In this document: piece by piece, positions 1 to 64,000 of the stretch
Layout: each line of letters starts with the position of its first letter
Numbering within the stretch: the first letter of the stretch is position 1
Origin: an uncultured Myxococcales bacterium
GTDB lineage: Bacteria; Myxococcota_A; UBA9042
Reading direction: 5' to 3'
Assembly (NCBI GenBank): GCA_903896545.1
Contig: CAITYF010000029.1
Span: 138,350 to 202,349 of the forward strand
Length of the DNA stretch: 64,000 nt
Notes under the pieces: model-generated
Told to the model about the DNA's origin: nothing
The model's database searches: none
Seen by the model: the letters and a program-made list of their open reading frames with translations, nothing else
Translations under genes and position numbers: made by a program

Positions 1-72
1 GCGCGGGACACGGCGCTCCGCGATGAAGGCGCAACGCGCACCGCGAGCAAGGGCGTCGATGGCGCGACGGCG

Positions 73-1416
73 ATGATCAATCTGGCCGATCTGCAAGGCC
101 CGATGCCCGCTTCTGGCCCGTCCACGGCGATTCCGGAGGCGTCACAGCCGCGGTTGGTCGTGGAAAGCGAAAACCTGCGTGGCTTGGAGCTGCGGGTCAG
201 CAAAACGCCGATCGTGTTGGGGCGTGTGCGTGAAAACGCGGATCTGGTGCTGGATCACCGGTCAATCTCCAAGGAACACGCGCGCTTGACCCGTTTGAGC
301 AACGGCACTTGGCAGATACTGGATCTCGGCAGCGCCAACGGCCTGAAGGTCAACGGCGAGCCCTATTCCAAGTGCGACGTGCAGTCAGGCGACCGTATTG
401 AGTTGGGGCACGTGACGCTGCGGTTCCTCTCGTCGGGTGTAGCCACGCCCAGTTTGGAAGACGTGGGCGCGCCCAAGCGCAGCAAGCTGCCTTTGGCGAT
501 CGCCGTCGGCATCCTCGCTGCGTTGATCGCCGTAGCGGCCGTTGTCGCGCTCACCGGCGGCAAGAAGAGCACCGCGGTCGCGCCTGAGGCGCCGACAGCG
601 CAAGAAGCGGCCAAGCCAACTGACACACCGGCAACCGAGGCCAAAGCGGCGGCGGACGACGCTGCGGCAACAGCGAAGCCCAGCGCGGATGCCGAGCCGG
701 AGCAGGCGAAAAAACCAGCGGAGACGCCAGGTGTTGCGGACCTGCTGAGCAAAGCCGACGACCTCGCCAAGACCGGCGCGTACGACGAGGCGCTACAAGT
801 GCTACACGCCGGCGACGCAAACAACGCACAGATTTCACTCCGCGTGCGGCAGCTAGAGGCCGAGCGCAAGTGGAAGGCGAAGTTGACGCAGGCGGAAGCA
901 GCACTCGCGAAGGATCCAGCAACCGCGCTGGAACAGGCGACGGAAGCCAAGGCGCACCTCGCAGCCGGTGACCCGCTGGCGGCTGAAGCGGAGAAGATCA
1001 TCGACGCTGCGAAGGCGGGCATTGGCGAGAAGCACAAGGGAACCAAGCCCGATGGCAAGGCGAAGCCGGAGGCGACGAGCCCCGTGAAGGCGGAGCCCAA
1101 GCCCGAAGTGAAGGCGGAGCCCAAGCCGGAGCCGCCGCCGGAAGTGAAAACGGCACCTGCGGCGAAGTCGGGCAAGGACGTCTACGAGGAAGGCCGTAGC
1201 GCGCAGATGGAAGGCAAGACCGACGCCGCGATTGCGCTCTATCAGCAGGCCGCCAAGATGGGATTTAGCAAAGCGCACAAGCAGTTGGCGCTGCTCAATC
1301 AGGCGCGGAACGACAAGGCCGGCTGTGCGAAGAACGCCAAGGCGTACCTGGAGAAGAACCCGTCCGCCGGCGACGCCGACGCGATGCAGCAGCTCCTCGA
1401 CAAGTGCTCGAACTAA
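73..1416 (+). CDS. FHA-domain protein, single TM helix, Lys/Pro/Glu-rich repeat linker and C-terminal Sel1/TPR-like region
   Basis: N-terminal FHA fold signature (GR..ADLVLD...SISKEHARL...NGT..I.DLGSANG..VNG) in the ORF-track translation. A hydrophobic segment LPLAIAVGILAALIAVAAVVALTG follows. Repeats of KPEVKAEPKPE and a C-terminal AIALYQQAAKMGFSKAHKQLALL Sel1-like motif are present. The protein is 447 aa and ends with a stop at 1416. Confidence 0.75.
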   Translation: MINLADLQGPMPASGPSTAIPEASQPRLVVESENLRGLELRVSKTPIVLGRVRENADLVLDHRSISKEHARLTRLSNGTWQILDLGSANGLKVNGEPYSKCDVQSGDRIELGHVTLRFLSSGVATPSLEDVGAPKRSKLPLAIAVGILAALIAVAAVVALTGGKKSTAVAPEAPTAQEAAKPTDTPATEAKAAADDAAATAKPSADAEPEQAKKPAETPGVADLLSKADDLAKTGAYDEALQVLHAGDANNAQISLRVRQLEAERKWKAKLTQAEAALAKDPATALEQATEAKAHLAAGDPLAAEAEKIIDAAKAGIGEKHKGTKPDGKAKPEATSPVKAEPKPEVKAEPKPEPPPEVKTAPAAKSGKDVYEEGRSAQMEGKTDAAIALYQQAAKMGFSKAHKQLALLNQARNDKAGCAKNAKAYLEKNPSAGDADAMQQLLDKCSN

Positions 1417-1443
1417 CGTACATTTCACAGGAACAGGACAGCC

Positions 1444-2592
1444 ATGACGCGTGATCCCTTGGCGCATGCCGTGGAGACCTTGAGCCCGGACGACGCGCGG
1501 CGCTTGGCGCTTGAAATGTTTATCGTCGGCTACGAAGGCACGCACCTGCCGGACCCGTACGCGCACTGGCTGCGCGAAGGTCTGGGCGGCGTCATCTTGT
1601 TCAAGCGCAATTTGGAGTTCGACGCGGATGGCGGCATCGACACGGCAGCGCTCGCGGCGCACACGGAGTCGATCTTCGCGGCGTCGGAACAGTGCCCGTG
1701 GCTGCCTGCACCGATTTTCAGCGCGGTGGATCAGGAGGGCGGTTTGGTCGCGCGGCTGCGCAAGCCGTTCACGATTCTGCCGCCCATGCGGACGTTGGGC
1801 GAACACGGCGATGAGGCGCTGATCGCGGCCGTTGGTCGGCAGTTGGCGCGCGAATGTCTCGCGTCGGGCTTCAACCTCGACTTCACGCCTGTGTTGGACG
1901 TCGACACGAATCCGGCGAACCCGATCATCGGCAACCGATCGTTCTCGCGCGATCCGGAGCACGTCGCGCATCTCGCTGGTGTGCTGTTGGACGCGCTGCA
2001 GGCGGAAGGCGTGCTGGGATGCGGCAAACACTTTCCGGGGCACGGCGACACGAACGCCGACAGCCACCTGGAATTGCCTGTTCTGAATCACGATTTGGCG
2101 CGCTTGAAGGCAATCGAACTCCTGCCCTTTGCGCGCCTGGCCAAGCGCCTACCGATGGTCATGACGGCGCACGTGCTGTTCAAGGCGCTAGATGCGATGT
2201 GGCCGGCAACCGTGAGCCCGCAGATTCTGCGTCCGCTTTTGCGCGAGTACTGCGGCTTTGACGGCGTGATTGTGAGCGACGATCTGGAAATGCACGGCAT
2301 CGCTCAGGTGTTGGAACCTGCGGAGGCCGTGCGACGCGGCATTGAGGCGGGATGCGACAACTTCTTGGTCTGCCGGCGGCAGGACACGTTGGAATCGGCG
2401 CTGGAAGGCGCGACGAACGTGCTGTTGGGCAAAGACGGTCCCGAACAAAAGGCGCGCGCCGTGGCGAGCATCGCGCGGGTGCGTCGACTGCGTGCGCGGC
2501 TGGTGCGACCGCATCCGACCGCAGCGGGCATCGACGCCGTGCTGCACGATTCGACGACACGCGAGTTGCGGTTGGCGCTCGAGGCCCTGTGA
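1444..2592 (+). CDS. nagZ: beta-N-acetylhexosaminidase NagZ (glycoside hydrolase family 3)
   Basis: ATG at 1444 preceded by an AGGAacAGGA RBS. The GH3 NagZ hallmark KHFPGHGDTNADSH and the active-site-like VIVSDDLEMHG are present. Length is 382 aa. Confidence 0.85.
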   Translation: MTRDPLAHAVETLSPDDARRLALEMFIVGYEGTHLPDPYAHWLREGLGGVILFKRNLEFDADGGIDTAALAAHTESIFAASEQCPWLPAPIFSAVDQEGGLVARLRKPFTILPPMRTLGEHGDEALIAAVGRQLARECLASGFNLDFTPVLDVDTNPANPIIGNRSFSRDPEHVAHLAGVLLDALQAEGVLGCGKHFPGHGDTNADSHLELPVLNHDLARLKAIELLPFARLAKRLPMVMTAHVLFKALDAMWPATVSPQILRPLLREYCGFDGVIVSDDLEMHGIAQVLEPAEAVRRGIEAGCDNFLVCRRQDTLESALEGATNVLLGKDGPEQKARAVASIARVRRLRARLVRPHPTAAGIDAVLHDSTTRELRLALEAL

Positions 2593-2637
2593 GGCTTTGG
2601 CTTGCGCCCCGTGGAAGTGGCTGGCAGTCTGCAACGC

Positions 2638-4815
2638 ATGGATGTGCCGCTCCGGCCACCAAAGGTGAAGAACGTGAGCAAGTATAAGACGCCCGTGAGC
2701 GTGAAATCCCTTCCTTTGCGTGGGCTGGTGCTGGCGCTGTTGGCGCTCGTTGCCATCGCGTGCAAACCGGCCACAGCGCCGAGCGCGGGGAAAGCCGCCA
2801 AGGCCAAGCCGGCAGCCGCCGTCGCTGCCGCGGCCCCGCAAGAAGGCGAACCGACAGCGGATGAGGCAACGGCGACGGTCGCGGGCGCTGCAGGTACGGC
2901 GACCCACAAGCTCGCGGCCAAGGGCGACGACGACGAGGACGACGAGGACAGTGACAACGAGTCGGACTACTGGAAAGGCATCCAGTTTGACGTCCACAAC
3001 TTCGACGAAGTGCTGGACTACGTCTCGACCTACTACATCGACAGCACCGGCGATCGCAAGCGCGCGTGGGTGGAAGCCGCCAATTTCGCCCTGCTCTCGT
3101 TGGAGCCCGCAGTAGAACTCCTACCAGACGCGTTCTACCAGGCGCGCAAAGGCACGCCGGATGAGGAAGGTCGTCTCGACGGCACGACCGCGGCGTTTCA
3201 GTGCAGCGGCACTGCGCTGGCGGGCACCGTGCTGCACACCCTGCCGAACGACGACTACCTGAAGGCACACCGTCCAGTGCGCAAGAAGGGTCGACTGAGC
3301 AATGAAGAAGTGCTGGCGCTGCGCGAGAAATATAAGACTCGTGCGAACTTGTACAACGAGACCTGGGACAAGCTGAACTTTGATCGCCCCGAATTCGACT
3401 GCGTGATGGCGTACGTGACCAAGGAGATCAAGGCGTATCTCGTCAAGCACCCCGCCCCGCCGAAATTGAGCAAGGAAGCGGCGAAGGCGGCGAAACTCGC
3501 AGCAGAGAAAGCAACTGCCGAGAAAGCGAGCGCGGAGAAAGCCAAAGAACCCGCCAAGGTCGCACCGCTCGACGGCAAACCAGCCGCGGCCAAGGATGCG
3601 GACGCGCCAGACGCCCCGAAGCAGACGCCCGACCTGAACCGCGCGTGGCTTGCCGCTGCACAGGGCTACCTGTACGCGTTGGACCCGCACTCGTCGGTGA
3701 TTGCGCGCAAGGCTTGGGACAAGTCGACGCAGGAAACGCAGGACAACAGCTTTGAGGGTATCGGCGCCGTGCTGACCCAGCGCGATGATCTCACGATCAT
3801 TGAGAATCCGATGGAAGGCCGCCCGGCGTGGAAGGCTGGCCTGCGCGCCGGTGACGTCATCCACAAGGTGGACGGCAACGACGTGGCGGGAATGCTGCTG
3901 TCCAAGGTCGTCAAGCAGATCCGCGGCAAGCGCAATACGGTGGTGACGCTGACGATCAGCCGCGAGTCCGATCCGGAACCCAAGGACTACGCGATTACGC
4001 GCGAGCACATCGACGTGAAGAACGTGGACGGCTCATTGGTCAAGGAATACAACGGCGTGGCGACGGTGAAGATGAACGGCTTCATCCCGCAAAGTGTGAC
4101 TGACCTGCGCGATCAAATCACGAAGTTGGAGAAGCAGGCCCCCGGCGGGAAGCTGACGGGCCTGATTCTGGACCTGCGCAACAATTCGGGCGGTCTGTTG
4201 GACAAGGCGATCAAGATCGCAGACCTGTTCCTCGCCAAGGGCAAGATCGTGAGCGTGCGCAGCCGTCGCAAGGCGGATGAAACGCACGAAGCGGCGCCGT
4301 CGCCGAGCGACTACGGCTATCCGCTGGTGGTGCTGGTGAGCGACGGTTCGGCCTCGGCGTCGGAAATCGTGGCGAGCGCGCTGCAGGACAACAAACGCGG
4401 ACTGGTCGTGGGGCTGCGCACGTTTGGCAAAGCGAGCGTCCAGACGCTGTTTGAGCCCGCGCTCCATCAGGATTACTACATCAAGCTGACGATCGCGCGG
4501 TATTACGCGCCGTCCGGGTACACGCTGCAGGTCGTGGGCGTGACGCCAGATGCCGAAGCAGCGCCGGATGTGGACGGCAAGATTCCCGTTGGCTTCCGCG
4601 AGGAGAACCTCAACAACCACTTGGTGCCGATTCAAGGTACGCAGAAGTCGCCGTGGGCCGACCAGATGCCGGCGATCGAAAAGTGCGTGAAGGAATCGGG
4701 CAAGGCGGACAGCATCGCCAAACGCGAGCCCAAGCCGCAGATCCACCCGGATTACCAACTCTTGAAGGCGGCGGACTACGTGACCTGCCTCGGCAAGTTG
4801 GGACTCACCCCGTAA
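2638..4815 (+). CDS. S41 family C-terminal processing (tail-specific) peptidase, lipoprotein, with PDZ domain
   Basis: Lipobox LVAIAC after a signal peptide. PDZ segment: GIGAVL...GRPAWKAGLRAGDVIHKVDG. S41 catalytic-region motifs GLILDLRNNSGG and VLVSDGSASASE are present. An acidic DDDEDDEDSDNESD patch lies near the N-terminus. The start is ambiguous between ATG 2638 and GTG 2674/2683; the ORF opens at 2602. Confidence 0.8.
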   Translation: MDVPLRPPKVKNVSKYKTPVSVKSLPLRGLVLALLALVAIACKPATAPSAGKAAKAKPAAAVAAAAPQEGEPTADEATATVAGAAGTATHKLAAKGDDDEDDEDSDNESDYWKGIQFDVHNFDEVLDYVSTYYIDSTGDRKRAWVEAANFALLSLEPAVELLPDAFYQARKGTPDEEGRLDGTTAAFQCSGTALAGTVLHTLPNDDYLKAHRPVRKKGRLSNEEVLALREKYKTRANLYNETWDKLNFDRPEFDCVMAYVTKEIKAYLVKHPAPPKLSKEAAKAAKLAAEKATAEKASAEKAKEPAKVAPLDGKPAAAKDADAPDAPKQTPDLNRAWLAAAQGYLYALDPHSSVIARKAWDKSTQETQDNSFEGIGAVLTQRDDLTIIENPMEGRPAWKAGLRAGDVIHKVDGNDVAGMLLSKVVKQIRGKRNTVVTLTISRESDPEPKDYAITREHIDVKNVDGSLVKEYNGVATVKMNGFIPQSVTDLRDQITKLEKQAPGGKLTGLILDLRNNSGGLLDKAIKIADLFLAKGKIVSVRSRRKADETHEAAPSPSDYGYPLVVLVSDGSASASEIVASALQDNKRGLVVGLRTFGKASVQTLFEPALHQDYYIKLTIARYYAPSGYTLQVVGVTPDAEAAPDVDGKIPVGFREENLNNHLVPIQGTQKSPWADQMPAIEKCVKESGKADSIAKREPKPQIHPDYQLLKAADYVTCLGKLGLTP

Positions 4816-4824
4816 GGACACACG

Positions 4825-5331
4825 ATGGCCGACGCGACGCTTTCGTCCCTCGCGCAAGAAGTGGCAGAGCTTCGCGCGCGCGTGGCGATGCTGGAGGCGC
4901 GGCTGCAGCCGCCTGCAAAATCGCCAGCGCCCGTTCCCGTCGTCGCACCGTCTGATCCCTTGGAATCCGCCAAGGCGCTCGTGACTTCGCTCTTTGCCGT
5001 CGCGCTCAATGCCGCCGGTTTGTCTGACGAAGACGCCTTTTTGGCGTTTCGCGATCTGGTTCACGCCGATCGCCGCGGAACGCCGCTACTCGACGAAGAG
5101 CTGCGGTCGTATAAGTGGCGCCCGCTTGTGCAGCGTTGCCGACAGTACCTGAGCAAGCCTGAAGATCCAACGAGTTTCCACATCGAGCGCGTCCAGCCCG
5201 AGCCGATCACCCCGCAGTCCGAGCAGGTGAAGCTGTACTTGCGCGCTGAGAAGCGAATGCCGCCGCCGTTGACGCTCCGCCGCGACGCCACCGCGGGCGG
5301 TGCGTGGCGTCTGGAAGCGTCCAGTTTGTGA
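4825..5331 (+). CDS. hypothetical protein (N-terminal coiled-coil-like segment)
   Basis: 168-aa ORF with AAGGA-like RBS before ATG 4825. I recognise no domain. It is intact and immediately upstream of tRNA-Cys. Confidence 0.45.
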   Translation: MADATLSSLAQEVAELRARVAMLEARLQPPAKSPAPVPVVAPSDPLESAKALVTSLFAVALNAAGLSDEDAFLAFRDLVHADRRGTPLLDEELRSYKWRPLVQRCRQYLSKPEDPTSFHIERVQPEPITPQSEQVKLYLRAEKRMPPPLTLRRDATAGGAWRLEASSL

Positions 5332-5391
5332 CGTTGCTGCCGCACGAGCCTTGACCAGCCGTGACATTCGTGTATCCTGTCACGCGCCTTG

Positions 5392-5462
5392 CGGCGGCAT
5401 GGCCAAGTGGTAAGGCAGAGGACTGCAAATCCTCCATCCCCGGTTCGAATCCGGGTGCCGCC
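5392..5462 (+). tRNA. tRNA-Cys (anticodon GCA)
   Basis: Cloverleaf read directly from the sequence. Acceptor stem GGCGGCA/TGCCGCC, D-arm GCCAAGTGGTAAGGC, anticodon loop CUGCAAA (GCA), T-arm CCCGG-TTCGAATC-CCGGG, discriminator T. The CCA end is not encoded (CCG follows). Confidence 0.85.
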
Positions 5463-5791
5463 TCCGGAAACGCGCACACAGCTGGCTTACGGGCCCTGTG
5501 CGCGCGGTTCCTCAGAAGACGAGCGTTTGCTCGACCTTCTGCTGCGCGTGATGCAGTTTTTGGCATCGCGCCCTCCGATTCCGCGGACCCTGGCTGAGCT
5601 TCAGCCCCGGCCCAAAAAGTGGAATCGGCTGCCCCGACGGACTCTGGCTCCACGCCACAGACTGGGCTCGGTGCAGGTCTGCAGTCCCTCGCGAAAGCGG
5701 TGGAAAGCTGGCCAGGGGCGCGGACCATCCAACGACCTGCGCACGCAAAGTGTCTGAAACGATGGTGCTTTTTATCTTGATGATGCAAGTC

Positions 5792-6457
5792 ATGGCGACC
5801 CCAGAGAGCAAATCGACGGCCAACCCGAAGCGCGACGCGCTCGCGGCCCGTTTGACTGCACACTTCTCGCCGCTCATCACGGATTTGGGCCTGGATTTGC
5901 TGCAGCTGCGCCTGCTCGGCACCCGCGGCGCGATGCGCCTGGACGTGCGGGTCGATCGCCTTCCCGGCCAAGGCGCCGTCCGCCTGAACGATTGCCGCCG
6001 CGTGTCGCGCCTGCTGAGCACGCAGCTCGACGCGTTTGAAGCCGAAGGCAACGCCAATTTGACGATCGACAGCGCCTATGAACTCGAAGTATCGAGCCCC
6101 GGTATGGATCGCATCTTGCGGCACGAGGCCGACTTTGTGCGCTTCGTCGGTATGACCGTGAAGGTCATCGCGCGGCACAACGGCGCGCAGGAATCGACGC
6201 TCGGCGTGCTGGAATCCTGCGAGAACGGCGAATTGGCCATCAACCTGGGCAAGAAGAAGCCGCTCAAACTCGTGCAGTTGAGCGACATCGCGCAGGCCAA
6301 TCTGGCTCCGACGTTTGCCGAGTGGCTGGCGTTGGGCGAAAAGCTGAAAGCGGAAAGCGCGCAGCTGGGTGAAGCAGATTCGGTCGACGAGGCCGATCTG
6401 GATGGCGAAGCGCTTGAGGACGAGACAATCGAAGAGGACGACGCAACAGTCGACTGA
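5792..6457 (+). CDS. rimP: ribosome maturation factor RimP
   Basis: RimP signature EVSSPGMDRILR and overall RimP-like length and layout. It sits directly upstream of nusA as in the canonical operon. The start was chosen at ATG 5792 (MATPES...); the ORF track opens at 5750. Confidence 0.75.
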   Translation: MATPESKSTANPKRDALAARLTAHFSPLITDLGLDLLQLRLLGTRGAMRLDVRVDRLPGQGAVRLNDCRRVSRLLSTQLDAFEAEGNANLTIDSAYELEVSSPGMDRILRHEADFVRFVGMTVKVIARHNGAQESTLGVLESCENGELAINLGKKKPLKLVQLSDIAQANLAPTFAEWLALGEKLKAESAQLGEADSVDEADLDGEALEDETIEEDDATVD

Positions 6458-6485
6458 ATTGCGTACTTTTGAATTGCGTACTTTT
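6456..6485. repeat. perfect 15-bp tandem duplication (GAATTGCGTACTTTT x2), AT-rich, between rimP stop and nusA RBS
   Basis: Read directly from the sequence: tGAATTGCGTACTTTTGAATTGCGTACTTTTGAAGGAG. The first copy runs 6456-6470, the second 6471-6485, and the nusA RBS GAAGGAG follows. Confidence 0.8.
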
Positions 6486-6498
6486 GAAGGAGTGACCC

Positions 6499-8004
6499 AT
6501 GTTGGCAGCAAACCTGAATCCAATCATCGACCAAGTGTCGAAGGAAAAGAGCATCGACCGGTCCATTCTGGTTGAGGCGCTTGAACAGGGCATTCTGTCG
6601 GCAGCGAAGAAGATCTTCGGTCACGGCCGCGAGTTGGAAGCGAAGTACAACGTGGAGATCGGCCAGGTCGAGCTGATGTTGTATATGGTGGTCGTCGACG
6701 ACGGCGCGATCGAGAACACGGAACGCGAGCTCGGTTGGTCGACGGCGCAGATCATCGACCCGGACGTGCAGATCGGCGACGAACTGGGCTTCCAGATCTT
6801 CTACCTCGATCGCGACCGCCTGAGCGCTGAAGAGGAAGATCGCAAGTACGGCGACATTCTGAACATCAAGACCGCGCGCCAGCAGTTTGGCCGCATCGCC
6901 GCGACGACCGCCAAGCAGGTCATCACGCAGCGCGTGCGCGACGCCGAGCGCGACGTTGTCTTCAACGAGTACAAGGATCGCAAGGGCGAGCTCGTCACCG
7001 GCATCACGCGTCGCTTTGAGCGCGGTAACGTGATCGTCGACCTGGGTCGCGCGGAAGCCGTGCTGCCGATGCGCGAGCAGATGTTCCGCGAGTCCTACCG
7101 CGCGGGTGACCGCGTGCAGGCGTACGTCAAGGACATCAAGCGGGACGCGCGCGGTCCGCAAATCATTCTGTCGCGTACGGATCCGCGCTTGATTGAGAAG
7201 CTGTTCGAGCTGGAAGTGCCGGAAATCTACGAAGGCATCGTGAAGATCATGGCCGTTGCCCGCGAGCCGGGTGAGCGCGCCAAGATTGCCGTGGCGTCCA
7301 AGGACACGGATGTCGATCCGGTCGGCGCTTGCGTGGGCATGAAAGGCTCGCGCGTGCAGGCGGTGGTGCAGGAACTCAAGGGCGAAAAGATCGACATCGT
7401 GCCGTGGAGCCCGGACATCGCCAAGTTCGTCTGCAACGCGATCCAGCCGGCGGAAGTGAGCCGCGTGCTGATCGACGAAGACAACCAGACGATCGAACTG
7501 ATCGTCCCGGACGATCAGCTGTCGCTGGCGATCGGTCGTCGGGGTCAGAACGTGCGTCTCGCGTCGAAGCTCGTCGGTTGGAAGATCGACATGCAGTCCG
7601 AAGGCAAGATCGAGGAAATGAAGAAGATGCTCGGCGAGGCGCTGGCCGTCGTGCCGGGTCTGGACGAGTCGCTGATTTCCTACATGTTCAAGCTGGGTTA
7701 CCACAGCCCGGACAATCTGCTGAACGCGCATGGCGAGGATCTGGCCGGCATTCCGGGCATCTCGGACGAAATGGCGATGCAGATCCAGCAGATCGCGTTT
7801 GAAGTGAAGAAGCAGCGGGACGAAGATGCCCGCAACGCGCGTGAGCAGGCGGCCCAAGCGGCTGCTATCGCTGCTGCGGCCGTCGAAGCGACGGAAGCGG
7901 TGGACGCGGCGGCTGAGGAAGTCGCGGCTGAAATCGCCGGTGCGGAACTTGCTGGTGCGGACGTGAGCGGCGACGAGATCGCTGCTGCGGGCGCGTCGGC
8001 GTGA
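6499..8004 (+). CDS. nusA: transcription termination/antitermination factor NusA
   Basis: GAAGGAG RBS 7 nt upstream of ATG 6499. The 501-aa product has a NusA N-terminal domain, an S1 region ([21 protein letters not shown]) and KH regions ([15 protein letters not shown]). The C-terminal acidic tail is typical. Confidence 0.9.
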
Positions 8005-8636
8005 AAACGCGATCGGACGTGACGCGGACTTGCATGGCATGCAGGTCGCGGCGCCCGGTCGAGACATTGCTCGGCTTGCGCGTGACCGATGGTCAACTGC
8101 AGGTCGAAAAGCTGGGGGGGCAAGCGATTGCGCCAACAGCGAACGGGACAGACGGTGATGGCCGGCTGAACCGCAAAGGAAAGGGCAGCTACTGCTGCCC
8201 GGACAGGAAGTGTGCCGAAAGGGCCGTCAGCGCATTGTTGCGCCTCGGTCGTCGGCATGGAACGACGGTCGCCGAACATCCGGCGGTCCCACTGTTGCGC
8301 CACGCGGCCGAGGAGGCTGAGCGACGCACACAGCTTCGGGCCGCAGGACTCGCGCGCCGGGGCATCGAAGCCGGGACAGACGTCCTGGTAGGTGCTTGGA
8401 GTGCCGCTGCAACGCGCTGCCGGTCAGCCCTGGAAACAGGCCAGACCAGCCGAGCCAGCAGTGGGCAGCGCGATAAACGCGCACGGGAGCGGGACCTTGG
8501 CTGTTGCGACGACAACTCTGACTGTAAAGGACCTCGCGCGCGAGTTGAACATGACGGACGTCGAGCTGATGGCGAAAGCCAAAGCCGGCGGCACCGTCCT
8601 CTCGACGTTCTCGCGCCTGACTCCAGCGGATGCTGA
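8001..8636 (+). CDS. ylxR: YlxR/DUF448-like protein (nusA-infB operon), unusually long and overlapping infB
   Basis: GTG at 8001 overlaps the nusA stop (GTGA). N-terminal [20 protein letters not shown]...[22 protein letters not shown] matches the DUF448 pattern (RTCxxCR ... GRGaYvC). The frame stays open to 8636 (211 aa), whereas this family is about 90-100 aa. The tail overlaps the infB N-terminus and is probably not all real. Confidence 0.5.
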
Positions 8637-11400
8637 CAAGATCCGGCGATTGATTCGGCCCGCTTCGGCGGCTCCGGCTGCTCGCCCCGCGGACAAGCCC
8701 GCGACAACGACGACTCCCGTGGACGCTGGCCGCCCGGTGATGCGCCGTCGTGCGGTGGAAGTTCCAGGTGCGCACACGCCCGTCGTGGAAACACACGCGC
8801 CTGTCGTCGCGCCGCCACCGCCAGCTCCAGCGCCGACCCCTGCGCCTGCACCCGTGGTTGTGGCACCGCCGCCCGTCGTCGTGGTTGCGCCGCCCGCGCC
8901 CGAACCGAAACCGGTCCCGGTTGCTCCGGCTCCTGAACCAGAAGTGGTCGTGGCGCCAGTCGTTGCGCCAGTCACCGGTCAGTACAAAGACGACCGCCCG
9001 CGTCTGAACCGCGCGCGCTTGGAAGACTTGACCCCGCCGCCGGAAATGATGCTGAAGATCAGCGAGCCCGCGCCGGTGCCGGTCGAGCCGACAGTCGCGC
9101 CGGTGCCCGCACCAGTCGTTGCCGCGGAAGTGGCCGTGCCTGCGACGCCGAGCATCCAGCCCGCGCCGACGCCGATCGCGGCCGAGCCCGTGCCTGACGA
9201 AGAAGCGGCCAAGCCGATCTTGTTGAACGAGATTGGCGCCGCACTCGGTGCCGGTGCGACGACGCGCCCGAAGAGTGGCCTCGTCCGCATGGCGATGCCG
9301 GACTATTTGAAGGACATTCCGAAGCCGACGCCCAAGGCAGCGCTGACCGATGCGCCTGCTCCGCCGCCATCAGCCGCGCCCGCCGCGCCGCCGCAAGCGG
9401 GCAGCGAAATGGGTGCCGATCGCGCCGGTCCGCCGCGTCCAGGTGCAGAACGCGAAGATCCGCGCAATGCGCGTGGTCGCAAGGTGATCTACGATCGCCG
9501 CCGCGATTCGTCCGCGACGACCGCCGATGGCGGACGCATTCGCGGCGGTAAGAAACCGCGCAAGGGCATGAAGCCCCTCGCGCCGGTCGCGCCCGCGAAG
9601 CAGGAAAAGCGTCACTTGCGCATCGAGGACACCATCACTGTGGCCAACCTCGCGCACCAGATGTCGGTCAAGGGCACGGAAGTCATCCGCAAGCTTTTCG
9701 ACCTCGGCATCATGGCGACGGTCAATCACCCGCTGGATCTGGAGACGGTTGAGCTCATCGCGGGCGAATTCGGCTTCACGGTCGAGAACGTCGGCTTCGA
9801 TCTGGACGCGTACCTCCAGAAGCCCGAGGACACCAAGGGTCAGGAAGTGCAGCGGAGCCCGGTCGTCACCGTCATGGGTCACGTGGACCACGGCAAGACG
9901 AGCCTTTTGGATGCGATTCGCAAGACGCGCACCGCGGCCAAGGAAGCGGGCGGCATTACCCAGCACATCGGCGCGTACGTCGCGGAAGTGCCTGGTTCGT
10001 CGTTTGCGGACGGCAAGGATCGCCGCGTCGTGTTTCTGGATACGCCGGGTCACGAAGCGTTTACGGCCATGCGTGCGCGCGGGGCGAAGGCGACGGACGT
10101 CATCGTGCTCGTCGTTGCGGCGGACGACGGCGTGATGCCGCAGACGATCGAGGCAATCGCTCACGCGAAGGCGGCCAACGTGCCGATCATCGTGGCGGTC
10201 AACAAGATCGACAAGCCCGGTGCGGACGTCGAGCGCGTGCGCCGCGAGCTCGCCGATCAAGGCGTCGTTGCGGAAGAATGGGGCGGCGACACGATCTTCT
10301 GCGAAGTGTCGGCAAAGACGGGCGTCGGACTCGACAAGCTGCTTGAAATGCTGGCGTTGCAGTCGGACATCATGGAGCTCAAGGCCAATCCGCACGCCGA
10401 TGCGCGCGGTCTCGTTGTCGAATCGCGGCTGGAGAAAGGCCGCGGTCCCGTCGCGACGCTGCTGGTTCAGTCCGGTACGCTCAAGCGCGGTCAGTTCGTC
10501 GTGGCCGGCAGCCAATACTGCCGCGTTCGCGCGATGCTGGACGACATGGGCCGTCCGCTGGAAGAAGCCGGTCCGGCAACGCCTGTGGAAGTCATCGGCT
10601 TTGACGCCGTGACGAGCGCAGGCGATGAAATGTACGTCGTGGCCGATGAAAAGAAGGCCAAGGCGATCGTCGAGCACCGGGTCGAGAAGGCGCGCGAGAA
10701 ATCGGCGCTTGTCACGTCGCGGCGCACGCTGGAAAGCCTGGGCGAAGTGGGCGAGACGGTCACGAAGGACCTCAACCTCATCATCAAGGCGGACGTGCAC
10801 GGTTCGGCGGAGGCGCTCAAGCAGGCGCTGTCCAAGATCGAGCACGAGGAAGTCAAAGTGCGCGTCCTGCACGCGGCCGTTGGCGGCGTGACGGAATCCG
10901 ACATCAACCTGGCGTCGGCGTCGAAGGCGGTCATCATCGCGTTCAACGTGAAGCCGGAAGTGAAGGGCAAGCGCTTGGCGGACGATCTCAACGTCCTCAT
11001 CCAGCCGTTCTCGGTCATCTACGACGCGATCGACTTTGTCACCGCGCGTCTGGAAGGCATGTTGGAGCCGATCATCGAGGAGGTCATCCTCGGTCACGCC
11101 GATGTGCGCAACCTGTTCAACGTGCCGAAGCTGGGGACCATCGCCGGCTGCAGCGTGTTGGACGGCGTCATCCAACGCAGCGCCAAGATGCGCGTTCTCC
11201 GGGCGAAAGAGAACATTTGGGAAGGCGAAATCGCGTCCCTCAAGCGCTTCAAGGACGACGTCAAGGAAGTCGCGCAGGGCTACGAGTGCGGCATTGGCCT
11301 GACCGGCTTTGCCAAGCTGAACGTGGGCGATCAGCTCGAGTGCTTTGAGTTGAAGAAGACCGCGCGCAAGCTGACGCCCGTGGCGACGGCCCGCGCTTAG
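8497..11400 (+). CDS. infB: translation initiation factor IF-2
   Basis: IF2 N-terminal domain ([25 protein letters not shown]). A Pro/Ala/Val-rich linker follows. G-domain motifs [19 protein letters not shown] and NKID are present. The C-terminal domains run to the stop at 11400. The start is uncertain: TTG 8497 was chosen, with GTG 8392, GTG 8461 and ATG 8551 as alternatives. Confidence 0.85.
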
Positions 11401-11409
11401 GCAAATCTC

Positions 11410-11814
11410 ATGCGCAGACAACCCAGTTTTACCCGGGCCGATCGGCTCGAAACGCTGATGTTGGACGAAGTCGAACGGCTGCTGTCGTACGAAGTTCGTT
11501 CGCCCTTGGCGCTAACGGTGAAGGTCGTAACCGGTCGCTTGGCGCCGGATCTGGGGCACTTGCGCGTGAACTACGTGTTGCGTGACACAGACGGAACGGC
11601 GGAACCGAGCAAGGCGCTCCTTGACGTGCTGGAGCGCGCGCAGAGCTTCATCGGCCGCACGTTGGTGGACGCACTCGATTTGCGCACGAAGCCGCACGTG
11701 GTCTTCGTTTTTGACAAGGACGCGCAAGGCGCGCAGCGGATCGAGAAGATTCTGGCTGAAGAACGAGCCAAGCGCGCCGCCGCCGAGGAGCCGTCAGAAG
11801 ATGTCCCAGCGTAA
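11410..11814 (+). CDS. rbfA: ribosome-binding factor A
   Basis: 134-aa product (RADRLETLMLDEVERLLSYEVRSPL...) has RbfA-like size and sits immediately after infB in the conserved position. Confidence 0.8.
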   Translation: MRRQPSFTRADRLETLMLDEVERLLSYEVRSPLALTVKVVTGRLAPDLGHLRVNYVLRDTDGTAEPSKALLDVLERAQSFIGRTLVDALDLRTKPHVVFVFDKDAQGAQRIEKILAEERAKRAAAEEPSEDVPA

Positions 11815-12736
11815 GCCAGCGCAAGTGCACGGCCTGCTCGTCATCGACAAGCCGGCAGGGTGGACGTCGCGCGACGTCGTCAACAAGGTCAGCGGCTTGC
11901 TCGGCGAGAAGCGGGTCGGCCACGCAGGGACGTTGGATCCCATGGCGACCGGCATCTTGTTGATCGCGTTTGGTGAAGCGACCAAGGGCGTGCGCTGGTG
12001 GCAAGACGCATCCAAGACGTATGAGACCGTCGTGCGGTTTGGCAGCGCGACGCTGTCTGACGATGCCGAGAGCCCTCCGCTGCGAACCGCCAAAGTGCCG
12101 ACGCTGACGTTGGAAACTGTGCGCGCGGCGCTGCCGCCGACCGGTGAGATCTTGCAAGTACCACCCGCCGTGAGCGCGCTTCAGCGCGGTGGTGTGCGCG
12201 ACCACGCGCGCGTCCGCAAGGGTGAAGTCGTGGTCCGCGAGCCACGTCCGGTGCGCTTGGAGGCGGTCGAAGTGCTGGCCATTGACGGCGCGGACGTGCA
12301 ACTTCGCGTGACGTGTGGCGCCGGCTTCTACATTCGCGCGCTGGGCCGCGACTTGGGCGAGGCGATGAAGTCCGCCGCGCATCTCGCGACTTTGCGCCGC
12401 ACCTTTGGCGGCGGATTCACGCTTGCGGAAGCGATTAGCCTCGAAGCGTTCCAGAAGTTGCCCGAGGACGAGCGCTTCACGCACTTGCGCCCTTTGCCTC
12501 AGGCGCTCGGCCGCGTGCTGCCGACGCTGACGGTGGGCGACGACCTGGTGTTGGCGTTCCGGCAGGGGAAGCAACCTGTTCTGCAAACGGAACTGCGCGG
12601 TGAAATTCTGGTGCTGGACGAACTCGGTCGCGCTGTGTGCGTCGTTGTGGCGCACGACGACGAAGCCGGTGCGCGCCTTGTCGTCGAGCGCGGTTTTGTC
12701 GCCCCGGATGCTGCCCCTGCTGCTGACAACGAGTAA
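11801..12736 (+). CDS. truB: tRNA pseudouridine(55) synthase TruB
   Basis: ATG 11801 (MSQRKPAQVHGLLVIDKPAGWTSRDVVNKV...) with the catalytic-Asp motif GHAGTLDPMATGILLIAFGEATK. It overlaps the rbfA 3' end by 14 nt. Confidence 0.85.
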   Translation: MSQRKPAQVHGLLVIDKPAGWTSRDVVNKVSGLLGEKRVGHAGTLDPMATGILLIAFGEATKGVRWWQDASKTYETVVRFGSATLSDDAESPPLRTAKVPTLTLETVRAALPPTGEILQVPPAVSALQRGGVRDHARVRKGEVVVREPRPVRLEAVEVLAIDGADVQLRVTCGAGFYIRALGRDLGEAMKSAAHLATLRRTFGGGFTLAEAISLEAFQKLPEDERFTHLRPLPQALGRVLPTLTVGDDLVLAFRQGKQPVLQTELRGEILVLDELGRAVCVVVAHDDEAGARLVVERGFVAPDAAPAADNE

Positions 12737-12739
12737 CAC

Positions 12740-13690
12740 GTGAAAGCGGCCTTTTCCGCAGAAATCACGGCGCGCCACCCGCTGCTCTACAGCGATCCTC
12801 CGCGCGCAGATCGACCGCCGCACGTACGCGCTGGCTCGGCGCTCGTGCGCATCGATGACGAACTTCTCGTATTTCAGGATGATTGCCTGTGGCTGGCCGT
12901 CGTCGCCCTGCCCGCGCTGACGGTGACCTCGCTGGCCTTGCCGACCGACGGCGGCATCCGGGTCTTTGACCACGCACACAAAGCGCAGAAACCGGACCTG
13001 GAGGGCGCATTTGCCATCGCGCACGGTGCGTCGTGGCGTGTCGTCGCGCTGGGTTCCGGCTCCACGCCAACGCGCCGTCGCTGGCTCGTCATCGACGACT
13101 GGCACGGCGCCCGAACGATGCGCTGGATAGACGCCTCGCCATTTTACGATGTGCTGGTTTCGCGGACGGACTTCTCCGGCGCGGAGCTGAACCTCGAAGG
13201 CGCCGTCGTGCGAGGCGACCGGCTCGTCCTCTTGCAGCGCGGCAATGGGTCACCGCACGCAGGTTTGGAACCGATAGACGCAACGGCCGAGATGAAGGTC
13301 GCTGACGTCCTGGCCTGGATCGATGATCCAACGCTGCCGCCCCCGCCGCTGTTGAACGTTCGTGCGCGCCATCCGGGGATGCTCGACGGCGTGCAGTTGT
13401 CGCTCACGGACGCCGCGGCACTGGACGCGGAAACGCTGCTGGCGCTCGCAGCGGCAGAGGCGTCACCTGATACGTTTGCGGATGGCCAAGTCGTCGGCGC
13501 GGCCTTGGGCATTCTCAGTGCCGAGAACGAAGCGTGGGCAGTTCTGACCGAAAACGGTGCGCGGTTTGTCGGGAAGCCGGAAGGCATCGCACTGGACGCC
13601 GCCGTGCCCCGCACTGGCTGGGTGGTTCTGGACGCCGATGACCCGAACCGCCCCGCGGAACTCTGCCGGTTTGTCTGGCACACGCCTTAG
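12740..13690 (+). CDS. hypothetical protein (first gene of the truB/rpsO accessory insertion)
   Basis: 316-aa ORF with GTG start 3 nt after the truB stop. No domain recognised. It is convergent with the downstream small lipoprotein genes. Confidence 0.4.
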   Translation: MKAAFSAEITARHPLLYSDPPRADRPPHVRAGSALVRIDDELLVFQDDCLWLAVVALPALTVTSLALPTDGGIRVFDHAHKAQKPDLEGAFAIAHGASWRVVALGSGSTPTRRRWLVIDDWHGARTMRWIDASPFYDVLVSRTDFSGAELNLEGAVVRGDRLVLLQRGNGSPHAGLEPIDATAEMKVADVLAWIDDPTLPPPPLLNVRARHPGMLDGVQLSLTDAAALDAETLLALAAAEASPDTFADGQVVGAALGILSAENEAWAVLTENGARFVGKPEGIALDAAVPRTGWVVLDADDPNRPAELCRFVWHTP

Positions 13691-13696
13691 CTGCCC

Positions 13697-14131
13697 CTAC
13701 TTGTTGGCTGCGGGACGTTCCTTGCCGGTAAAACTCAGCGCGTCGATCTGCCACGTCTGGCCAACCTTCTGCAGCGGCACGTCGTACTTCGCGCCTGCGC
13801 CGGTGTCATTTTGCCGCCGCAGCTTCAGCCACGCCGTATCGCCCTCGACATCGACACTCTCCAGATTCTCGCTGACCAAATAGAAATACGGGTGCTGTCG
13901 CGACTGCTTGGCGTCGTCCCCGCGCGCGTGCGCCAAGAGCCCGGCCACCAACGGTCGCGACTGTTCGGTGAAGCCGGCCAGGAACGTCTGCTCATCGCCC
14001 AACATCGCCGCGGCGGTCGTGCGCAACCAGGCTTCCTTTGGCGATTCGACGCGGACGTACTTGTACCACGCGAGAATGCCGCCGCCGATAACAAGGAGGA
14101 GCGCAAACACGGCGAGCAGTTTCTTCATCAT
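13697..14131 (-). CDS. small membrane-anchored/secreted protein, paralog of the adjacent gene
   Basis: 144 aa with an N-terminal signal-anchor (MMKKLLAVFALLLVIGGGILAW). It shares blocks with the neighbour: FLAG/FLGL, VEGDTAWL/VEENGHRAIV, and the C-terminal GQTWQIDAL/EGQWRIDLL. Confidence 0.55.
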   Translation of the reverse strand: MMKKLLAVFALLLVIGGGILAWYKYVRVESPKEAWLRTTAAAMLGDEQTFLAGFTEQSRPLVAGLLAHARGDDAKQSRQHPYFYLVSENLESVDVEGDTAWLKLRRQNDTGAGAKYDVPLQKVGQTWQIDALSFTGKERPAANK

Positions 14132-14137
14132 TCTCTC

Positions 14138-14533
14138 TCAACGCTCGGGCGAAATGGCTTCGGCAAATTGCGGCATCTCCAGCAGGTCGATGCGCCACTG
14201 CCCCTCTACCAGCCGCATGGGCACACGGCTGGCCGGCTTCTTGGACCGGGTCGTCACGATAGCACGATGCCCGTTCTCTTCCACAGACACCACGTCGCCG
14301 TCGGGCAGCAAGCGCGCGGTCGGTCGGCCATCGCGCAACACTTTGTAAACGCGCCCCGATTGGTTCACGACTGTAGGCGCCGCCGTCAACAACGCGGCCG
14401 CGCGCGGTTCGCACAGCCCAAGAAACGCCGCGTCGTCCTTTGCCGCCAGCGCCGCGCGTGCGTGATCGAGCACGTCCGCAGGTTCATCGCGGCAGGCAGT
14501 CAACAGCAGCAAGGTGGCGAGGGTGCGTCGCAT
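14138..14533 (-). CDS. small lipoprotein, paralog of 13697-14131
   Basis: 131 aa with lipobox LLLLTAC and the same C-terminal W.IDL block as the downstream paralog. The two are 6 nt apart and likely co-transcribed. Confidence 0.55.
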   Translation of the reverse strand: MRRTLATLLLLTACRDEPADVLDHARAALAAKDDAAFLGLCEPRAAALLTAAPTVVNQSGRVYKVLRDGRPTARLLPDGDVVSVEENGHRAIVTTRSKKPASRVPMRLVEGQWRIDLLEMPQFAEAISPER

Positions 14534-14861
14534 AGCTGGTTGGTGTCACGGATCTGGCGCGACGTCAATGGCGAGCGCCGCGGCAGCGTCGGCCATCGAC
14601 TCTGAACGATGGTAGATCGTCTCGTCTCGATCGGCGGGTCGCCAGAGGCCTGCGCGCGCGCTCCAAGTCCGAATCGCGACAGCTCTACCGGACGAGCGTT
14701 GATGTTGGACGCATTTCAGCCTACCTACACACTCCGACCGAAGTTCGAGATCAAACCGCTTCCATCCGCGGCGTGCCACCGGAGATGCACGCTCGTGGGC
14801 CCAGTCCGAGACCCAACAGGTCTGACCGAAGCAACTTGGTGTTCGAAAGAGGTCGGCATGT

Positions 14862-16046
14862 TTAGAGCGGCAAGCTCTCCCGCACGACATAACGGGCAAA
14901 AACTTGCGGGTGCCAGAGGCGATCGAAGCGGTCTTGAATGTGCCGCTGCCGCTCCACGCGCACGCTGTGCGGCTCGTTGTACAATTCGTCCAAGACCCGC
15001 CAGACACGATTCCAGTCGACCGCATCGGCGAGTTCGTAGCCCATCGGTCCGAGGTCGAGAACCTCAGTGCCCATTTCGAAGGGCGCATACCAGCGCAACG
15101 CGAGCTCGTCCGCCGGTACCGATGCGCCGGTCAAGAAGCTGTCGATGAAGCGAAACGGAAGGCTGCGACGAAAGCCACTGATGTTGATGTTGTGCCACGC
15201 GCGACCCACGACCTGCGGATAGTTGGCGTCGTAGACCTGCGCGCCGCGCCGGGTCTTGTGGTCCGTGTTCAAGACGCGGGCGTCGACACGCGTGGCATAG
15301 CGCCGCCGCATCTCTTCGACCAGCAAGCCGCGTTTCTCATTCGGATGCGAAACGAGCCCGCTAAACCGCGACATGACAACGCCTTCGGGACCATGAAGAA
15401 TCGGTTTGTCCGTCCCAAAATAGGCAAAAAGCGCTGTATCCTTGACTCCCTGTCCCGCGAGACGCCACTGCTGCAAAATCCTGGTGTTGCGCCGCTGGTT
15501 GAGCGTGCGGGAGAGCGGGCGCCCCAGCATCGCCGGGCGGATGCGCGACTGGTATGTCAGCACGTCCGGGTGGTACGGAAAAAACGCGTCTTGGGCAATG
15601 GGAAAGCCCCGCGGGTCGAAGGTCGTCGGACACTGCGCCTTGAAGTAGACGTCCGTGTCCATGAGCAGGTCGGTCTGGAACAGATAAGGCGAGTCGGCCA
15701 AGTCCAGCACAAACCGCCGCTTCTTGCCGCCCGCTTCGACGGCGCCGGTCAGCATGGCCCCGGAGCCCCGCGCGAGCGAGTCCATCAACCGCGGGAAAAG
15801 CCGGCGCACCGCTGGCGCTGCCTTCGCGTGGAGTTGAAACGGCGGCGTGACGAACGTTGTCCGGAGTTGGAATTCGATCTCACCGGCGTCATGGAGCATT
15901 TGCAGGCCAAACACCAGCCACTCAAAGTAGTCCATGTAGGGAAAATGGATCGGATCAAGCGTGACTCTGACGGGAGCTGGCATGACGTCCTCGGTGCTCA
16001 CTGGGCCGCCGTCGAGATGCCGCGGTCGCCAGCAGTTGTCGCTCAA
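14862..16046 (-). CDS. hypothetical protein, possible transferase; divergent from the HAD-kinase-nucleotidyltransferase cassette
   Basis: 394-aa ORF that appears somewhat less GC-rich than its neighbours. I am not confident of any domain. The real start may be the internal Met (MPAPVRV..., about 15983). Confidence 0.45.
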   Translation of the reverse strand: MSDNCWRPRHLDGGPVSTEDVMPAPVRVTLDPIHFPYMDYFEWLVFGLQMLHDAGEIEFQLRTTFVTPPFQLHAKAAPAVRRLFPRLMDSLARGSGAMLTGAVEAGGKKRRFVLDLADSPYLFQTDLLMDTDVYFKAQCPTTFDPRGFPIAQDAFFPYHPDVLTYQSRIRPAMLGRPLSRTLNQRRNTRILQQWRLAGQGVKDTALFAYFGTDKPILHGPEGVVMSRFSGLVSHPNEKRGLLVEEMRRRYATRVDARVLNTDHKTRRGAQVYDANYPQVVGRAWHNINISGFRRSLPFRFIDSFLTGASVPADELALRWYAPFEMGTEVLDLGPMGYELADAVDWNRVWRVLDELYNEPHSVRVERQRHIQDRFDRLWHPQVFARYVVRESLPL

Positions 16047-16294
16047 GCGTAGCGCGGACGTGATGCGCTGGGCAAGCGCGCGGTGGCGCGAGCTGGCGGA
16101 ACTGGAAGGGCGCGACAGAACAGCGGCCCCATTGCCACCGATTCGACAGAAGCAGCTAAAACCAAACGCTTTTCATGGCGCGCGAACGCGCTTGACGTCG
16201 CCCATCTGGCCGGTCAGACTCGCCGCGCTCGCTCGGAGAACCGCGTTGCGGTCTGGAGCGGAAGACGCGGCGTCAGGTTTCCGGAGCGATTGCC

Positions 16295-16678
16295 ATGATC
16301 CACAAAGAGAATGTTCTGGTCATGGATTTGGACGGGACGCTCTGCCCCATCAAAAAGCCCGGCGAGCGATACGAAGACCTGCTGCCACGCGCGGACGTGT
16401 TGACCAAGCTGTTGGAATACCGGAAGAACGGCTTTTACATCATCATTCAAACCGCCAGGAACATGCGCACCTACGAGGGGAACGTCGGGAGAATTAACGC
16501 GAACACCGCGAAGTCCGTGTTCCAGTGGCTGGATCGGCACGAAATTCCGCACGATGAGGTCCACTTTGGCAAGCCGTGGTCTGGCAAGGGGGGCTTCTAC
16601 GTGGACGACAAGGCTGTTCGCCCTGACGAATTTCTCCAACTCACGCACGAAGAAATTCTTGCTTTGGTCTCCAAATGA
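16295..16678 (+). CDS. small capless HAD-superfamily phosphatase (sugar-phosphate phosphatase-like, GmhB/KdsC-type architecture)
   Basis: GGAG RBS 9 nt before ATG 16295. HAD motif I is LVMDLDGTLCP and motif II is IIIQTARN. Motifs III/IV are GKPWSGKGGFYVDDKA. At 127 aa it has no cap domain. Its stop overlaps the next gene's ATG (ATGA). Confidence 0.7.
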   Translation: MIHKENVLVMDLDGTLCPIKKPGERYEDLLPRADVLTKLLEYRKNGFYIIIQTARNMRTYEGNVGRINANTAKSVFQWLDRHEIPHDEVHFGKPWSGKGGFYVDDKAVRPDEFLQLTHEEILALVSK

Positions 16679-18351
16679 GTGGCCTGCTCATCGTGCCCTC
16701 CGCGCGGCTGATTCCCGCTGAGCTCCAGGGCGATTTCGGGCAGATTCCGTCGTGCATGATCCCTTTTGGGGGCGCCCCGGCGCTTCAACAGATCCTGACC
16801 GCAGTTGCAGGTTCGGACACGCGGGTGCTCGTCGCCGGGCATGAGAATATCGCGTGGATCGAAAGCTTTCTCGCGCACTCGCCGCAGAGCGCCGTGCGGG
16901 TGCTCGACGTCGGACAGACGCGTAGTTTGGGTGAAACGCTGTTGAGCGCGCTACGCAGCGAGGCGAATCTGGACTGCAGTCTGATCGTGAACTTTGGCGA
17001 CACCGTCGTTCCCGGTGAACTGCCGACAGGGGATTCCTTCGTCTTCGCGTGCCCTGACGAGCTATTCCGCTGGACGACGTTTCGTTTAGCGGCGACCGGT
17101 TACATTGAGCAGATCGTTGACCGGGGCTTAGAAAAGAACGACGAGGCCGATCGCCGTGTCTTCGTCGGTGTCTTCTCCTTTCAAGACGCCAAACGCTTCG
17201 CCAAATGCCTCGCTGATGCCCTTGCCACGCCGTCGCCGGAGCTTGATTCGTTCTACCGAGCCGTGCTCGCTTATTACAATTCCGCCGACTTTCCGCCCGT
17301 TGCCCGCCAGGTCGACCTGTGGATCGATCTGGGTCACCTGGACACGTACTACGCCTCGCGACGCTTACACGCGATGGGGGCGCGCTCCTTCAACACGGTC
17401 CTCGTCGACCCATTTCGCAGCATCCTGACGAAGAAAAGCCGCAACGAAGCGAAGTTCGCCGATGAGATCCAGTGGTACACACGCCTGCCGCCGGCTCTGG
17501 GCTACCTCGCGCCACGGGTCTTTTCGCATTCCGTTGTTCCGGGCGAAATGAGCATCGATCTGGAGTTCTACGGCTACCCGCCGCTTTCCGAAGTGTTCCT
17601 GTTTTCCCGGTTGGATCTAGCAGAATGGCGGGCGATTTTTGGACGCTTGGGGTTGGTTCTGGAAGACATGGCCCGTTACCAAACCGGGCCGGGCGATCGC
17701 GAACGCATCCGGCCCTCCCTCCGTTCCATGTATCTGGACAAGACGCTGGAACGACTTCAGGAAGTGATGGGCCTCCAAGTCGATCCGGCGATCCTGAACG
17801 GTCCGCTGGAGGTCAACGGCAAGCTGTGCGTACCGTTGCGCGACCTTCTGCAGGCGCTGCCCGATCTGCTCGAGGCTTCAGGACTGCAGGACGCTGCGCA
17901 CTTTTCAGTCATTCACGGCGATTTCTGTCTGAGCAACATCCTTTTTGATCGTCGCAGCCGCACCGTCCGGCTGGTCGATCCGCGGGGCCGTTTCGGGGAA
18001 TTCGACATCTACGGCGACCCACGCTACGACTTGGCCAAACTCTCGCATTGCTTCAACGGCGGTTACGACTTCCTGGTCCAAGGGCTCTTCTCGCTGGAAT
18101 CCACTTCGCCGGGCGTCTACCGCCTCACGGAATTCGCCAACGCCCTCCATCACCAAATCCGCGATGCCTTCAACGCGCAGTTTCTCCCGTCGCCGGTGCT
18201 GTACAATCAGGTACGTCTCATCGAGTCGCTGCTGTTTCTCAGCATGGTTCCACTCCACGCGGATCGGCCGCTTTCGCAGCAGGCGTTTCTTCTCCGCGGG
18301 CTCCAGACGGCGACTCCCTACTTCTCTCATTTGCATTCCTCCGCCAGGTGA
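16675..18351 (+). CDS. fusion protein: degenerate nucleotidyltransferase-like N-domain plus APH/choline-kinase-fold phosphotransferase C-domain
   Basis: The N-terminus shows the NTP-transferase fold pattern with a weakened G-loop (IPFGGAP, VGQTRSLGETLL about QxxLGTghA, LIVNFGDTVV about LxxGDxx). The C-terminus has Brenner-type kinase motifs VIHGDFCLSNILFD and LVDPRGRFGEFDIYGDPRYDLAKL. Length is 558 aa, and the gene is translationally coupled to the HAD gene. Confidence 0.65.
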   Translation: MSGLLIVPSARLIPAELQGDFGQIPSCMIPFGGAPALQQILTAVAGSDTRVLVAGHENIAWIESFLAHSPQSAVRVLDVGQTRSLGETLLSALRSEANLDCSLIVNFGDTVVPGELPTGDSFVFACPDELFRWTTFRLAATGYIEQIVDRGLEKNDEADRRVFVGVFSFQDAKRFAKCLADALATPSPELDSFYRAVLAYYNSADFPPVARQVDLWIDLGHLDTYYASRRLHAMGARSFNTVLVDPFRSILTKKSRNEAKFADEIQWYTRLPPALGYLAPRVFSHSVVPGEMSIDLEFYGYPPLSEVFLFSRLDLAEWRAIFGRLGLVLEDMARYQTGPGDRERIRPSLRSMYLDKTLERLQEVMGLQVDPAILNGPLEVNGKLCVPLRDLLQALPDLLEASGLQDAAHFSVIHGDFCLSNILFDRRSRTVRLVDPRGRFGEFDIYGDPRYDLAKLSHCFNGGYDFLVQGLFSLESTSPGVYRLTEFANALHHQIRDAFNAQFLPSPVLYNQVRLIESLLFLSMVPLHADRPLSQQAFLLRGLQTATPYFSHLHSSAR

Positions 18352-18356
18352 ACGCC

Positions 18357-19085
18357 ATGCACATTCTAATCACGATGGCCGGCCTCGGCAGCCGCTTTCG
18401 CGCGAAGGGCTATTCGGTGCCCAAGTACCAGATCGAAGTCCGCGGTCGCACCCTATTTTCTTGGTCGATGGAGAGCCTCCGGAATTTCTTTCCCGGGAAT
18501 CTCACCACGTTCGTGGTGCGCAAGGAGGACGCTCCTGATGCATTCATTCGGCAGGAACTCCTCGCGTTTGGCGTCACCGAACCCGTCATCATCAGCCTCG
18601 ACGCGTTGACCGACGGACAGGCGACAACTGTGCTTCTGTCCCTACCGACGCTTCGCGGGCGCGACGCCCAAGCGCCGCTGCTCATCTACAACATCGATAC
18701 GTTTGTTGAGCCCCACGCGCTGCAACCCTCCGATATTCGTGGCGATGGATGGATTCCCTGTTTTCCCGGCAAAGGGGATGCGTGGAGCTTCTTCCGTACC
18801 GACGCGAGCGGGCGGGTGTTGGAAGCCAAGGAAAAGGTGCGGATTTCGGACCATGCATCGATCGGACTCTACTATTTTGCGTCTCTGGACATCTTCGAAG
18901 AGACCTACCGCGCGTATTTTCGGGACGGACTGCCTGACGGACTGCGCGAACGCTACGTCGCGCCCATGTACCAGGACCTCATCGCCCGCGGGCGCGATCT
19001 CTGGGTTCAGGAGATTCCCGAAGGCGCTGTCCACCCGCTGGGAACACCGGAGGAAGTCGATCTGTTTGCAGCCGACGGTCGCTGA
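18357..19085 (+). CDS. sugar-phosphate/head-group nucleotidyltransferase (LicC/MurU/GlmU-N-like)
   Basis: ATG 18357, 6 nt after the upstream stop. N-terminal MHILITMAGLGSRFRAKGYSVPKYQIEVRGR is the canonical NTP-transferase G-loop and PK motif. Length is 243 aa. Confidence 0.75.
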   Translation: MHILITMAGLGSRFRAKGYSVPKYQIEVRGRTLFSWSMESLRNFFPGNLTTFVVRKEDAPDAFIRQELLAFGVTEPVIISLDALTDGQATTVLLSLPTLRGRDAQAPLLIYNIDTFVEPHALQPSDIRGDGWIPCFPGKGDAWSFFRTDASGRVLEAKEKVRISDHASIGLYYFASLDIFEETYRAYFRDGLPDGLRERYVAPMYQDLIARGRDLWVQEIPEGAVHPLGTPEEVDLFAADGR

Positions 19086-19118
19086 CCGCCTTTGGCCACC
19101 CATGCGGGCAGATTCACA

Positions 19119-19148
19119 TTGACATCCCGGCCATTGCCCCTGTACACT
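19119..19148 (+). promoter_or_regulatory. candidate sigma70-type promoter for rpsO (TTGACA, 18-nt spacer, TACACT)
   Basis: TTGACA at 19119-19124 and TACACT at 19143-19148, read directly. A perfect 7-bp hairpin GGACACC(19164-70)/GGTGTCC(19180-86) lies downstream in the rpsO leader. Confidence 0.35.
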
Positions 19149-19285
19149 CTCGCCCCCAGTCAGGACACCCATCAAGGGCGGTGTCCCCACGTAGGGAAAA
19201 GGATTGGACGGGCGCTCAAACGGGGCTTCCCGCCACCCGAAGACACCACCGCCGCGCTCCCAAGCGAGCATAGGAACGGACAGAA

Positions 19286-19555
19286 ATGGCGCTTCTCGCA
19301 CACCAGACCGCTGAAATCGTTGAGACCCACCGCAAGCATGCGACCGACACCGGCTCGCCGGAAGTGCAGATCGGCATCCTCACGACGCGGATCAACCAGC
19401 TCACCGAACACTTCAAAATCCACGTGAAGGATCACCACGGTCGCCGCGGCTTGCTGCGCATGGTGAGCCAGCGTCGCGGCTTGCTCGACTATGTCCGCCG
19501 CACGGACGTTGATCGCTACAAGACCATTCTGGCGACGTTCGAACTGCGCAAGTAG
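19286..19555 (+). CDS. rpsO: 30S ribosomal protein S15
   Basis: 89-aa product [57 protein letters not shown]... is unmistakably S15. An RBS GGAacGGA sits upstream. Confidence 0.9.
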
Positions 19556-19561
19556 TTCGTC

Positions 19562-19608
19562 GGACCCCAGTTAGGCACATCGGGCGGCAAGTCGCCCGGT
19601 CCGACTGG
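19562..19608 (+). promoter_or_regulatory. rpsO-pnp intergenic extended hairpin (RNase III-type pnp leader structure or attenuator)
   Basis: Inner stem CGGGCG(19581-86)/CGCCCG(19593-98) with loop GCAAGT. Outer stem CCAGT(19567-71)/ACTGG(19604-08). No T-tract follows. Confidence 0.45.
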
Positions 19609-19756
19609 AGATCCTGAGATCGCGTGAGTTGCGCTGCCGACGCCCGGCATGCCAACTCGCGAGACGCCGAGATCCATCCGTTTGCCGCACCCAGTTTCTC
19701 GTCAGCAAACAAGCATCACAGGGCCATAGAGAACGCGCCCTGTACCGGAGTTCCCC

Positions 19757-22093
19757 ATGGCCCATGTGCAAAAGACCGTCGCGATTGGCGACAAGACTCT
19801 ACTCCTCGACACCGGCAAAATGGCGAAATTCGCCAACGGCGCCGTGATGATTTCCATGGGCGGCACGTCCGTTCTGTGCACGACCGTCTCGTCCTTGACG
19901 AACAAGGTCGGCGCGCAGTTCTTCCCGCTTTCCTGCGACTACTTCGAGAAGTTCTACGCTGCCGGTCGCATCCCGGGCTCGTACTTCAAGCGTGAAGGTC
20001 GTCAGGCGGAACACGAAGTGCTCGCTTCGCGCCTCATCGATCGTCCGTGCCGCCCGCTGTTCCCGGAAGGGTTCCAGGCGGAGACGCAGGTCACGGCGAC
20101 GGTCGTTTCGTACGACAAGAACGCTGATCCGGTTGTGCTGGCGGTGAACGGCTGCTCTGCCGCGCTCGCGATTTCCGACATTCCGTGGGCGGGACCCGTT
20201 GCGGCGACGCGCGTCGGTTACGTGGACGGCAAGCTGGTCGCCAACCCGACGTTCGCCGAGAAGGCCGTCAGCGAGTTGGACCTGTTCGTCGTCGTCGGCC
20301 CCAAGGGCATCGTCATGGTGGAAGCCGGTGCGAAGTTCGTCAGCGAGCAGCTGATGATCGACGCGCTGTTCTTCGCTGAAGACACGCTGAAGCCGGTCGT
20401 CGCGGCGTTCCAGGAACTGGCGGCGGAAGTCGGCAAGGCCAAGTACGTGTACGTTGCCCCCGCCGTGAACGAAGAACTCGTGGCCGCGTGCCGCGAAGTC
20501 GCCTTCGAGCAGATCAAGACGGCGGCTGTCATCCCGGCGAAGACCGAACGCTACGCAGCGATCTCGGCAGTCAAGAAGGCGGCCGTTAAGGCGCTCGCTG
20601 AGAAGTACCCGAACGACGGCGAGGCGATCAAGGAGATCGTCGGCGAGTTCAAGTCGGAATTCTGCCGCGCGCAGATCCTCAACGACCGCACGCGCCTCGA
20701 TGGCCGCGCGCTCGATCAGGTCCGCAAGATCACCATCGAGACCGGCGTGCTGCCGCGCGCTCACGGCTCGGTGCTGTTCACCCGCGGTGAGACGCAGTCG
20801 CTCGTTGCCGCGACGCTGGGCACGGGTCACGATCTGCAGAAGATCGAGACGCTGAACGGCACGGAAGATCGCCGCTTCCTGCTGCACTACAATTTCCCTC
20901 CGTTCTCGACGGGTGAAGTGAAGCCGCTGCGTGGTCCTGGCCGTCGCGAGATCGGTCACGGTGCGCTCGCGTGGCGCGGCATCAGCCCGGCGCTGCCGTC
21001 GTTTGAGAACTTCCCGTACATCCTGCGCTCGGTCTCCGAGATTCTGGAGTCCAACGGTTCGTCGTCGATGGCGACGGTCTGCGGCACCAGCCTCGCGCTG
21101 ATGGACGCGGGCGTGCCGGTCAGTTCGGCGGTCGCTGGCATCGCGATGGGCCTGATTTCGGACGGCGACAACTTCGCGGTGCTGTCTGACATCCTCGGCG
21201 ACGAAGATCACTTCGGCGACATGGACTTCAAGGTTGTCGGTTCGGCCGACGGCATCAGCGCGCTGCAGATGGACATCAAGATCGACGGCCTGAGCCGCCC
21301 GATTCTGGAAGCGGCGCTGGCGCAGGCCAAGGCCGGTCGCCTGCACATTCTCGGTGAGATGAACAAGGCGATCTCGACGTTCCGTCCGGAGCTGTCGCAG
21401 TTCGCCCCGCGGATCTTCACGATCCTCATCAACCCGGAGCGCATCAAGGACCTCATCGGCCCCGGTGGCAAGAACATCAAGTCGATCGTCGCGACCACGG
21501 GCGCGCAGGTGGACGTGGAAGAAGACGGCACGGTTCGCGTGGCGGCCATCGACGGCGAAGTTGCTGACGCGGCCATCAACATGGTCCGCGGCTTCACCAG
21601 CGAAGCGGAAGTGGGCAAAGACTACGACGGCGTCGTCACGCGCATCGCCGATTTCGGCGCGTTCGTCCGCATCATGCCGGGCACGGAAGGCCTCGTGCAC
21701 ATCAGCGAACTGGCGGAAGGCCGTGTGGAACGCGTGGAAGACGTGTGCAAGCTCGGCGACCCGCTGAAGGTGCGCGTCATCAACGTGGACCGCATGGGCA
21801 AGATTCGCCTGTCGCGTCGTGAAGCGTTGGGTCTCCCGCCGCGTCCGCCGCGTGAAGACGGCGATCGTGGTGGTGGTAGTGGCGGCGATCGCGGCCGAGG
21901 CCCCCGTGATCGCGATCGCGGCCCGCGCCGTGACGGCCCGCGTGATGACCGTGGTCCGCGTCGTGATGATCGCGGCCCGGCCCAAGGTGCTGCCGAGGGC
22001 GGCCACGGCGAGCGCAGCGATGCGGCCAACGAGCGCCGTCAGCGCCGTGAACGCGGCGAAGGCGGCAGTGGTGAGACGCCCGCAGGCGAGTAA
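19757..22093 (+). CDS. pnp: polynucleotide phosphorylase (PNPase) with C-terminal Arg/Gly/Asp-rich low-complexity extension
   Basis: GGAG RBS. Two RNase PH domains, KH and S1 ([23 protein letters not shown]...) are present. An RD/RG-rich tail of about 90 aa follows ([47 protein letters not shown]...). Total length is 778 aa. Confidence 0.9.
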
Positions 22094-22113
22094 TCGTCTG
22101 GCGTGAATGATTG

Positions 22114-22160
22114 AAGAAGGCCCGGTTGGACGCGAGTTCAGCTGGGCCTTCTGGCTTTTG
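22114..22160 (+). terminator. candidate intrinsic terminator after pnp
   Basis: Inverted repeat aAGAAGGCCC(22114-23)...GGGCCTTCT(22144-52) followed by GGCTTTTGGGG, a T-containing tract. Confidence 0.45.
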
Positions 22161-22664
22161 GGGCGAGGACCGGCACGGGGCGAAGATCGAAGCGGCGTCC
22201 TTGCAGCGATGCTCCGCGCAGCTGGTCGCTCGTGTACGCGGGCTGGGACTGGGGCCGCTGCGCTTTCACGTTGGCGGGGGCGGAAGTATTTTGTGGCCAG
22301 CGTAAAAAGATCCGCGGCAAAAGTTGGGAATCTGCGAATACCAGTTGTCGCGCGTGTCGGGCGCGATGCTCTTCGGGAGCCTCGGCGCGCGCCGGGGGGA
22401 GCGGGGTAGCCCACAGAAACCAGGCCGGGCGCTCAGCGGGACAGAAGGACCCCGCGGGAGTGCCGAAGGTTGGGCGGCGCAGCGCGAGCTGCGGGACCGC
22501 TTTGGTGGATCACGTCCGCGTGACGGCGGGCGTTTCGGCGGGGAGGTCGATTTTTTGGCTGGGAGGTCCCCCCGGCGTAAGCCGGAACCTCGCCTTTTTG
22601 CCGAAGCCGACTGAAGCGCGCCACGGTGCACGTCGAAGCTGGCCCCACTCGCTCGGCACCAAGT

Positions 22665-25600
22665 TCATCGAACGCATCGAACGTACAGTGAGAACGAGCC
22701 ATCATAACCGATCGTCTTCCCGTAGGTGAAGTCCGTGCGCCAGTACGACCCACCCACCGCCTTGTAGGTCGTTGCACTCCAGTAGGCTGCGAGCTGGGTG
22801 CCGAAAAACACCGTCGTGTTAATCGCGGGCCCGGTTGACGTTGTGTTGCGGTCGACAATCGAGTCGAGCTCAATCGCGCGCGGAAGCCGCCAGCCGCCAC
22901 CGGCGGTCGAGAGTCCACTGCACCGCGTGATCGCACTCGCCTGCACATAGGGAGAAACCGAAGGAGTCCGCTCCCAAACAAGCTTCGTGGCGTTGTCTGT
23001 GACGGTGCTGGCATCGGAGGTGAACCGCGTCGACGGGCTTGCCGACAACACGGAGCTTCGTACACAACGCACTCGCGCCGTGCTCGCCACGCTGAGGGTG
23101 TTGAGGACACCAGCGGCCCCCGATACCGTCCAGGCGCTTTGCGACGCGGTCTCGACCGACTGCACCGCAGTCCAATAGACGTCCGTGACCGCAACCGACT
23201 GGAAGACGCTGGATACGACCGGTCCGTACGCGGTCAGATCTCGCAGCGACGCCAGTTCAGCGAGCGACGGGAGGCGCCAGTCCGACTTGGAGGCCGTCGT
23301 CGCCGTTTTGCAGTAGGCGTTGGCCTCAGTCCACGTCTTCAGCGTGACGCCGCTGTCTTGTTTCTGCCAAGTCAGGTACGTCAACGCGTCGCCCACCGTT
23401 CCGTCACCGTTGTCGGCCAATTTCGTCGCGGGCACGTTCGGATTGTCCGTCCGGCCGCCCCAAGCCGGAAAATCCGGCGCGCACACGCAACCGGCTCCCG
23501 TCTCGACGTACGCGTAGCCATTCGTGCAACTCGCCGGTCCCGTACACGTCAGCGTAAACGTGCTCACCACGCCCGCGCCACACACCCCCGCCGTACACGT
23601 CCCCGTCGCGCACGCCGCCCCATCGCTCAGGTTCACGTGCTTGCACCCACTCGCGGGGTCGCAGCTGTCCGTCGTGCAGCCATTGCCGTCGTCGCAATTC
23701 ACGCCCGTGCCCACGCAAGCGCCGCCGGTACACGTGTCGCCGGACGTACACGCGCTGCTGTCATCACACGCGGCCGCAAGATTCGCGTGCGTGCAGCCCG
23801 TCGTGCTGTCGCAGGAATCGCTCGTGCAGACCTGATTGTCGCTGCAGTTGACCGCGTTGCCGGTACAGACGCCGCTGACGCACGTGTCACCCGTCGTGCA
23901 CTTGCTGCCGTCGTCACACGAAACCACCACGTTGGTCTGCACGCAACCCAGCACTTTGTCGCAGCTGTCGCTCGTGCACGGGTTACCGTCATTGCAAAAC
24001 GCGGTCGCTCCTTTGCACGTGCCCTGCCCGCACATGTCACCGTTCGTGCACGCGTTGCCGTCGTCGCACGGAGCCGAGGTGTACGTGAAAATACAGCCCG
24101 CGACCTTGTCGCAGGTGTCTGCCGTGCACAGGTTGAAGTCGTTGCAAATGGCCGCCGTGCCGCCGCAAGCGCCGTTCGCGCAGGCGTCGTTGAACGTGCA
24201 AGCGTCGTTGTCATTGCACGCCGCCGTGTTGTTGCTGTGACTGCACGCGCCGCCGACGAGGCACGTGTCCGTCGTACACGGGTTGCCATCGTTGCAGCCG
24301 CTGCTGGTGACGGTGTACACGCAGCCCTTGACCACGTCGCAGCTGTCCGTCGTACAGACGTTGTTGTCGTCGCAGACCTTGTTGGTGCCCACGCAGCCGC
24401 CGCCCGTGCAAGTTTCCCCGGCCGTGCACGCGTTGTTGTCGTTGCACGCCAAGGCGTTGTCCACATGCGTGCAGCCTGCCTTGCTGCAGCTGTCCTCAGT
24501 GCAGAAGTTGCCGTCGTCGCAGATCATCGCCGTACCGGCGCAGAGACCAAGCTTGCAAAAGTCGCCCGTCGTACACGCGTCGCCGTCGTTGCAGTTCAGG
24601 TTGTTGAAAGAGTGCCCGCAGCCATCAATCGCGTCGCAGCTGTCGGTCGTGCACGGGTTGCCGTCATTGCACGCCGCCGAGTTCGCCGCAAAAACACAGC
24701 CTGATCCGCCGTCGCAGCCGTCGCTTGTGCACACGTTGCCGTCGTCACACGTCAGGGCTGCGCCCGCGCACGCGCCGTTCTGACAGGTGTCTCCGGTCGT
24801 ACACGCGTCACCGTCATCGCAACTCGCGCTGGTCTTGGCGTGAACGCAGCCGATGGTTATTTGGCAGCTATCCGCGGTGCACGCGTTGCCATCGTCGCAG
24901 TTGGTGGTCTGTCCGCTGCAACTGCCGCTGGCGCACTTGTCCGCGCTCGTGCAGGCGTTGCCGTCGTTGCAGCTGATTGTGTTGTTGCTGTGCACGCAGC
25001 CCGCGCCGGCGATGCACGCGTCGTTGGTGCACGGGTTGGCGTCGTCGCAGTTGGTCAGGCTGCCGATGCAGCCCCCGTCCGTGCACGTGTCGCCAGTCGT
25101 GCAGGCGTTGCCGTCGCTGCAGGCTGCGGTGCTGTTGGCGTACGCGCAGCCAGTCGCCGGGTTGCAGGTGTCGTCGGTGCAGGTGTTGCCGTCGTCGCAA
25201 GGCAGCGCTTGTCCCTGACAGCCGCCGCCCAAGCACACGTCGCCCACCGTGCAGGAGTTGCCGTCGTTGCACAGCGCTGTTGTGTTGGCATGGACGCAGC
25301 CTAGACTCGGCTGGCAGCTGTCCATCGTGCAGATGTTCGCGTCATCGCACGTGATACCACTGCCGACGCAGCCGCCGGCGACGCACGTGTCCGCGCCGGT
25401 GCACGCGTTGCCGTCAAAACAAGGTGCCGTCGCGTTGCTGTGGCTGCAGCCCTGGGTGCCAGAACACGTGTCGTTGGTGCACGCGTTGCCGTCGTCACAG
25501 GAAACTGGCGCGCCGTTGCAGGTTCCCAAGGCGCAACTGTCGCCCGTCGTGCACGCGTTGCCGTCGACGCACGCCAGCGTGTTGGCCGCGTGTCCGCACC

Positions 25601-26678
25601 CCGCGATGCCCAGGCACGTGTCGGTCGTGCACACGTTGTCATCGTCACATGACGTGTTGTCGATCTGCCCGTTGCAGTCGTCGTCCTTCGCGTTGCAGAC
25701 CTCGACGGCACCTGGGTGCACGTACGGACTCTTGTCATCGCAGTCCGTCGTTTCTGTGACGTAACCGGGCGGCGCGACGCAGCCCTGAGCGCTCACCTTC
25801 GCATTGCCAAAGCCGTCGCCGTCGGCGTCCTGGAACCAGGTCGCGGCAACGCCTTCATCGGTTTGGCCGTCGCAGTTGTCGTCCAAGCCGTTGCAGGTTT
25901 CCGGTTGTGCCCCGGTGCCGGTACACGCGCTCAAGCCGTCCAGCGTGCACTTGCGCGTACCTGGACACGCGCCGGCACTATTCTTGACCAGACACGTTGT
26001 GCTCGCGCCGTCAAACGTCGCCAGTTCCGAACAACTGCACTCGCCGGTCACCAACACGCACTGCTTGCCCGCGCCTTTCTCGCCCTGAACGGCTTTGCAG
26101 TCGTAGCCCGACGGGCACTCGTTTGTGCTGTTGCAGCCGCCGCCACAAAAGCGCCCGGCGGCGCCGTAGTCGATGCAGAGCGACCCACCGTTGACCTTGC
26201 CGCATTCTGCGTCCGTCACGCACGGGCGACAGAGCGCGACCGACGTCGGCAAGCAGATGAAGGACGTGTCCGTGCTGCCGGTTACCTGGGCGCACTTGAA
26301 GCCGCCCGGACAGCAGTCGACGCACGTCTGCGTGCAGATCTTGCCATTCGCCGAATCGACGCAATAGCCGCTCTGACAATCCGCCGCGGCAGCGCACGTT
26401 GCGCCGGATTCGCCTTTGGCTGGCTGAGTGGGAAAATCACAAGACGTCGTCACCGAATCCGTGGACACCGCGTCAGAAGCCGCCGCATCGCCCTGGCCCG
26501 CTGTGTCCTTGTCTCCCCCGGCAGTGTCGCCTTTCGCGTTCGCCGCGTCCGTCCCACCGATTTGCGAGTCGAACGTCACGTTGACGTCCACGCCTGTTCC
26601 AGCGCCGTCTTCCGCTTTGGGGCTACTACACGCCGCAAGCCCCCAAACAACAGCGACGAGGACAAACAGATGGCGCAT
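22665..26678 (-). CDS. giant secreted lipoprotein: about 19 myxobacterial Cys-rich repeats (CxDGNxCTxDxC) plus two C-terminal DUF1566 (Lcl-C-like) domains
   Basis: The true start is the internal Met at 26678 (complement CAT at 26676-78), giving MRHLFVLVAVVWGLAACSS with a lipobox. The ORF track's longer 5' extension has no signal peptide. Repeats such as ALPCDDGNTCTDDTCNPATGCAYANSTAACSDGNACTTGDTCTDGGC recur. The C-terminus has DALTYLTWQKQ...WTEANAYC...DWRLPSLAELASL and a second TKLVWERTP...GGGWRLPRAIELDSIV copy. Length is 1337 aa. Confidence 0.8.
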   Translation of the reverse strand: MRHLFVLVAVVWGLAACSSPKAEDGAGTGVDVNVTFDSQIGGTDAANAKGDTAGGDKDTAGQGDAAASDAVSTDSVTTSCDFPTQPAKGESGATCAAAADCQSGYCVDSANGKICTQTCVDCCPGGFKCAQVTGSTDTSFICLPTSVALCRPCVTDAECGKVNGGSLCIDYGAAGRFCGGGCNSTNECPSGYDCKAVQGEKGAGKQCVLVTGECSCSELATFDGASTTCLVKNSAGACPGTRKCTLDGLSACTGTGAQPETCNGLDDNCDGQTDEGVAATWFQDADGDGFGNAKVSAQGCVAPPGYVTETTDCDDKSPYVHPGAVEVCNAKDDDCNGQIDNTSCDDDNVCTTDTCLGIAGCGHAANTLACVDGNACTTGDSCALGTCNGAPVSCDDGNACTNDTCSGTQGCSHSNATAPCFDGNACTGADTCVAGGCVGSGITCDDANICTMDSCQPSLGCVHANTTALCNDGNSCTVGDVCLGGGCQGQALPCDDGNTCTDDTCNPATGCAYANSTAACSDGNACTTGDTCTDGGCIGSLTNCDDANPCTNDACIAGAGCVHSNNTISCNDGNACTSADKCASGSCSGQTTNCDDGNACTADSCQITIGCVHAKTSASCDDGDACTTGDTCQNGACAGAALTCDDGNVCTSDGCDGGSGCVFAANSAACNDGNPCTTDSCDAIDGCGHSFNNLNCNDGDACTTGDFCKLGLCAGTAMICDDGNFCTEDSCSKAGCTHVDNALACNDNNACTAGETCTGGGCVGTNKVCDDNNVCTTDSCDVVKGCVYTVTSSGCNDGNPCTTDTCLVGGACSHSNNTAACNDNDACTFNDACANGACGGTAAICNDFNLCTADTCDKVAGCIFTYTSAPCDDGNACTNGDMCGQGTCKGATAFCNDGNPCTSDSCDKVLGCVQTNVVVSCDDGSKCTTGDTCVSGVCTGNAVNCSDNQVCTSDSCDSTTGCTHANLAAACDDSSACTSGDTCTGGACVGTGVNCDDGNGCTTDSCDPASGCKHVNLSDGAACATGTCTAGVCGAGVVSTFTLTCTGPASCTNGYAYVETGAGCVCAPDFPAWGGRTDNPNVPATKLADNGDGTVGDALTYLTWQKQDSGVTLKTWTEANAYCKTATTASKSDWRLPSLAELASLRDLTAYGPVVSSVFQSVAVTDVYWTAVQSVETASQSAWTVSGAAGVLNTLSVASTARVRCVRSSVLSASPSTRFTSDASTVTDNATKLVWERTPSVSPYVQASAITRCSGLSTAGGGWRLPRAIELDSIVDRNTTSTGPAINTTVFFGTQLAAYWSATTYKAVGGSYWRTDFTYGKTIGYDGSFSLYVRCVR
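23650..25800. repeat. nucleotide-level tandem repeat tract (about 110-120 bp units) encoding the Cys-rich repeats
   Basis: Recurrent GC-rich units (for example GTGCACGCGTTGCCGTCGTCGCA, the complement of TGCGACGACGGCAACGCGTGCAC). Related tracts occur at 57.6-59.2 kb and 61.3-62.8 kb. Confidence 0.7.
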
Positions 26679-26845
26679 CCAGCATTCCTCCGGAGCAGAG
26701 CCAAGCGACTCGTGCGATGTCGCTACGATGGCAAAAATGCGTTTGGGTTTCAACGGCGGAATCACGCAATCACCGAGCGCGTTCCAGTCGTCTGGCAGCG
26801 GATCCAGCCGCGACGGGCGAACGGCCGCGCGTGGCGGAATCGGAC

Positions 26846-27448
26846 CTACGGAAGCGTGTCCGACTTGCTGTCGCTGCCCGTTCCGTCGGCCTTGGGCTGG
26901 CAGGAAAACGCCGCGTTCATGGCGCACTGGAAGTAGTCCTGGAAGATTTTTGCGCCAATTGGGTCCGCCTTCAGCGGCGCGCCGCAAGCGTCCTGACAAG
27001 CCTGGTCGCTGTTGCACTTGCCGAGGCACACGAACGCGTTGGTGCACGTCGCGTTGCCCTTGCACGCGGCGGTTTCCTTGGCACAGACGGCGTCCACGCA
27101 CGCCGAGGAATTGTCGCCGGTGTCCTTGCTGCCGCTGACCGTGTCGTTGACGACGACAACTGGATTCGCAGCGCACGACGCCTCCGTCTTGGAGGTGACG
27201 ACGCAATGCGTGCCGGCTCCGCACGCCGTTCCCGCGGTCCACGTGGCCGGAGAAACGTCGGTCGGGCAGTTCACAATCGAACTCGTCGTGGTGCCAGGCT
27301 CCGTGTAGCAGCCAACCGGCGTGTTCGCCGCGACGCACGGGTTGCCGGGCGCGCCGCCGGGAACGGGATTACCGGAATTCGTCGTGCTGCCGCACGCGGT
27401 CGCGAGGATCGCGCACGCCACAAGGAAAAACTGCTTCAACGCGGTCAT
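26846..27448 (-). CDS. small Cys-rich secreted lipoprotein
   Basis: Internal Met at 27448 gives MTALKQFFLVACAILATACGS (lipobox). The mature protein of about 180 aa has roughly 22 Cys. Confidence 0.6.
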   Translation of the reverse strand: MTALKQFFLVACAILATACGSTTNSGNPVPGGAPGNPCVAANTPVGCYTEPGTTTSSIVNCPTDVSPATWTAGTACGAGTHCVVTSKTEASCAANPVVVVNDTVSGSKDTGDNSSACVDAVCAKETAACKGNATCTNAFVCLGKCNSDQACQDACGAPLKADPIGAKIFQDYFQCAMNAAFSCQPKADGTGSDSKSDTLP

Positions 27449-27686
27449 GGGAAAGCTCCGTGATTCCCGCCACGGCCCGACAAGTTGGCAGACGCGGCGT
27501 TCAGTGATACATGCCACACGCTGCCGATCGCCGGTTGCGCCGTGGCTCCGCTAGGTTACAGCGTTGCCACCGCGAGCGCAAACGACCGCCCTCGACACGC
27601 GTCAGGACGTTGCCGCCAACCTTGGGGAGATTGGCAGCAAATTGGCCCTTCGACCGGGCGCTTGTCTCCCCGCACTGGAGCCGAAC

Positions 27687-29327
27687 ATGCAGCGCCACGC
27701 GCCGTTTGTCTTGCGATGGATTGCCGTTCTCACTTGCGCGACACCCGCCTGGGCTTCCGCTGCGGAAGCCGCCGATCCGTTCACATTGCCCGCAGCCGCA
27801 ACGCCTGCCGCCCCCGCCGCGGAGTTGCCGGCAGATGCGACCGACCCGAACGCGCTGACCTTGTCCATCGGCTTGATGGGCCGGATCACTGGGCAATCCA
27901 CCTCGGCGTTTCGCGTCGATCCCGCGGGCCATTCCTCGACGTCCGACGTGGAATACTCGGCGCGGATTCGCGTCCGCGCCGATGCAGAGACGAAGGAAGG
28001 CGATCACCGGTGGTCCGTCGGCGGCGCCATCAGCGTCGATGCGATTGACGGCACCATCGCGGGAGGTGCGGACAGCTTGATGGGCGATAAACTGCCGGGC
28101 GGCATGGCCGAATCCGTGGTGCTGCAGGACGCCTACATCGGCGCCAAGTTCGGAAAGCTGTTTGGCTTTCGCGTTGGCGCCCTCACCTCGCAATGGGGCC
28201 TCGGTTTGGTTGCCAATGACGGCACAAACGGCCTTTCCGCAGAGCGCAACGATTGGTTCACGCTGACTCGTGCCGCCGATCGCAACTTGCGCCTGATGAT
28301 CCACAGCATGCCGTGGGCGAACTGCGAAGACTCGGCGCTACGCGGGTTGATGTTCATCGCCGCGATCGACAAGGTACTGGACGACGACAGCGCCTCCTCG
28401 ATGGACGGCCAGAACGCCGTGCAGGCTGTTGGCGCGGTGCGGATGCACTTGGCGGAAAAGCGCTGGTTTGGCCTCTACTACGTGCGCCGCTGGCAGCACC
28501 ACGACATGACGGCAACGTGGAATCCCGGCAAGGACCTGCGGGTGCACGTCGTCGACGCCGCGGTGGACCTGGATTGGCGCGACAAGGAGACCCGCAAAGG
28601 TCTGCGTGTCGAAGCAGAGGCAGCCGGCATTGTCGGCGACACGTCGCTCGCGCCGACGCCGGAGTACCCGCGGCACGACGTGCAGCAGTTTGGCGCGTTT
28701 GGTCGCGTGACGTACGTGGGCGTCGCGGGCACCGGGCTGACGCTGCAGTTGGACAGCGGCTACTTCAGCGGTGACGCCAACATGGACGACGGCAAGGTCA
28801 CGACGTTCCGCGCCGACCGCAACATGAAGCAGGGGCTCGTGCTGTTTGACCGCGTGCTCGCGTGGCAGACGGGCGTGGCGAGGCGGACGGCAAGCAACTT
28901 GTCGCTCGTGGGCGTTCCAGCGCAGGACCTCGATCGCTTGGCGAGCGGCGGTGCGGTGTTTGACGCGATCACGGTCTACCCGAAAGTGGGGTACCGCGTG
29001 CTGGATTGGCTTGAAGTGTACGGTGGCGCGCTGCTCGCGTGGGCACCGGCGCCGATTGTCGATCCGCTGCACACGCGGACTGACACCGGCGGCGTACCGG
29101 TTAACTTCGCTGGGCAAAAGGCCGATGGGCACTACCTCGCGACGGAAATCGACCTCGGCGTGCGCACGACGTGGCGCTTGGGCGAGCCCTGGCACGCGGC
29201 GATTCAGGTGGCGCTGGAAGAGGGCATCCTGCTCCCCGGCGGTGCGCTGGGCGCGTTGACCACGCTCGACAATTCGGACAACCACGCCTACGCGACGCGC
29301 CTCACAGTGTCGCTGCTCGGTCGCTAA
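27687..29327 (+). CDS. secreted protein, putative outer-membrane beta-barrel
   Basis: ATG 27687 gives MQRHAPFVLRWIAVLTCATPAWASAAEA with an SPI-type signal. The 546-aa product has alternating-hydrophobic segments (YLATEIDLGVRTTWRL). No Cys enrichment. Confidence 0.5.
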   Translation: MQRHAPFVLRWIAVLTCATPAWASAAEAADPFTLPAAATPAAPAAELPADATDPNALTLSIGLMGRITGQSTSAFRVDPAGHSSTSDVEYSARIRVRADAETKEGDHRWSVGGAISVDAIDGTIAGGADSLMGDKLPGGMAESVVLQDAYIGAKFGKLFGFRVGALTSQWGLGLVANDGTNGLSAERNDWFTLTRAADRNLRLMIHSMPWANCEDSALRGLMFIAAIDKVLDDDSASSMDGQNAVQAVGAVRMHLAEKRWFGLYYVRRWQHHDMTATWNPGKDLRVHVVDAAVDLDWRDKETRKGLRVEAEAAGIVGDTSLAPTPEYPRHDVQQFGAFGRVTYVGVAGTGLTLQLDSGYFSGDANMDDGKVTTFRADRNMKQGLVLFDRVLAWQTGVARRTASNLSLVGVPAQDLDRLASGGAVFDAITVYPKVGYRVLDWLEVYGGALLAWAPAPIVDPLHTRTDTGGVPVNFAGQKADGHYLATEIDLGVRTTWRLGEPWHAAIQVALEEGILLPGGALGALTTLDNSDNHAYATRLTVSLLGR

Positions 29328-29349
29328 CGATTTGACGCTGGAGTTTGCC

Positions 29350-32300
29350 ATGAACCGCAAGCCGTACCTGTTTCTGACGCTGTTGACTCTGATCGCGCTG
29401 CCTGCGTGTCAGGACGCGCCCGAAGGCCTCGCGCCCGCGCAGCCTGCCGACACAACGGTCAAGGTCGATTTCGAGGCCAAGCCGCTGCCGGAGATTCCGC
29501 TGCCCAACGACCTGGCGACGCGCTTCGACGAGACGTCGCCAACGCACCGTCGCATCAACGCCTCGATGATGGCGCAGACCCAGTTTGAGACGCTGGTTCG
29601 CCAGAACATCGACATGCTCGACGGCTGGGGCGTTTTTGCGCCGATCACCGTCGGCTTCAGTGGGCTAATCGACCTCAAAGGCGTGCAGGACGCCCACGTC
29701 AAAGACAACTACGCGCTGGCGAACGACCTGATTTACGTCATCGACGTCACGCCCGGCTCGCCCACGTACGGCAAACCCGCGCAGATGGACATCGGTCAGG
29801 GCAATTTCCCCGTGATCCTGAAGGATCGCAACGGCTACTGGGAGAACGACGCGCGCCCGGACACGTTGTCGCTCTTCTTTGAGGAGACCGATGAGGACCT
29901 GAACAAGAACGGCAAGCTCGACGATGGCGAGGATACGGATCTGGACGGCATTTTGGACAAGCCAAATTACCTGCCCGGCTTGACGCCGACCGCCACCGAC
30001 CTGCCCGCACGCGCCGATGCGCTGATGTACTGGTACGAACGCGAGACGAACACGCTCATCATGCGGCCGTTGACGCCGTTGCGGCAGCGCACAACGTACG
30101 CGGTCGTGATTACCCGGCGCTTGAAGGACGCGAACGGCAAGCCGGTTGGTTCGCCGTTCCCGACAGTCAACCACACGGCGCAGACGGAAGCGCTGACGCC
30201 GTTGAAGGAAATTCTTGCGGGCAACAATCCGGATTTCGGCGGATTGAAGGTGGAGGACATCGCCTTCACGTGGAGCTTCTCAACCGGCAGCATCTACGAG
30301 GACCTGAACGCGGTGCGCGACGGTCTGTACGGGCTCGGTCCGCAGGCGTACCTGAAAGACACGTACCCGGCGGAGATGAGCAAGCTTCACCCGGTGTGGG
30401 CCGACGCAGAGCCCGCGAGCGCGAATCCGCACAACTTGATTGCTGTACCGGGCGAGACGATGACCGACATCATTCGCCTCATCGCGATGCAGATTCCGGA
30501 TGCCAACATCGTCAGCGGCCCGACCAACGGCGATCGCATGTTTTCGGGTTTGCAGTACGTCGACTACCACGTCTTTGGCAGTTTTGACTCGCCGCAGCTC
30601 TTTCCGCGCAAAGATATCAGCGGCAACTACTTGAACTACGCCGAGATGATTTGGCCGCCGGACGTCTCGACGACGCCTGCACCGAGTCGCGCCGAGCGGG
30701 TCTCGTACTGGCTGGCAATTCCGCGCAAGGAAGCGTCACCGCGCAAGGACGGCAAGCCCGCCGGTCTGGTCATCATCGGCCACGGCTATACGGGCAACAA
30801 GCTGACCACGGTGCAATTCGCCGGCTTCTTCGCCCGCTATGGCATCGCGACGCTGTGTCTGGAAAACGTCAGCCACGGTTTTGACCTGCTCGCAGGCACC
30901 GATCTGGATCTGGCGAAGGCGGTTCTGGAGAGCAAAGGGCTGCCCGGTGTCGTGGACGCGCTGAACCAAAATCGCAGCTGGGACCAGGATGGCGATGGCC
31001 GCGAAGACAGCGGCGCGGACTTCTGGACCGCCTACACGTTCCACACGCGCGACGTCGTGCGGCAGAGCACCGTCGACTACATGCAACTGATTCGCATTCT
31101 GCGCACGTACGACGGCACCAAGAAGTGGGCGTTCGACACGAACGGCAACGGCAAGACCGACGACGACATCGCGGGCGACTTTGACGGCGACGGCAAGGTC
31201 GACATCGGCGGCAAGGACTCCGTCATCGGCATCACGGGCAGTTCGTTGGGCGGCATGATGTCGGCCATGGTCGGCGGCAGCGAACCGCAGCTGAACACGG
31301 CGATTCCCGTCTGCGCGGGCGGCGGCTTGGGCGACGTGGGCATGCGGTCGTTACAAGGCGGCGTACGTGAAGCGGTGATTTTGCGCGTGATGGGCCCGTT
31401 GTACACGTCGGCAGTCCAGGCGGACGGCAGCGCGGTCGTGAACACGGTGATTCCGCGGCTCAACCGCACGGCGCGCATTCAGGTCGCGACGCTCGCGCCG
31501 GAGATCGTCAAGCAAGCCGGCGCAGTGCTGGCGCGTAACCTCGACAACGGCGAGTACGATTGCTCGCTGGTGAAGAACGGCCTTTTTCGCGTGGGCCTGC
31601 CATCGGACGTGACACAGGTCGGCGCGCAGCGGCACGTGCTGACGTTCTACGCCGGCAATCCGTTCCAGACGGGCGTGCGCGACGACGCCAAGGGCAAAGC
31701 GTGCAAATTGAAAGACGGTGCGATGCCGATCCGCGAGATCAAGGCGTTCGAGAACGACGTGACCTTCCACTACAACAGCCGCCCGCTCGTCTTCAAGAAC
31801 GGCGACTCGCTGGCACCTCTGGCAGAGGGTCTGGGCCTGCACCGCGCGCGTCCGGAAATGCGGCGGTTCTTGGGTCTGGCGCAGATGGTGCTGGATCCGG
31901 CCGATCCGGCGGTGCTGGCCAAGCAGTTCACGTCGGGCGAGGTGAAGTCGGCAACGGGTGAAGTGGTCAACACGCACGGCATCGTGATCACGACGATCGG
32001 CGACATGAACGTGCCAGCGTCGTCGGGTGCGAGCATCGCCCGCAACTTGGGCAAGATCGACTGGTTTGCGCAGCACCCGGAGTGGAACAACCGATCGGCG
32101 CTGCAGATGCTCGCGGACACGCACATGCTGGAGGCGGTGAACGTGATCGGCCGCTACCTGACGCCCGCGGGCGCGCCGGTGCTGTGGGATGTGGAAGATC
32201 TGTCAGGCTCAGCGGCGCTGGCCGCCGATCCGACGGCGATGCCCTACCCGCTTGGCTTGGACGGCAACTGGGCACCGCGCAACGTGACACCGATGCACAA

Positions 32301-32688
32301 GTACCTGATCGGCAACGATGGCCGCGGCGGCGTCGGCGGCGCGTTCTTCCCGTACGTGCGGCCGGAGGGCAAACACGATCTGGACTTCCCCGGCGAGCAG
32401 ATCGACCGCATCACGAAGATTTGCGCGGACCCGGCGAACGCCAAGGAGGCGCCGTGCAAGGCGCTCGCTGCAGGCACGCCGTTTGACCATGGGTCGATGG
32501 TGCTGGAAGCGATGGTGCAGTTCCTGGGCGGCGGCGGCAAAGCCTTCCCGCTGGAAGCTTGCCAGAGTAACTGGACGTGCGCGCCGAACGCAACCGGCTT
32601 GAACGCCGCGGAAATGCCGTGCGACCGCGCTTGCGGCGGGCCGACGAGCGCTGCGCCGTGGCTGAAGAAGTGTGGGAATTGCCCGTAA
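29350..32688 (+). CDS. large secreted lipoprotein with alpha/beta-hydrolase (lipase/esterase GxSxG) core and Ca-binding-type DxDxDG loops
   Basis: GGAG RBS before ATG 29350. Lipobox LIALPAC. Motifs VIIGHGYTGNK and nucleophile elbow GITGSSLGGMM are present. Loops DEDLNKNGKLDDGEDTDLDGILD and DTNGNGKTDDDIAGDFDGDGKVD resemble Ca-binding loops. A Cys-rich C-terminal tail follows. Confidence 0.6.
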   Translation: MNRKPYLFLTLLTLIALPACQDAPEGLAPAQPADTTVKVDFEAKPLPEIPLPNDLATRFDETSPTHRRINASMMAQTQFETLVRQNIDMLDGWGVFAPITVGFSGLIDLKGVQDAHVKDNYALANDLIYVIDVTPGSPTYGKPAQMDIGQGNFPVILKDRNGYWENDARPDTLSLFFEETDEDLNKNGKLDDGEDTDLDGILDKPNYLPGLTPTATDLPARADALMYWYERETNTLIMRPLTPLRQRTTYAVVITRRLKDANGKPVGSPFPTVNHTAQTEALTPLKEILAGNNPDFGGLKVEDIAFTWSFSTGSIYEDLNAVRDGLYGLGPQAYLKDTYPAEMSKLHPVWADAEPASANPHNLIAVPGETMTDIIRLIAMQIPDANIVSGPTNGDRMFSGLQYVDYHVFGSFDSPQLFPRKDISGNYLNYAEMIWPPDVSTTPAPSRAERVSYWLAIPRKEASPRKDGKPAGLVIIGHGYTGNKLTTVQFAGFFARYGIATLCLENVSHGFDLLAGTDLDLAKAVLESKGLPGVVDALNQNRSWDQDGDGREDSGADFWTAYTFHTRDVVRQSTVDYMQLIRILRTYDGTKKWAFDTNGNGKTDDDIAGDFDGDGKVDIGGKDSVIGITGSSLGGMMSAMVGGSEPQLNTAIPVCAGGGLGDVGMRSLQGGVREAVILRVMGPLYTSAVQADGSAVVNTVIPRLNRTARIQVATLAPEIVKQAGAVLARNLDNGEYDCSLVKNGLFRVGLPSDVTQVGAQRHVLTFYAGNPFQTGVRDDAKGKACKLKDGAMPIREIKAFENDVTFHYNSRPLVFKNGDSLAPLAEGLGLHRARPEMRRFLGLAQMVLDPADPAVLAKQFTSGEVKSATGEVVNTHGIVITTIGDMNVPASSGASIARNLGKIDWFAQHPEWNNRSALQMLADTHMLEAVNVIGRYLTPAGAPVLWDVEDLSGSAALAADPTAMPYPLGLDGNWAPRNVTPMHKYLIGNDGRGGVGGAFFPYVRPEGKHDLDFPGEQIDRITKICADPANAKEAPCKALAAGTPFDHGSMVLEAMVQFLGGGGKAFPLEACQSNWTCAPNATGLNAAEMPCDRACGGPTSAAPWLKKCGNCP

Positions 32689-32689
32689 G

Positions 32690-33841
32690 CTACGGCGCCT
32701 GGCAAGTCGCGAGCGCAGCTTTGCACGGACCGGTCAAGCAAGTGTTGTCGCAGGTCTTGTCGCCCTTGCAGTTGCAGCCGCCGATGCAGACTTGCAGGTC
32801 GAGCAGCTTCTTGGCCTCGGTCTTGCTCGCCGAGTGAATGCAGCCGTAGGTGCAGGTGGACTTGGCGACCGGATCCGGCTGCGCGCAGCCTTGAATGCAG
32901 GTGATCGTTCCGGTGCACGTCGCGGTGCCCTGCGGGTCGGTGCACGCCAACATCGAGTTCACGCAGCCCGCGTTCGCAGCCCCCTGACACTTCATCGCCC
33001 CGGCGAATGCGGTCTGACCGGCCGGCGTGGTTTGCGCCCAGCAGGCCGTCATGCACGCGGCTTTTTGTGCGTCCGTGCCGATGTCACACGCGCCTGCACA
33101 GCCCAATGCATCGATGCACGACTTGCTGCCCGATGCGCCACTCGCGAGGCAAGTCAGGACCTGTTCCGGGCACGCGGCGAAGGCGTCAGTGCCGCCGGCC
33201 GCAGAGGTGCACGCATCCAACGCGGCGTATTGGCCCTGCGCCGTTGCCGAAAGCGCCGCGTAACAGCCGGAGATGCAGACCAACGGGTCCTTGTTGCTGG
33301 TGCACGCTTGGGTACACGTGAAGTAGCTGCCGCACTTGGCTACGCCCGTCTTGCCGTCGGCGCCGCATACCGCGACCTTGTTCAGGCACTTCTGGCCAAT
33401 GCAGTCGCCGATGCACTTGGGATCGCTTGAGCCCTTGCACAGACCGTCGCGGCACGTCGTCTGGATGCAGGTGCTGACGCTGGCGTATTCCGTGGACACG
33501 GTCGGGCTCGTGCCGGTGAGACACGTGGCGTCACAGCCGGTTGCCCAGTTCGCGGGCGTGCAGCTCTGCGCGACGCAATTGATGAGCGAGAGGCAGTCTG
33601 GATACTTCGCAGGCGCGGTGTCTGTGGCCATGGCGTCCGTGGAGTCGGTCCCGTCAGTCAGCGTGATGGTGTCGCTGGTCGTGCCGTCTGTCGCTGTGAC
33701 GCCGTCGCCCAACGCGGTATCCAGATTCACGTCTCCCAACTGCGTGTAGTCCGTGCCCGCGCCACTGCTCGTATCTTCGTCGCACGCGCTCAGGCTCATC
33801 GTCATCGCCACTGCCGCACAAGACGTCCAAAAAATCCGCAT
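32690..33841 (-). CDS. Cys-rich secreted lipoprotein
   Basis: Internal Met at 33841 gives MRIFWTSCAAVAMTMSLSACDED (lipobox). An acidic D/T-rich linker is followed by about 45 Cys in the mature protein. Confidence 0.6.
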   Translation of the reverse strand: MRIFWTSCAAVAMTMSLSACDEDTSSGAGTDYTQLGDVNLDTALGDGVTATDGTTSDTITLTDGTDSTDAMATDTAPAKYPDCLSLINCVAQSCTPANWATGCDATCLTGTSPTVSTEYASVSTCIQTTCRDGLCKGSSDPKCIGDCIGQKCLNKVAVCGADGKTGVAKCGSYFTCTQACTSNKDPLVCISGCYAALSATAQGQYAALDACTSAAGGTDAFAACPEQVLTCLASGASGSKSCIDALGCAGACDIGTDAQKAACMTACWAQTTPAGQTAFAGAMKCQGAANAGCVNSMLACTDPQGTATCTGTITCIQGCAQPDPVAKSTCTYGCIHSASKTEAKKLLDLQVCIGGCNCKGDKTCDNTCLTGPCKAALATCQAP

Positions 33842-33960
33842 CTCGACCTCCGCTGGAGTTCCAATCCTGCCGCGCGCGTTGCGTTCGCGCAAGTAGACCG
33901 TCGTCGCGCCGCTGTGTATGCTCCAAATGCAGGGTCTGACGGGGCAACTGGAGGTAGGTC

Positions 33961-34662
33961 GTGGTTCGCTTGTTCGGCAAATTCTGGTGGCTCGGTTGCG
34001 TCTTTTCGCTCGCGGCGTGCGACGACACAGCGGTCGGCGGTCCCAGCGCGGACATCCTGAGCAGCAATGCCGACGCGACGGACGACGTCAGCATCCTGGG
34101 CGGCAAGGACGCGATCGAGGACATCAGCCCGGAGAAAGCCGCTTGTGTCGGATCGGCGCTCGAGCCCGGCATGTCAGTATTTGATTACCAGTGCAAATTT
34201 CTGGACCAATGCGAGCACATGGCCAGCTGCTACTGTGGCGACGGCTGTAGCGACACGAAGATCAAGTGCGACGACCAGTACTGCCCCAATGCCCACCCCA
34301 AGTGCTACTGCGGCGACGGTTGCGATGCCAAGCTCGTGATGTGCCCGAACTACATCTGCAACGCCTCGCCGTCCACGGGCTGTGAAGCGCACGACGACTG
34401 CGTCTTCAACAACGCCAAAGCGCCTGACTGGTGCGGCTGCCAAAAGATGCCGGACCACTGCTCGTGTGGCAGCGATTGCCTGCCCAACGTCGCACTCTGT
34501 GACGCCAAAGTCTGCAAGAACTATCCGACGAAAGGTTGCTCGCCGGAGCTCAATGACAAGAAGGAAATCAAGACCTACACGAACTGCTACTGCGAACGCT
34601 GCGGCACACTGGCGCACACGCCGCGCTGCTATTTCCTGCAATGCCCCGGAGCCAAGCCCTGA
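33961..34662 (+). CDS. Cys-rich secreted lipoprotein (CYCGDGC repeats), translationally coupled to crcB
   Basis: GTG 33961 with signal and lipobox FSLAAC. Repeats CYCGDGCSDTKIKCDDQYCPN and CYCGDGCDAKLVMCPNYICN are present. The stop overlaps the crcB ATG (TGATG at 34660-64). Confidence 0.6.
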   Translation: MVRLFGKFWWLGCVFSLAACDDTAVGGPSADILSSNADATDDVSILGGKDAIEDISPEKAACVGSALEPGMSVFDYQCKFLDQCEHMASCYCGDGCSDTKIKCDDQYCPNAHPKCYCGDGCDAKLVMCPNYICNASPSTGCEAHDDCVFNNAKAPDWCGCQKMPDHCSCGSDCLPNVALCDAKVCKNYPTKGCSPELNDKKEIKTYTNCYCERCGTLAHTPRCYFLQCPGAKP

Positions 34663-35033
34663 TGCGGCTGGCGCTCATCATCGCGCTGGGGTCCGCGCTT
34701 GGCGGGCTGCTGCGGTACCTCGTGGCCCTCGGATGGCGCGGGCAAGTCGTCGCGGGTCTGCCGCTGGCGACGTTGACCGTGAACATCGTCGGTTCGGCCA
34801 TCTTTGGCCTTCTCGCGTCGCGTCACGCGCACGCGCCGCTCCAGGATTCTGTGTACTTCGGCCTGACCACCGGCATTCTCGGCGGGTTCACGACCTACTC
34901 CAGCTTCAACGGCGAAATGTTGCGGATGCTCGTCGAAGGCAACGCCTGGCGCGCCGCGCTCTACGCGGGCGTCACAGGGACGACTTGCCTGCTCGGTGGC
35001 GGCCTCGGCTGGTGGCTGGGAGCGCTGAAGTAG
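34662..35033 (+). CDS. crcB: fluoride ion channel CrcB/FluC
   Basis: 124 aa with four TM segments and the hallmark GGFTTYSSF motif. Confidence 0.8.
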   Translation: MRLALIIALGSALGGLLRYLVALGWRGQVVAGLPLATLTVNIVGSAIFGLLASRHAHAPLQDSVYFGLTTGILGGFTTYSSFNGEMLRMLVEGNAWRAALYAGVTGTTCLLGGGLGWWLGALK

Positions 35034-35039
35034 CAGAAC

Positions 35040-35684
35040 TTACGGCGCCTTGGGCGCCTCACCGACATCACCCGGCGTCAGGAACAACGGCACGGTGACC
35101 GAACCGGTCAGCGGCTTGCCCACCGGGAACTTCGCAGCATCAACCGCGGTGCGAATGCACGTCAGGAACTTCGGCTCGGTGAACTGCGTCTCTTTCAAGA
35201 ACAACTCGCCCAGCGCAGCTTGTCCCGGCTCAGCGCCCGGCTTCACGGAGAACTTCATCAGCATGCGCCCCCCCGCCTGCGGCGCGATCTTCTTCAGCTC
35301 CGAATAGCAATCCCGCAGCGCCGGAAACACAGCCTTGATCGCGGCTTCCGCGTCGGCTTCCTGCACGTCGCCTTCCACTTCCAGCTTGCCGTGCGGCTGC
35401 GCCGGCGTATCCGTTCCACCCGCCTGCACGTTCTTCAGCGCCGGCAACGAACCTGGCAGCGCGAGCTGCTCCGGCTTGGCTTCCGCTTTGTCAGACAAGC
35501 CTTCCTCGGCCTTGACGACGGTCGGATTCTTGCCAGCGCCGGGATCTTCGCCGTCTTTTTGCGCCGTCTTGGCGGTCTTGTCGCCGTCTTTGGCCTTCTT
35601 GCCAGCGCCGCCGCCGACCGTGAACCACAGACCGGCAACAACTGCCAGAATCGCCACAATGATACCAATCTGCTTGGGCTGCAT
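35040..35684 (-). CDS. membrane-anchored protein with Lys/Ala/Glu/Asp-rich linker and a C-terminal TonB-C/AgmX-like domain (tentative)
   Basis: GGCGAGG RBS and an N-terminal TM segment IGIIVAILAVVAGLWF. The C-terminal roughly 100 aa (AIKAVFPALRDCY...FLTCIRTAV...GSVTVPLFL) looks like a small periplasmic domain. Confidence 0.45.
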   Translation of the reverse strand: MQPKQIGIIVAILAVVAGLWFTVGGGAGKKAKDGDKTAKTAQKDGEDPGAGKNPTVVKAEEGLSDKAEAKPEQLALPGSLPALKNVQAGGTDTPAQPHGKLEVEGDVQEADAEAAIKAVFPALRDCYSELKKIAPQAGGRMLMKFSVKPGAEPGQAALGELFLKETQFTEPKFLTCIRTAVDAAKFPVGKPLTGSVTVPLFLTPGDVGEAPKAP

Positions 35685-35714
35685 GACGCCTCGCCTTTCT
35701 CTTGTTTTGAGGGG

Positions 35715-36041
35715 TTACAGGTGCTTCTCGATCAACTGCGCCATCGCGGGCTTGGGCCGACCGCCGAGGATCTGCTCCACGACGCGGCCGCCTTTAAACA
35801 CCATCAGCGTCGGAATGGACGAAATCTGGTACTCGCCGGCCAACCGCTGGTTCGAGTCGACGTCCACCTTGGCGATCTTCGCGCGGCCCTTGAAGTCGTC
35901 AGCGAGCTGCTCGACCAACGGCGCGATCGCGCGGCACGGACCACACCAGGTCGCCCAAAAGTCGATGAGCACGGGCTCCTTCGACTCCAGAACTTCCGTC
36001 TTGAAATTGCTCTCGGTCACGACCACAACATTGCCAGCCAT
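35715..36041 (-). CDS. trxA: thioredoxin
   Basis: GAGGA RBS. Active-site WCGPC. The 108-aa product matches thioredoxin in length and layout (FWATWCGPCRAIAPLVEQLA...). Confidence 0.85.
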   Translation of the reverse strand: MAGNVVVVTESNFKTEVLESKEPVLIDFWATWCGPCRAIAPLVEQLADDFKGRAKIAKVDVDSNQRLAGEYQISSIPTLMVFKGGRVVEQILGGRPKPAMAQLIEKHL

Positions 36042-36136
36042 AGGATCCTCGTTTGCGAAAAGTGGCCCCAGCGCGGCAGCCTTGCCAGAACTTGGGGGAC
36101 ACAGGTTAGGTTGAGCCGCGTTTGCGCGCAAGCCCG

Positions 36137-38410
36137 TCACGGAGGCGTGTTGTTGCACAGGCCCGGATCTGTAGGTCCGGAGACGTGGCAATAATTCATC
36201 GGACCGCACGATTGTTTCGTCAGCCACACGGCGGGTTCCCACACGAGATCGGCGTCCAGTTTGGAGCAGTTCGCCGCAGTGCCCACGCATGCCGCGTAGG
36301 ATTCCTTCTTGAGAATCGAACCGCCCAGCGCCGTCCCGTCGCACTTGTACTCGGTCTTGATCACGTCCGGCGGGCCGCATTTTGTCCCCTGGAGCATGAA
36401 CTTTCCGTTGCCATCGCAGCAGATTGAACCCGGTGTGCACTGCTGTAGGCTGACGCATTCCGCAACCGTGAGATCGGGGCTGCTGCAAGCCTCAGTCGGC
36501 AAGCACTCGGTCTGGTCGACCCACGGGCTGAAGTAGTAGTTGGTCGGGCTGTACGAGCACTGCGTGCTGACGCCACTACAGCCGAGGAAGACGTCGCGCA
36601 CCTGAACGGCGCCGCCGGGGAGGTTGTTCGAGCACGAAAACTGCTGCTGGTTGGTCGACAGGCACGGCGACGCGAGCGGCGCGAACTGGCCATCAGCGGT
36701 GCAGCATTGCGTTCCGGGCTGGCAGGGCGCGTTCAACTGGCAGTCCGCGAGATCGCCGTTCTGCACGCACTTCTCGTAGCTCTGGCACTGTTTGACCAAC
36801 GTGTACGCCGACTTGTTCAGGTTCGCGGGTTCGACCGAGCACGTCTCGTCGACGCCCGTGCAACCGGGGAACACCTGTGCGGACATGACCGATTCGACAC
36901 CGTTCGCCGACGTACACTTGCTGACCGACTTGATGAGCGCGTCGGCGCACTTGCTGCCTTGGTCGGCCCAGTCGCCGCCGCCAGTGCAGCACGTGGTGCC
37001 CGCGACGCAGACGTCCGTACAGACGGGCGGTGCATCAGCGAGCGGCAACGAACAGAGCTGGTTGTAGCCACAAGTGCCCGCCGCCTTCCAGTTGCCCCAG
37101 CTCGGGGTTGCGGCGGAACACAGCGCGGACGCGCCAGAGCAGCCAGCGACGCCGTCGTGGACCGTGTACTTACTGCCTTTTCCCGTCGTCTCGCATTGGT
37201 ATTCCGTGGCGACGACCGCAGTGCCACACGCGGTGCCGGTGGCCGCATATTGGCCATCAGCGCCACAGCAAGTTGTGCCGGGCTTGCAGACGGAAATGAG
37301 CGCGCAGGTTCCGGGCTCCGTGGAGATCGGCACATCGCATTTTTCGGTGGCGAGGCAATCCGTCGTGATCGTCCACGGCGACCAAACGGCCTTGCCGTCG
37401 CACTTGCCGGCGCTGCCGCAGCTAGCGTACTGCGAGCGGGTCACGATGGAACCACCCGCCTGCGTGCCGCCCGGACCGTTCAAGCAGTCGTACTGCGTAA
37501 AAACGGACGTCGTGCCGCAAAGCGCAGTGGCGTCGGCCAATGCGTGAGTGCAGGTGCCGTTGGTGCAGGTATCGAGCGTACACGGGTCCGCGTCGTAGCA
37601 GCCAATAGCATCGACGCAGCTGGGCGCCGGCGCGGGCGTACCTGAGCAAAGCGGAAAGACCGTCTTGTCCGGGTTCTTCTGGCAGAACGAGCCGCCCGGG
37701 CACGAGCCGATGATGCCCCAGTCCGTCCAACTGTAGTTCGCCGTGTTGCCGCTGCAGGCAGCAGTCTGTTTGCCGTCACACCCTTGAATCGCCTTGCGTC
37801 CCCAGACGTCGCTGCCCTGACAGTCGAATTCAAAGCCGATCGGCACGACGTCGCACGGCGCTTGCGCCACCTTGGTCGTTTGCTTGACCGGGTCGCAACA
37901 CACGCCCGAGGCGCAGCAGTTTTCCACCGGCACGTTGACACAGGTGTTGCTGACGCACTGCGCGCTCTTGCAGGTCGGTGCCTTGGGGCAGTCCGATTCC
38001 TGCAGGCAGCAGCCCGGAATCGGCGTGTGTTTGCAGGTGTCGTTGGCGCAGAGGTCGACTGTGCACAGGTTCTGGTCGTCGCACGTCGTGTCCGTCACGC
38101 ATTCCGGAACGTAGACGTCAGTCGGACCCGAATCTTGTGCGTCAATCGTGTCGGTTTCCGCGTCAATCGCCGTCTCGTAGAAGTCGCCAACACCGTCCGG
38201 CACCCCGTCCGGGACGTCGAGCGCCACGTCGGTAACCAGCGTGTCCTGAACGTCCGCCTTGACCACGGGCACGTCGCCCTTCGCGTCCGGCGGCTGAAAG
38301 AACAACGCGTCGCCGTCGTCGCCGCCTGCCGTGGTCGTGCCACAGCCGACACTCAGCGTGATCGCCAAAAGCGCCGCCACGTGCGGGACAAAGCACGAAT
38401 ACTTCAACAT
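36137..38410 (-). CDS. Cys-rich secreted lipoprotein built from about 6 copies of an 85-90 aa CC-containing repeat
   Basis: Internal Met at 38410 gives MLKYSCFVPHVAALLAITLSVGCG (lipobox). Repeat pattern PGT.CC..G......G..C.......Y.C........C.G....C recurs, for example PGTTCCGADGQYAATGTACG and PGTQCCTADGQFAPLASPC. Confidence 0.65.
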   Translation of the reverse strand: MLKYSCFVPHVAALLAITLSVGCGTTTAGGDDGDALFFQPPDAKGDVPVVKADVQDTLVTDVALDVPDGVPDGVGDFYETAIDAETDTIDAQDSGPTDVYVPECVTDTTCDDQNLCTVDLCANDTCKHTPIPGCCLQESDCPKAPTCKSAQCVSNTCVNVPVENCCASGVCCDPVKQTTKVAQAPCDVVPIGFEFDCQGSDVWGRKAIQGCDGKQTAACSGNTANYSWTDWGIIGSCPGGSFCQKNPDKTVFPLCSGTPAPAPSCVDAIGCYDADPCTLDTCTNGTCTHALADATALCGTTSVFTQYDCLNGPGGTQAGGSIVTRSQYASCGSAGKCDGKAVWSPWTITTDCLATEKCDVPISTEPGTCALISVCKPGTTCCGADGQYAATGTACGTAVVATEYQCETTGKGSKYTVHDGVAGCSGASALCSAATPSWGNWKAAGTCGYNQLCSLPLADAPPVCTDVCVAGTTCCTGGGDWADQGSKCADALIKSVSKCTSANGVESVMSAQVFPGCTGVDETCSVEPANLNKSAYTLVKQCQSYEKCVQNGDLADCQLNAPCQPGTQCCTADGQFAPLASPCLSTNQQQFSCSNNLPGGAVQVRDVFLGCSGVSTQCSYSPTNYYFSPWVDQTECLPTEACSSPDLTVAECVSLQQCTPGSICCDGNGKFMLQGTKCGPPDVIKTEYKCDGTALGGSILKKESYAACVGTAANCSKLDADLVWEPAVWLTKQSCGPMNYCHVSGPTDPGLCNNTPP

Positions 38411-38492
38411 CTTCTGGAACCAGCGCGCCACGCGGGCCTCCTTCGTTCGCTCGTAGTGTGCGGATCGCGAGGCGCGGATGCAAGCACTCGCC

Positions 38493-39137
38493 TTACTGCC
38501 AACGATGGACTTCCAACGAACGACACGCACCCACAAATGCGCCAAGTGCGTCAATCGCCGCGCCTTCCAGCGTCGCGCGGCAGTAGAAATAGCGCGCGCT
38601 ATCGGGCTTCCAAATTCCTGCCGCAACGTAGCGAACCGCACCGGAGCGCGCCACGACGAGGCGGCCGTTGTTGCCAATGGTCTCGTCGGTTTCAACGTTC
38701 TGAACCGGCAACGACTTGACTTCCATCTTGTCAAAGGACGCCGCCCAGTCCTTGGGCGCGCAACGACCGTCGCAGCCAGAGCCAAAGGTCATCGACGTCG
38801 ACTCACCCAAACCAGCGTTCGGCCCCGGCTGGAGTTTGCCCGGCGCATCGCCCATGACCCAAGAATCCGGGACGAGCGCGATCACGCGGTTGTACGCGTC
38901 AAACTGCGGCGCGAACTGCAACTTGTCGCGCAGGGCCGCGGGCACCCGCGCGTTCACGGTCGGGACGACGCGCGTGCGAATGTCGGCAAATTCCGCTTGC
39001 GGATCCAAACCACCGAGGGTGGGAGTCACTTCAGCCGGCAGCGCAACACTGGAAGCATCCGCGGAGGGCGGTCCCTTCGGCTGCTTTTGGCACGCAGCGA
39101 CGCTCGCGAGGAGAAGCAAGAACAGGAACCCGCGCAT
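38493..39137 (-). CDS. hypothetical lipoprotein
   Basis: Internal Met at 39137 gives MRGFLFLLLLASVAAC (lipobox). 214 aa with no recognised domain. Confidence 0.5.
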   Translation of the reverse strand: MRGFLFLLLLASVAACQKQPKGPPSADASSVALPAEVTPTLGGLDPQAEFADIRTRVVPTVNARVPAALRDKLQFAPQFDAYNRVIALVPDSWVMGDAPGKLQPGPNAGLGESTSMTFGSGCDGRCAPKDWAASFDKMEVKSLPVQNVETDETIGNNGRLVVARSGAVRYVAAGIWKPDSARYFYCRATLEGAAIDALGAFVGACRSLEVHRWQ

Positions 39138-39218
39138 CAGAACCTCCAACGCAAGCGTGGCATGCAGCTTGTGCGGCGTCCACTGCCGTTGCCCTCCCAG
39201 ACATGCTACCTTGCGAGA

Positions 39219-41801
39219 ATGCGGCGGGACGCGCCGAAGGAACCGCCGATGCCCGAATTTACCCCAGCGCCGCCCAACGACCACGCGCGCCTGCTGCCCG
39301 TGTACGCGCACGAACGCGAGCTGCTCGACGCGCTGAAGCATCACCCGGTGGTCGTGGTCGAAGGTCCGACCGGTTCAGGCAAGACGACGCAGATTCCGCA
39401 GATGCTGCTGCGCGCCGGGATTCAGGGGCGCATCGGCATGACGCAGCCCCGGCGGATCGCCGCGGTGTCGGTGGCGTGGCGCATCGCGGAGGAGCAGAAC
39501 GTCGCAGTCGGCGAGGAGGTCGGCTACGCGATCCGCTTTGACGATCGGACGAGCGACAACACGCGCATCAAGGTGATGACCGATGGCATTTTGCTGCAGG
39601 AAGCACAGCGCGACCGCATGCTGTCGGACTACGACGTCATCATCATCGACGAGGCGCACGAGCGCAGTCTGAACATCGACTTTGCGTTGGGCCTGCTGCA
39701 CGGCCTCCTGCGGATCCGTCACGACCTGCGCGTGGTCGTGAGTTCGGCGACGCTGCAGCCGGAAACGTTCATCCGCTTTTTTGGCGATCTCGGCGAGGAC
39801 GTCCCGGTGGTCCGCATCGACGCGCGGCCGTTTCCGGTGGAGATCGTCTGGCGGCCGACGGATCGCGCGGGTCCGGAAGATCTGCCGGAAGCCGTAGCGC
39901 GCGAAGTGGCGGCGATTCACCGCTCGCGCGAGCCGGGCCACGTGCTTGTGTTCATGCCGGGCGAAGACGCCATCAAGCGCACAGCGGCCGCGGTGATGCG
40001 CCATGTGCCGGCGTCGGGACGGAGCGGCGAACGGGACCTCGTGGTGTTGCCTCTCTACGGCGCGCTGACGCGTGAAGATCAGGAGCGCGTCTTTGACCGC
40101 TTCGCCGGCCAACGCAAAGTCATCGTGGCAACGAACATCGCCGAGACATCGATCACGATTGACGACGTGCGCTTTGTGATCGACTGCGGCACGGCAAAAG
40201 TGCCGCGCTTTTCCGCCCGCACTGGAATCTTGGCGCTGCGCGAGGAGGGGATTCCGCAAGCGTCGGCCGATCAGCGCTTGGGGCGTGCAGGGCGAACCGC
40301 GCCAGGCACGTGCATTCGCCTCTACTCGGAGCGCGACTACAACAGCCGACCGCGTTTTGGCGATGAAGAGATCGTGCGTCTTGATCTCTCGGAAGTCGTG
40401 CTGCGCCTCTGCGGGCTCGGCTTTTCACAGGTGGAAGACTTCGCGTTTCCCACGCCGCCCACCCGCGCTCGCCTGCACGCGGCGCTGGACGAGCTCTTTC
40501 GCCTCGGCGCCATCGATCGCGAACGGCACGTGACAGCGATCGGCAAGGAGCTGCTGCGCCTGCCGTTGACGCCGCAATTGGCACGCTGCGCGGTGGAAGC
40601 AGCGATGCGCTGGCCAGAAGCCCTGGATGACGTGCTCGCGGCGGTCGCGCTGTTGTCGGGTCGGTCGCCGCTGCAGTTTCCGCAAGGGCACGAGGACGCC
40701 GCGCGCCAAGCCCACGCGCGCTTCGCCGAACCGATGGGCGACGTCGCCGTGATGGTTTCCCTGTACAAGGCGTGGCTGAAGTCGCCCGACCCGCCGGCGT
40801 TCGCGCGCAAGTGGTACGTCGACCAACACACCTTGGCGTTCGCACAAAACGCCCACGCACAGCTGACGGAACTGGCCCACGAGTTGGGCTGGGAAGTGGG
40901 TCAAGGCGCGCCATACGAACTTCTGGCGCGCTCGCTGGCGGCCGGTTTCTCGCACCAAATCCTCGCCAACCGCGGGCGATTCTTTGAAGGCGTTGGCGAC
41001 GAGCGTTTCTACGCGCATCCCGGTAGCGTGCTCTACGCGCAGCCGCCGCGCTTTGCGGTGGCGACCGAGCTCGTCGTTTCGAACCGTGCCTACGCGCGGC
41101 AGCTTTCTCCGGTGCGGCCGTCGTGGGTGGTGGAGCTGCGCCCGGATCTGGCCGCGCGCTGGCGCCTGAAGTCCGATCGCGTCGAGGAGAAAAAGGAGGC
41201 GCCGCCCGCCCTGCCCGCCGCTCCGGTCGTCAAACAGACGCAACTCGTGTTGGGCGGCGTGACGCTGCCGATCGACTGGAAGAAGAACAAGCCGACGCTG
41301 GAAATTCCGCAGCGCGCCGTCGAGCAAATCGTGCTCTCCAACGAACAGCCGCCGCCGGAAGCGCGCCGGTGGACGGCAGGCGTGCGCGTCGGCGACCTGC
41401 TGTTTGGCCAAGGCACGCCGCTTCAGGCGCTCTTGCAGCAGTTGCCCACGATGGCGCTGCCACAGGCGGGCGTGAAGCTGAGCTGCCCGGTGCCCGAAGG
41501 CGCGCTTCTGGAAGTCGATCGGAACCTGCACACGATCGAGCGGCACCTGCCGGACCTGTTGACGCCAGCGCAAGGCGGGCAACGCCGTCCGGGCTGGATC
41601 ACGCTGGTGGGGAACGGCGGCGGCGGCTACTGGTTTGAGGTCATCACGGACTGGCGCGAGGCTGTGGAGACGACCGCGGTGTCGTTGGAAGCCTTGGCGG
41701 AGGATCTGGACGACGACGAGCCGCTGCGCCCCGAAGTGCTGGCGCGCCAGGAAACGGCGGAGGGCGTTGCGCGAACGTGGGAAGTGCGGAGGCAACGGTG
41801 A
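39219..41801 (+). CDS. ATP-dependent DEAH-box RNA helicase, HrpB-like
   Basis: Walker A GPTGSGKTT, DEAH box IIIDEAHERS, and motifs SATLQ, TNIAETSITIDDV and QRLGRAGR are present. The 860-aa length fits HrpB rather than HrpA. The start ATG at 39219 is in frame with the longer ORF-track ORF. Confidence 0.8.
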   Translation: MRRDAPKEPPMPEFTPAPPNDHARLLPVYAHERELLDALKHHPVVVVEGPTGSGKTTQIPQMLLRAGIQGRIGMTQPRRIAAVSVAWRIAEEQNVAVGEEVGYAIRFDDRTSDNTRIKVMTDGILLQEAQRDRMLSDYDVIIIDEAHERSLNIDFALGLLHGLLRIRHDLRVVVSSATLQPETFIRFFGDLGEDVPVVRIDARPFPVEIVWRPTDRAGPEDLPEAVAREVAAIHRSREPGHVLVFMPGEDAIKRTAAAVMRHVPASGRSGERDLVVLPLYGALTREDQERVFDRFAGQRKVIVATNIAETSITIDDVRFVIDCGTAKVPRFSARTGILALREEGIPQASADQRLGRAGRTAPGTCIRLYSERDYNSRPRFGDEEIVRLDLSEVVLRLCGLGFSQVEDFAFPTPPTRARLHAALDELFRLGAIDRERHVTAIGKELLRLPLTPQLARCAVEAAMRWPEALDDVLAAVALLSGRSPLQFPQGHEDAARQAHARFAEPMGDVAVMVSLYKAWLKSPDPPAFARKWYVDQHTLAFAQNAHAQLTELAHELGWEVGQGAPYELLARSLAAGFSHQILANRGRFFEGVGDERFYAHPGSVLYAQPPRFAVATELVVSNRAYARQLSPVRPSWVVELRPDLAARWRLKSDRVEEKKEAPPALPAAPVVKQTQLVLGGVTLPIDWKKNKPTLEIPQRAVEQIVLSNEQPPPEARRWTAGVRVGDLLFGQGTPLQALLQQLPTMALPQAGVKLSCPVPEGALLEVDRNLHTIERHLPDLLTPAQGGQRRPGWITLVGNGGGGYWFEVITDWREAVETTAVSLEALAEDLDDDEPLRPEVLARQETAEGVARTWEVRRQR

Positions 41802-42130
41802 GTGTTCCCAGCCTGTACACGGCGATCTGGTCGCTCGTGCGCACAATTCCGCCTGGACGCGTCATGACCTACGGACAAATCGCCACCCTCCTCGGCACGC
41901 CCCGCGCGGCACGGGCCGTCGGTTACGCGATGTTCTTCTGCAAGGACGACAGCGTGCCATGGCAGCGCGTGATCAACGCGAAGGGTGAGATTTCATTGGG
42001 TGGTCACGTGGATCGGCCGCTTCTGCAGCGCGAGTTGCTGTTGGCGGAAGGCGTCGAATTCACGGCGGATGGGCGGATCGCCTTGAAGCGGCATTTGTGG
42101 TGGCCAGAGCACGAGGAAACGGGCACCTAG
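41777..42130 (+). CDS. alkyltransferase-like (ATL) protein: MGMT-fold DNA-binding domain with Trp replacing the acceptor Cys (PWQRV)
   Basis: MGMT C-terminal domain pattern ...RVMTYGQIATLLGTPRAARAVGYAM.....PWQRVINAKGEIS. The canonical PCHRV is replaced by PWQRV, as in ATL proteins (YbaZ/Atl1 type). It overlaps the helicase 3' end. Confidence 0.65.
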   Translation: MGSAEATVSVPSLYTAIWSLVRTIPPGRVMTYGQIATLLGTPRAARAVGYAMFFCKDDSVPWQRVINAKGEISLGGHVDRPLLQRELLLAEGVEFTADGRIALKRHLWWPEHEETGT

Positions 42131-42259
42131 CAGAATCGCCGCGCGGGGCAGCTCGCGCTCCATGACCAAAGTGCCCACCCACGGAGGGTGGGAACCTCGC
42201 GATGTTCGCGTCCCGCCAACTTTCACCGCGGGCACCCGCAAAATGTCACACGAGCCGCG

Positions 42260-44089
42260 CTACTCGACGGTGACGGACTTCGCCAGATTACGCGGCTGAT
42301 CGACGTCGGTGCCCTTCAGATCGGCGATGTGATAGGCCAGCAGCTGCAGCGGCACAACCGCCACGATCGGCGCGCTCCACGGCTGAGTCGCGGGTAACGC
42401 CAGGAAGTCGTCGCACATCGCCCGGAGCTGCTCGTCGTCTGCATCGCCCACGCCGATCACCTTGCCGCGGCGAGCGAGGATTTCCGCCAGATTCGAAGCG
42501 GTCTTTTCGTAACTCGGACCACGCGGCGCCACGACCACCGTCGGCGTGTTCTCGTCGATCAGCGCAATGGGGCCGTGCTTCATCTCGCCCGCGGCGTAGC
42601 CTTCTGCGTGAATATAGCTGATTTCCTTGAGCTTTAGCGCGCCTTCGAGCGCAATCGGGTGCAGCAGTCCGCGGCCCAGATACAAGGAACTCGTCGCGTT
42701 CATGTAGCGCCGAGCCACGTCGCGCACGTGCCAATTCAGCGTAATCGCCTTGTCGACCTCCGCCGGCACCTGAAGCAGCGTCTCAATGAGCTTCTGCGCG
42801 TCGGGTTTCGTCAGGCGTTCCAGCTTGCGCCCGAGGTAAATCGCGAGCAGGTACAACGCCACCATCTGCGTCGTAAACGCCTTCGTCGACGCCACGCCAA
42901 TTTCGGGACCCGCGTGCGTATACACAACGTCACCCGCCGCGCGCGCAATCGAGGAGCCAATCACGTTGCAAATCGCCGCCGTGTGCGCGCCGCGCTCCTT
43001 GGCCTCCTTCAAGGCCGCGAGCGTATCCGCCGTCTCGCCCGACTGCGAGATCGCGATGAGCAGCGTGTGACCGTCGATCACCGGGTCGCGGTAACGGAAC
43101 TCGCTCGCCAGATCCACTTCCACCGGCACGCGCGTCGCGGCTTCGATGTAGTGCTTGCCCACCAGCCCCGCGTGCCAACTTGTGCCACAGGCGATGATGA
43201 CAATCCGACGAATGTCGTCCAGCGTGGCCTTCTCAAGCTTCAATTCTTCGAAGAAAACTTCGCCCTGCTCGACCGACGCCCGACCGCGCACTGTGTCCGT
43301 AATGGCTCGACTCTGCTCGTGAATTTCCTTGAGCATGAAGTGCTTGAAGCCGCCCTTCTCTGCAGCGACCGCGCTCCACGCGATGTGCGTCACAGGACGC
43401 GAAACCAGTTCGCCACTGCCAATGCGTGTGATCGTGTGGCTATCCGCCGTGACGACGGCCATGTCGCCGTCTTCCAGGTAGACCACTTCGCGCGTGTGGC
43501 TAATCAGCGCTGGGATATCCGAAGCGGCGTAACGCTCGCCTGGACCGATGCCCAGGACCAGCGGACTCTGCTGCTTGGCCACGACAAACCGATCCGGCGT
43601 CTGCGTGTCGACGACCGCAATGGCGTACGACCCGCGCACTTGTTCCACCGCGGCGCGCACAGCAGCGTCGAGCTTCATGCCCTTTTGAATGCCCTCGTCG
43701 ATCAAGTGCGAGAACACTTCTGTGTCGGTCTCGCTCGCGAACTTGCGCCCCTTGGCCCGCAGTTCCTCCTTCAGTTCCAAGTGGTTCTCAATGATGCCGT
43801 TGTGCACAACTGCGACGGTACCGACGACGTGCGGGTGCGCGTTCATTTCAGTCGGACGCCCGTGGGTCGCCCAGCGCGTGTGACCGATGCCCAACGTTCC
43901 CGTCACTGGCTTTTCCGCCAGGAGCGCGTCAAGGTTGCGCAACTTCCCGACGGCGCGACGCAAGTGCACAGTCTGATTGACAATGGCCAGGCCCGCAGAG
44001 TCGTAACCGCGGTATTCCAGGCGCCGCAATCCTTCGACCAAAATGGGGGCCGCTTCCTGCGGGCCGATGTAGCCAATGATGCCGCACAT
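42260..44089 (-). CDS. glmS: glutamine--fructose-6-phosphate aminotransferase
   Basis: AAGGAG RBS with the start at MCGIIGYIG (Cys after the initiator Met). Two SIS domains. The C-terminus LAKSVTVE matches the family. Confidence 0.9.
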   Translation of the reverse strand: MCGIIGYIGPQEAAPILVEGLRRLEYRGYDSAGLAIVNQTVHLRRAVGKLRNLDALLAEKPVTGTLGIGHTRWATHGRPTEMNAHPHVVGTVAVVHNGIIENHLELKEELRAKGRKFASETDTEVFSHLIDEGIQKGMKLDAAVRAAVEQVRGSYAIAVVDTQTPDRFVVAKQQSPLVLGIGPGERYAASDIPALISHTREVVYLEDGDMAVVTADSHTITRIGSGELVSRPVTHIAWSAVAAEKGGFKHFMLKEIHEQSRAITDTVRGRASVEQGEVFFEELKLEKATLDDIRRIVIIACGTSWHAGLVGKHYIEAATRVPVEVDLASEFRYRDPVIDGHTLLIAISQSGETADTLAALKEAKERGAHTAAICNVIGSSIARAAGDVVYTHAGPEIGVASTKAFTTQMVALYLLAIYLGRKLERLTKPDAQKLIETLLQVPAEVDKAITLNWHVRDVARRYMNATSSLYLGRGLLHPIALEGALKLKEISYIHAEGYAAGEMKHGPIALIDENTPTVVVAPRGPSYEKTASNLAEILARRGKVIGVGDADDEQLRAMCDDFLALPATQPWSAPIVAVVPLQLLAYHIADLKGTDVDQPRNLAKSVTVE

Positions 44090-44153
44090 GAAAACTCCTT
44101 GCCCCAAGCGAACGCGGGCTGCCGAACAGTTTGCTACCAGCCGTTCCGTTTGG

Positions 44154-45194
44154 CTACAGATCGGCGCGGACCTTTGCTACATCACGCGCGAGACCCAATT
44201 GATTCCGCGCACGCGCCAAATTGTGCTCACCGCGCGTCGAGAATTTCGCCGGGTTCCAACCAAAATACTTCTCGTTCAGCGCGTCGGCTGCAAACCGCGC
44301 CGACAGTTCCAGACAGATCCGTTCGACGCCCGGACCGATCGCTGCTCGCTCTTCCGACGTCAACCAGGCTCCCGCCACGCGCAAGTAGCCGCGTTGCGCC
44401 GCTTTGTAGGTCGCAAGGTCAAACTTCGGCTGTGGGTCGTCTTCGGTCGTCGTGTTGCACCAACTCCGCAGCGCGTCGCCCAACTCCACGTCCAGTGACG
44501 ACCGCGCCATCGTGTCCAGATCGAGCACGCCGACGACGTCCTCACCGGTGAACAACAGGTTCGAGACCTTCAGGTCTCCGTGAATCACCCGTTCCGGTAG
44601 CTGCGGGATCTCGCCCCACGCCTGCCAGCGGATATGGAGTTCTGCCGCGAGTTCCGCGACGTGCGCGTGCAATCGGTGTCCCACATGCTCCGCCAGCGCG
44701 GCTTCCAGCGTGCGGAAGTGCCCGTGCGTGTCGTGCGCCCCCGGTCGCGTAAAGTGAAACCGGTGCTGCGAATCGCGCAGCGCCGTGTGGAAGCGCGCGA
44801 CCATTTCGCCCGCGTTCTCCGCCTGCTGCGGGCTACTGAGCCGGTGCAACGTGTCGCCTGGCAGCCGCGTCAAGATTCGCCAAGCGCCGCCCCATTCGGA
44901 ATCCGGGTCATCAAACTCCACCCACGGCTCACCCGACTTCGCGAGCACGATTCGCGGTACGGGCACGCCCGCCGCCGCCAGCACAGGCGTCAGTGCCGCG
45001 ATGTCCAGATTCACTTGCGGCTGAAAGATGCGGTGCAACCGCTGCAGCACAAAGTGCCGTCCAAGCGCGAAAGTGTCGTTGATGAGCCCGCCGGACAACC
45101 GCGAAACGTGGAGGGTCTCTGCGGGCTGCGGACCGTGACCATCATCCAGGAGGCCAAAGGGCGACAGAACAGGCGAAAGGTCGAGCATCTTCAT
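44154..45194 (-). CDS. APH/homoserine-kinase-II-family phosphotransferase, directly upstream of glmS
   Basis: Brenner motif VIHGDLKVSNLLFT with a downstream DLD. Start chosen at Met 45194; the ORF opens at GTG 45239. Confidence 0.6.
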   Translation of the reverse strand: MKMLDLSPVLSPFGLLDDGHGPQPAETLHVSRLSGGLINDTFALGRHFVLQRLHRIFQPQVNLDIAALTPVLAAAGVPVPRIVLAKSGEPWVEFDDPDSEWGGAWRILTRLPGDTLHRLSSPQQAENAGEMVARFHTALRDSQHRFHFTRPGAHDTHGHFRTLEAALAEHVGHRLHAHVAELAAELHIRWQAWGEIPQLPERVIHGDLKVSNLLFTGEDVVGVLDLDTMARSSLDVELGDALRSWCNTTTEDDPQPKFDLATYKAAQRGYLRVAGAWLTSEERAAIGPGVERICLELSARFAADALNEKYFGWNPAKFSTRGEHNLARARNQLGLARDVAKVRADL

Positions 45195-45269
45195 GTGCGG
45201 AAACGTACCACGCCGGCAAAAAGCCGCCAGAGTTTGCACATACCCGCGCTTGACCTACGATCGGGGCCG

Positions 45270-46055
45270 ATGAAGCGCCTGCGCCACCAGCTTCCGTTGA
45301 TCGCCCTACTCGTGAGTCTCACGGCGTCGACGCGTGCCTTTGCCGAGTGGAAGACGATTCAGCAGGTGTCCTTGGGAACCGCGCAAGTGCTGGAGAAAGG
45401 CGCTGGTAATTTTGGCGTTTTTGCGCCGTTGGCCTATGGAATTACCAACCGGCTGACGGTAGAAACGCACCCGGTGTACGACCTCCTGCTGACGGTGAAC
45501 GCGAGCGCCCGCTATCGGATTGTCGACTCGACGCGCTGGGCGCTGTCGGGCACGGCGGACTTCCGCCAGTCGTTCTACAACGGCTCGCATTCGCCGGGCG
45601 ATCTGGCGCTGGGCGCGATAGCGACCGTGTACTTGGGCGATGCGTGGGCGCTGACTGGTGCGCTGCGGGCGGCGGAGATCCTCAATCCGGCGACGTGTTA
45701 CCATCAGGGCTTTCCGCAGCCCACGTGCGTCGATCCCGTGAACGGCGAGACGCCGTCCATCGATCACGGTGTTGCGGCGACGGCGACGGCCCACTGGCTC
45801 ATCACCCCGCGCGACCTGCTGCAACTCACGGCAACCCTGCGCATGCGGGTGTCGCCGGTGCTGGCGCGTGAAACGCCGACGGTGACCGCGGTGTGGGTCC
45901 ACGATTTCGGTCGCGTCCACCTGATGGCCGGCGCCACGGCGGGCGAGTTCTTCATCGGTCGGATGGACGCGCTCGGTTTTTCCGAGCCGGGACAGAATCC
46001 GTACTACTTTGTCACCCCCGTCATGCCCGTCGTCGACGCGTGGTTCAGGTTTTAG
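45270..46055 (+). CDS. secreted protein, putative outer-membrane beta-barrel (C-terminal Phe)
   Basis: ATG 45270 gives MKRLRHQLPLIALLVSLTASTRAFA. Alternating-hydrophobic strands are present, and the protein ends ...VVDAWFRF. Confidence 0.5.
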   Translation: MKRLRHQLPLIALLVSLTASTRAFAEWKTIQQVSLGTAQVLEKGAGNFGVFAPLAYGITNRLTVETHPVYDLLLTVNASARYRIVDSTRWALSGTADFRQSFYNGSHSPGDLALGAIATVYLGDAWALTGALRAAEILNPATCYHQGFPQPTCVDPVNGETPSIDHGVAATATAHWLITPRDLLQLTATLRMRVSPVLARETPTVTAVWVHDFGRVHLMAGATAGEFFIGRMDALGFSEPGQNPYYFVTPVMPVVDAWFRF

Positions 46056-46058
46056 CCC

Positions 46059-46520
46059 ATGGCGCACAGCATCATCTCCGAATTCGAAGCGCGCCGCGTG
46101 GAGCGCTTCCTGCGTGAACTCTACGCCGGCAAGTTGCGCCGCGACGAGTCGCTCGGCGTGTCCGGAACGCTCGACGGTCAGTGGCTGTCGATCCGCTGGG
46201 AACTGCGCAACGCCTTGGCGACTTTGGACTACGGCGTGGACGCACGCGTGGACGTCAAGCTCAACAAGTTGCGCGAGCGCGAGGCGGTCGACCTGCTCTA
46301 CGACCTGTTGGGCGCGCAGTTCGATGAATTCCTGCAGACGCGCGACCCGTTTACCGGCAGCAATTTTGAGATGGTCGAGTTCGCCGGCAAGCAGGTTTGG
46401 CTGCGTGGGCAAATCGTGAATCAGGACGCTGAGGCGCGAGGCAGCGCGATTCTGGACGACGACGCAGTGCAGCGGTCACGCGAACTCGCCGCCGAACCGA
46501 GTGAACCGGAAGACGCTTAG
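46059..46520 (+). CDS. hypothetical protein
   Basis: 153-aa ORF starting 3 nt after the previous stop, with an acidic C-terminus and no recognised domain. Confidence 0.4.
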   Translation: MAHSIISEFEARRVERFLRELYAGKLRRDESLGVSGTLDGQWLSIRWELRNALATLDYGVDARVDVKLNKLREREAVDLLYDLLGAQFDEFLQTRDPFTGSNFEMVEFAGKQVWLRGQIVNQDAEARGSAILDDDAVQRSRELAAEPSEPEDA

Positions 46521-46736
46521 AAGCGCGCGGACAGACAGCGATATTGGCGCGCACGACTGTGCCGTGACAATTCCCCGACCATTCTGAGCCGCCCCCACCT
46601 TGACCGTGTAGCGGGGGAGCGCAACACTACCGCCCCAAGCGGGCCTCTGGGCTCGTGTCACGCTGGCAGGCCGTGCCGGCGAAGCGCTCAAGGCAACACT
46701 GCCGTCCGATTCGTCAACCAACTAAGGACACACACC

Positions 46737-47726
46737 ATGACTACCCCGATTCGCGTCGCCGTTACCGGTGCTGCCGGCCAGATTGGCTACAGCCTCCTCT
46801 TTCGCTTGGCCTCCGGTGAGACGTTTGGCAACCGTCCCGTGATCCTGCACCTTCTCGACCTGCCGATTGCCGAAGCGCAAAAGAAGCTCGAAGGCGCTGC
46901 GATGGAAGTGGCCGACTGCGGCTTCAAGACGCTCGCCGGCATTGAGCTGTATGACGACCCGAAGAAGGCGTTTGCCGGCGTGAACTGGGCGCTGCTCGTC
47001 GGCTCCAAGCCGCGTGGTCCCGGCATGGCGCGTGCGGACCTGATCCGCGAAAACGGCCCGATCTTCGTCGGTCAGGGCAACGCGCTGGAAGGCGGCGCGA
47101 GCGATTTGCGCGTGCTTGTCGTCGGCAATCCGTGCAATACGAACTGCCTCATCGCGGCGTCCAACGCCGGCAGCGTGCCCAAGGAGCGCTTCTTCGCCAT
47201 GACGCGTCTGGACGAGAACCGTGCCGTTGCGCAGCTCGCCGCCAAGGCCGGCGTGACCAACGCGGACATCGCCAACGTCACCGTGTTCGGCAACCACTCC
47301 GAGTCGATGTACCCAGACTTTGAGAACGCCAAGATCAAGGGCAAGCCGCTCACCTCGGTCATCACCGACGCCGCGTGGCTGCAGGGCGACTTCGTGGCGG
47401 CCGTTCAGAACCGCGGCAAGGCGATCATCGCCGCCCGCGGCGCGTCGTCTGCGGCTTCAGCCGCGTCCGCCGCCATCGACCACGTCAAGGACCTGGAAAA
47501 CGCCACCAAGAAGGGCGAGTGGTTCTCCGCCGCCATTTGGTCGGAGGGCAGCTACGGTTCGCCCAAGGGCATCTACACGTCGCTCCCCGTCATCTCGGAC
47601 GGCAAGGGCGGCTACAGCGTGGTGCAGGGTCTGGAACTGAGCGACTGGGCCAAGGGCAAAGTCAAAGCGACCAACGATGAGTTGCTCGCCGAGCGCGAAG
47701 TCGTCAAGGATCTGCTCAAGGCGTAA
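46737..47726 (+). CDS. mdh: malate dehydrogenase (NAD-dependent, LDH-like family)
   Basis: AAGGA RBS. N-terminal VAVTGAAGQIGYSLLFRLASG (NAD-binding) and catalytic-region motifs are present. Length is 329 aa. Confidence 0.9.
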   Translation: MTTPIRVAVTGAAGQIGYSLLFRLASGETFGNRPVILHLLDLPIAEAQKKLEGAAMEVADCGFKTLAGIELYDDPKKAFAGVNWALLVGSKPRGPGMARADLIRENGPIFVGQGNALEGGASDLRVLVVGNPCNTNCLIAASNAGSVPKERFFAMTRLDENRAVAQLAAKAGVTNADIANVTVFGNHSESMYPDFENAKIKGKPLTSVITDAAWLQGDFVAAVQNRGKAIIAARGASSAASAASAAIDHVKDLENATKKGEWFSAAIWSEGSYGSPKGIYTSLPVISDGKGGYSVVQGLELSDWAKGKVKATNDELLAEREVVKDLLKA

Positions 47727-47857
47727 ATCGCCGGAAAGCAAGGGAAAGCGCGCTGCTGTCCCACCTTCCACTCGTCCGCGGGCGGGAGGTGGGCAACAGC
47801 AAGCGCAAGCGGTGCGGGCGCGGCCAAGAGGGCCGCAGCGGAAACGAGGAGAAACCG

Positions 47858-48625
47858 ATGGAAGATGGAATCAGCCCACCGGCGCCAGGAGTCGGCAAGG
47901 TCGTCTCGCGCGTGCACGGGTCCACAATCGGCCAGAAGGCGGTGATGGCGGTTTCCGGCATCCTGCTGATCGCCTTCTCGTTTGGCCACATGGTCGGCCA
48001 CTTGCAGATGTTCCTGGGCGCCGAGAAGTACAACGCGTACGCGCACTTCCTGCAGTCCATGGGCCCCATCAAGTGGGCGATCCGCTTTGGCCTCTTGGGC
48101 TTGGCTGGCTTGCACATCTTCTCCGCGGCGCAGCTGACGATGCGCAACAACGCAGCGCGGCCGATCGCTTACGCCAACAACAAGTGGCTCGCGGCGTCTC
48201 TGGGCGCCAAAACCATGCGCGTGTCGGGCGGCATCGTGCTGTTCTTCATCCTGTACCACCTCCTGCACTTCACGGTGCTGCTGGTCGGCACCGCGGGCTT
48301 CTCGGGCGAGAATACGTTCCCTCTGAGCCAGACCAGGCTTCTCAACGGCGTCGCAGTCCCAGTGTTCGTCGACAACGTCTTCCAGCGCATGGTGGTCAGC
48401 TTCCAGAATCCGGCGCTGGCGCTGGGCTACGTGGCAGGCGTTGGGCTCCTGAGTCTGCACCTGTCGCACGGCATCCAAAGTGCGTTGCAAACGCTCGGTG
48501 CGCTCAATTCGACGTACCGGCCGTTTTTCAAGAAGGTTGGCCCCGCGCTCGCAGGCCTCCTGTTCGCTGGTTTTGCGGTCGTCCCGCTCGCCGTTCTGGC
48601 GCACGTCATCGACCTTCCTAAGTAA
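47858..48625 (+). CDS. sdhC: succinate dehydrogenase/fumarate reductase cytochrome b subunit (b558-type)
   Basis: GAGGAG RBS before ATG 47858. Five TM segments with conserved His residues (FSFGHMVGHL, LHIFSAAQL, YHLLHF, HLSHGIQS). It sits upstream of sdhA/sdhB. Confidence 0.75.
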   Translation: MEDGISPPAPGVGKVVSRVHGSTIGQKAVMAVSGILLIAFSFGHMVGHLQMFLGAEKYNAYAHFLQSMGPIKWAIRFGLLGLAGLHIFSAAQLTMRNNAARPIAYANNKWLAASLGAKTMRVSGGIVLFFILYHLLHFTVLLVGTAGFSGENTFPLSQTRLLNGVAVPVFVDNVFQRMVVSFQNPALALGYVAGVGLLSLHLSHGIQSALQTLGALNSTYRPFFKKVGPALAGLLFAGFAVVPLAVLAHVIDLPK

Positions 48626-48683
48626 TCGGCGGCAGACGCGCCACACTCGTTCCTTGACTCGCTGACATACGGAGCTTCACGCC

Positions 48684-50606
<1,923 letters not shown>

Positions 50607-50636
50607 GCGCAGCACCTGAAGAATTCGGAGCAGAAC

Positions 50637-51389
50637 ATGAACCTGACCCTGAAAATCTGGCGGCAGAAAGACAAGGCGACGCCGGGCAAGTTTGAGACCT
50701 ACAAGGCCGACGACATCAGCCCAGACATGTCCTTTCTGGAGATGCTGGACGTGGTGAGTGAGCGCGCGCAGCAGAACGGTCAGGAGCCTTGTGCGTTTGA
50801 CCACGACTGTCGCGAAGGCATTTGTGGCATGTGCTCGCTCGTCATCAACGGCGTGCCGCACGGCCCAGAAGCCGCGACGACGACCTGCCAGTTGCACATG
50901 CGCAAGTTCAAAGACGGCGACGTCATCGTCATTGAGCCCTGGCGCGCTGCGGCGTTTCCGGTCCTGCGCGATCTGGTCGTCGACCGCTCTGCGTTTGACC
51001 GTATCCAACAAAAAGGCGGCTTCGTCTCGATCAACACGGGCGGCACGCCGGACGGCAACGCGCTTCCGATTTCCAAAAAGGAAGCTGACTTGGCGATGGA
51101 CGCAGCGTCCTGCATCGGCTGTGGCGCATGCGTTGCGGCGTGCAAGAACGCATCGGCGATGCTCTTTGTCGCCGCCAAGGTCAGTCAGTACGCGCACCTG
51201 CCGCAAGGTCAAGCCGAGCGTTCGCGCCGCGTGCTCGCGATGATGGAACAGCACGACGCCGAGGGCTTTGGCTCCTGCACGAACTTCGGCGAATGCGAAG
51301 CCGTGTGCCCCAAGGAAATCTCCGTCCGCGTGATTGCGGAGATGAACCGCGATTACTTGCGCGCGACGTTGGTTGGAACGGACGCTTAA
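50637..51389 (+). CDS. sdhB: succinate dehydrogenase iron-sulfur subunit
   Basis: 2Fe-2S region CREGICGMC plus two Cys clusters [11 protein letters not shown] and [12 protein letters not shown]. Length is 250 aa. Confidence 0.9.
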
Positions 51390-51469
51390 GCGCGGCCAAC
51401 GTTCGCCTCTCCTTCGCCGATCTGCTACACTGACGCGCGCCGCCGCTTTGGCCGCACTGTGTCACGCCC

Positions 51470-52045
51470 ATGAGCTCAAGCGCGTTTCGCTGCCAAGTCC
51501 GCCTCACACTGGCGGATCTCGATCGAGGCGTAGACGCGTCCCGCACGCTGGTCACCGCACAGCAACCCGACGAACCGGACGAGCACATTCTCTTGCGCTT
51601 TCTGGCGCAAGTCCTGTTCTTTGACGAGCAGTTGCGCGATTCGCCGGGCTGGATTGACGTGCACGAACCCGACGTGCGCGCCGACGATCTGACCGGGCAA
51701 CTGCAGCTGTGGATCGAGTGCCTCGCGCCGCCGATGAAGCGGCTCGAAAAGGCCTTGAGTCGCCACAAGAACGCTCGGTTCATCGCGCTGTTTGGCAATC
51801 CCGACGAGGCGGAGCAATTTCGCCAAAATGTCATCGGCGAGAAGCTACGCCACGTGGAACAGCTGGAGATTTGGACGGTGCCGCTGGAGTTCATGGTTGA
51901 GCTGGAGCGCCACGGCAACCGCAATATGACGTGGAACGCCACGATCACCGACCACACGTTGTACCTGGAATGCGACGGGGAAAACCTCGACTGCACCCCG
52001 GAAAAACTGCCGCCTGCGAACGCACGCCATGGAGTTGCCGCATGA
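51470..52045 (+). CDS. yaeQ: YaeQ-family protein
   Basis: 191 aa with the YaeQ-like layout (LTLADLDRGVDASRTLVTAQQPDEPDEHILLRFLAQVLF...WIECLAPP...). The stop overlaps the next gene's ATG (ATGA). Confidence 0.6.
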   Translation: MSSSAFRCQVRLTLADLDRGVDASRTLVTAQQPDEPDEHILLRFLAQVLFFDEQLRDSPGWIDVHEPDVRADDLTGQLQLWIECLAPPMKRLEKALSRHKNARFIALFGNPDEAEQFRQNVIGEKLRHVEQLEIWTVPLEFMVELERHGNRNMTWNATITDHTLYLECDGENLDCTPEKLPPANARHGVAA

Positions 52046-53250
52046 TTACGCCGCGGGACATCGCGCCAGAACACGAACAGCGGCTGATTGCGCACTTGGA
52101 AAACCGCGAGCAGGCGTACATTGAGAAGCTGCGCAAGCTGGTGGATCACAACAGCGGAATCGACAATCCAGAAGGTCGGCTGGCATGCCTGACCATCCTG
52201 GAACAGGGCTACAAACTCTTGGGATTTGCCTGCGAACGTGTCGAAAAACCGGGCGGCATGGTCCATCTGGTCGCGCGCCGTCCGGCGCTGGGCAAGAACG
52301 CCGCGAATGCGCCAAAAGTGCTGATTTTGGGCCATTTTGACACCGTTTACGATGCCAACACGTCATTCCTGAGCTTCACACGCGAAGGCCCGTACCTGCG
52401 CGGTCCAGGCGTAGGCGACATGAAAGGCGGACTGGTGGTCGCGCAGGCAGCGCTGGAAGCGATCAACTCGGTCGGCCAGTTGGGCGAATTCGACTGGCTG
52501 TGCGTGCACAACGCGGACGAAGAAGTGCAATCGCCAACGTCCCGCGCGTTGATCGAAGAATTGGCGGTCGGACGCGACTTCTGCCTCGACTTCGAGATCG
52601 GTCGGAAAACAGGCGCGGTCGTCCGATCGCGCGCGGGCGTAGGTCGCTACTTCGTCACCGTCCACGGCAAAGCCGCGCACGCGGGCATGGACCACGCAGA
52701 CGGCATCAACGCGATCGTCGGCATGGCCAGGATTGTTGAGCAACTCGCGGTGTTGGGCGATGCCAAGCGCGGCACGACCTTGAACGTGGGGACAATTCAC
52801 GGCGGGCAAAAACGCAACATCGTTCCGGACCTGTGCAAGATCGAGGTCGACGTCCGCGTGCTGACGACCGCCGAGGGCACCCGCATCGACAGCGAGGTGC
52901 GGCGCATCTGCGGCGACGCGCCGGTCAAAGGTGCGCGCGTCGACGTCATGGGCGGCATCGGCCGTCCGCCGTGGCAGCGCAACGCCGCGAGTGAGGCGCT
53001 GATTTTCCACTTTCAGCACATCGCCCGCGCTTTTGGCGTCATTCTGGGCGCGGAGGACACCGGCGGCGGTTCGGACGCCAACTTCACGGCAGCGATGGGG
53101 ATCGCGACGATCGACGGTCTGGGGCCGATTGGTGAAGGTCCGCACACGTTTGAGGAGCGGATCGAGGCGCATACCATCATCGAGCGCGCCAAGCTCGTGG
53201 CGCTCGCCGTTCTGACGTGGACGCGGCCCGATTCGGTCGAGTGGAACTGA
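52042..53250 (+). CDS. M20-family metallopeptidase (ArgE/DapE/CPG2-like)
   Basis: Metal-binding motifs HFDTV, GVGDMKGG and NADEE. Dimerisation-domain region TVHGKAAHAG. Length is 402 aa. Confidence 0.75.
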   Translation: MITPRDIAPEHEQRLIAHLENREQAYIEKLRKLVDHNSGIDNPEGRLACLTILEQGYKLLGFACERVEKPGGMVHLVARRPALGKNAANAPKVLILGHFDTVYDANTSFLSFTREGPYLRGPGVGDMKGGLVVAQAALEAINSVGQLGEFDWLCVHNADEEVQSPTSRALIEELAVGRDFCLDFEIGRKTGAVVRSRAGVGRYFVTVHGKAAHAGMDHADGINAIVGMARIVEQLAVLGDAKRGTTLNVGTIHGGQKRNIVPDLCKIEVDVRVLTTAEGTRIDSEVRRICGDAPVKGARVDVMGGIGRPPWQRNAASEALIFHFQHIARAFGVILGAEDTGGGSDANFTAAMGIATIDGLGPIGEGPHTFEERIEAHTIIERAKLVALAVLTWTRPDSVEWN

Positions 53251-53253
53251 CAG

Positions 53254-55836
53254 CTACGAGAGCGGCGGCCCAAACAGCGCGCTGTACAAGTCGTGCGAGA
53301 GCTCCCGCGCCGTGCTGTAACGCGCCGCAGCCTGCTTCGCCATCGCCTTTTCAATCACCGGCACAATCGCCGCGGGCAGCGACGGATTGAACATGCGCGG
53401 ATCCGGCACGGGCTCCACCGCGTGCGCCGCGAACACGTTGCCGTCCTGAAACGGCAGAACGCCCGTCACCAGCCTGAACACCATCACGCCAAGCGCGTAA
53501 ATGTCCGCGCGGTGGTCGACGCGACCGCCCATGAGCTGCTCTGGCGCCATGTAATGCGGCGTTCCAATCAGCACCGACTGCTCGCCAAAACCTTCGTCGG
53601 CCACGCGCGCCAGACCAAAATCGAACAACTTGACGACGCCATCGGCCGCCACCAACACGTTGTCCGGCTTGATGTCACGGTGCAGGATCTGCTGCGCGTG
53701 GGCATGGTCAAGCGCTTCGCAGAGCTGCGCGATGACCGCGTAGAAGAACTGCCAATCGCGGATCGGCTCGCGCACCGGGAGATACGCGGAAAGCGGCACG
53801 CCATCGACGTATTCCATCGCGTAGTACAGCACGTCATCGACCTTGCCGATGTCGTAAATGTGCACGATGTTCGGGTGATTCAGACTCGCCGCCAGCTTCA
53901 CTTCCCGCAGGAAATACTTGCGCGCCAGCTCGGTGGGCATCGCGGAGTGCGCGAGGAATTTCAGCACGACCAAACGATTGAGGTGCAAGTCCACGGCGCG
54001 GAACGCCACGCCGTTGCCACCCGTGCCGATGTGCTCCAGGTTGCCGTAGCGCTCAGCGAGGCCTGGCGGAATCATCTCCGGCCACTCGCCCTCAATTGGC
54101 CAAGTTTGCGCGTGCAGCAGCGGGCCAATCGCTTGGATTTCGCGCGCATACGCCACCGTGCTCTCGGTCATCACGCGCGGGACTTCCTGACCGGCGTCCA
54201 CCATTTCCATCGGCTTGCCGCCACGTGACTCGGCGATCTCCACGTGGCCGCGCGTCGGCGGTCGCGGCTTCGGCGCTGACGCCTTGGGCGCATACAGGTC
54301 CGCGGAAAAGACCACGTCCGCGTGCATCTCGTCAGTCTCGCGCGAGACAGCCGCCTTGTGGGCCGCGACGTCGTGATCGGTGTAGGAAGAGGTGTTCGTC
54401 GTCGTCGGTTCCGCGGCACGCGCCGGCTTGCGCGGCGGATTTGTCGCGACCAACGCGTGGTCGCCGGTGCTCACCTTGGCCAGAAACGAGCGACTCAAGC
54501 CGGACGTCGTGCGCGGTCCCGACCGCAGCGTCTGCGTCTTCTCACCCGCCGGCGACTGATCCGCGGACTTCTTGCGGGCCGACTTGGCGTCGAGCGAATT
54601 CGGCGCAGCGGGCGGCGCGGCGGGCGCGCTGTCAAATCCGCCAGACAGGCGTCGCATCACGGTATTGCGTGTCATGCGCTGGACGGGCTCAGGTTCTGGG
54701 ATGAATTCCGGGAAATAGTCGTCATCTGGCGGCGGTTCCAGACTCGCCGATTCGGGCGCGCTAAAGCCAAAATCGTCATTTTCCGGTTCGTACGGCGGCA
54801 CTTCCGCGGACACGCGAAACGACGCGGCGGGCACCGTTGTCTCGCGCACGGTCACGCTGGGCGACCGATCCGCCATCAGCCGCGCGATCGACACTTCAAT
54901 CGTCCGGGCGTCGTCGTCGTTTTCCTCTGGATCCGTGTTCTCTTCAGGCGCGGGCTCAGACGCGTCAAAATCCGACCAATCAAAGGCGGGATCGTCAAAC
55001 GCCCCGACGGAAATCGGCTTGCCCGGTTCACTCCGCTGCTCAGGCGTGGCGCCGCCTGCCAACTCGCGGGCCAGCACCGCAGCAAGCGCCACGGAAAGCT
55101 CAACCGTCTCCGCTTCGGTCTCGATCGGCGCACCGGCAGCCGAGGCGTCCATCGCCGTGTCGGCCCACGACTGGTCCGGTAGCTCGTCGCCAATCGCGAG
55201 GCCAGCAAACGGCGCGAGTTGCTCGTCGTGAAACCGCTGCGCGGCGACCTCTTGGGTCGGTGGATGGCCGGCGTCGTCGTCCGCGGTCGTGTCACGCACC
55301 CACGCTGCGTTGTAACTCGGCGCGTGGGGCTCGTCGCGATCGGCTTCCCAATCATCCACGAGTGCAACGACCTGAGCGACAGCAGGCTGGGGCGCCGGCG
55401 GAAGGACGATGCGCGCCGGCGGCTCCGGTTCATCGTCCAGAATCAGGTCGCCAAAGCGAAAGCGACCGCCCAGGCCGTCCGCGACGACGCGAAAACGCGG
55501 CAGGCGCAGCACATCGCGCAGCACCTGTTCAAGCGCCAAGCGGCTCGTCGGACAGACCGCCTCGCTCCATATCACGGAAAATCCGGGCTGACCGCCGCTT
55601 CCCCGCTGGACCAAGTAGCGCACTTTCGCGTGCAACATCACCGTCGGTCCGTCCGGTCCGTGCGGCTTCAATTCCACTTCAACCGGCGCGTTCAACGCGA
55701 CTTCCGTGCGCGTCGCCAAGAACGCGCCACCCGCGCTGACGTTGGTGCAGACGACCTCAAACGACGCCATGGACGTATGCGCCATCGCGACGAGCAAAAT
55801 CGGGAAACGCGGGTGTTGTCGTCGATCGTCGTACAT
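53254..55836 (-). CDS. PilZ-domain / Ser-Thr protein kinase fusion with a roughly 450-aa disordered acidic/Pro-rich linker
   Basis: N-terminal PilZ signature (RRQHPRFPI...VCTNVSAGGAFL). The C-terminal Hanks kinase has IGTGGNGVAF (G-loop), VLK, HRDIKPDNVL, DFGLA and GTPHYMAPE. Start chosen at Met 55836; the ORF opens at 55956. Confidence 0.8.
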   Translation of the reverse strand: MYDDRRQHPRFPILLVAMAHTSMASFEVVCTNVSAGGAFLATRTEVALNAPVEVELKPHGPDGPTVMLHAKVRYLVQRGSGGQPGFSVIWSEAVCPTSRLALEQVLRDVLRLPRFRVVADGLGGRFRFGDLILDDEPEPPARIVLPPAPQPAVAQVVALVDDWEADRDEPHAPSYNAAWVRDTTADDDAGHPPTQEVAAQRFHDEQLAPFAGLAIGDELPDQSWADTAMDASAAGAPIETEAETVELSVALAAVLARELAGGATPEQRSEPGKPISVGAFDDPAFDWSDFDASEPAPEENTDPEENDDDARTIEVSIARLMADRSPSVTVRETTVPAASFRVSAEVPPYEPENDDFGFSAPESASLEPPPDDDYFPEFIPEPEPVQRMTRNTVMRRLSGGFDSAPAAPPAAPNSLDAKSARKKSADQSPAGEKTQTLRSGPRTTSGLSRSFLAKVSTGDHALVATNPPRKPARAAEPTTTNTSSYTDHDVAAHKAAVSRETDEMHADVVFSADLYAPKASAPKPRPPTRGHVEIAESRGGKPMEMVDAGQEVPRVMTESTVAYAREIQAIGPLLHAQTWPIEGEWPEMIPPGLAERYGNLEHIGTGGNGVAFRAVDLHLNRLVVLKFLAHSAMPTELARKYFLREVKLAASLNHPNIVHIYDIGKVDDVLYYAMEYVDGVPLSAYLPVREPIRDWQFFYAVIAQLCEALDHAHAQQILHRDIKPDNVLVAADGVVKLFDFGLARVADEGFGEQSVLIGTPHYMAPEQLMGGRVDHRADIYALGVMVFRLVTGVLPFQDGNVFAAHAVEPVPDPRMFNPSLPAAIVPVIEKAMAKQAAARYSTARELSHDLYSALFGPPLS

Positions 55837-56009
55837 TGCGATCAGGTCCTCACGGCAAAACGCCAAACGCGGCGCGCGTCCAAACCAAAGCGATTGTGCC
55901 GCTAGGTCGCGTGCGAAACAACCCCACTCTTCTACCCGCCGCACATTTCCTCGCACGGACCGTTGACCCTACCGTCCGTCCGGGTAACGCTTGCCGCGGA
56001 GGAGGGGCT

Positions 56010-57062
56010 TTGGCGCTACATCGATTCTCAGCTATCCGCGGACATCGCGCGCAAATTGGCGCTCTGGAACGCCTCGTGCTGCGAGGTACGCCGGGACATG
56101 CCTACCTTTTTGAAGGTCCGGAAGGCGTAGGCAAGGACGTCGTTGCGCAGGCACTTCTCGCGCGCCTTGCGTGCACAAGCCCGGATCCGGCGACCGCCGA
56201 ACCGTGTGGACATTGCCCGTCTTGTGCGGCTTTTGCCCGCGGCGAACATCCCGACGTGACGCGCCTGGAGCGCGACGGGGCCACGATCAAGATCGATCAG
56301 GTTCGCAACGCGTTGAAGCGGCTACGCTACGAGCCCGTGGTTGGCTCAATCAAGGGACTGATCGTCGAGTCTGCAGAGCTGCTGCGCGAAGAAGCTGCCA
56401 ACGCGATGCTGAAGACGCTGGAGGAGCCGTCGGGACAGACCGTTTTCATCCTTGTGACTTCCAAGCCCCAGTTGCTTTTGGACACGATCCGCTCGCGCTG
56501 CCAAGTGCTGCGTTTTGCCCCGCTTTCGCCCGACGACGTTGCAGCCCTGCTGGTCGCGGAAGGGCACGCGGCGGAAATGGCCGGGCCAGCATCGGCGCTG
56601 GCGGAAGGGTCGATGACGCTGGGGCGGACCCTCTGTGACGCGGCACGCATGGCTTTTGTCGATCACGTCGCTGAGTACGCGCTGCGGCTGGGTCTGGAAG
56701 CGCCGAGTGAAGCCGCGGCGTTTGTGGAAGGTCTGGGCGGTCGGCTGATCGGCATCCGGCCGGATGAAGGCGACGCCAAGGGCAAAGACCTCGTGCGCGC
56801 TGACTTGCCGTGGATTTTGGAGATTCTGCGCAGCGTCTGGCGAGACGCACTGATGGTCGCGACCGGCATGCCCGCGGAATCCCTGCCCCACGCCCGCTCT
56901 GCCACCGGGCTGCGGGCGCTTGCGGCACGCGTGGAGCCCGGTAAGTTGGTCGCTGCGATCGACGCAACGCAACGATTGGAAGACAAACTGGTGCTCAATC
57001 CAAATCCAAAGCTCGCGATGACAGCGGTTTTGGTTGAAGCGGCCGTGCATTTGCGCGCTTGA
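56010..57062 (+). CDS. holB: DNA polymerase III delta' subunit
   Basis: RGH...HAYLFEGPEGVGKDV (Walker A-like), Zn module CGHCPSCAAF, and sensor SRCQVLRF. The TTG start at 56010 is uncertain. The stop at 57062 was verified. Confidence 0.7.
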   Translation: MALHRFSAIRGHRAQIGALERLVLRGTPGHAYLFEGPEGVGKDVVAQALLARLACTSPDPATAEPCGHCPSCAAFARGEHPDVTRLERDGATIKIDQVRNALKRLRYEPVVGSIKGLIVESAELLREEAANAMLKTLEEPSGQTVFILVTSKPQLLLDTIRSRCQVLRFAPLSPDDVAALLVAEGHAAEMAGPASALAEGSMTLGRTLCDAARMAFVDHVAEYALRLGLEAPSEAAAFVEGLGGRLIGIRPDEGDAKGKDLVRADLPWILEILRSVWRDALMVATGMPAESLPHARSATGLRALAARVEPGKLVAAIDATQRLEDKLVLNPNPKLAMTAVLVEAAVHLRA

Positions 57063-57149
57063 GTTCCAGTGACAGGACGAACGCACAAGTCCGCCCCTAC
57101 AATTCCACACGTCTGGGTCTCTTGCTTCTGCAGAGATAGTGCTATGATC

Positions 57150-57195
57150 CCGGTGGGGAGCTAGGCGCCGCGTTTGCGGTCTGGCGTATAATTCC
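57150..57195 (+). promoter_or_regulatory. candidate promoter: perfect TATAAT (57187-57192) about 36 nt upstream of the 57228 start
   Basis: ggcgTATAATtcc read directly. No convincing -35 element. GGGGAG RBS lies 6 nt before GTG 57228. Confidence 0.3.
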
Positions 57196-57227
57196 GCCGC
57201 AGCAATGCGGCAGATTGGGGAGTTGTC

Positions 57228-60200
57228 GTGAAGGCATACAATCAGATGTTGCCGCGCTTGCGGCGCGTTCAGCACACCTTGGCGCTCGTCGCGATGGCAA
57301 CTTTCGTCGCGCTCGCGGGATGCGGCGAGGACAATGCTGTCGCCGGGTCCGGAACGCCGGACACGTCCAACGTCGGCACCGATGCAGCATTGACCGACAC
57401 GCCAACGGACACGCCGGCGGGCAGCGATGCCGAGCCGACCGATGTGGCAGCCACCGACGTCTTCGACGCGCTGGACGTTGTGGACGTCGCGGATGACGTG
57501 GCGCCGGACGTAGCCCCCGACGTCGCGCCGGACATCGACACGGGACCGACGTGTGCGAGCGATCACTGCCTCATCGACCTGGTTTGCTATGACAACGGCA
57601 CGGTCAACCCGACCAACCCGTGTCAGCGCTGCTTTGCCTTGGCGGATCAGGTGAACTGGACTTCCGACGACACCGCCAAGTGCGACGACGGCAGCACGTG
57701 CACGCCCGACGATCACTGCGCAGACGGCAAATGCGTCGGCACGCCGACCAAGGACTGCGGCGACGGCAACGCGTGCACCAAGGACGACTGCACGGCGACC
57801 GGCGGTTGCGTCCACACCAACCTGAGCGACGCGGCACCTTGTGACGACGGCAACGGCTGCACGACGGGCGATGTCTGCGTGAACTCCGTGTGCCTGCCTG
57901 GCCAAGTGACGACCGATTGCGACGACAAAGACAGCTGCACCATCGACACGTGCGACGTGGCGCTCGGCTGCGAACACACGGCGACCGGCAGCGGTCCGTG
58001 TGACGACGGCAACGCCTGCACCGGCAACGACGCGTGCGGCGCAAACGGCTGCGCGGGCAGCGCGCTCGACTGCGACGACGGCAGCGTCTGCACGATCGAT
58101 TCGTGCGACCTGTTCAAGGGCTGCGTGCACGACGACGGCATCGCCAAGTTCTGCAGCGACCTGAACCCGTGCACGGACGAAACGTGCGATGCGCAACTCG
58201 GTTGCGTCTATCCGTACAACACCAAGCCGTGCGACGACGGCGACTTCTGCACGACGGACGACCACTGCGACAACGGCAAGTGCCTCGTCACCAAGACCGC
58301 GTGCGACGACAGCAACCCGTGCACGAACGACGCGTGCAGCCCGACTTCTGGCGTTTGCGTCTACCTGCCGAACACCGCGACGTGCACGGACGACGACGTC
58401 TGCACCATTGGCGACTACTGCAAGGACACGACCTGCTGGCCCGGCCAGACGCAGCAAGCGTGCGACGACGGCAATCCGTGCACGATCGACACGTGCGATG
58501 CGGCCAACGGCTGCCAGACGAGCGCGGGCCTGGGCAAGTGCGACGACGGCAACGCCTGCACCGTGGGCGACACCTGCGCCAACAAGGGCTGCTCCGGCTT
58601 GCCTTTGGACTGCGACGACAACGACGTGTGCACAATCGACTCGTGCGATCCCGCGACGGGCTGCAAGCACGACGGCTCGATCGCCGCGAATTGCACGGAC
58701 GACAACCCGTGCACCGACGAAACGTGCGATCCCAAGACCGGCTGCGTCTACCCGTTCAACACCGTACCCTGCGATGACAACAACATCTGCACCAAGACGG
58801 ACACGTGCACGTCGGGCGCCTGCCTGGGCAGCGCGGTCGACCCCAACGACAACAACCCGTGCACGGACGACGCGTGCGATAAAACGTTGGGTATCATCCA
58901 CTTGAACAACAAGTTGCCTTGCGAAGATGGCAACGTCTGCACGCTGAACGACGCATGCCTCTTTGGCGAGTGCGGCCCCGGCCCCACGCAGCTCACATGC
59001 GATGACAGCAACCCGTGCACGACGGACACCTGCGATCCGGTCGAAGGCTGCGTCTTCACGCCGAACACCGATCCTTGCGACGACGGCACGGTCTGCACCA
59101 AGGACGACACCTGCGGCAACAAGGAATGCCACGGCACGGCGATCGTCTGCGACGACGGCAACGCGTGCACGACGGACAGCTGCGACTCGGTCAAGGGTTG
59201 CGGCGCGAGCCTCATCGTGAACAAGCTGTGCCGCCCGAACATCGTCATCGACTACCCGCCGCGCGCCGCCACGATCAAGGGCGTTCTCGCCACGCCGGAG
59301 ATCACCGTCCTCGGCCACGTGACGGATGCCGCCGGTCCAATCACCAGCCTCACGGTGAACGGCACGGCGGTCACGCTCGACGCTAACGGCGCGTTCAGTT
59401 ACCCGATGTCCACGATCATCGGCGGCAACGAGATCATCGTTGTGGGCACGGACTCGTTTGGCACCACCAAGCAGATCGTGCAGTCGTACTTGTGGAGCGA
59501 TAACTACTACAAGCCGTACTGGGACCCGGTGACTGGACCGGACCACACCAAGGGCATCATCGATCCGGGCTTGGCGTACTACCTGAGCAAATCGGTCATC
59601 GACGACGGCGTGCACACGCAGCCTGCGAACGACTTGGCGACGGTGTTTGAGCAGGTGCTGGCGACGTACAAGCTGGAAACCTACATTCCGTCCTCGATTG
59701 TCGCGAGCGGCATCACGGTCTACATTTCTAATCTGAAGTACGGCAGCCCTGCCGTCGTGTTGACGCCGCAGACGGGCAGCCTGCACATGCTCGCGAAGAT
59801 CCCGAACATATCTGCGGATTTGAAGGCGACGCTGCTCATTTTCCCGGTGACTGGCAAGCTGACAGCCGATTCGCTGAACATTGAGACGGACCTCGTTCCG
59901 AGTGTGGACGCGAACCACAACGCGGTGATCGTGATGACCAACACCGTCATCTCGTTCACCAACTTCAAGGTGACCATCGCCGGTCTCAACCTGACCAGCT
60001 TGCTCAATGGCACCATCGCGAACCTCACAACGAGCTTGGTTCCGCAGCTGAAGACGGCTTTGGAGCCCGCTCTCTCCAGCGCTTTCAACGCGTTGGCGTT
60101 CAAGACGCAGTTCCAGTTGGGCAAGCTCGACGGATCGGGCAACAAGATCGCCGTGGACCTGTACAACGACTACAACAGCATCACGTGTGCAGCGGACGGC

Positions 60201-60926
60201 ATGGTTTTCATGATGCGCACCCGCGCCTCAGCGCAGGTCGATCCCGCCCTGACTACGTATGACGAATTGGGCATTCCGGCGCGCTCGCACTGTGGCGATG
60301 GCCAGCCGCAGCAGGTGAAGCTCACCAAGGTCGGCAAGATGGAGCTCGTCATCAGCGACGACGCGTTCAACGAGCTGCTCACCGCGGTGTGGAGCGGCGG
60401 TCTGCTGGAATTCCCGGTCGGCGCGTCGCTGCTGGGCAACGTCGACCTGAGCCAGTATGGCGTGAGCGATCTGGCGATGAACGTCGACGCGATGCTGCCG
60501 CCCATCATGGAAGACTGCAGCTACATCTCGCCCGTCGCGCAGATCGGCGACTTGCGGGTGTACGGTTCGCTCAAGCTCTTCGGCAAGGCGATCGACTTCA
60601 CGATGTACGCGACCTTCAAGACGGACGTCGAAGTCACCGCGAGCAACAGCGCCATCGGCATCGCCTTGAGCGGCATCAAGAGCGCGGACGTGCAGGTCGA
60701 CATCGTGCAGGACGCCATGGTCGGCTCCGAAGGCGCGCTCGCTGAACTCGTGAAGACGCAGGTGCTGGGCGCGTTGGTTGGCAAGCTGACCGGCTCTGCG
60801 CTCGGCTCGTTCCCGATTCCGGCGATTAACCTGAACATCGGCGGTGCCTCGGTTTCGCTCTCCATCGCGACCGACCAGGTTGTCCGCGTGGAAGGCAACT
60901 CCGTCGTCCAGGGCCACTTGCAGTAG
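57228..60926 (+). CDS. giant secreted lipoprotein: acidic (A/V)PDV pentapeptide linker, about 14 Cys-rich CxDGNxCTxDxC repeats, about 560-aa C-terminal Cys-poor domain
   Basis: GTG 57228 with signal and lipobox FVALAGCG. Linker DVAPDVAPDVAPDID. Repeats such as CDDGNACTGNDACGANGCAGSALDCDDGSVCTIDSCDLFKGC. The C-terminal domain is beta-rich and Cys-poor. Length is 1232 aa. Confidence 0.8.
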   Translation: MKAYNQMLPRLRRVQHTLALVAMATFVALAGCGEDNAVAGSGTPDTSNVGTDAALTDTPTDTPAGSDAEPTDVAATDVFDALDVVDVADDVAPDVAPDVAPDIDTGPTCASDHCLIDLVCYDNGTVNPTNPCQRCFALADQVNWTSDDTAKCDDGSTCTPDDHCADGKCVGTPTKDCGDGNACTKDDCTATGGCVHTNLSDAAPCDDGNGCTTGDVCVNSVCLPGQVTTDCDDKDSCTIDTCDVALGCEHTATGSGPCDDGNACTGNDACGANGCAGSALDCDDGSVCTIDSCDLFKGCVHDDGIAKFCSDLNPCTDETCDAQLGCVYPYNTKPCDDGDFCTTDDHCDNGKCLVTKTACDDSNPCTNDACSPTSGVCVYLPNTATCTDDDVCTIGDYCKDTTCWPGQTQQACDDGNPCTIDTCDAANGCQTSAGLGKCDDGNACTVGDTCANKGCSGLPLDCDDNDVCTIDSCDPATGCKHDGSIAANCTDDNPCTDETCDPKTGCVYPFNTVPCDDNNICTKTDTCTSGACLGSAVDPNDNNPCTDDACDKTLGIIHLNNKLPCEDGNVCTLNDACLFGECGPGPTQLTCDDSNPCTTDTCDPVEGCVFTPNTDPCDDGTVCTKDDTCGNKECHGTAIVCDDGNACTTDSCDSVKGCGASLIVNKLCRPNIVIDYPPRAATIKGVLATPEITVLGHVTDAAGPITSLTVNGTAVTLDANGAFSYPMSTIIGGNEIIVVGTDSFGTTKQIVQSYLWSDNYYKPYWDPVTGPDHTKGIIDPGLAYYLSKSVIDDGVHTQPANDLATVFEQVLATYKLETYIPSSIVASGITVYISNLKYGSPAVVLTPQTGSLHMLAKIPNISADLKATLLIFPVTGKLTADSLNIETDLVPSVDANHNAVIVMTNTVISFTNFKVTIAGLNLTSLLNGTIANLTTSLVPQLKTALEPALSSAFNALAFKTQFQLGKLDGSGNKIAVDLYNDYNSITCAADGMVFMMRTRASAQVDPALTTYDELGIPARSHCGDGQPQQVKLTKVGKMELVISDDAFNELLTAVWSGGLLEFPVGASLLGNVDLSQYGVSDLAMNVDAMLPPIMEDCSYISPVAQIGDLRVYGSLKLFGKAIDFTMYATFKTDVEVTASNSAIGIALSGIKSADVQVDIVQDAMVGSEGALAELVKTQVLGALVGKLTGSALGSFPIPAINLNIGGASVSLSIATDQVVRVEGNSVVQGHLQ
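57650..59225. repeat. Cys-repeat-encoding nucleotide tandem repeats (same family as 23650-25800, opposite strand)
   Basis: Recurring TGCGACGACGGCAACGCSTGCAC-type units. Confidence 0.7.
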
Positions 60927-60960
60927 ACGCTTGCACCGCACTCTCTGAATCGAGGCAAAC

Positions 60961-63573
60961 ATGAAGACGAACATCGGTCCGAGCTCGGCGATCGCCGGGC
61001 ACAACGCGGCCAACTTGCGCGCGGCACTTTTGGCACTGTGTAGCACCGCGTTGCTCAGCGCGTGCGGCGGTGACGTCCTGCCCGCCAGCGGCGACGCGAC
61101 AACGGGCAGCGACGCGACGGACGACGCACTCGTCACCGCGGATGTGGACACGGTCGGAGCCGACGTGGCAGCGGACGTGGGCACCGACGCCATCGAGGAC
61201 ACGGGAATTGACGCCATCACCGACCAACCGGATGTTCAGCCCGACGTGGAACCCGACGTGACGCCCGACGTGGCACCCGACACTGGTCCAGGCAAATGCA
61301 CCCCGGACCAGGTCAAGGCATGCGACGACGGACTCGTTTGCACGACCGACAAGTGCACGATGCCTGGCGGCGTCTGCGCGTGGTCGATGGCGGACGGCTG
61401 GTGCTTCATCAACGGCAACTGCATCGGCGCGGGCGAGACCAAGCCGGGATCGCCGTGTTTTGTGTGTGACCCCGCAGTGAACGCCAAAGCGTGGTCACCG
61501 CTGGCTGACGGCAAGGCGTGCGACGACGGCGACTTGTGCACGTACGACGGCACCTGTCAGACCCAGATCTGCGTCTCGAAGCCCACGCCGTGCGGCGATA
61601 ACAACCCGTGCACCGAGGACAAGTGCGACAAAGTCGCCGGCTGCCTCTACCCCAACGTCGCGGTCGGCACCAAGTGCGACGACGGCAACGCGTGCACACT
61701 TGCCGACAGCTGCACCGAAGCCGCTTGTGCCGGCAAGGCCATCGTCTGCAAAGAGAACAACCCGTGCACCGACGACGCCTGTGACATCGCGACGGGCTGC
61801 ACGTACACGAACAACGAGAACCCGTGCACGGACAACGACGAGTGCACGAATGGCGACGTCTGCGCGAGCGCCGCGTGCAAAAGCGGCGTGACCAAGAACT
61901 GCGACGACGGCAACACGTGCACGTTTGACCAGTGCGTTCCGAGCTACAAGGGCGGTTGCTACCACTTGGCCAAGCAGAGCCCGTGCTGCACCGGCTTGAC
62001 CAGCGTGTGTGACGACAACAACCCGTGCACGAGCGACGACTGCGATCCGACGACGTCGGCGTGCATTTACACCAACAACAGCGCAGCGTGCGACGACAAG
62101 AACGCGTGCAGCAGCGCGGACATTTGTTCCAGCGGCGCTTGCGCGGGCTCCAGCGTGACGTGCAACGACAGTAACCCGTGCACCAACGACAGCTGCGACA
62201 CCGCCAAGGGCTGCGTCTTCACGCCCATTGCCGCCAACGCGTGTGACGACGGCAAGCCGTGCACCGATGACGCGTGCGATCCGGTCGCTGGCTGTGCGCA
62301 CTCCAACAACACCGCCGCGTGCGATGACAACGACAACTGCACCGTCGACGACGCCTGCAAGGACGGCGCGTGCGCCAGCGGCCCGGCGCGCAACTGCGAC
62401 GACGGCAACGTGTGCAGCGTGGACAAATGCATCCCGAACATCGCGGGCGGCTGCTACCACTTGGCGACCAACAGCCCCTGCTGCACCGGTCAGACCAGCA
62501 TCTGCGACGACGGCAACGCGTGCACGAACGACGACTGCGACCCGGCGACGTCGGCTTGCAAGAGCAGCAACAACACCGCGCCGTGCACTGACGGCAGCGC
62601 GTGCACAACCAACGACGCCTGCGCGGGCGGCGCGTGCAACGGCACGACGCTCAACTGCGATGACGGCAACCCGTGCACGACGGACAACTGCGACCCGAAG
62701 GTCGGCTGCGCGCACGGCAACATCGACGGCGGCACGTGCGACGACAACAACCCGTGCACGACGGCGGACGTCTGCAGCGCGGGCAAGTGCGTGGGCGCAG
62801 GCCAGTGCACCTGCACGATGACGTTCAGCAACCAGGAGAGCAAGTTCACGACGATCCAAATCGGCGATGGCGGCAAGCCAGGCGAAGGCATCGACGTGGA
62901 CAACAACCCGGCGACGTGCGCGCCGAGCAACAACTGCACGTCGGGCATCAACAACTCGTTGGGCGCGCTCGCGGGCTTGGCCAACAAGCCGCTGCAGGAC
63001 GCCGTGACCAAGGGCAGCGTGAACTTCGTGCTCGAATACCGCGACCTGAAGCAAGGCGCCATCAACCTCGGCCTCTACACCGCCAAGGTCGCAGACAGCA
63101 ACGCGGCGTGCGACTTCCAAACGCAGACGTGCGACTACAACGTCGCCACGAACCTCATCGACTACCAAAAGTGCATCCCCGTCGTGAATTTGCCCGGCAA
63201 GCTCGCGGGCAACGTCATCATCGCGGGCGGAAAAGGCACGAACTTCCCGTTCTCGCTGCCCATCAGCGGTGGCGCGGTGCTCAGCATCGTCATCTACGGC
63301 GCGCAGTTGAACGGCACCGTGACCACCGACGCGGGTGGCAACATTACGTCGTTTGACGGCATTCTCGCGGGCGCCGTGCCCAAGGCAACGCTCGCGTCTG
63401 CCATCGACGCCCTGCCCGACGGTTCGCTGCCGATTCCGAAGGACTCGCTCAAGGCGATTCTGGATTCAACCGTGGAAGCCGACATCGATTCGAACGGCGA
63501 TGGCACGCTGGACGCCGCGTCCATCGGCCTCAAGCTGCACGGCATTCAGGCCAAGATCGTCGGCACCTATTGA
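60961..63573 (+). CDS. giant secreted lipoprotein, paralog of the upstream gene: PDV-type acidic linker, about 13 Cys-rich repeats, distinct roughly 250-aa C-terminal domain
   Basis: GAGG RBS before ATG 60961. Lipobox LLSACGG. Linker DVQPDVEPDVTPDVAPDTGP. Repeats CDDGNTCTFDQC, CDDNNPCTSDDCDPTTSAC and similar. A Cys-poor C-terminal domain follows. Length is 870 aa. Confidence 0.8.
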   Translation: MKTNIGPSSAIAGHNAANLRAALLALCSTALLSACGGDVLPASGDATTGSDATDDALVTADVDTVGADVAADVGTDAIEDTGIDAITDQPDVQPDVEPDVTPDVAPDTGPGKCTPDQVKACDDGLVCTTDKCTMPGGVCAWSMADGWCFINGNCIGAGETKPGSPCFVCDPAVNAKAWSPLADGKACDDGDLCTYDGTCQTQICVSKPTPCGDNNPCTEDKCDKVAGCLYPNVAVGTKCDDGNACTLADSCTEAACAGKAIVCKENNPCTDDACDIATGCTYTNNENPCTDNDECTNGDVCASAACKSGVTKNCDDGNTCTFDQCVPSYKGGCYHLAKQSPCCTGLTSVCDDNNPCTSDDCDPTTSACIYTNNSAACDDKNACSSADICSSGACAGSSVTCNDSNPCTNDSCDTAKGCVFTPIAANACDDGKPCTDDACDPVAGCAHSNNTAACDDNDNCTVDDACKDGACASGPARNCDDGNVCSVDKCIPNIAGGCYHLATNSPCCTGQTSICDDGNACTNDDCDPATSACKSSNNTAPCTDGSACTTNDACAGGACNGTTLNCDDGNPCTTDNCDPKVGCAHGNIDGGTCDDNNPCTTADVCSAGKCVGAGQCTCTMTFSNQESKFTTIQIGDGGKPGEGIDVDNNPATCAPSNNCTSGINNSLGALAGLANKPLQDAVTKGSVNFVLEYRDLKQGAINLGLYTAKVADSNAACDFQTQTCDYNVATNLIDYQKCIPVVNLPGKLAGNVIIAGGKGTNFPFSLPISGGAVLSIVIYGAQLNGTVTTDAGGNITSFDGILAGAVPKATLASAIDALPDGSLPIPKDSLKAILDSTVEADIDSNGDGTLDAASIGLKLHGIQAKIVGTY
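61320..62810. repeat. Cys-repeat-encoding nucleotide tandem repeats
   Basis: Same unit family as 57650-59225. Confidence 0.7.
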
Positions 63574-63600
63574 CCTGACAGCCGACCGACAAAATCTCCG

Positions 63601-63700
63601 AGAAATTGAAAAAAAATAGGGACTGAAATTGTCCGCTATTTTGACACTCCTGTGGCAATTTACACATATTGTACGGCTTTGAGCCTTGTTTCCGTTCGGA
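63601..63700 (+). promoter_or_regulatory. AT-rich island with sigma70-like elements (TTGACA ... CATATT) upstream of a partial lipoprotein gene
   Basis: gaaattgaaaaaaaatagggactgaaattgtccgctaTTTGACActcctgtggcaatttacaCATATTgtac. This is strikingly AT-rich relative to the surrounding roughly 68% GC sequence. Confidence 0.4.
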
Positions 63701-63763
63701 ACCGCGCGTACCCTCTTGGCGTCGGCAGCCTTACGCTGTCACGCGAGATAATTGGGGTCAAAA

Positions 63764-64000
63764 ATGGCGGATTTTCACGGAAACGACTCGGTAATTGGCT
63801 GTCGATTCTCACTCAAAGGCGCCGGTTTGACGCTAGCGATTTTCGCGCTGGCCGCCTGCGGCACCAAGGTCACGGCAGAGCCCGACGACGTTGCGGTGAC
63901 GCCAGAGGACGCACAAGACGGCCAAATCACGCCAAATGATGCCGAAGATGCGCTTAAATCGGACGTGCCGGTTTCGGAAGTGACCGGATCGGACGCCAAG
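63764..64000 (+). CDS. secreted lipoprotein, 5' fragment (runs off the window end)
   Basis: ATG 63764 gives MADFHGNDSVIGCRFSLKGAGLTLAIFALAACGTK... with lipobox ALAAC and an acidic linker like the other island lipoproteins. No stop occurs within the window, so it is absent from the ORF track. Confidence 0.4.
   Translation, partial: MADFHGNDSVIGCRFSLKGAGLTLAIFALAACGTKVTAEPDDVAVTPEDAQDGQITPNDAEDALKSDVPVSEVTGSDAK

Follow-up and report, generated by a model that had tools for sequence, protein, structure and literature searches.

A patchwork gene islet between truB and rpsO-pnp in an uncultured Myxococcales bacterium, with a proposed glycan-decoration module

What separates truB from rpsO in this genome, and how did it come to lie there? 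We analyzed a 64,000-nucleotide stretch of an uncultured Myxococcales bacterium from a lake (hereafter, the window), in which Pfam and NCBIfam searches identify rimP, nusA, a YlxR-like gene, infB, rbfA, and truB on one side of the interval and the genes for ribosomal protein S15 and PNPase on the other. The left boundary is truB (11801..12736, plus strand; TIGR00431 at 183 bits and PF01509; start in agreement with public gene calls), the final gene of the rimP-nusA-ylxR-infB-rbfA-truB run. The right boundary (19286..22093) consists of rpsO (19286-19555, plus strand; TIGR00952) and pnp (19757-22093, plus strand; TIGR03591). Between the end of truB (12736) and the start of rpsO (19286) lies a gap of 6.5 kb that is filled by seven non-housekeeping genes, here called A to G (12740-19085). 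A first-pass annotation of this DNA had reported seven such genes, and both their number and their coordinates proved exact. The same gene order was found on nine contigs from several samples, which rules out an artefact of assembly. We consider that the interval is probably an old, lineage-specific patchwork islet, the functional core of which would be a glycan-decoration module formed by D and E-F-G that acts through the pathway proposed below.

The truB-rpsO junction in this genome and in relatives

The expectation that rpsO-pnp normally follows truB directly agrees with synteny. In a baseline of diverse, unrelated bacterial loci, truB lies at most 700 bp from rpsO in 46 of 55. Two outgroup relatives, both metagenomic genomes (TruB 58% and 52% identical), carry rpsO-pnp immediately after truB and share the upstream order GH3-S41-x-rimP-nusA-x-infB-rbfA-truB with the window. 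The baseline loci, together with these two outgroups, show that the A-G block is derived and interrupts a junction that is otherwise tight.

The junction is also labile in other ways within the group. Locus L173 has other genes after truB, L180 has rpsT there, and L001 has a cassette with no rpsO behind it. Besides the outgroups, two relatives (TruB 64% and 48% identical) lack a local rpsO, each for a different reason, and insertion is thus not cleanly separable from serial rearrangement. Gene content at the locus varies among five close species. The spot 3' of pnp is likewise variable.

The islet probably accumulated at the boundary between two transcription units, the nusA-infB-truB operon and a separately promoted rpsO-pnp operon. 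A promoter-like site for rpsO (19119..19148, plus strand; TTGACA, 18 nt, TACACT) lies 3' of G and matches 10 of 12 positions in a sigma-70 scan; its -35 element, -10 element, and leader are all conserved in L084, a locus from a sister species. On the truB side, the GTG start of gene A is 4 nt past the truB stop, so A is probably co-transcribed with truB and translationally coupled to it. With A coupled to truB and the rpsO promoter kept, the junction could open and fill with neither transcription unit disturbed.

Genes of the islet

Gene A (12740..13690, plus strand) encodes a 316-aa DUF6929/DUF6910 protein (PF22000, 4.8e-53; PF21851, 6.7e-51) for which we found no PDB relative. Its product is 70-72% identical at the amino acid level in L003 and L004. 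Genes B (13697..14131, minus strand, 144 aa) and C (14138..14533, minus strand, 131 aa) had been annotated as two paralogous small lipoproteins. This description fits C, a predicted lipoprotein with the lipobox LLLLTAC, better than B, which has an N-terminal hydrophobic anchor but no lipobox cysteine and no match in Pfam or NCBIfam. The two proteins show little similarity (BLASTP E 0.022, 17 residues; hhalign E 0.0017, 15% probability, 82 columns), which suggests distant paralogy at most. Orthologues in L084 and L001 are 84% and 80% identical for B and 80% and 78% identical for C. The 328-bp spacer between C and D (14534..14861) is unique to this species: the corresponding spacer is shorter in L084 (63 bp) and in L001 (42 bp), and the version in the window has no match elsewhere.

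Gene D (14862..15983, or to 16046; minus strand) encodes 373 aa from the ATG of public gene calls and 394 aa from an upstream TTG. It had been recorded as a 394-aa unknown; the public start gives the shorter protein, which does lack a Pfam family but has a recognizable predicted fold. The AlphaFold model of D (pLDDT 94.3, pTM 0.92) retrieves only GT-B glycosyltransferases in Foldseek (28 of 28 PDB matches at E<=1e-3), with matches at E ~1e-5 to POGLUT1 (the best), a mycobacterial mannosyltransferase, WaaG, SdgB, and MshA. By sequence, D matches no curated glycosyltransferase family in Pfam or NCBIfam. Glyco_trans_1_2 (PF13524) is matched by one of 36 close D-family members and by six of 10 remote relatives, three of these six above the Pfam curated cut-off. 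On the strength of the model, D is predicted to be a divergent GT-B-fold glycosyltransferase, and a rare GT-B family without a Pfam model is thereby flagged as a likely transferase.

The D family is patchy, with 191 clusters (50% identity) among 1.84 billion representatives; one copy is from Luteolibacter by NCBI naming. D homologues always adjoin kinase and nucleotidyltransferase cassettes. In L001 and L175, the partner cassette comprises a choline-kinase-like kinase, a DHQS/Fe-ADH-like protein, an SDR, and a nucleotidyltransferase. Another neighborhood holds an F-like, E-like, G-like, and D set in which D is only 38% identical. The region between D and E (15984..16294) separates divergent genes, and putative promoters for D-C-B and E-F-G are presumed to lie within it from gene geometry; a sigma-70 scan of this region returned no site.

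Gene E (16295..16678, plus strand) encodes a predicted HAD phosphatase of the capless type (127 aa); its motif is DLDGT (MDLDGT). E matches TIGR01689, 'capsule biosynthesis phosphatase', over profile positions 4-119 of 126 (147.8 bits, 1.4e-43), short of the NCBIfam curated cut-off of 162 bits, and matches PDB 1xpj at 9e-40. The ATG start of gene F (16675..18351, plus strand) overlaps the E stop codon (ATGA). F is a 558-aa protein with a nucleotidyltransferase-fold N-domain and an APH-type kinase C-domain (PF01636, residues 254-458); it has no Choline_kinase match in Pfam. In the F model (pLDDT 92.6), the N-domain matches the folds of IPCT, HddC, RmlA, 4evw, and phosphonate cytidylyltransferase, but PSA[KRT]...IPS stands in place of the P-loop in 47 family members, including F. 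Gene G (18357/18360-19085, plus strand, 241-242 aa) encodes a nucleotidyltransferase that keeps the GxGSRF...PK signature (N-terminal motif MAGLGSRF...VPK) and matches 4evw, a V. cholerae NDP-sugar pyrophosphorylase, at 1.1e-37. A HAD/kinase/nucleotidyltransferase cassette had been recognized here in the first-pass annotation, and these assignments agree with it.

The E-F-G genes are demonstrably a mobile trio. They occur without A-D in Wzx/Wzy polysaccharide clusters at L085, L171, and L168, in unrelated genomes with GC of 0.51 to 0.72, and F homologues are patchy across phyla. The L168 copy is 84/68/75% identical to E/F/G of the window, nearly as close as the sister-species copy, and its GC3 of 0.67 compares with 0.44-0.58 in neighboring genes (background ~45-51% GC). 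In other genomes, E-F-G precede GT2 or GT1 enzymes rather than D, so the pairing of D with E-F-G is not universal.

TIGR01689 includes EcbF/BcbF of Pasteurella multocida capsule loci, and E matches this profile over its full length. Elsewhere, E-F-G are found in capsule, EPS, or O-antigen type clusters; in this genome, the cassette instead lies between truB and rpsO, outside any polysaccharide cluster, and no Wzx, Wzy, or initiating transferase is encoded near the block within the window. Both 1xpj and 4evw are structural-genomics proteins from Vibrio cholerae, and a literature search found no biochemical function for members of these families. The trio consists of a HAD of the TIGR01689 type, a nucleotidyltransferase-kinase protein of 556-558 aa, and a nucleotidyltransferase of the 4evw type; orphan structural-genomics structures exist for two of these.

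Age, composition, and origin of the block

Loci L084 and L004 overlap with 100% identity over 5495 bp, which gives the order truB-A-[5 genes]-B-C-D-E-F-G-rpsO-pnp for the sister species bin-1730. Between its truB and rpsO, this species therefore carries all seven genes in unchanged order, and five extra genes separate A from B. Identity at four-fold sites between the window and this species is 48-58% for A-G, 55% for truB, and 48% for rbfA; the synonymous divergence of the block matches that of the flanking genes. The parts of the block also occur separately. Gene A is absent from L001 and L002 and lies behind truB in L003 and L004, and L001 keeps B-C-D, with D paired there with another cassette (APH kinase, DHQS-like, SDR, and nucleotidyltransferase). 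The block is a three-part patchwork of A, B-C-D (a pair of small envelope proteins and the GT-B protein), and E-F-G.

Lower GC had been noted across parts of the block, especially 14.9-19.1 kb. This holds for E-F-G (16295-19085): no other stretch of that length in the window has a GC as low as its 0.596 (mean 0.640, sd 0.014). Among the 35 genes, GC3 is lowest in G (0.707, z -2.5) and F (0.735, z -1.7). It does not hold for A-D, which are indistinguishable from the rest (GC 0.641, GC3 0.774). The compositional anomaly is mild and limited to E-F-G, and in the sister species the GC3 of these three genes is normal. Pfam and NCBIfam searches detected no integrase, transposase, or other mobility gene among A-G. 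The sole tRNA is a tRNA-Cys at 5393-5465, with none at the block, and a search for flanking repeats bracketing the block returned only short, chance-level matches.

These observations bear on two other accounts of the interval. A recent genomic island, acquired horizontally by this genome only and inserted into the operon as one unit, would be consistent with the low GC of the E-F-G span, the low GC3 of F and G, and the presence of the trio in unrelated genomes. It is nevertheless highly improbable, as it is contradicted by the synteny of all seven genes in the sister species and by their co-divergence with truB and rbfA; a recent exchange of the whole region with bin-1730 would predict a block dS far below the genome-wide value, a pattern that is not observed. 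The native composition of A-D, the normal GC3 of the sister-species trio, the lack of an integrase, transposase, tRNA, or flanking repeat, and the separate occurrence of the modules in relatives also argue against it. An account that involves no foreign DNA, in which internal rearrangement shuffled pre-existing chromosomal genes into an unstable truB/rpsO-pnp junction, fares somewhat better but is still unlikely. The composition of A-D, the different breaks in L173, L180, and L001, the variable spot downstream of pnp, and the lack of mobility genes are all in its favor, whereas the spread of E-F-G across phyla (including a copy that is nearly as close as the sister-species one but sits in a genome of low GC), the swapped cassette beside D in L001, and the rare, patchy distribution of the D family, with one Luteolibacter copy, argue against it. 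The suggestion of horizontal acquisition into a conserved operon is thus partly retained: the interruption is derived and E-F-G are mobile, but the synteny in bin-1730, the co-divergence, and the native A-D genes speak against a single or recent event.

Under the preferred reading of an old patchwork islet, the ancestor that this species shares with one or more sister species would already have carried the islet. Vertical inheritance would have followed, and among close relatives the islet would still be remodelled by deletion, insertion of other genes, and cassette swapping. The islet itself is real but fairly ordinary as a finding; the locus nonetheless offers a dated, stepwise example of islet growth, shrinkage, and cassette swapping among sister species.

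Variable glycan-gene islets are known at conserved chromosomal junctions, among them O-antigen and capsule loci whose donor-synthesis cassettes can be swapped. The block resembles them in its conserved position with content that varies among close relatives, in the exchange of the cassette beside a conserved transferase (the window and L084 versus L001), and in the movement of its E-F-G cassette across phyla. It differs in being very small, with four functional genes and no Wzx, Wzy, Wza, or initiating transferase, and in its unusual truB-rpsO location.

A proposed nucleotide-sugar pathway

The closest characterized counterpart of E and F that we identified is in phages. As described in PMC13326640 (section 27, which cites He et al., Nat Chem Biol 2026), AfhE (a bifunctional kinase and pyrophosphorylase) and AfhF (a HAD phosphatase) of Escherichia phage HY126 function in the conversion of arabinose-5-phosphate to UDP-arabinofuranose, and homologues occur in phages RB69 and DLP3. 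The alignment of F (558 aa) with AfhE (562 aa) spans both domains (BLASTP 1e-16 over 500 aa, 24% identity; hhalign 98.9% probability, 472 columns). For E (127 aa) and AfhF (128 aa), BLASTP gives 1e-8 (28% over 116 aa), and both are capless HAD proteins of the 1xpj type. These alignments indicate that E and F are remote homologues of AfhF and AfhE. In both settings the genes are neighbors with a glycosyltransferase close by, and the proposed logic is shared: sugar-5-phosphate to sugar-1,5-bisphosphate to sugar-1-phosphate to NDP-sugar. The systems also differ. AfhE keeps a GxGxxTRL...PK signature (GAGLATRL...IPK) that F has lost, and the cellular cassette always has a separate nucleotidyltransferase, G. 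The cellular order is E-F-G versus AfhE-AfhF in the phage, D and the HY126 glycosyltransferase are not similar in sequence, and the acceptor, DNA in the phage, is proposed to be a cellular glycan.

In the proposed pathway, the kinase domain of F would first phosphorylate a sugar phosphate at its anomeric position; homology to AfhE makes D-arabinofuranose-5-phosphate, or a pentose or hexose phosphate like it, the most likely substrate. E, as a capless HAD phosphatase, would then strip the non-anomeric phosphate, and G, whose P-loop is intact, unlike that of the F N-domain, would turn the sugar-1-phosphate into an NDP-sugar. Finally, the GT-B enzyme D may pass the sugar to an envelope acceptor, such as LPS, exopolysaccharide, or some other component of the envelope. 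Gene order, homology, folds, conserved neighborhoods, co-divergence, and composition are shown by the data, whereas we infer the sequence of the reactions, which sugar is made, how the F N-domain and G share the work, the consumption of the product by D, and any role of A, B, and C. A tblastn search with the HY126 arabinose-5-phosphate isomerase returned no match in the window or any fetched locus, and Pfam detected no SIS domain among A-G. With no linked isomerase, the substrate is not specified by context, and because F is only 24% identical to AfhE, the sugar could differ. Arabinose-5-phosphate could come from a housekeeping KdsD encoded outside the window.

The same three enzyme classes serve in other pathways. 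MurNAc recycling employs the phosphatase MupP, the kinase AmgK, and the uridylyltransferase MurU, and phosphocholine or phospho-alcohol activation proceeds through LicA/LicC or the CDP-2-glycerol Gtp1-3 pathway. E-F-G might accordingly make no NDP-pentose at all and serve another salvage or decoration route of this kind. This reading draws on the general likeness of a HAD, an APH-fold kinase, and a small nucleotidyltransferase to AmgK/MurU/MupP and Gtp1-3, on IPCT and phosphonate cytidylyltransferase among the fold matches of the F N-domain, and on the D-paired cassette of L001 and L175, which resembles polyol or cyclitol activation. We regard it as quite doubtful, as F aligns with AfhE over nearly its full length and lacks a Choline_kinase match, E is in the same HAD family as AfhF at nearly the same length, and E-F-G reside elsewhere in polysaccharide clusters with glycosyltransferases rather than among cell-wall recycling genes.

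Nucleotide-heptose synthesis uses HldE, a bifunctional kinase and nucleotidyltransferase, and GmhB, a capless HAD 7-phosphatase. The proposed pathway follows the same chemical logic, with an anomeric kinase, a small HAD enzyme that removes the distal phosphate, and subsequent nucleotidyl transfer. The kinases of HldE and HddA have ribokinase or GHMP folds, however, non-homologous to the APH fold here, and no sedoheptulose isomerase is present. The relationship is one of analogy rather than membership.

The comparison links a widespread, uncharacterized cellular trio to the recently solved phage AfhE/AfhF route to UDP-arabinofuranose. The proposed pathway further predicts that the fused nucleotidyltransferase domain of the trio is degenerate and that the separate nucleotidyltransferase performs the chemistry.

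A broader idea, which we hold to be very unlikely, is that D founds an uncatalogued GT-B family for unusual donors made by swappable kinase and nucleotidyltransferase cassettes, with Cys-rich repeat proteins, in place of a polysaccharide, as possible acceptors. The donor would be NDP-arabinofuranose-like here and cyclitol- or polyol-like in L001 and L175. Were D to act on Cys-rich repeats, it would be a bacterial counterpart of the O-glycosylation of EGF repeats by POGLUT1/Rumi. In several genomes, D-type modules lie beside Cys-rich repeat proteins of very large size (Dicty_CTDC or EGF-like).

Gene content of the truB-rpsO interval

We identified seven genes, A to G, between truB (ending at 12736) and rpsO (19286-19555), which is followed by pnp (19757-22093). 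The window has a GC content of 64%, and the gene series is unambiguous from the ORF listing and the GC1/GC2/GC3 frame pattern. The coordinates and seven-gene inventory proposed by a first-pass annotation of the sequence are correct. Pfam and NCBIfam searches identify both flanks and assign the upstream one to an FHA protein, a GH3 hydrolase, a PDZ-S41 peptidase, a 168-aa protein, rimP, nusA, a YlxR-like protein, infB, rbfA, and truB. A tRNA-Cys (GCA; 5393-5465) separates the 168-aa gene from rimP and heads the rimP-nusA-infB run.

Gene A (12740-13690, + strand, 316 aa) encodes a DUF6929/DUF6910 protein, for which a search for a PDB relative found none. Three minus-strand genes follow: B (13697-14131, 144 aa), with a hydrophobic N-terminal anchor; C (14138-14533, 131 aa), with the lipobox LLLLTAC; and D (14862-15983, 373 aa, or 394 aa from an upstream TTG), which has no Pfam hit. 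The plus-strand genes E (16295-16678, 127 aa), F (16675-18351, 558 aa), and G (18357 or 18360 to 19085, 241-242 aa) encode a HAD protein, a fusion of a nucleotidyltransferase fold to an APH kinase, and a nucleotidyltransferase. B and C had been described as paralogous lipoproteins. The lipobox bears this out for C, but B lacks one, and the marginal similarity of the two (BLASTP E 0.022 over 17 residues; hhalign E 0.0017, probability 15%) leaves clear paralogy unsupported. The spacer between C and D (14534-14861) is 328 bp in this species only (63 bp in the sister species, bin-1730, and 42 bp in the relative L001) and has no match anywhere else in the window or among the fetched loci.

A starts 4 nt past the truB stop in both the window and the sister species, and probably belongs to the upstream operon. 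B-C-D converge on A, and a 311-bp region separates the divergent genes D and E. E overlaps F (ATGA), and G begins 5-8 nt after F. A promoter-like site for rpsO (TTGACA-18-TACACT, 19119-19148) is kept in the sister species together with the leader. This geometry would place the islet at an inter-operon boundary. Rfam searches over 11-23 kb returned no S15 or PNPase leader and no other family, the rpsO leader has no better folding energy than its shuffles (z 0.19), and a terminator scan performed at chance (13 found versus 11.5 expected).

Origin and age of the block

The block, parts of which look less GC-rich than the flanks, had been interpreted as a probable horizontally acquired insertion at a junction where truB normally lies directly before rpsO. 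The premise is sound. The baseline, which does not bear on lineage synteny, consists of 80 unrelated loci (~50% identity) from a PNPase scan of metagenome contigs; 55 of them include 2.5 kb or more of sequence upstream of rpsO. Among the 55, truB lies within 700 bp of rpsO in 46, at ~1.1 kb in two, and at 8-9 kb in two, and is absent upstream in five. The window belongs to a MAG recovered from a lake metagenome. Nine contigs from several samples share its arrangement; the recurrence of the same joins on independent contigs and in the sister species rules out an assembly chimera.

A TruB search of genome contigs returned only four close relatives before unrelated phyla, and relatives of intermediate distance were found through protein searches. 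In bin-1730 (loci L004 and L084, TruB 85% identical to that of the window), truB and A are followed by five minus-strand genes of ~11 kb (encoding a 1118-aa Dicty_CTDC protein, a TPR protein, a Ser/Thr kinase, a YHYH protein, and a 954-aa protein) and then by B-C-D-E-F-G-rpsO-pnp. L084 was found through a 75% homologue of F, and its overlap with L004 is 100% identical over 5495 bp, so both loci belong to one genome. L003 (TruB 85%) has A after truB and then the beginning of this same five-gene block, and L002 (TruB 85%) has the five-gene block immediately after truB and lacks A. L001 (TruB 84%) carries truB, a TPR gene, B-C-D, a different cassette, and a Dicty_CTDC protein, with no rpsO-pnp within reach. 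Unrelated genes follow truB in L173 (TruB 64%). In P0133 (TruB 58%), rpsO-pnp lies 130-200 bp after truB, and the upstream order GH3-S41-x-rimP...truB is shared with the window; in P0146/L174 (TruB 52%), which also shares the upstream order, rpsO-pnp follows truB immediately. These gene orders indicate that the tight junction is ancestral and that its filling is a derived feature of the window's genus-level clade. In this group, the truB-rpsO junction is labile.

In L180 (named Myxococcales, TruB 48%), rpsT immediately follows truB (10001-11257). Since rpsT lies ~5 kb beyond rpsO in another relative, rpsO-pnp and its neighbors are missing locally in L180. The spot directly after pnp in the window (22103-26963) holds a minus-strand gene (22665-27338) whose 1557-aa product is of secreted type and combines 12 Dicty_CTDC repeats with Lcl_C domains. 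In the sister species, this spot is occupied by a GT4 glycosyltransferase gene and a VDE-like gene instead. rpsO-pnp is therefore bordered by variable regions on both sides.

The composition of the block is uneven. The E-F-G span (GC 0.596) is the minimum of all window stretches of its length (mean 0.640, sd 0.014), and GC3 is lower in F and G than in any other of the 35 genes (z -1.7 and -2.5). A-D, in contrast, are ordinary for the window (GC 0.641, GC3 0.774), and the tetranucleotide distance peaks at only z ~1.7. In the sister species, the GC3 of E-F-G (0.81-0.875) is that of the neighboring genes. Pfam/NCBIfam, tRNA, and repeat searches detected no integrase, transposase, tRNA, or bracketing repeat for the block.

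Divergence at four-fold degenerate sites shows that the block is old. Identity between the window and bin-1730 at these sites is 48-58% for A-G, compared with 55% for truB, 48% for rbfA, and 54% for a downstream gene; identity exceeds these values only where codon bias is strong (nusA 73%, pnp 67%, rpsO 85%), and it is 24% for the unrelated pair G and G'. The block and its flanks have diverged at the same pace, and the ancestor shared by the window species and bin-1730 had the block.

The E-F-G module itself is mobile. Full-length F homologues are scattered across phyla according to their source names, which include Vampirovibrio, Desulfobacteraceae, Riflebacteria, Alphaproteobacteria, Deinococcus, and Heimdallarchaeota. 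In three other genomes, the trio (127-132, 556-558, and 240-241 aa) lies within Wzx/Wzy-type polysaccharide clusters encoding Wza, Wzz, Wzy, a flippase, GT1/GT2/GT4 enzymes, EpsG, and sugar epimerases. The copy in one genome, L168 (756-3540), is 84/68/75% identical to the window's E/F/G, close to the 87/75/81% of the sister species. Its neighbors have a GC content of 42-51%, and the trio has a GC3 of 0.67 versus their 0.44-0.58. This near-sister identity in low-GC surroundings indicates that the trio moves between distant genomes, and suggests that the low-GC L168 genome received it fairly recently from a donor of high GC. Horizontal acquisition thus holds in part: the block is a derived interruption with a mobile module, but it is an old patchwork inherited vertically within the clade, and the compositional signal is confined to E-F-G.

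A trio related to phage sugar-activation enzymes

E matches the ‘capsule biosynthesis phosphatase’ family TIGR01689 (1.4e-43, slightly under the curated cut-off) and the Vibrio cholerae structure 1xpj (9e-40). Literature searches for bcbF, ecbF, and TIGR01689 returned unrelated acronyms and nothing relevant. G matches the NDP-sugar pyrophosphorylase 4evw (1e-37). The model of F (pLDDT 92.6) combines an N-terminal nucleotidyltransferase fold, with structural matches to IPCT, GDP-mannose pyrophosphorylase, HddC, RmlA, and 4evw, and an APH kinase.

A tblastn search of phage genomes with F matched 242 records. These include phage HY126, where the match is a 562-aa gene located after an arabinose-5-phosphate isomerase and before a 128-aa gene. 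F aligns to AfhE of the HY126 UDP-arabinofuranose route at 1e-16 over 500 residues (hhalign probability 98.9%), and E aligns to AfhF at 1e-8. In PMC13326640, AfhF is described as a HAD phosphatase that converts a 1,5-bisphosphate to a 1-phosphate, and a phage DLP3 phosphatase homologue has 1xpj as its top structural match. AfhE retains the nucleotidyltransferase signature GAGLATRL...IPK, whereas all 47 aligned F-family members have PSA[K/R/T]...IPS. G retains MAGLGSRF...VPK. Judging from these motifs, the fused N-domain of F is probably degenerate in the cellular trio, with nucleotidyl transfer performed by G. The trio may thus represent a cellular version, with its functions split, of the AfhE/AfhF route, which was solved recently; this is a modest novelty. 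A tblastn search with the HY126 isomerase detected no linked arabinose-5-phosphate isomerase in the window or fetched loci, so context does not fix the sugar.

Full-length F-like genes also occur in phages outside the RB69/HY126 group (E 1e-26 to 1e-35), including Ralstonia phage phiRSL1 and Enterococcus phage 9183 (L179, 3675-5650). In phage 9183, the gene adjoins a small HAD gene near thymidylate-synthase-like genes, a context that suggests related sugar-activation modules for DNA modification. Elsewhere in the window (42260-45239, - strand), a 361-aa APH-family kinase (PF01636, 4.5e-26) is encoded immediately beside glmS and is a candidate for an AmgK/NahK-type anomeric kinase of amino sugars.

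Gene D and its partner cassettes

The D family is rare, with 41 matches in a word-based search and 191 clusters among 1.84 billion representatives in an exhaustive profile search. The D model (pLDDT 94.3) adopts a GT-B fold that matches POGLUT1, a mycobacterial mannosyltransferase, WaaG, SdgB, and MshA, and remote D relatives match Glyco_trans_1_2 (PF13524). No sequence similarity links D to the HY126 glycosyltransferase.

A kinase and nucleotidyltransferase cassette accompanies D in every context examined. The L176 cassette encodes an F-like nucleotidyltransferase-APH fusion, an E-like HAD protein, and a G-like nucleotidyltransferase, while that of L177 (Luteolibacter) encodes a nucleotidyltransferase, a HAD protein, and an APH kinase, followed by a flippase and GT4 enzymes. 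In L001, B-C-D adjoin a cassette (14103-17724) for an APH/choline-kinase-like kinase, a DHQS-like protein, an SDR, and a nucleotidyltransferase 30% identical to G (tblastn). The same cassette (APH kinase, DHQS-like, SDR, nucleotidyltransferase) precedes the D homologue in L175, and it resembles cyclitol or polyol activation routes. The donor cassette next to D is thus interchangeable, and its constant presence makes D the probable user of its neighbors' donor. Two further modest novelties are the pairing of the AfhE/AfhF-like variant with D, a GT-B enzyme that is rare and uncatalogued, and the unusual chromosomal location of the variant.

Very large Cys-rich repeat proteins (EGF_CA/cEGF or Dicty_CTDC) adjoin D modules in several genomes (L175, 1362-5732; L084, 4154-7018; L001, 17728-20895). 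The best structural match of D, POGLUT1/Rumi, glycosylates EGF repeats, but the link may be due to chance, as such proteins are abundant in these genomes.

Follow-up and report, generated by a model that had tools for sequence, protein, structure and literature searches.

What does a tightly packed trio of genes, encoding a small HAD phosphatase, a nucleotidyltransferase (NTase)-like::APH kinase fusion and a stand-alone NTase, produce, and from which sugar? The question is raised by a cassette in the window, by which we mean the whole 64,000-nucleotide stretch of DNA from an uncultured Myxococcales bacterium that was analysed here (Table 1). Our answer is that the cassette probably converts a sugar phosphate of central metabolism into a nucleotide-activated sugar for transfer to an acceptor in the cell envelope, all of these steps being predicted. 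The domain assignments of the initial annotation (HAD, NTase-like::APH kinase and NTase) and its kinase/phosphatase/NTase logic of sugar activation, including the analogy with heptose, were borne out.

The open reading frames and their junctions confirmed that the three genes are tightly coupled. The stop codon of the HAD gene is overlapped by the ATG of the fusion as ATGA, and the ATG of the NTase gene was found 5 nt past the TGA of the fusion, not 6 nt as first noted; the third protein is a canonical NTase, as had been said, but of 242 and not 243 residues. All the motifs quoted at that stage were recovered, namely HGDFCLSNILFD (fusion residues 414-425), IPFGGAP (fusion residues 29-35) and ITMAGLGSRFR (stand-alone NTase). 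The divergently oriented glycosyltransferase gene had been overlooked. A scan of the 311-bp divergent region for the sigma-70 consensus gave no match, so the promoters placed there are presumed, and promoter and terminator scans within the cassette returned nothing convincing. The cassette is flanked by truB/DUF6929 and rpsO-pnp and contains one glycosyltransferase only. Unlike most of its homologs it appears to lie outside a polysaccharide cluster; comparable stand-alone four-gene cassettes were seen at two other loci (L096 and L098). When Pfam and NCBIfam were searched, the HAD, the fusion and the NTase gave weak or sub-threshold matches only, and the glycosyltransferase gave none.

Table 1. 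Positions of the cassette features in the window
Feature	Coordinates	Strand	Remark
GT-B fold glycosyltransferase, 373 aa	14862..15983	-	without Pfam or NCBIfam family
Divergent intergenic region, 311 bp, between glycosyltransferase and HAD-fusion-NTase operon	15984..16294	.	presumed promoter region
Capless mini-HAD phosphatase, 127 aa, 1xpj / AfhF / EcbF-BcbF type	16295..16678	+	
Fusion, whole ORF, NTase-like::APH kinase, 558 aa	16675..18351	+	
Fusion N-terminal NTase-fold domain, residues ~1-232	16675..17370	+	
Fusion C-terminal APH-fold kinase domain, residues ~233-558	17371..18351	+	
Stand-alone sugar-1-phosphate nucleotidyltransferase, 242 aa, 4evw type	18357..19085	+	

The mini-HAD matched the EcbF-BcbF model TIGR01689 with 147.8 bits (E 1.4e-43, residues 4-119 of 126), a score below the curated NCBIfam cut-off of 162 bits; it is a close relative that falls just under the threshold. 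Its PDB matches were 1xpj (E 9e-40) and 9iqw (AfhF; E 0.004), and it was 28% identical to AfhF of phage HY126 (E 1e-8) and 44-60% identical, in pairwise tblastn, to the HADs of E. coli capsule and O-antigen loci. The stand-alone NTase matched PDB entry 4evw (E 1e-37), and both its GLGSRF...PK signature and the MAGLGSRFRAKGYSVPK motif are present and intact. It was 49% identical to its counterpart in Gimibacter soli, 34-48% to those beside the E. coli K4, K52-type and O78 fusions (pairwise tblastn; 33-48% over the E. coli trios including K11-type) and 23% to ORF235 of phage RSL1. Catalytic residues are intact in this NTase, in the kinase domain of the fusion and in the HAD, where the DxDGT...T...K...DD motifs are legible.

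The only biochemically characterised homologs of the fusion and the HAD are AfhE and AfhF of E. coli phage HY126, which make UDP-D-arabinose, with further homologs in RB69 and DLP3. According to PMC13326640, which relays the work of He et al. and Mahler et al. (2025), AfhE is both an arabinose 5-phosphate (Ara5P) 1-kinase and a UDP-Ara pyrophosphorylase, and AfhF is a Mg-dependent phosphatase that converts Ara-1,5-P2 to Ara-1-P. The window fusion aligned end to end with HY126 AfhE (24% identity, E 1e-16) and with gp047 of Enterococcus phage 9183 (E 8e-42), and it shared 24-27% identity with the fusions of the Enterococcus phage and of Ralstonia phage RSL1. In both systems an NTase-fold N-domain is joined to an APH-fold kinase in a protein of ~560 aa, the capless HAD has ~128 aa (PDB 9iqw for AfhF) and the genes are closely packed neighbours; the two systems would also share a route from sugar phosphate through anomeric bisphosphate, sugar-1-phosphate and NDP-sugar to a GT-B transferase. 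Because the fusion and the HAD are homologous to AfhE and AfhF, the architecture is not wholly undescribed, and the cassette is most likely a split-up relative of the phage pathway.

The two systems also differ. The fused N-domain of phage AfhE keeps the GxGxR...PK signature and itself transfers the nucleotide, whereas the window fusion has lost this signature; the phage pathway has no separate NTase and has an arabinose-5-phosphate isomerase gene alongside, whereas the window has a separate NTase and no such isomerase; and the phage acceptor is 5-hydroxycytosine in DNA, in contrast to the context of cellular glycan synthesis here. The bacterial version is thus set apart from AfhE/AfhF by the degenerate fused N-domain and the separate NTase. 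The fusion and mini-HAD, once put down as departing from the textbook, had therefore already been characterised in HY126, but their division over three proteins with a degenerate domain does depart from it, and the homology to AfhE/AfhF falls short of an identical characterised pathway. A literature search found no biochemical study of the bacterial trio. Among phages, RSL1 resembles the window in having a degenerate-loop fusion (ORF236) followed directly by a stand-alone NTase (ORF235), and ORF236 clusters with the E. coli group in a neighbour-joining (NJ) tree; it differs in that its fusion is shorter (477 aa) and that no adjacent HAD was detected. As DNA-glucosyltransferase-like genes surround it, the RSL1 system probably serves DNA modification.

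By analogy with AfhF, the mini-HAD most likely acts in the middle of the pathway on a bisphosphate, which would make a sugar phosphate the input; the free sugar assumed in the initial annotation is accordingly disfavoured. From the homologies, folds, motif loss, conserved synteny and isomerase absence observed directly, and from the published AfhE/AfhF chemistry and kfoE phenotype, we infer a step order, a sugar, a nucleotide, an acceptor and an N-domain role. The APH-fold kinase domain would phosphorylate a furanose-locked sugar phosphate at its anomeric hydroxyl, most likely turning fructose 6-phosphate into fructose 2,6-bisphosphate or, alternatively, Ara5P into the 1,5-bisphosphate. In line with fructose, D-fructofuranose 6-phosphate is D-arabino-configured and equals arabinofuranose 5-phosphate plus a CH2OH group at the anomeric carbon. 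The mini-HAD would then strip the distal phosphate, and because it would leave the anomeric phosphate in place the ring would stay furanose. The 4evw-type NTase would join the resulting sugar-1(2)-phosphate to an NTP to give the NDP-sugar, and the divergent GT-B enzyme would transfer the sugar. As the product of the cassette we tentatively favour NDP-fructofuranose, whose chances we put a little short of even; that the whole bacterial and archaeal family makes NDP-D-fructofuranose via fructose 2,6-bisphosphate and fructose 2-phosphate is a more tentative extension still. No relevant bacterial paper was returned by a literature search for UDP-, CDP- and GDP-fructose and fructose-2-phosphate, and we found no prior description of NDP-D-fructofuranose or of a prokaryotic use of fructose 2,6-bisphosphate.

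At least 574 species genomes of Bacteria and Archaea carry the HAD-fusion-NTase trio, mostly within polysaccharide loci. At ~62-69 of 80 unrelated loci from many phyla and from Archaea its genes lie side by side with tight spacing, so their adjacency is far beyond chance; the NTase comes after the fusion or the HAD at 69 of the 80. When the genomic context of the homologs was surveyed, as had been proposed with the initial annotation, the conserved neighbours were glycosyltransferases (GT2/GT4) and genes of polysaccharide export (Wzx/Wzy or ABC transporters). A KdsD/KpsF-type isomerase was found within 10 kb of the trio at none of the 80 loci, and tblastn of the 64-kb window with the HY126 isomerase (API) and E. 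coli KpsF matched only the SIS domain of GlmS; this absence fits a substrate taken directly from central metabolism. An amino-sugar or cell-wall-sugar substrate had been suggested on account of a nagZ gene and an APH gene beside glmS. These genes are present (GH3, NagZ-like, at 1444-2592; APH at 44154-45239; glmS at 42260-44107), but their distances from the cassette are 14 and 25 kb and they do not belong to its conserved neighbourhood, and a link with it was rejected. The best family matches of the distant APH protein were homoserine-kinase models, far below their curated cut-offs.

The only genetic evidence on the sugar comes from E. coli kfoE, and it points to fructose. At the E. coli loci L089-L095, a HAD, a degenerate-loop fusion and a 4evw-type NTase are adjacent, and the NJ tree groups the window fusion with the E. 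coli proteins in one large clade. The trio is carried by the K4 locus, a K52-type locus, the O78 locus and a plasmid-borne group-3 locus compatible with K11, the K52 (L094) and K11 (L090) assignments being made from serotype, lineage and gene content in place of a typed reference. The K52-type locus was read from an O15:H18 ST69 genome instead of the K52 reference strain UMN026 (NC_011751), and when E. coli genomes were searched at DNA level for distant matches to the locus of an Enterobacteriaceae MAG (L083), none turned up. The K11 antigen presumably contains fructose, and the core of Vibrio cholerae contains it as well. Synteny with the published map of K4 identifies the fusion of this locus as kfoE. 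Deletion of kfoE is described in PMC7925653 and PMC8858990 as yielding non-fructosylated chondroitin, a phenotype that the literature has read as a fructosyltransferase defect and to which polar effects on the downstream NTase gene may contribute. The fold of KfoE does not support that label; a literature search on kfoE returned no biochemical study. K52 is called fructose-containing in the title of a cited paper, and a 2026 survey (PMC13171598) placed it first for invasiveness; no K-antigen structures were found in PMC10249353.

The K4 trio (an unnamed phosphatase, kfoE and a 'glycosyltransferase family 2' gene) shows the same split into three proteins as the window, and the E. coli and window fusions have the same type of degenerate N-loop, '...QQEL...FGxIPP/S'. 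The E. coli trios, however, lie inside capsule or O-antigen loci beside polymerases and other transferases (KfoD, WavE-family), whereas the window cassette appears to stand alone. In pairwise tblastn the window fusion was 24-29% identical to the E. coli fusions, about as much as to the phage fusions, so identity of substrate across the clade is not assured. Furthermore, fructosylation does not always depend on this pathway, since in C. jejuni HS:1 fructofuranose is added by a single 849-aa protein without the trio.

The strongest rival keeps the same enzymology but gives NDP-D-arabinofuranose as the product, as in the phages, with Ara5P supplied by the housekeeping KdsD of a Gram-negative host; we consider this rather unlikely. 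In favour of arabinose, the characterised homologs AfhE and AfhF act on Ara5P, the capsule of P. multocida type B, the source of the BcbF name, is reported to contain arabinose, the lipobox-type lipoprotein gene and NagZ in the window fit a KdsD-bearing Gram-negative, and Butyrivibrio has homologs of the RB69 type with a SIS isomerase domain fused to them (PMC6024577). Against this, the isomerase-free loci include those of normally KdsD-less Firmicutes, Actinobacteria and Archaea, HY126 AfhE forms a long outgroup branch in the NJ tree, and the E. coli trio is found in the locus of K4, a fructosylated chondroitin that loses its fructose with kfoE, and in the probable K52 locus. Fructose thus remains our preferred sugar.

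A second alternative concerns the fused N-domain, which could still be catalytic, either as a second NTase with an odd site or with a new sugar-phosphate activity, adding a step or giving two products. In canonical NTases the Arg of GxGxR and the Lys of PK bind the phosphates of the NTP. The degenerate signature recognised in the initial annotation is real, but it was misplaced at IPFGGAP, the counterpart of the ordinary 'IPxxGKP' strand downstream of the lost loop; the degenerate signature lies at residues 7-16, where PSARLIPAEL replaces GxGxR-L/F/M, and at residue 26, where PS stands for PK. In the alignment PSARLIPAEL...IPS of the window fusion is thus opposed to GAGLATRL...IPK of AfhE, and the Group-1 N-terminal motif xxSxxxxxxEL..FGxIPx takes the place of the NTP loop. 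The GxGxR...PK signature is missing from the fused N-domain of all bacterial homologs, its Arg and Lys being replaced in every one. It is also clear that a complete NTase is always encoded alongside: every degenerate-loop fusion with intact flanks (~70 bacterial and archaeal loci and phage RSL1) has a stand-alone NTase nearby, whereas the canonical-loop phage fusions (n = 2) have none.

Some features do speak for a working site. Conservation of the N-domain comes close to that of the kinase domain (mean pairwise identity 0.38 vs 0.44), and its invariant polar residues include D109 (GDT), D218 (WxDxGH), E16, R132, T134 and H221, of which D109 and D218 correspond to the two metal-binding Asp of canonical NTases. 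As to the catalytic Lys and Asp whose retention was to be checked, the PK Lys is therefore lost and both Asp are kept, and 'presumably inactive' was too strong a term for a domain so conserved. Nevertheless, with Arg and Lys replaced throughout and a complete NTase at hand, we regard a catalytic N-domain as improbable, and we infer instead a module that binds the sugar phosphate or the NDP-sugar in a scaffold or regulatory role.

A salvage order, in which the HAD first frees the sugar and the kinase and NTase then act as in MupP/AmgK/MurU, appears quite unlikely. The same three enzyme classes run in this order in MurNAc recycling, and Table 1 of PMC13326640 predicts it for DLP3 and RB69; the HY126 experiment in that source, however, has the kinase acting on Ara5P first and the phosphatase then on the bisphosphate, and a free ketose or pentose would drift to the pyranose form, so that the furanose lock would be lost. 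The window shares with AmgK/MurU/MupP and LicA/LicC an APH-fold anomeric or head-group kinase and a small NTase (and, for MurNAc, a HAD), but the likeness is at fold level only. Those kinases lack a fused NTase-like domain, the substrates are free MurNAc or choline, and the MurNAc phosphatase comes first; the MurU model NF045761 (cut-off 250 bits) scored 17.1 bits, confined to the first 43 residues, and the window proteins do not belong to the choline kinase or LicC families at sequence level. The ADP/GDP-heptose pathways (GmhA, HldE or HddA, GmhB, HldE-C or HddC) share the proposed chemical logic: an anomeric kinase acts on a distally phosphorylated sugar, a capless class III HAD strips the distal phosphate and an NTase follows. 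Their kinases have a PfkB or GHMP and not an APH fold, however, their HAD, GmhB (IIIA), is of another family (the window HAD scored 20 bits with the HAD-IIIA model, cut-off 44.6), and they need an isomerase and a pyranose heptose as substrate. Very improbable is a LicA/LicC-type pathway for a head group other than a sugar (choline, ethanolamine or the like), or an antibiotic-modifying kinase: the matches are weak and at fold level only, whereas AfhE/AfhF are specific, full-length homologs, glycosyltransferases are the conserved partners and LicA/LicC chemistry leaves no place for a mid-pathway HAD.

With the order kinase, HAD, NTase retained, the last step would fall to the divergent GT-B glycosyltransferase, the fourth gene, which belongs with the trio and presumably uses its NDP-sugar. 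It represents a rare family, different from the transferases at the E. coli trios, and BLAST detected no similarity to KfoD, KfoB, KfoG, the WavE family or other trio-adjacent glycosyltransferases; conservation between systems therefore does not extend to the transferase.

If the general reading of the cassette is correct, a function would be given to a very widespread trio whose members now bear the labels 'aminoglycoside phosphotransferase', 'capsule biosynthesis phosphatase' and 'glycosyltransferase family 2'. It would represent a split bifunctional enzyme, in which the catalytic NTase has moved to a gene of its own and the fused copy has been retained for a non-canonical role. The source of fructofuranose or another furanose in the capsules and LPS of pathogens (E. 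coli K4, probably K52, O78 APEC, V. cholerae) would become testable. If, in addition, the whole family makes NDP-D-fructofuranose, the conserved pseudo-NTase domain would be a product- or substrate-sensing module. KfoE would be a misnamed 'fructosyltransferase' and in truth the committed kinase, which would correct the assignment of a gene that is routinely deleted in industrial chondroitin strains. The pathway would supply the long-missing donor of fructose in K4, K11 and K52 of E. coli and in the V. cholerae core. Overlooked acid-labile fructose decorations would also be predicted, for example in E. coli O78 and on the envelope acceptor of the window organism.

The three open reading frames of the trio are present, the coordinates and ATGA overlap in the initial annotation being confirmed with small corrections, and every motif it quoted was found in the window sequences. 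When the fusion was scanned with Pfam, APH alone was matched (residues 254-458, E 5.7e-8), and no match was obtained in its N-half. The HAD scored 147.8 bits against NCBIfam TIGR01689 (EcbF-BcbF capsule biosynthesis phosphatase), just below the cut-off of 162, and its closest solved structure was PDB 1xpj (E 9e-40); that of the third-gene NTase was PDB 4evw (E 1e-37). Catalytic motifs were intact in the kinase domain (K253, E264, HGD416, N421, D435), the HAD (DxDGT, T, K, DD) and the stand-alone NTase.

Features of the window discussed in the text
Feature	Position	Strand	Remark
DUF6929/DUF6910 protein	12740-13690	+	starts 3 nt after truB
Two small envelope ORFs	13697-14131; 14138-14533	-; -	between DUF6929/DUF6910 gene and GT
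GT-B glycosyltransferase	14862-15983	-	divergent from trio; no family assignment
HAD	16295-16678	+	127 aa; ORF call
NTase-like::APH-kinase fusion	16675-18351	+	558 aa; ATG overlaps HAD stop as ATGA
Stand-alone NTase (gene 3)	18357-19085	+	242 aa; begins 5 nt past fusion stop
Cys-rich repeat protein	22665-27338	-	1557 aa
glmS	42260-44107	-	
APH-family kinase	44154-45239	-	361 aa; directly upstream of glmS
ORF adjoining APH-family kinase	45306-46412	-	368 aa; no family match

When phage genomes were searched by tblastn, the window fusion matched 242 records, including HY126 (AfhE, E 1e-16, residues 23-493) and, over the full length, gp047 of Enterococcus phage 9183 (E 8e-42). The work on HY126 is summarized in PMC13326640 (2026, NAR): AfhE is bifunctional, its C-terminal kinase phosphorylating C1 of D-arabinofuranose 5-phosphate and its N-terminal domain being a UDP-arabinose pyrophosphorylase, while AfhF, a mini-HAD dependent on Mg, produces Ara-1-P from the 1,5-bisphosphate. 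The window HAD showed 28% identity to AfhF, which equals PDB 9iqw residue for residue across the aligned part, and the HY126 gene order was arabinose-5-P isomerase, small ORF, afhE, afhF. From this homology and gene order, the fusion plus mini-HAD, previously regarded as not textbook, is therefore an architecture already characterised in phage HY126. The likeness lies in the homologous NTase::kinase fusion and mini-HAD; however, phage AfhE has a canonical NTP-binding signature and no separate NTase, whereas the window combines a degenerate signature with a separate NTase.

The signature of the fused N-domain is indeed lost, as had been proposed, but the alignments revealed that IPFGGAP is not the degenerate part. 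The window sequence PSARLIPAEL...IPS stands where active relatives carry GxGxR(L/F/M)...PK, with both the Arg and the Lys missing. The canonical signature was kept in AfhE (GAGLATRL...IPK) and the Enterococcus phage protein (AAGRGTRM...YPK), both without a separate NTase gene. On the other hand, the degenerate-loop fusions of the window, Ralstonia phage RSL1 (ORF236) and E. coli (KfoE) were each followed by a stand-alone 4evw-type NTase with an intact signature, and GxGxR...PK was absent from all of the approximately 75 readable fusion N-termini of an 80-locus survey. Mean pairwise identity among 58 homologs was 0.38 for the N-domain versus 0.44 for the kinase, and 28 of 232 N-domain columns were conserved at ≥90%, among them E16, R132-W-T134, H221, D109 (GDT) and D218 (WxDxGH), the last two corresponding to metal-binding aspartates of canonical NTases. 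Because its identity is near that of the kinase and these columns are conserved, the degenerate N-domain is not decaying. Catalysis may have shifted to the stand-alone NTase, and the fused domain would bind sugar phosphate or NDP-sugar as a scaffold or feedback sensor. The RSL1 pair ORF236/ORF235 (L003:4001-6159) shows the bacterial-style split, a degenerate-loop fusion and then a stand-alone NTase, in a jumbo phage; the genes around the pair are DNA-glucosyltransferase-like, and a HAD was not detected beside it.

A scan of one-genome-per-species contigs yielded at least 574 confirmed relatives among the 600 stretches listed, and 80 loci from such contigs were surveyed. The stand-alone NTase was present in 69 of the 80, and the HAD adjoined the fusion in 62, most exceptions being contig ends, and two gene orders were seen (HAD-fusion-NTase and fusion-HAD-NTase). 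Elsewhere the trio usually lies among GT2/GT4 glycosyltransferases, Wzx/Wzy or ABC-transporter export genes, sugar dehydratases and WavE-family proteins. In a neighbour-joining tree of 90 fusions, two large bacterial clades were resolved; the window fusion shared its clade with E. coli capsule and O78 proteins and phage RSL1, while HY126 AfhE and the Enterococcus phage fusion formed long outgroup branches. Among loci L009-L088, the loop remnant reads 'IPSAxLIPxELQxxFGxIPS' in group 1 fusions and 'ILAAGK...' or 'IPAAGRVPEG...AMIPVxGKPVI' in group 2, and fusions of both clades are accompanied by HAD and stand-alone NTase. Different substrates may be used by the two clades. In bacteria the three-protein version occurs extremely widely and is poorly annotated, and no biochemical assay of it was found in the literature; the pathway had been called undescribed, which is right in part only, because phage AfhE/AfhF is a close precedent.

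When complete E. coli genomes were searched for distant DNA matches, the trio was recovered in several loci. In L091, a K4-type kps locus, the order was kfoA(galE)-kfoB-kfoC-IS3-kfoD-HAD-fusion (split by IS1)-241-aa 'GT2'-kfoF-kfoG, and the published K4 map has kfoD, a 390-bp 'putative phosphatase', the 1557-bp kfoE and a 732-bp 'putative glycosyltransferase' (PMC13171598 supplement). Because these orders match, kfoE is, judging from gene order, the fusion. By tblastn, the window fusion matched each of the two pieces of kfoE (E 3e-22 and 2e-17); the genes flanking kfoE were matched by the HAD and the NTase of the window. The IS1-split kfoE lies at L091:10114-12459 of E. coli WP7-S18-ESBL-09; the NTase beside it is mis-annotated as 'glycosyltransferase family 2' and the mini-HAD is unnamed. 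The trio was also present in a group-2 locus of an O15:H18 ST69 strain (L094), together with a galactosyltransferase-related gene, a 3747-bp TagF-like gene and an acyltransferase; isolates of this type are listed as K52 (PMC13171598 supplement). A plasmid-borne group-3-like locus with a Stealth protein (L090) carried it as well, which fits K11 (G3-B), a type that occurs on plasmids (PMC13171598). Further copies were found in another group-2 locus (L089), two other O-antigen-region loci (L092, L093) and the O78 O-antigen cluster of E. coli O78:H4 APEC E19057 (L095:5596-11526), where the trio and a WavE-family gene lie between wzy and wzx. The published O78 repeat unit contains GlcNAc and Man only, with no sugar explaining the trio and the WavE-family gene; an acid-labile side branch may have escaped notice.

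A link between the trio and fructose has support in the literature: in PMC7925653 and PMC8858990, kfoE deletion in K4 is described as giving non-fructosylated chondroitin, and the kfoE product is named a fructosyltransferase. The KfoE fold is kinase plus NTase-like, with no glycosyltransferase fold. K52 is called 'fructose-containing' in the title of a cited paper. The E. coli K11 capsule also contains fructose. Since D-fructofuranose 6-phosphate has the D-arabino configuration, being Araf-5-P with a hydroxymethyl at the anomeric carbon, it is chemically plausible, by analogy, that a relative of the Ara5P 1-kinase would act on Fru6P. No paper describing an NDP-fructofuranose in bacteria was found. 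Homologs of the phage arabinose-5-P isomerase or E. coli KpsF occurred neither anywhere in the 64-kb window nor within 10 kb of the trio in the 80 loci, the sole exception being the generic region-1 kpsF of E. coli kps loci. Loci without the isomerase include those of Lachnospiraceae, Ruminococcus, Enterococcus, Actinomycetota, Halobacterium and Methanosarcinales, which to our knowledge normally lack the Kdo pathway. The absence of an isomerase near the trio, even in such lineages, argues that the trio usually starts from a sugar phosphate supplied directly by central metabolism.

The window cassette appears to lie outside any polysaccharide cluster, unlike the E. coli trio, which is inside capsule or O-antigen loci; on one side of the cassette are truB/DUF6929 and two small envelope ORFs, and on its other side rpsO-pnp. 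One small ORF has an N-terminal membrane anchor and the other a lipobox (LLLLTAC), and the arrangement from truB to the GT is unchanged in other contigs with exactly this locus. The GT-B protein had 41 homologs only in a collection of 5.8 billion proteins. In three genomes unrelated to one another (L083, with 55% identity to the window GT, L096 and L098) a homolog immediately follows the trio downstream, and others adjoined different NDP-sugar cassettes. On the contig of P0127 (ENA ERZ1426532, genes at 3206-8137), a homolog with 63% identity to the window GT follows a different cassette, made up of a 360-aa protein, a DHQ-synthase-like enzyme, an SDR and an NTase. These neighbours suggest that the NDP-activated donor for this rare GT family may be a cyclitol or another unusual compound. 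Elsewhere in the window, the APH-family kinase beside glmS had homoserine-kinase models as best NCBIfam matches, far under cut-off; neither it nor the adjoining ORF is related to the four-gene cassette. The 1557-aa protein consists largely of dozens of 'CxDGNxCTxDxC'-type repeats, and its C-terminal region weakly resembles a fimbrial tip adhesin model (E 7e-9); the protein probably serves as an adhesin, either secreted or at the surface.

The initial interpretation is supported in part: the kinase/phosphatase/NTase enzyme logic was correctly recognized at the outset. By the order known from homologs in the literature, the kinase domain would act first on a sugar phosphate, the HAD would remove the distal phosphate from the bisphosphate, and the NTase would activate the resulting monophosphate; the bisphosphate route would hold the sugar locked as a furanose. 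For fructose, the predicted route is Fru6P to Fru-2,6-P2 to Fru-2-P to NDP-Fruf. Compared with the E. coli proteins, the HAD was 44-60% identical and the NTase 33-48%, whereas the fusion reached just 24-29%, because of which a substrate shared by window and E. coli trios is plausible rather than established. We tentatively propose NDP-fructofuranose as the product in the window organism, with a little less than even confidence. Against fructose, C. jejuni HS:1 attaches fructofuranose by a single 849-aa protein without the trio, and the P. multocida type B capsule, source of the BcbF name, reportedly contains arabinose. Another sugar takes the remaining probability, and NDP-arabinofuranose, with the phage pathway on one side and the absent isomerase on the other, is unlikely; the amino-sugar substrate suggested initially is unsupported. 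Whichever NDP-sugar is made, the GT-B enzyme would transfer it to an envelope acceptor. The trio probably explains how an activated form of fructofuranose, or of another furanose, is supplied for capsules and LPS.

Follow-up and report, generated by a model that had tools for sequence, protein, structure and literature searches.

Myxobacteria encode Ser/Thr kinases in very large numbers and run an elaborate c-di-GMP network. No Hanks-type kinase shown to respond to c-di-GMP was found in the literature searched, and the only PilZ-kinase described there, Pkn1 (MXAN_1467) of Myxococcus xanthus, has a degenerate PilZ domain. Pkn1 has been implicated in c-di-GMP-related biology (development); its Ser/Thr kinase is N-terminal, and its C-terminal PilZ domain is without the conserved motifs and is a predicted non-binder (PMC8316039, PMC8844925). 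Fusions of Ser/Thr kinases with MshEN have been seen in comparative genomics and were read as hinting at c-di-GMP control of phosphorylation (PMC5013675); they are known as a bioinformatic note, and an experimental test of them was not found in the literature searched. The canonical PilZ pattern comprises RxxxRhxh, [D/N]hSxxG, and a C-terminal helix (bioRxiv 10.1101/814665). Canonical PilZ domains include those of MotI/DgrA (PDB 5vx6) from B. subtilis, MapZ/PA4608 from P. aeruginosa, BcsA, Alg44, and YcgR, and their output is a flagellar, pilus, glycosyltransferase, or methyltransferase partner.

The gene described here belongs to an uncultured freshwater myxobacterium. On the minus strand of the window, by which we mean the whole 64-kb stretch of DNA that was analysed, the ORF list contains a single gene whose 860-aa product joins a PilZ domain to a kinase through a disordered tether (Table 1). 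A preliminary description, which did not give the strand, had read the protein as PilZ, about 450 aa of disorder, and a complete Hanks-type kinase, and this architecture was upheld by Pfam, the catalytic motifs, the Uversky plot, and pLDDT. Pkn1 is the closest precedent, and it too unites PilZ and a Hanks-type kinase within one myxobacterial protein. However, the window protein is not of the Pkn1 type, with its N-terminal kinase and C-terminal motif-less PilZ domain: compared with the published description of Pkn1, the order of the domains is the opposite, the PilZ motifs are intact, and some 465 disordered residues lie in between. The MshEN-kinase fusions also place a c-di-GMP receptor and a Ser/Thr kinase in one protein, but with the MshEN fold instead of PilZ, and in contrast to the partners of the canonical PilZ proteins, the output here is a tethered Hanks-type kinase.

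Table 1. Features of the PilZ-kinase gene and its upstream region, in positions of the window
Feature	Position	Strand	Basis or remark
Whole gene	53254..55836	-	860 codons plus stop; stop codon 53254-53256; soluble PilZ-linker-kinase protein
PilZ domain, residues 1-127	55456..55836	-	Pfam PF07238, AlphaFold2, Foldseek, MotI 5vx6 profile match
RRQHPR, residues 5-10 (RxxxR motif)	55807..55824	-	Translation; alignments
NVSAGG, residues 32-37 ([D/N]hSxxG motif)	55726..55743	-	Translation; alignments
Acidic disordered block, residues 128-385, net charge -48	54682..55455	-	Composition, Uversky plot, pLDDT < 50
PEENTDPEEN	54919..54948	-	PEEN twice, residues 297 and 303; only 4-mer repeated
Basic Ser/Thr-rich block, residues 386-480, net charge +10, 23% Ser+Thr	54397..54681	-	Composition, orthologue alignment
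TRNTVMRRLSGG, residues 389-400, top-conserved linker motif	54637..54672	-	Eight-orthologue alignment
Juxta-kinase segment, residues 541-592 (MVDAGQEVPRVMTESTVAY...LLHAQT.P...WPEMIPPG)	54061..54216	-	Conservation 0.79
ESTVAY, residues 558-563	54148..54165	-	Orthologue alignment
Hanks-type Ser/Thr kinase domain, residues 593-860, reaches C-terminus	53257..54060	-	Pfam Pkinase, PknB match
Divergent intergenic region common to holB (DNA polymerase III delta')	55837..56010		About 175 bp; holB start inferred

The longest version of the reading frame (53254-55956) opens with GTG and encodes 900 aa. The ATG at 55836, which gives the 860-aa product, was taken as the start because the N-termini of all orthologues fix it there (MYDDRRQHPRF...). 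Intact single ORFs of 854 to 984 aa were found in at least seven orthologues, from seven independent assemblies of uncultured Myxococcales MAGs, and all indels among them are in frame. Over the whole gene, the GC content by codon position is 0.70/0.48/0.77, and GC3 is consistent with the minus-strand frame. Comparison of the orthologues placed dN/dS below 1 in every segment: six close orthologues gave 0.12 to 0.20 for PilZ, 0.29 to 0.44 for the linker, and 0.07 to 0.11 for the kinase, and orthologue L007 gave higher values (linker, 0.65). From the PilZ values, set against those of the linker and the kinase, we conclude that the sensor is maintained.

These observations bear on the possibility that the fusion is an artefact, either two genes merged through faulty assembly or a frameshift error, or else a spurious long ORF bridging them in high-GC DNA. 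High-GC genomes do yield long shadow ORFs, several of which lie across the linker on the plus strand, and in one MAG (L012) the gene is interrupted by a frameshift. Against this stand the unbroken ORFs and in-frame indels of the seven assemblies, the linker dN/dS values and the conserved motifs within the linker, the support of GC3 for the minus-strand frame, and the reappearance of the fusion in 18 further clusters, by which the artefact is effectively refuted. The PilZ-kinase fusion is genuine and under selection. The plus-strand ORFs over the linker are Arg-rich, high-GC shadow ORFs and hence were discarded.

Residues 4 to 82 of the N-domain match the PilZ profile PF07238 (profile positions 1 to 79; E = 1.9e-8; 35.0 bits, with a cut-off of 22.5), which is also matched by 76 of 87 N-domain relatives. 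The AlphaFold2 model of the N-domain (pLDDT, 87.6) predicts a flexible N-terminal loop, a six-strand barrel with strands over residues 15 to 95, a C-terminal helix (residues 99 to 109), and an extra hairpin (residues 118 to 127). Nearly all of the top Foldseek matches of this model were PilZ domains (probability, about 1; E = 0.01 to 0.1; TM-score, 0.45 to 0.55), and the top structural neighbours of the predicted fold are c-di-GMP-binding PilZ domains. The canonical group named above dominates these structural matches, and among solved structures MotI matches best by sequence, but identity to the group is only 10 to 20%, and the window PilZ domain adds the beta-hairpin, which is conserved, past the helix. 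A weak match to TIGR02266, the PilZ-like paralogous domain of Myxococcus (gmx), covers residues 14 to 105 (E = 2e-6); with 27.9 bits against a cut-off of 68.7, the N-domain is not a member.

The first motif, RRQHPR, has one extra Arg ahead of RxxxR and is followed by F-P-I, in the RxxxRhxh pattern. R5, R6, and R10 are invariant in all seven orthologues with a full N-terminus, a count from which P0004 was left out because its called product begins downstream of the motif; in a 24-sequence N-domain alignment, invariance is strict for R6 and R10 and nearly complete for R5. RRQHPRF agrees exactly with the RRxHPRF of the preliminary description, but the second motif, quoted there as D.S.GGAFL, reads NVSAGGAFL, the Asn of which fits [D/N]hSxxG. 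N32, G36, and G37 of this motif are invariant in eight of eight orthologues, and S34 is found in seven (Gly in P0008). Careful alignment, run as a check for loss of RxxxR or DxSxxG, placed both motifs opposite those of MotI: the 24-sequence N-domain profile matched PDB 5vx6 (E = 9.8e-5) with RRQHPR opposite RRQYVR and NVSAGG opposite NISAGG. This profile was the only one of the PDB sequence queries tried that recovered PilZ entries; searches with the single N-domain sequence or a seven-sequence profile returned chance matches and no PilZ entries, and the profile from the full-length 87-sequence alignment was contaminated by kinase columns. The N-domain conforms to the canonical pattern and, judged by its sequence, appears to be a PilZ domain of the canonical class, for which c-di-GMP binding is plausible.

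The wider PilZ-kinase family surfaced only in an exhaustive search of cluster representatives, which added 18 clusters (50% identity) of the N-PilZ/C-kinase layout, making 23 kinase-carrying clusters in all; a word-indexed search with the N-domain profile gave one fragment. We examined 26 sequences with this layout, which represent 23 distinct clusters at 50% identity and have linkers ranging from about 40 to 670 aa. RxxxR is present in 23 of the 26 by regular expression, and two of the other three begin downstream of the motif. [quoted passage not shown] Tandem paralogues of the PilZ-kinase occur, as in L010, where the second motif reads DIGPAG in one copy and NASPGG in the other. Kinase-only paralogues of the same kinase subfamily exist, and in many N-domain relatives PilZ is accompanied only by a Pro-rich tail that carries no domain. 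The L012 locus was considered as separate PilZ and kinase genes and is really one gene, frameshifted, and P0274, an apparent split version, has an uncalled 1.7-kb gap upstream. A Bradymonadia MAG carries a stand-alone PilZ gene immediately upstream of a Ser/Thr kinase gene. This pair was rejected as a split family member, since its kinase, with 34% identity and without WPxGVP, belongs to another subfamily, and it is an independent case.

PlpA retains the motifs and yet has been reported as a non-binder, so the motifs alone are no proof of c-di-GMP binding. The PilZ domain could instead be a nucleotide-independent adaptor or localisation module, comparable to PlpA, the PilZ domain of Pkn1, and the Xanthomonas PilZ proteins, in which the conserved C-terminal helix links the kinase to a partner and c-di-GMP has no direct part. 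Pkn1 and several M. xanthus PilZ proteins function without the motifs, and the N-domain profile also matches the non-binding Xanthomonas PilZ proteins 3dsg and 4f48 (E of about 1e-3). The helix residues A101, L102, V105, L106, D108, and L110 are invariant across the eight orthologues while the linker drifts; in the distant P0008, they are better conserved than the motif Ser, the residue that has changed to Gly in many family members. Against an adaptor of this kind stand the window clade, which keeps both motifs strictly while adjoining residues vary, and the presence of RxxxR in nearly all family members that have a full N-terminus; the RxxxR loop is without a known role beyond nucleotide binding (bioRxiv 10.1101/814665). 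We consider the adaptor role unlikely, though deserving of serious attention.

In the kinase domain, residues 599 to 848 match PF00069 (Pkinase; profile positions 3 to 260 of 263; E = 9.4e-48; 163.3 bits, with a cut-off of 31.7), and the best solved kinase match, over the full domain, is PknB of M. tuberculosis (E = 3e-46). The catalytic set is complete, with GTGGNG (residues 604 to 609), K626, the alpha-C Glu E645, HRD (719 to 721), DFG (739 to 741), and APE (764 to 766). These residues are invariant in the family alignments, with the exceptions of N608 in the Gly-rich loop and I722 beside HRD. The domain is a catalytically complete, active-looking PknB-like Hanks-type kinase. It shares the catalytic motifs and the opening L-x-x-R-Y with M. 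tuberculosis PknB and Stk1-type kinases, but the window protein is without their transmembrane segment and PASTA domains, and its kinase is C-terminal rather than N-terminal. No hydrophobic or transmembrane segment was found in the PilZ-kinase protein, and the match to the Stk1/PknB PASTA class (NF033483) reached 261 bits against 450 and covered only profile positions 5 to 271 of 563. Compared with that of PknB, the activation loop is 3 residues shorter and acidic (ADEGFGEQS), with Ser754 near the position of PknB T171/T173.

In the Uversky charge-hydropathy plot, the interdomain stretch (residues 128 to 592; 465 aa) falls in the disordered region. Its pLDDT is below 50 nearly throughout (full-length AlphaFold2, 8 sequences), which is weak evidence for disorder, as the full-length model, built on a shallow alignment, has a pLDDT of 45 and is poor even over the kinase. 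The disorder noted in the preliminary description was borne out, but the linker is more than featureless disorder: it has a clade-specific acidic block, a basic Ser/Thr block, a conserved charge pattern, and the conserved short motifs TRNTVMRRLSGG, ESTVAY, and WPxG[VI]P. The short repeats that had also been reported there amount to PEEN, present twice, a trivial repeat in a stretch that is not conserved among orthologues; no duplicated peptide of five or more residues was found in the interdomain stretch, and Tandem Repeats Finder returned nothing at the PEEN site.

The charge of the N-terminal half of the linker is -38 to -53 within the window clade and is not kept in distant members. The acidic block contains the acidic-aromatic motifs AFDDPAFDWSDF (residues 279 to 290), DDFGF (354 to 358), and DDDYFPEF (371 to 378), and short helices are predicted at residues 243 to 260 and 309 to 322. 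The basic block harbours the conserved stretch RTTSGLSRSFLAKVS; T444 is invariant, and at S445, S448, S450, and S456 at least seven of the eight orthologues have Ser or Thr. In TRNTVMRRLSGG, for which a short helix is predicted (residues 390 to 398), T389, R390, and V393 to S398 are invariant in the eight orthologues, the distant P0008 included, and the motif is restricted to the window clade plus P0008 and P0122. It is a candidate phospho-site or docking/pseudosubstrate motif. The juxta-kinase segment has a dN/dS of 0.04 to 0.14, as low as that of the kinase, and 24 of the 26 examined family members have WPxG[VI]P ahead of the kinase. E558, S559, T560, A562, and Y563 of ESTVAY, and also R565, are invariant in the clade, and ESTVAY recurs in most long-linker members and in the frameshifted L012. 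Thr560, with Tyr at +3, is a candidate autophosphorylation or phospho-Thr docking site.

A GAGGA sits 10 nt upstream of the PilZ-kinase ATG, and the divergent holB layout and its spacing are also present on the P0002 and P0006 contigs. Promoter and terminator scans gave nothing above shuffled expectation, and no sigma-70-like promoter was found in the intergenic region. Diguanylate cyclase and phosphodiesterase genes were not found among the window ORFs scanned, and an Rfam scan of the window returned tRNA-Cys only and no c-di-GMP riboswitches.

An FHA protein encoded at 73-1416 had been named as the natural phospho-Thr reader of the PilZ-kinase. Its FHA domain is real (E = 1.1e-15), and the invariant linker Thr with an aromatic residue at +3 (T560-V-A-Y) would, from general FHA specificity, be a plausible ligand if phosphorylated. 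The partnership itself is unsupported, however: the ORF lies 52 kb from the PilZ-kinase in an unrelated neighbourhood, with GH3 hydrolase and S41 peptidase genes next to it, and there is no FHA gene within about 8 kb of orthologues in the two independent contexts inspected, so that the two genes do not form a kinase-FHA pair by shared operon or conserved proximity. Myxobacteria encode many FHA proteins and kinases, and proximity within 64 kb therefore means little. A reader dedicated to the PilZ-kinase at 73-1416 is very improbable.

The architecture, the integrity of the motifs, the predicted fold, purifying selection, and the recurrence of the fusion are established here, and on its sequence features the gene is a good candidate for a c-di-GMP-switched kinase. 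The c-di-GMP-gated phosphorylation suggested in the preliminary description is plausible from the motifs. Our inferences concern the binding of c-di-GMP, the way in which information flows, and how PilZ and kinase are coupled. With confidence evenly balanced, we suggest that binding of c-di-GMP at the PilZ domain of a cytoplasmic protein alters the behaviour of the kinase through a tether-based coupling. Given the RRxxxR form of the motif, the c-di-GMP that occupies the PilZ domain would probably be an intercalated dimer, and its binding would order the N-terminal loop and remodel the surface near the strongly conserved C-terminal PilZ helix (residues 99 to 110). The altered surface would in turn change the behaviour of the kinase. 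As the tether is disordered and varies so widely in length within the family, transfer of the signal through a rigid linker is ruled out. Three ways are left: the PilZ domain or a linker motif may dock on or leave the kinase and the juxta-kinase segment, c-di-GMP-dependent self-association may favour trans-autophosphorylation, or the kinase may be recruited to a partner in a c-di-GMP-dependent manner. T389/S398 and T444 to S456 of the basic block and T560 of the juxta-kinase segment are probable autophosphorylation or docking sites.

The sequence features do not distinguish the direction of signal flow between PilZ and kinase. With the flow reversed, the kinase would autophosphorylate the linker or the PilZ domain and thereby control binding of c-di-GMP or a partner by PilZ, which would be the output. 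Many conserved Ser and Thr residues of the linker do lie near basic residues, and phosphorylation of the basic Ser/Thr block beside the huge acidic block could shift intramolecular electrostatics. However, a precedent for such a flow was not found in the literature searched, and in the majority of the multidomain PilZ proteins described so far PilZ serves as the input, so we regard the reversal as improbable. Returning to PilZ as the input, we tentatively propose that these proteins are the first Hanks-type Ser/Thr kinases under direct c-di-GMP control via a canonical PilZ domain. The two domains would be coupled over a long disordered tether, by c-di-GMP-dependent docking or release of the PilZ domain or a linker motif or by c-di-GMP-bridged self-association, and the Ser/Thr motifs of the tether would then be a phosphorylated platform for downstream readers.

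With both binding motifs under purifying selection, the family allows direct control of protein phosphorylation by c-di-GMP to be tested cleanly in biochemical assays. The tethers of about 40 to 670 residues, together with the canonical and Ser-to-Gly variants, provide a natural series on how a signal passes without a rigid connector. If the proposal is true, the PilZ-kinase would be a direct wire joining the two largest signalling systems of the myxobacteria.

A PilZ domain and a Hanks Ser/Thr kinase were found in a single gene (see table), for which an ATG was adopted as the start codon; an equivalent methionine starts all orthologues, and GAGGA lies 10 nt upstream. The architecture given in the preliminary description, which names no strand, is real, and its interpretation is partly supported. 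Pfam places PilZ at residues 4 to 82 (E = 1.9e-8; 35.0 bits against a cutoff of 22.5) and Pkinase at residues 599 to 848 (E = 9.4e-48), and the claimed disorder of about 450 amino acids between them corresponds to 465 amino acids (residues 128 to 592) that a charge-hydropathy plot classes as disordered. The orthologous proteins P0001 to P0007 are near-identical and 56 to 78% identical full-length metagenome proteins, and P0008 is distant. In five MAGs of uncultured Myxococcales, each at species level and from a freshwater-type bin, the gene is one uninterrupted reading frame of 854 to 905 amino acids, and by sequence comparison all of its segments are translated and constrained. For the contig encoding P0008, a myxobacterial-type PilZ-kinase, the record title gives a Klebsiella pneumoniae MAG (CAMDBH010000050.1), a bin that is probably mislabelled or contaminated.

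Segments of the PilZ-kinase and neighboring features (nt, window nucleotides; aa, protein residues; dN/dS pairwise against six close orthologues, approximate, with dS near saturation)
Feature	Coordinates	Strand	Remarks	dN/dS
PilZ-kinase, longest ORF	nt 53254-55956	minus	GTG start, 900 aa (ORF list)	
PilZ-kinase, adopted start	ATG at nt 55836	minus	860 aa, begins MYDDRRQHPRF	
PilZ				0.12-0.20
PilZ N-terminal loop	aa 1-11		disordered; carries R5-R6-Q-H-P-R10 (AlphaFold2 model)	
PilZ barrel			six strands (AlphaFold2 model)	
PilZ C-terminal helix	aa 99-109		AlphaFold2 model	
PilZ extra hairpin	aa 118-127		AlphaFold2 model	
Linker				0.29-0.44
Linker acidic block	aa 128-385		net -48; acidic-aromatic motifs AFDDPAFDWSDF, DDFGF, DDDYFPEF	
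Linker basic block	aa 386-480		23% Ser+Thr, net +10; nearly invariant TRNTVMRRLSGG and RPTSSLTRSFLAKVS	
Juxta-kinase segment	aa 541-592		conservation equal to kinase; MVDAGQEVPRVMTESTVAY...LLHAQT...WP..IP	0.04-0.14
Kinase	aa 593-860		C-terminal end of protein; Pfam Pkinase 599-848	0.07-0.11
FHA protein	nt 73-1416			
GH3 glycosidase	nt 1444-2592		same strand as FHA protein	
PDZ/S41 peptidase	nt 2602-4815		same strand as FHA protein	
Dicty_CTDC-repeat protein	nt 22665-27338	minus	1557 aa, very large, Cys-rich; Lcl_C domain at end	
Dicty_CTDC-repeat protein	nt 57228-60926	plus	1232 aa, very large, Cys-rich	
Dicty_CTDC-repeat protein	nt 60961-63573	plus	870 aa, very large, Cys-rich	
rimP-nusA-infB-truB, then pnp			window neighborhood	
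glmS			window neighborhood	
mdh-sdhCAB-yaeQ and M20 peptidase			convergent on PilZ-kinase gene	
holB			divergent from PilZ-kinase gene	

Of the two PilZ motifs described previously, RRxHPRF stands, and the second, written as D.S.GG, is actually NVSAGG. The refined canonical pattern (bioRxiv 10.1101/814665) comprises RxxxRhxh, [D/N]hSxxG, and a C-terminal helix that is charged; R-QHP-R-F-P-I fits the first element, and V33 is the hydrophobic residue of the second. On alignment both motifs are present and match those of Bacillus subtilis MotI/YpfA (5vx6; RRkhpR with RRQYVR, NvSagG with NISAGG), which a 24-sequence N-domain profile retrieved from PDB sequences with an E value of 9.8e-5. The lack of motif residues that the preliminary description named as refuting its proposal is thus not seen. 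The same type of search with a single N-domain sequence or a narrow profile recovered no PilZ entry, and the N-domain has a weak match to TIGR02266; NCBIfam kinase matches were subthreshold only. An AlphaFold2 model of residues 1 to 127, built from seven orthologous N-domains (pLDDT, 87.6), has top structural neighbors in the PDB that are almost all PilZ proteins (BcsA, PlzA, PA0012, MapZ-like 4xrn, MotI, YcgR, Alg44, and PlzD; probability, ~1; E = 0.01 to 0.1; TM-score, 0.45 to 0.55), with 3kyg also among the matches.

In this uncultured organism, the central argument for c-di-GMP control is motif conservation. Binding of c-di-GMP by the PilZ-kinase appears rather likely. The loop and barrel of PilZ would hold the ligand; work on PP4397 and VCA0042-L135R reportedly connects RRxxxR motifs with the binding of c-di-GMP as an intercalated dimer. 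Alternatively, the PilZ domain could be a nucleotide-independent adaptor, with c-di-GMP not directly involved, a role reported for the PilZ protein PlpA and assumed for Myxococcus xanthus Pkn1. We consider this main rival reading the less likely one. The present family differs from Pkn1 in domain order, intact motifs, and a very long, structured-by-motif tether.

The C-terminal kinase finds its best solved match, over the full domain, in Mycobacterium tuberculosis PknB (E = 3e-46), and GTGGNG, K626, E645, HRD, DFG, and APE are all present. Compared with PknB, its activation loop is three residues shorter and acidic (ADEGFGEQS), and Ser754 lies near the PknB phospho-Thr positions. The protein is predicted to be soluble, because no hydrophobic segment was found anywhere in it.

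No Pfam domain was found in the linker, which is rich in in-frame indels among orthologues and has a conservation of 0.43, versus 0.74 to 0.87 in the domains. Its pLDDT is below 50 nearly throughout in a full-length AlphaFold2 model that is poor overall and was lightly weighted. Short helices in that model (residues 243 to 260, 309 to 322, 390 to 398, and 559 to 563) lie mostly on or beside conserved stretches, the third and fourth within computed conserved islands, as would be expected for recognition motifs within disorder. The short repeats previously claimed come down to two copies of PEEN (residues 297 and 303) in a stretch not conserved among orthologues; no peptide of five or more residues is repeated, and Tandem Repeats Finder gave no signal at the PEEN site. 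The conserved acidic-aromatic motifs (residues 279 to 290, 354 to 358, and 371 to 378; approximately nt 54703 to 55002) resemble docking motifs of the SSB C-tail type, with regard to which the position beside holB is probably a coincidence.

The signal would be read out by the C-terminal helix of PilZ, since conservation within the domain peaks there, in P0008 as well (A101, L102, V105, L106, D108, and L110), and since this helix was singled out by Galperin and Chou as the likely interaction surface (bioRxiv 10.1101/814665). Across the family the tether is ~40 to 670 disordered residues long, incapable of conformational transmission, so coupling would have to take one of three forms: tethered docking on, or release from, the kinase with its juxta-kinase segment; self-association promoted by c-di-GMP, with trans-autophosphorylation as the result; or recruitment of the kinase to a partner. 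Conserved Thr/Ser motifs offer candidate autophosphorylation or docking sites at T560 (acidic residue at -2, aromatic at +3), T389/S398, and T444-S456. That c-di-GMP controls kinase output we regard as an evenly balanced proposition.

When an exhaustive N-domain profile search was run to E ≤ 1e-3, it gave 324 representatives. In the 149 matches listed, at least 18 additional proteins have, at the C-terminus, a kinase that belongs to the PilZ-kinase's own subfamily (family kinase profile, E = 1e-74 to 1e-161; total length, 446 to 1063 aa; linkers, ~40 to 670 aa), and most other relatives examined are PilZ domains with a domain-less Pro-rich tail. Across 26 kinase-bearing sequences RxxxR is nearly universal; [D/N]xSxxG is retained by the window clade plus five others, and many have [DN]xGPGG (Ser to Gly). 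In 24 of the 26 the kinase is preceded by WPxG[VI]P, a motif specific to the family, and most members with long linkers also have E-S-T-V-A-Y-x-R. Only the window clade has the strong acidic block, and there its charge (-38 to -53) is kept even as the sequence varies. Contig L010 carries tandem paralogues (6926-8383 and 8642-10153) with NASPGG (canonical) and DIGPAG (Ser to Gly), a natural pair for asking whether the motif Ser matters. On L011, 1.4 kb separates a 657-aa PilZ-kinase (1600-3573) from a paralogue that has the kinase alone (322 aa, 5001-5969); this second protein is of the same subfamily and retains WPEGIP. Apparently separate PilZ and kinase genes on L012 (3802-5807) were rejected: another frame reads through EATVAYQR...WPVGVPTSLANRY, giving one fused gene with a frameshift that reflects an error of assembly or marks a pseudogene. 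An independent association is found in a Bradymonadia MAG (L009, 6001-7936), where the gene for a stand-alone 114-aa PilZ protein (RRQHPRF, DVSVGG) precedes, by ~44 nt, that for a membrane Ser/Thr kinase of another subfamily.

The PilZ-kinase gene lies in a housekeeping chromosomal region and looks monocistronic, without an operon partner; no phosphatase, FHA, GGDEF, EAL, or HD-GYP gene was found near it. Both the P0002 and the P0006 contig retain the holB side, with the two plus-strand Dicty_CTDC-repeat genes; the opposite flank is retained in the closer contig only. The product of 73-1416 has the FHA domain described, and its proposed role as the natural partner of the kinase is unsupported: it is 52 kb distant, nothing ties it to the kinase, and the FHA/GH3/S41 trio looks cell-envelope-like and unrelated to the kinase locus. 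The stop codons of the PilZ-kinase (53254-53256) and the convergent M20 peptidase (53250) are 3 nt apart, without room for a terminator, and one orthologous contig shows a 4-nt overlap of the two genes. Plus-strand ORFs at 23518-25764 were dismissed as shadows of the minus-strand Dicty_CTDC gene. Elsewhere in the window are a CrcB (fluoride channel) gene (34557-35033), an uncharacterised DUF6929/DUF6910 protein directly after truB (12740-13690), and an uncharacterised 574-aa protein with only a weak APH-type phosphotransferase match (16627-18351). Rfam detected tRNA-Cys (5393-5465) as the only RNA gene and, at the gathering threshold, no fluoride riboswitch anywhere in the window.

The idea of joining PilZ to a kinase is already known, and MshEN-Ser/Thr kinase fusions have been noted by comparative genomics (PMC5013675); nothing further on Hanks kinases regulated by c-di-GMP or on kinases with an N-terminal PilZ was found in the open-access literature. 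The family is unannotated in all sources examined, and the PilZ-kinase offers a clearly delimited, testable case in which c-di-GMP may directly control Ser/Thr phosphorylation.
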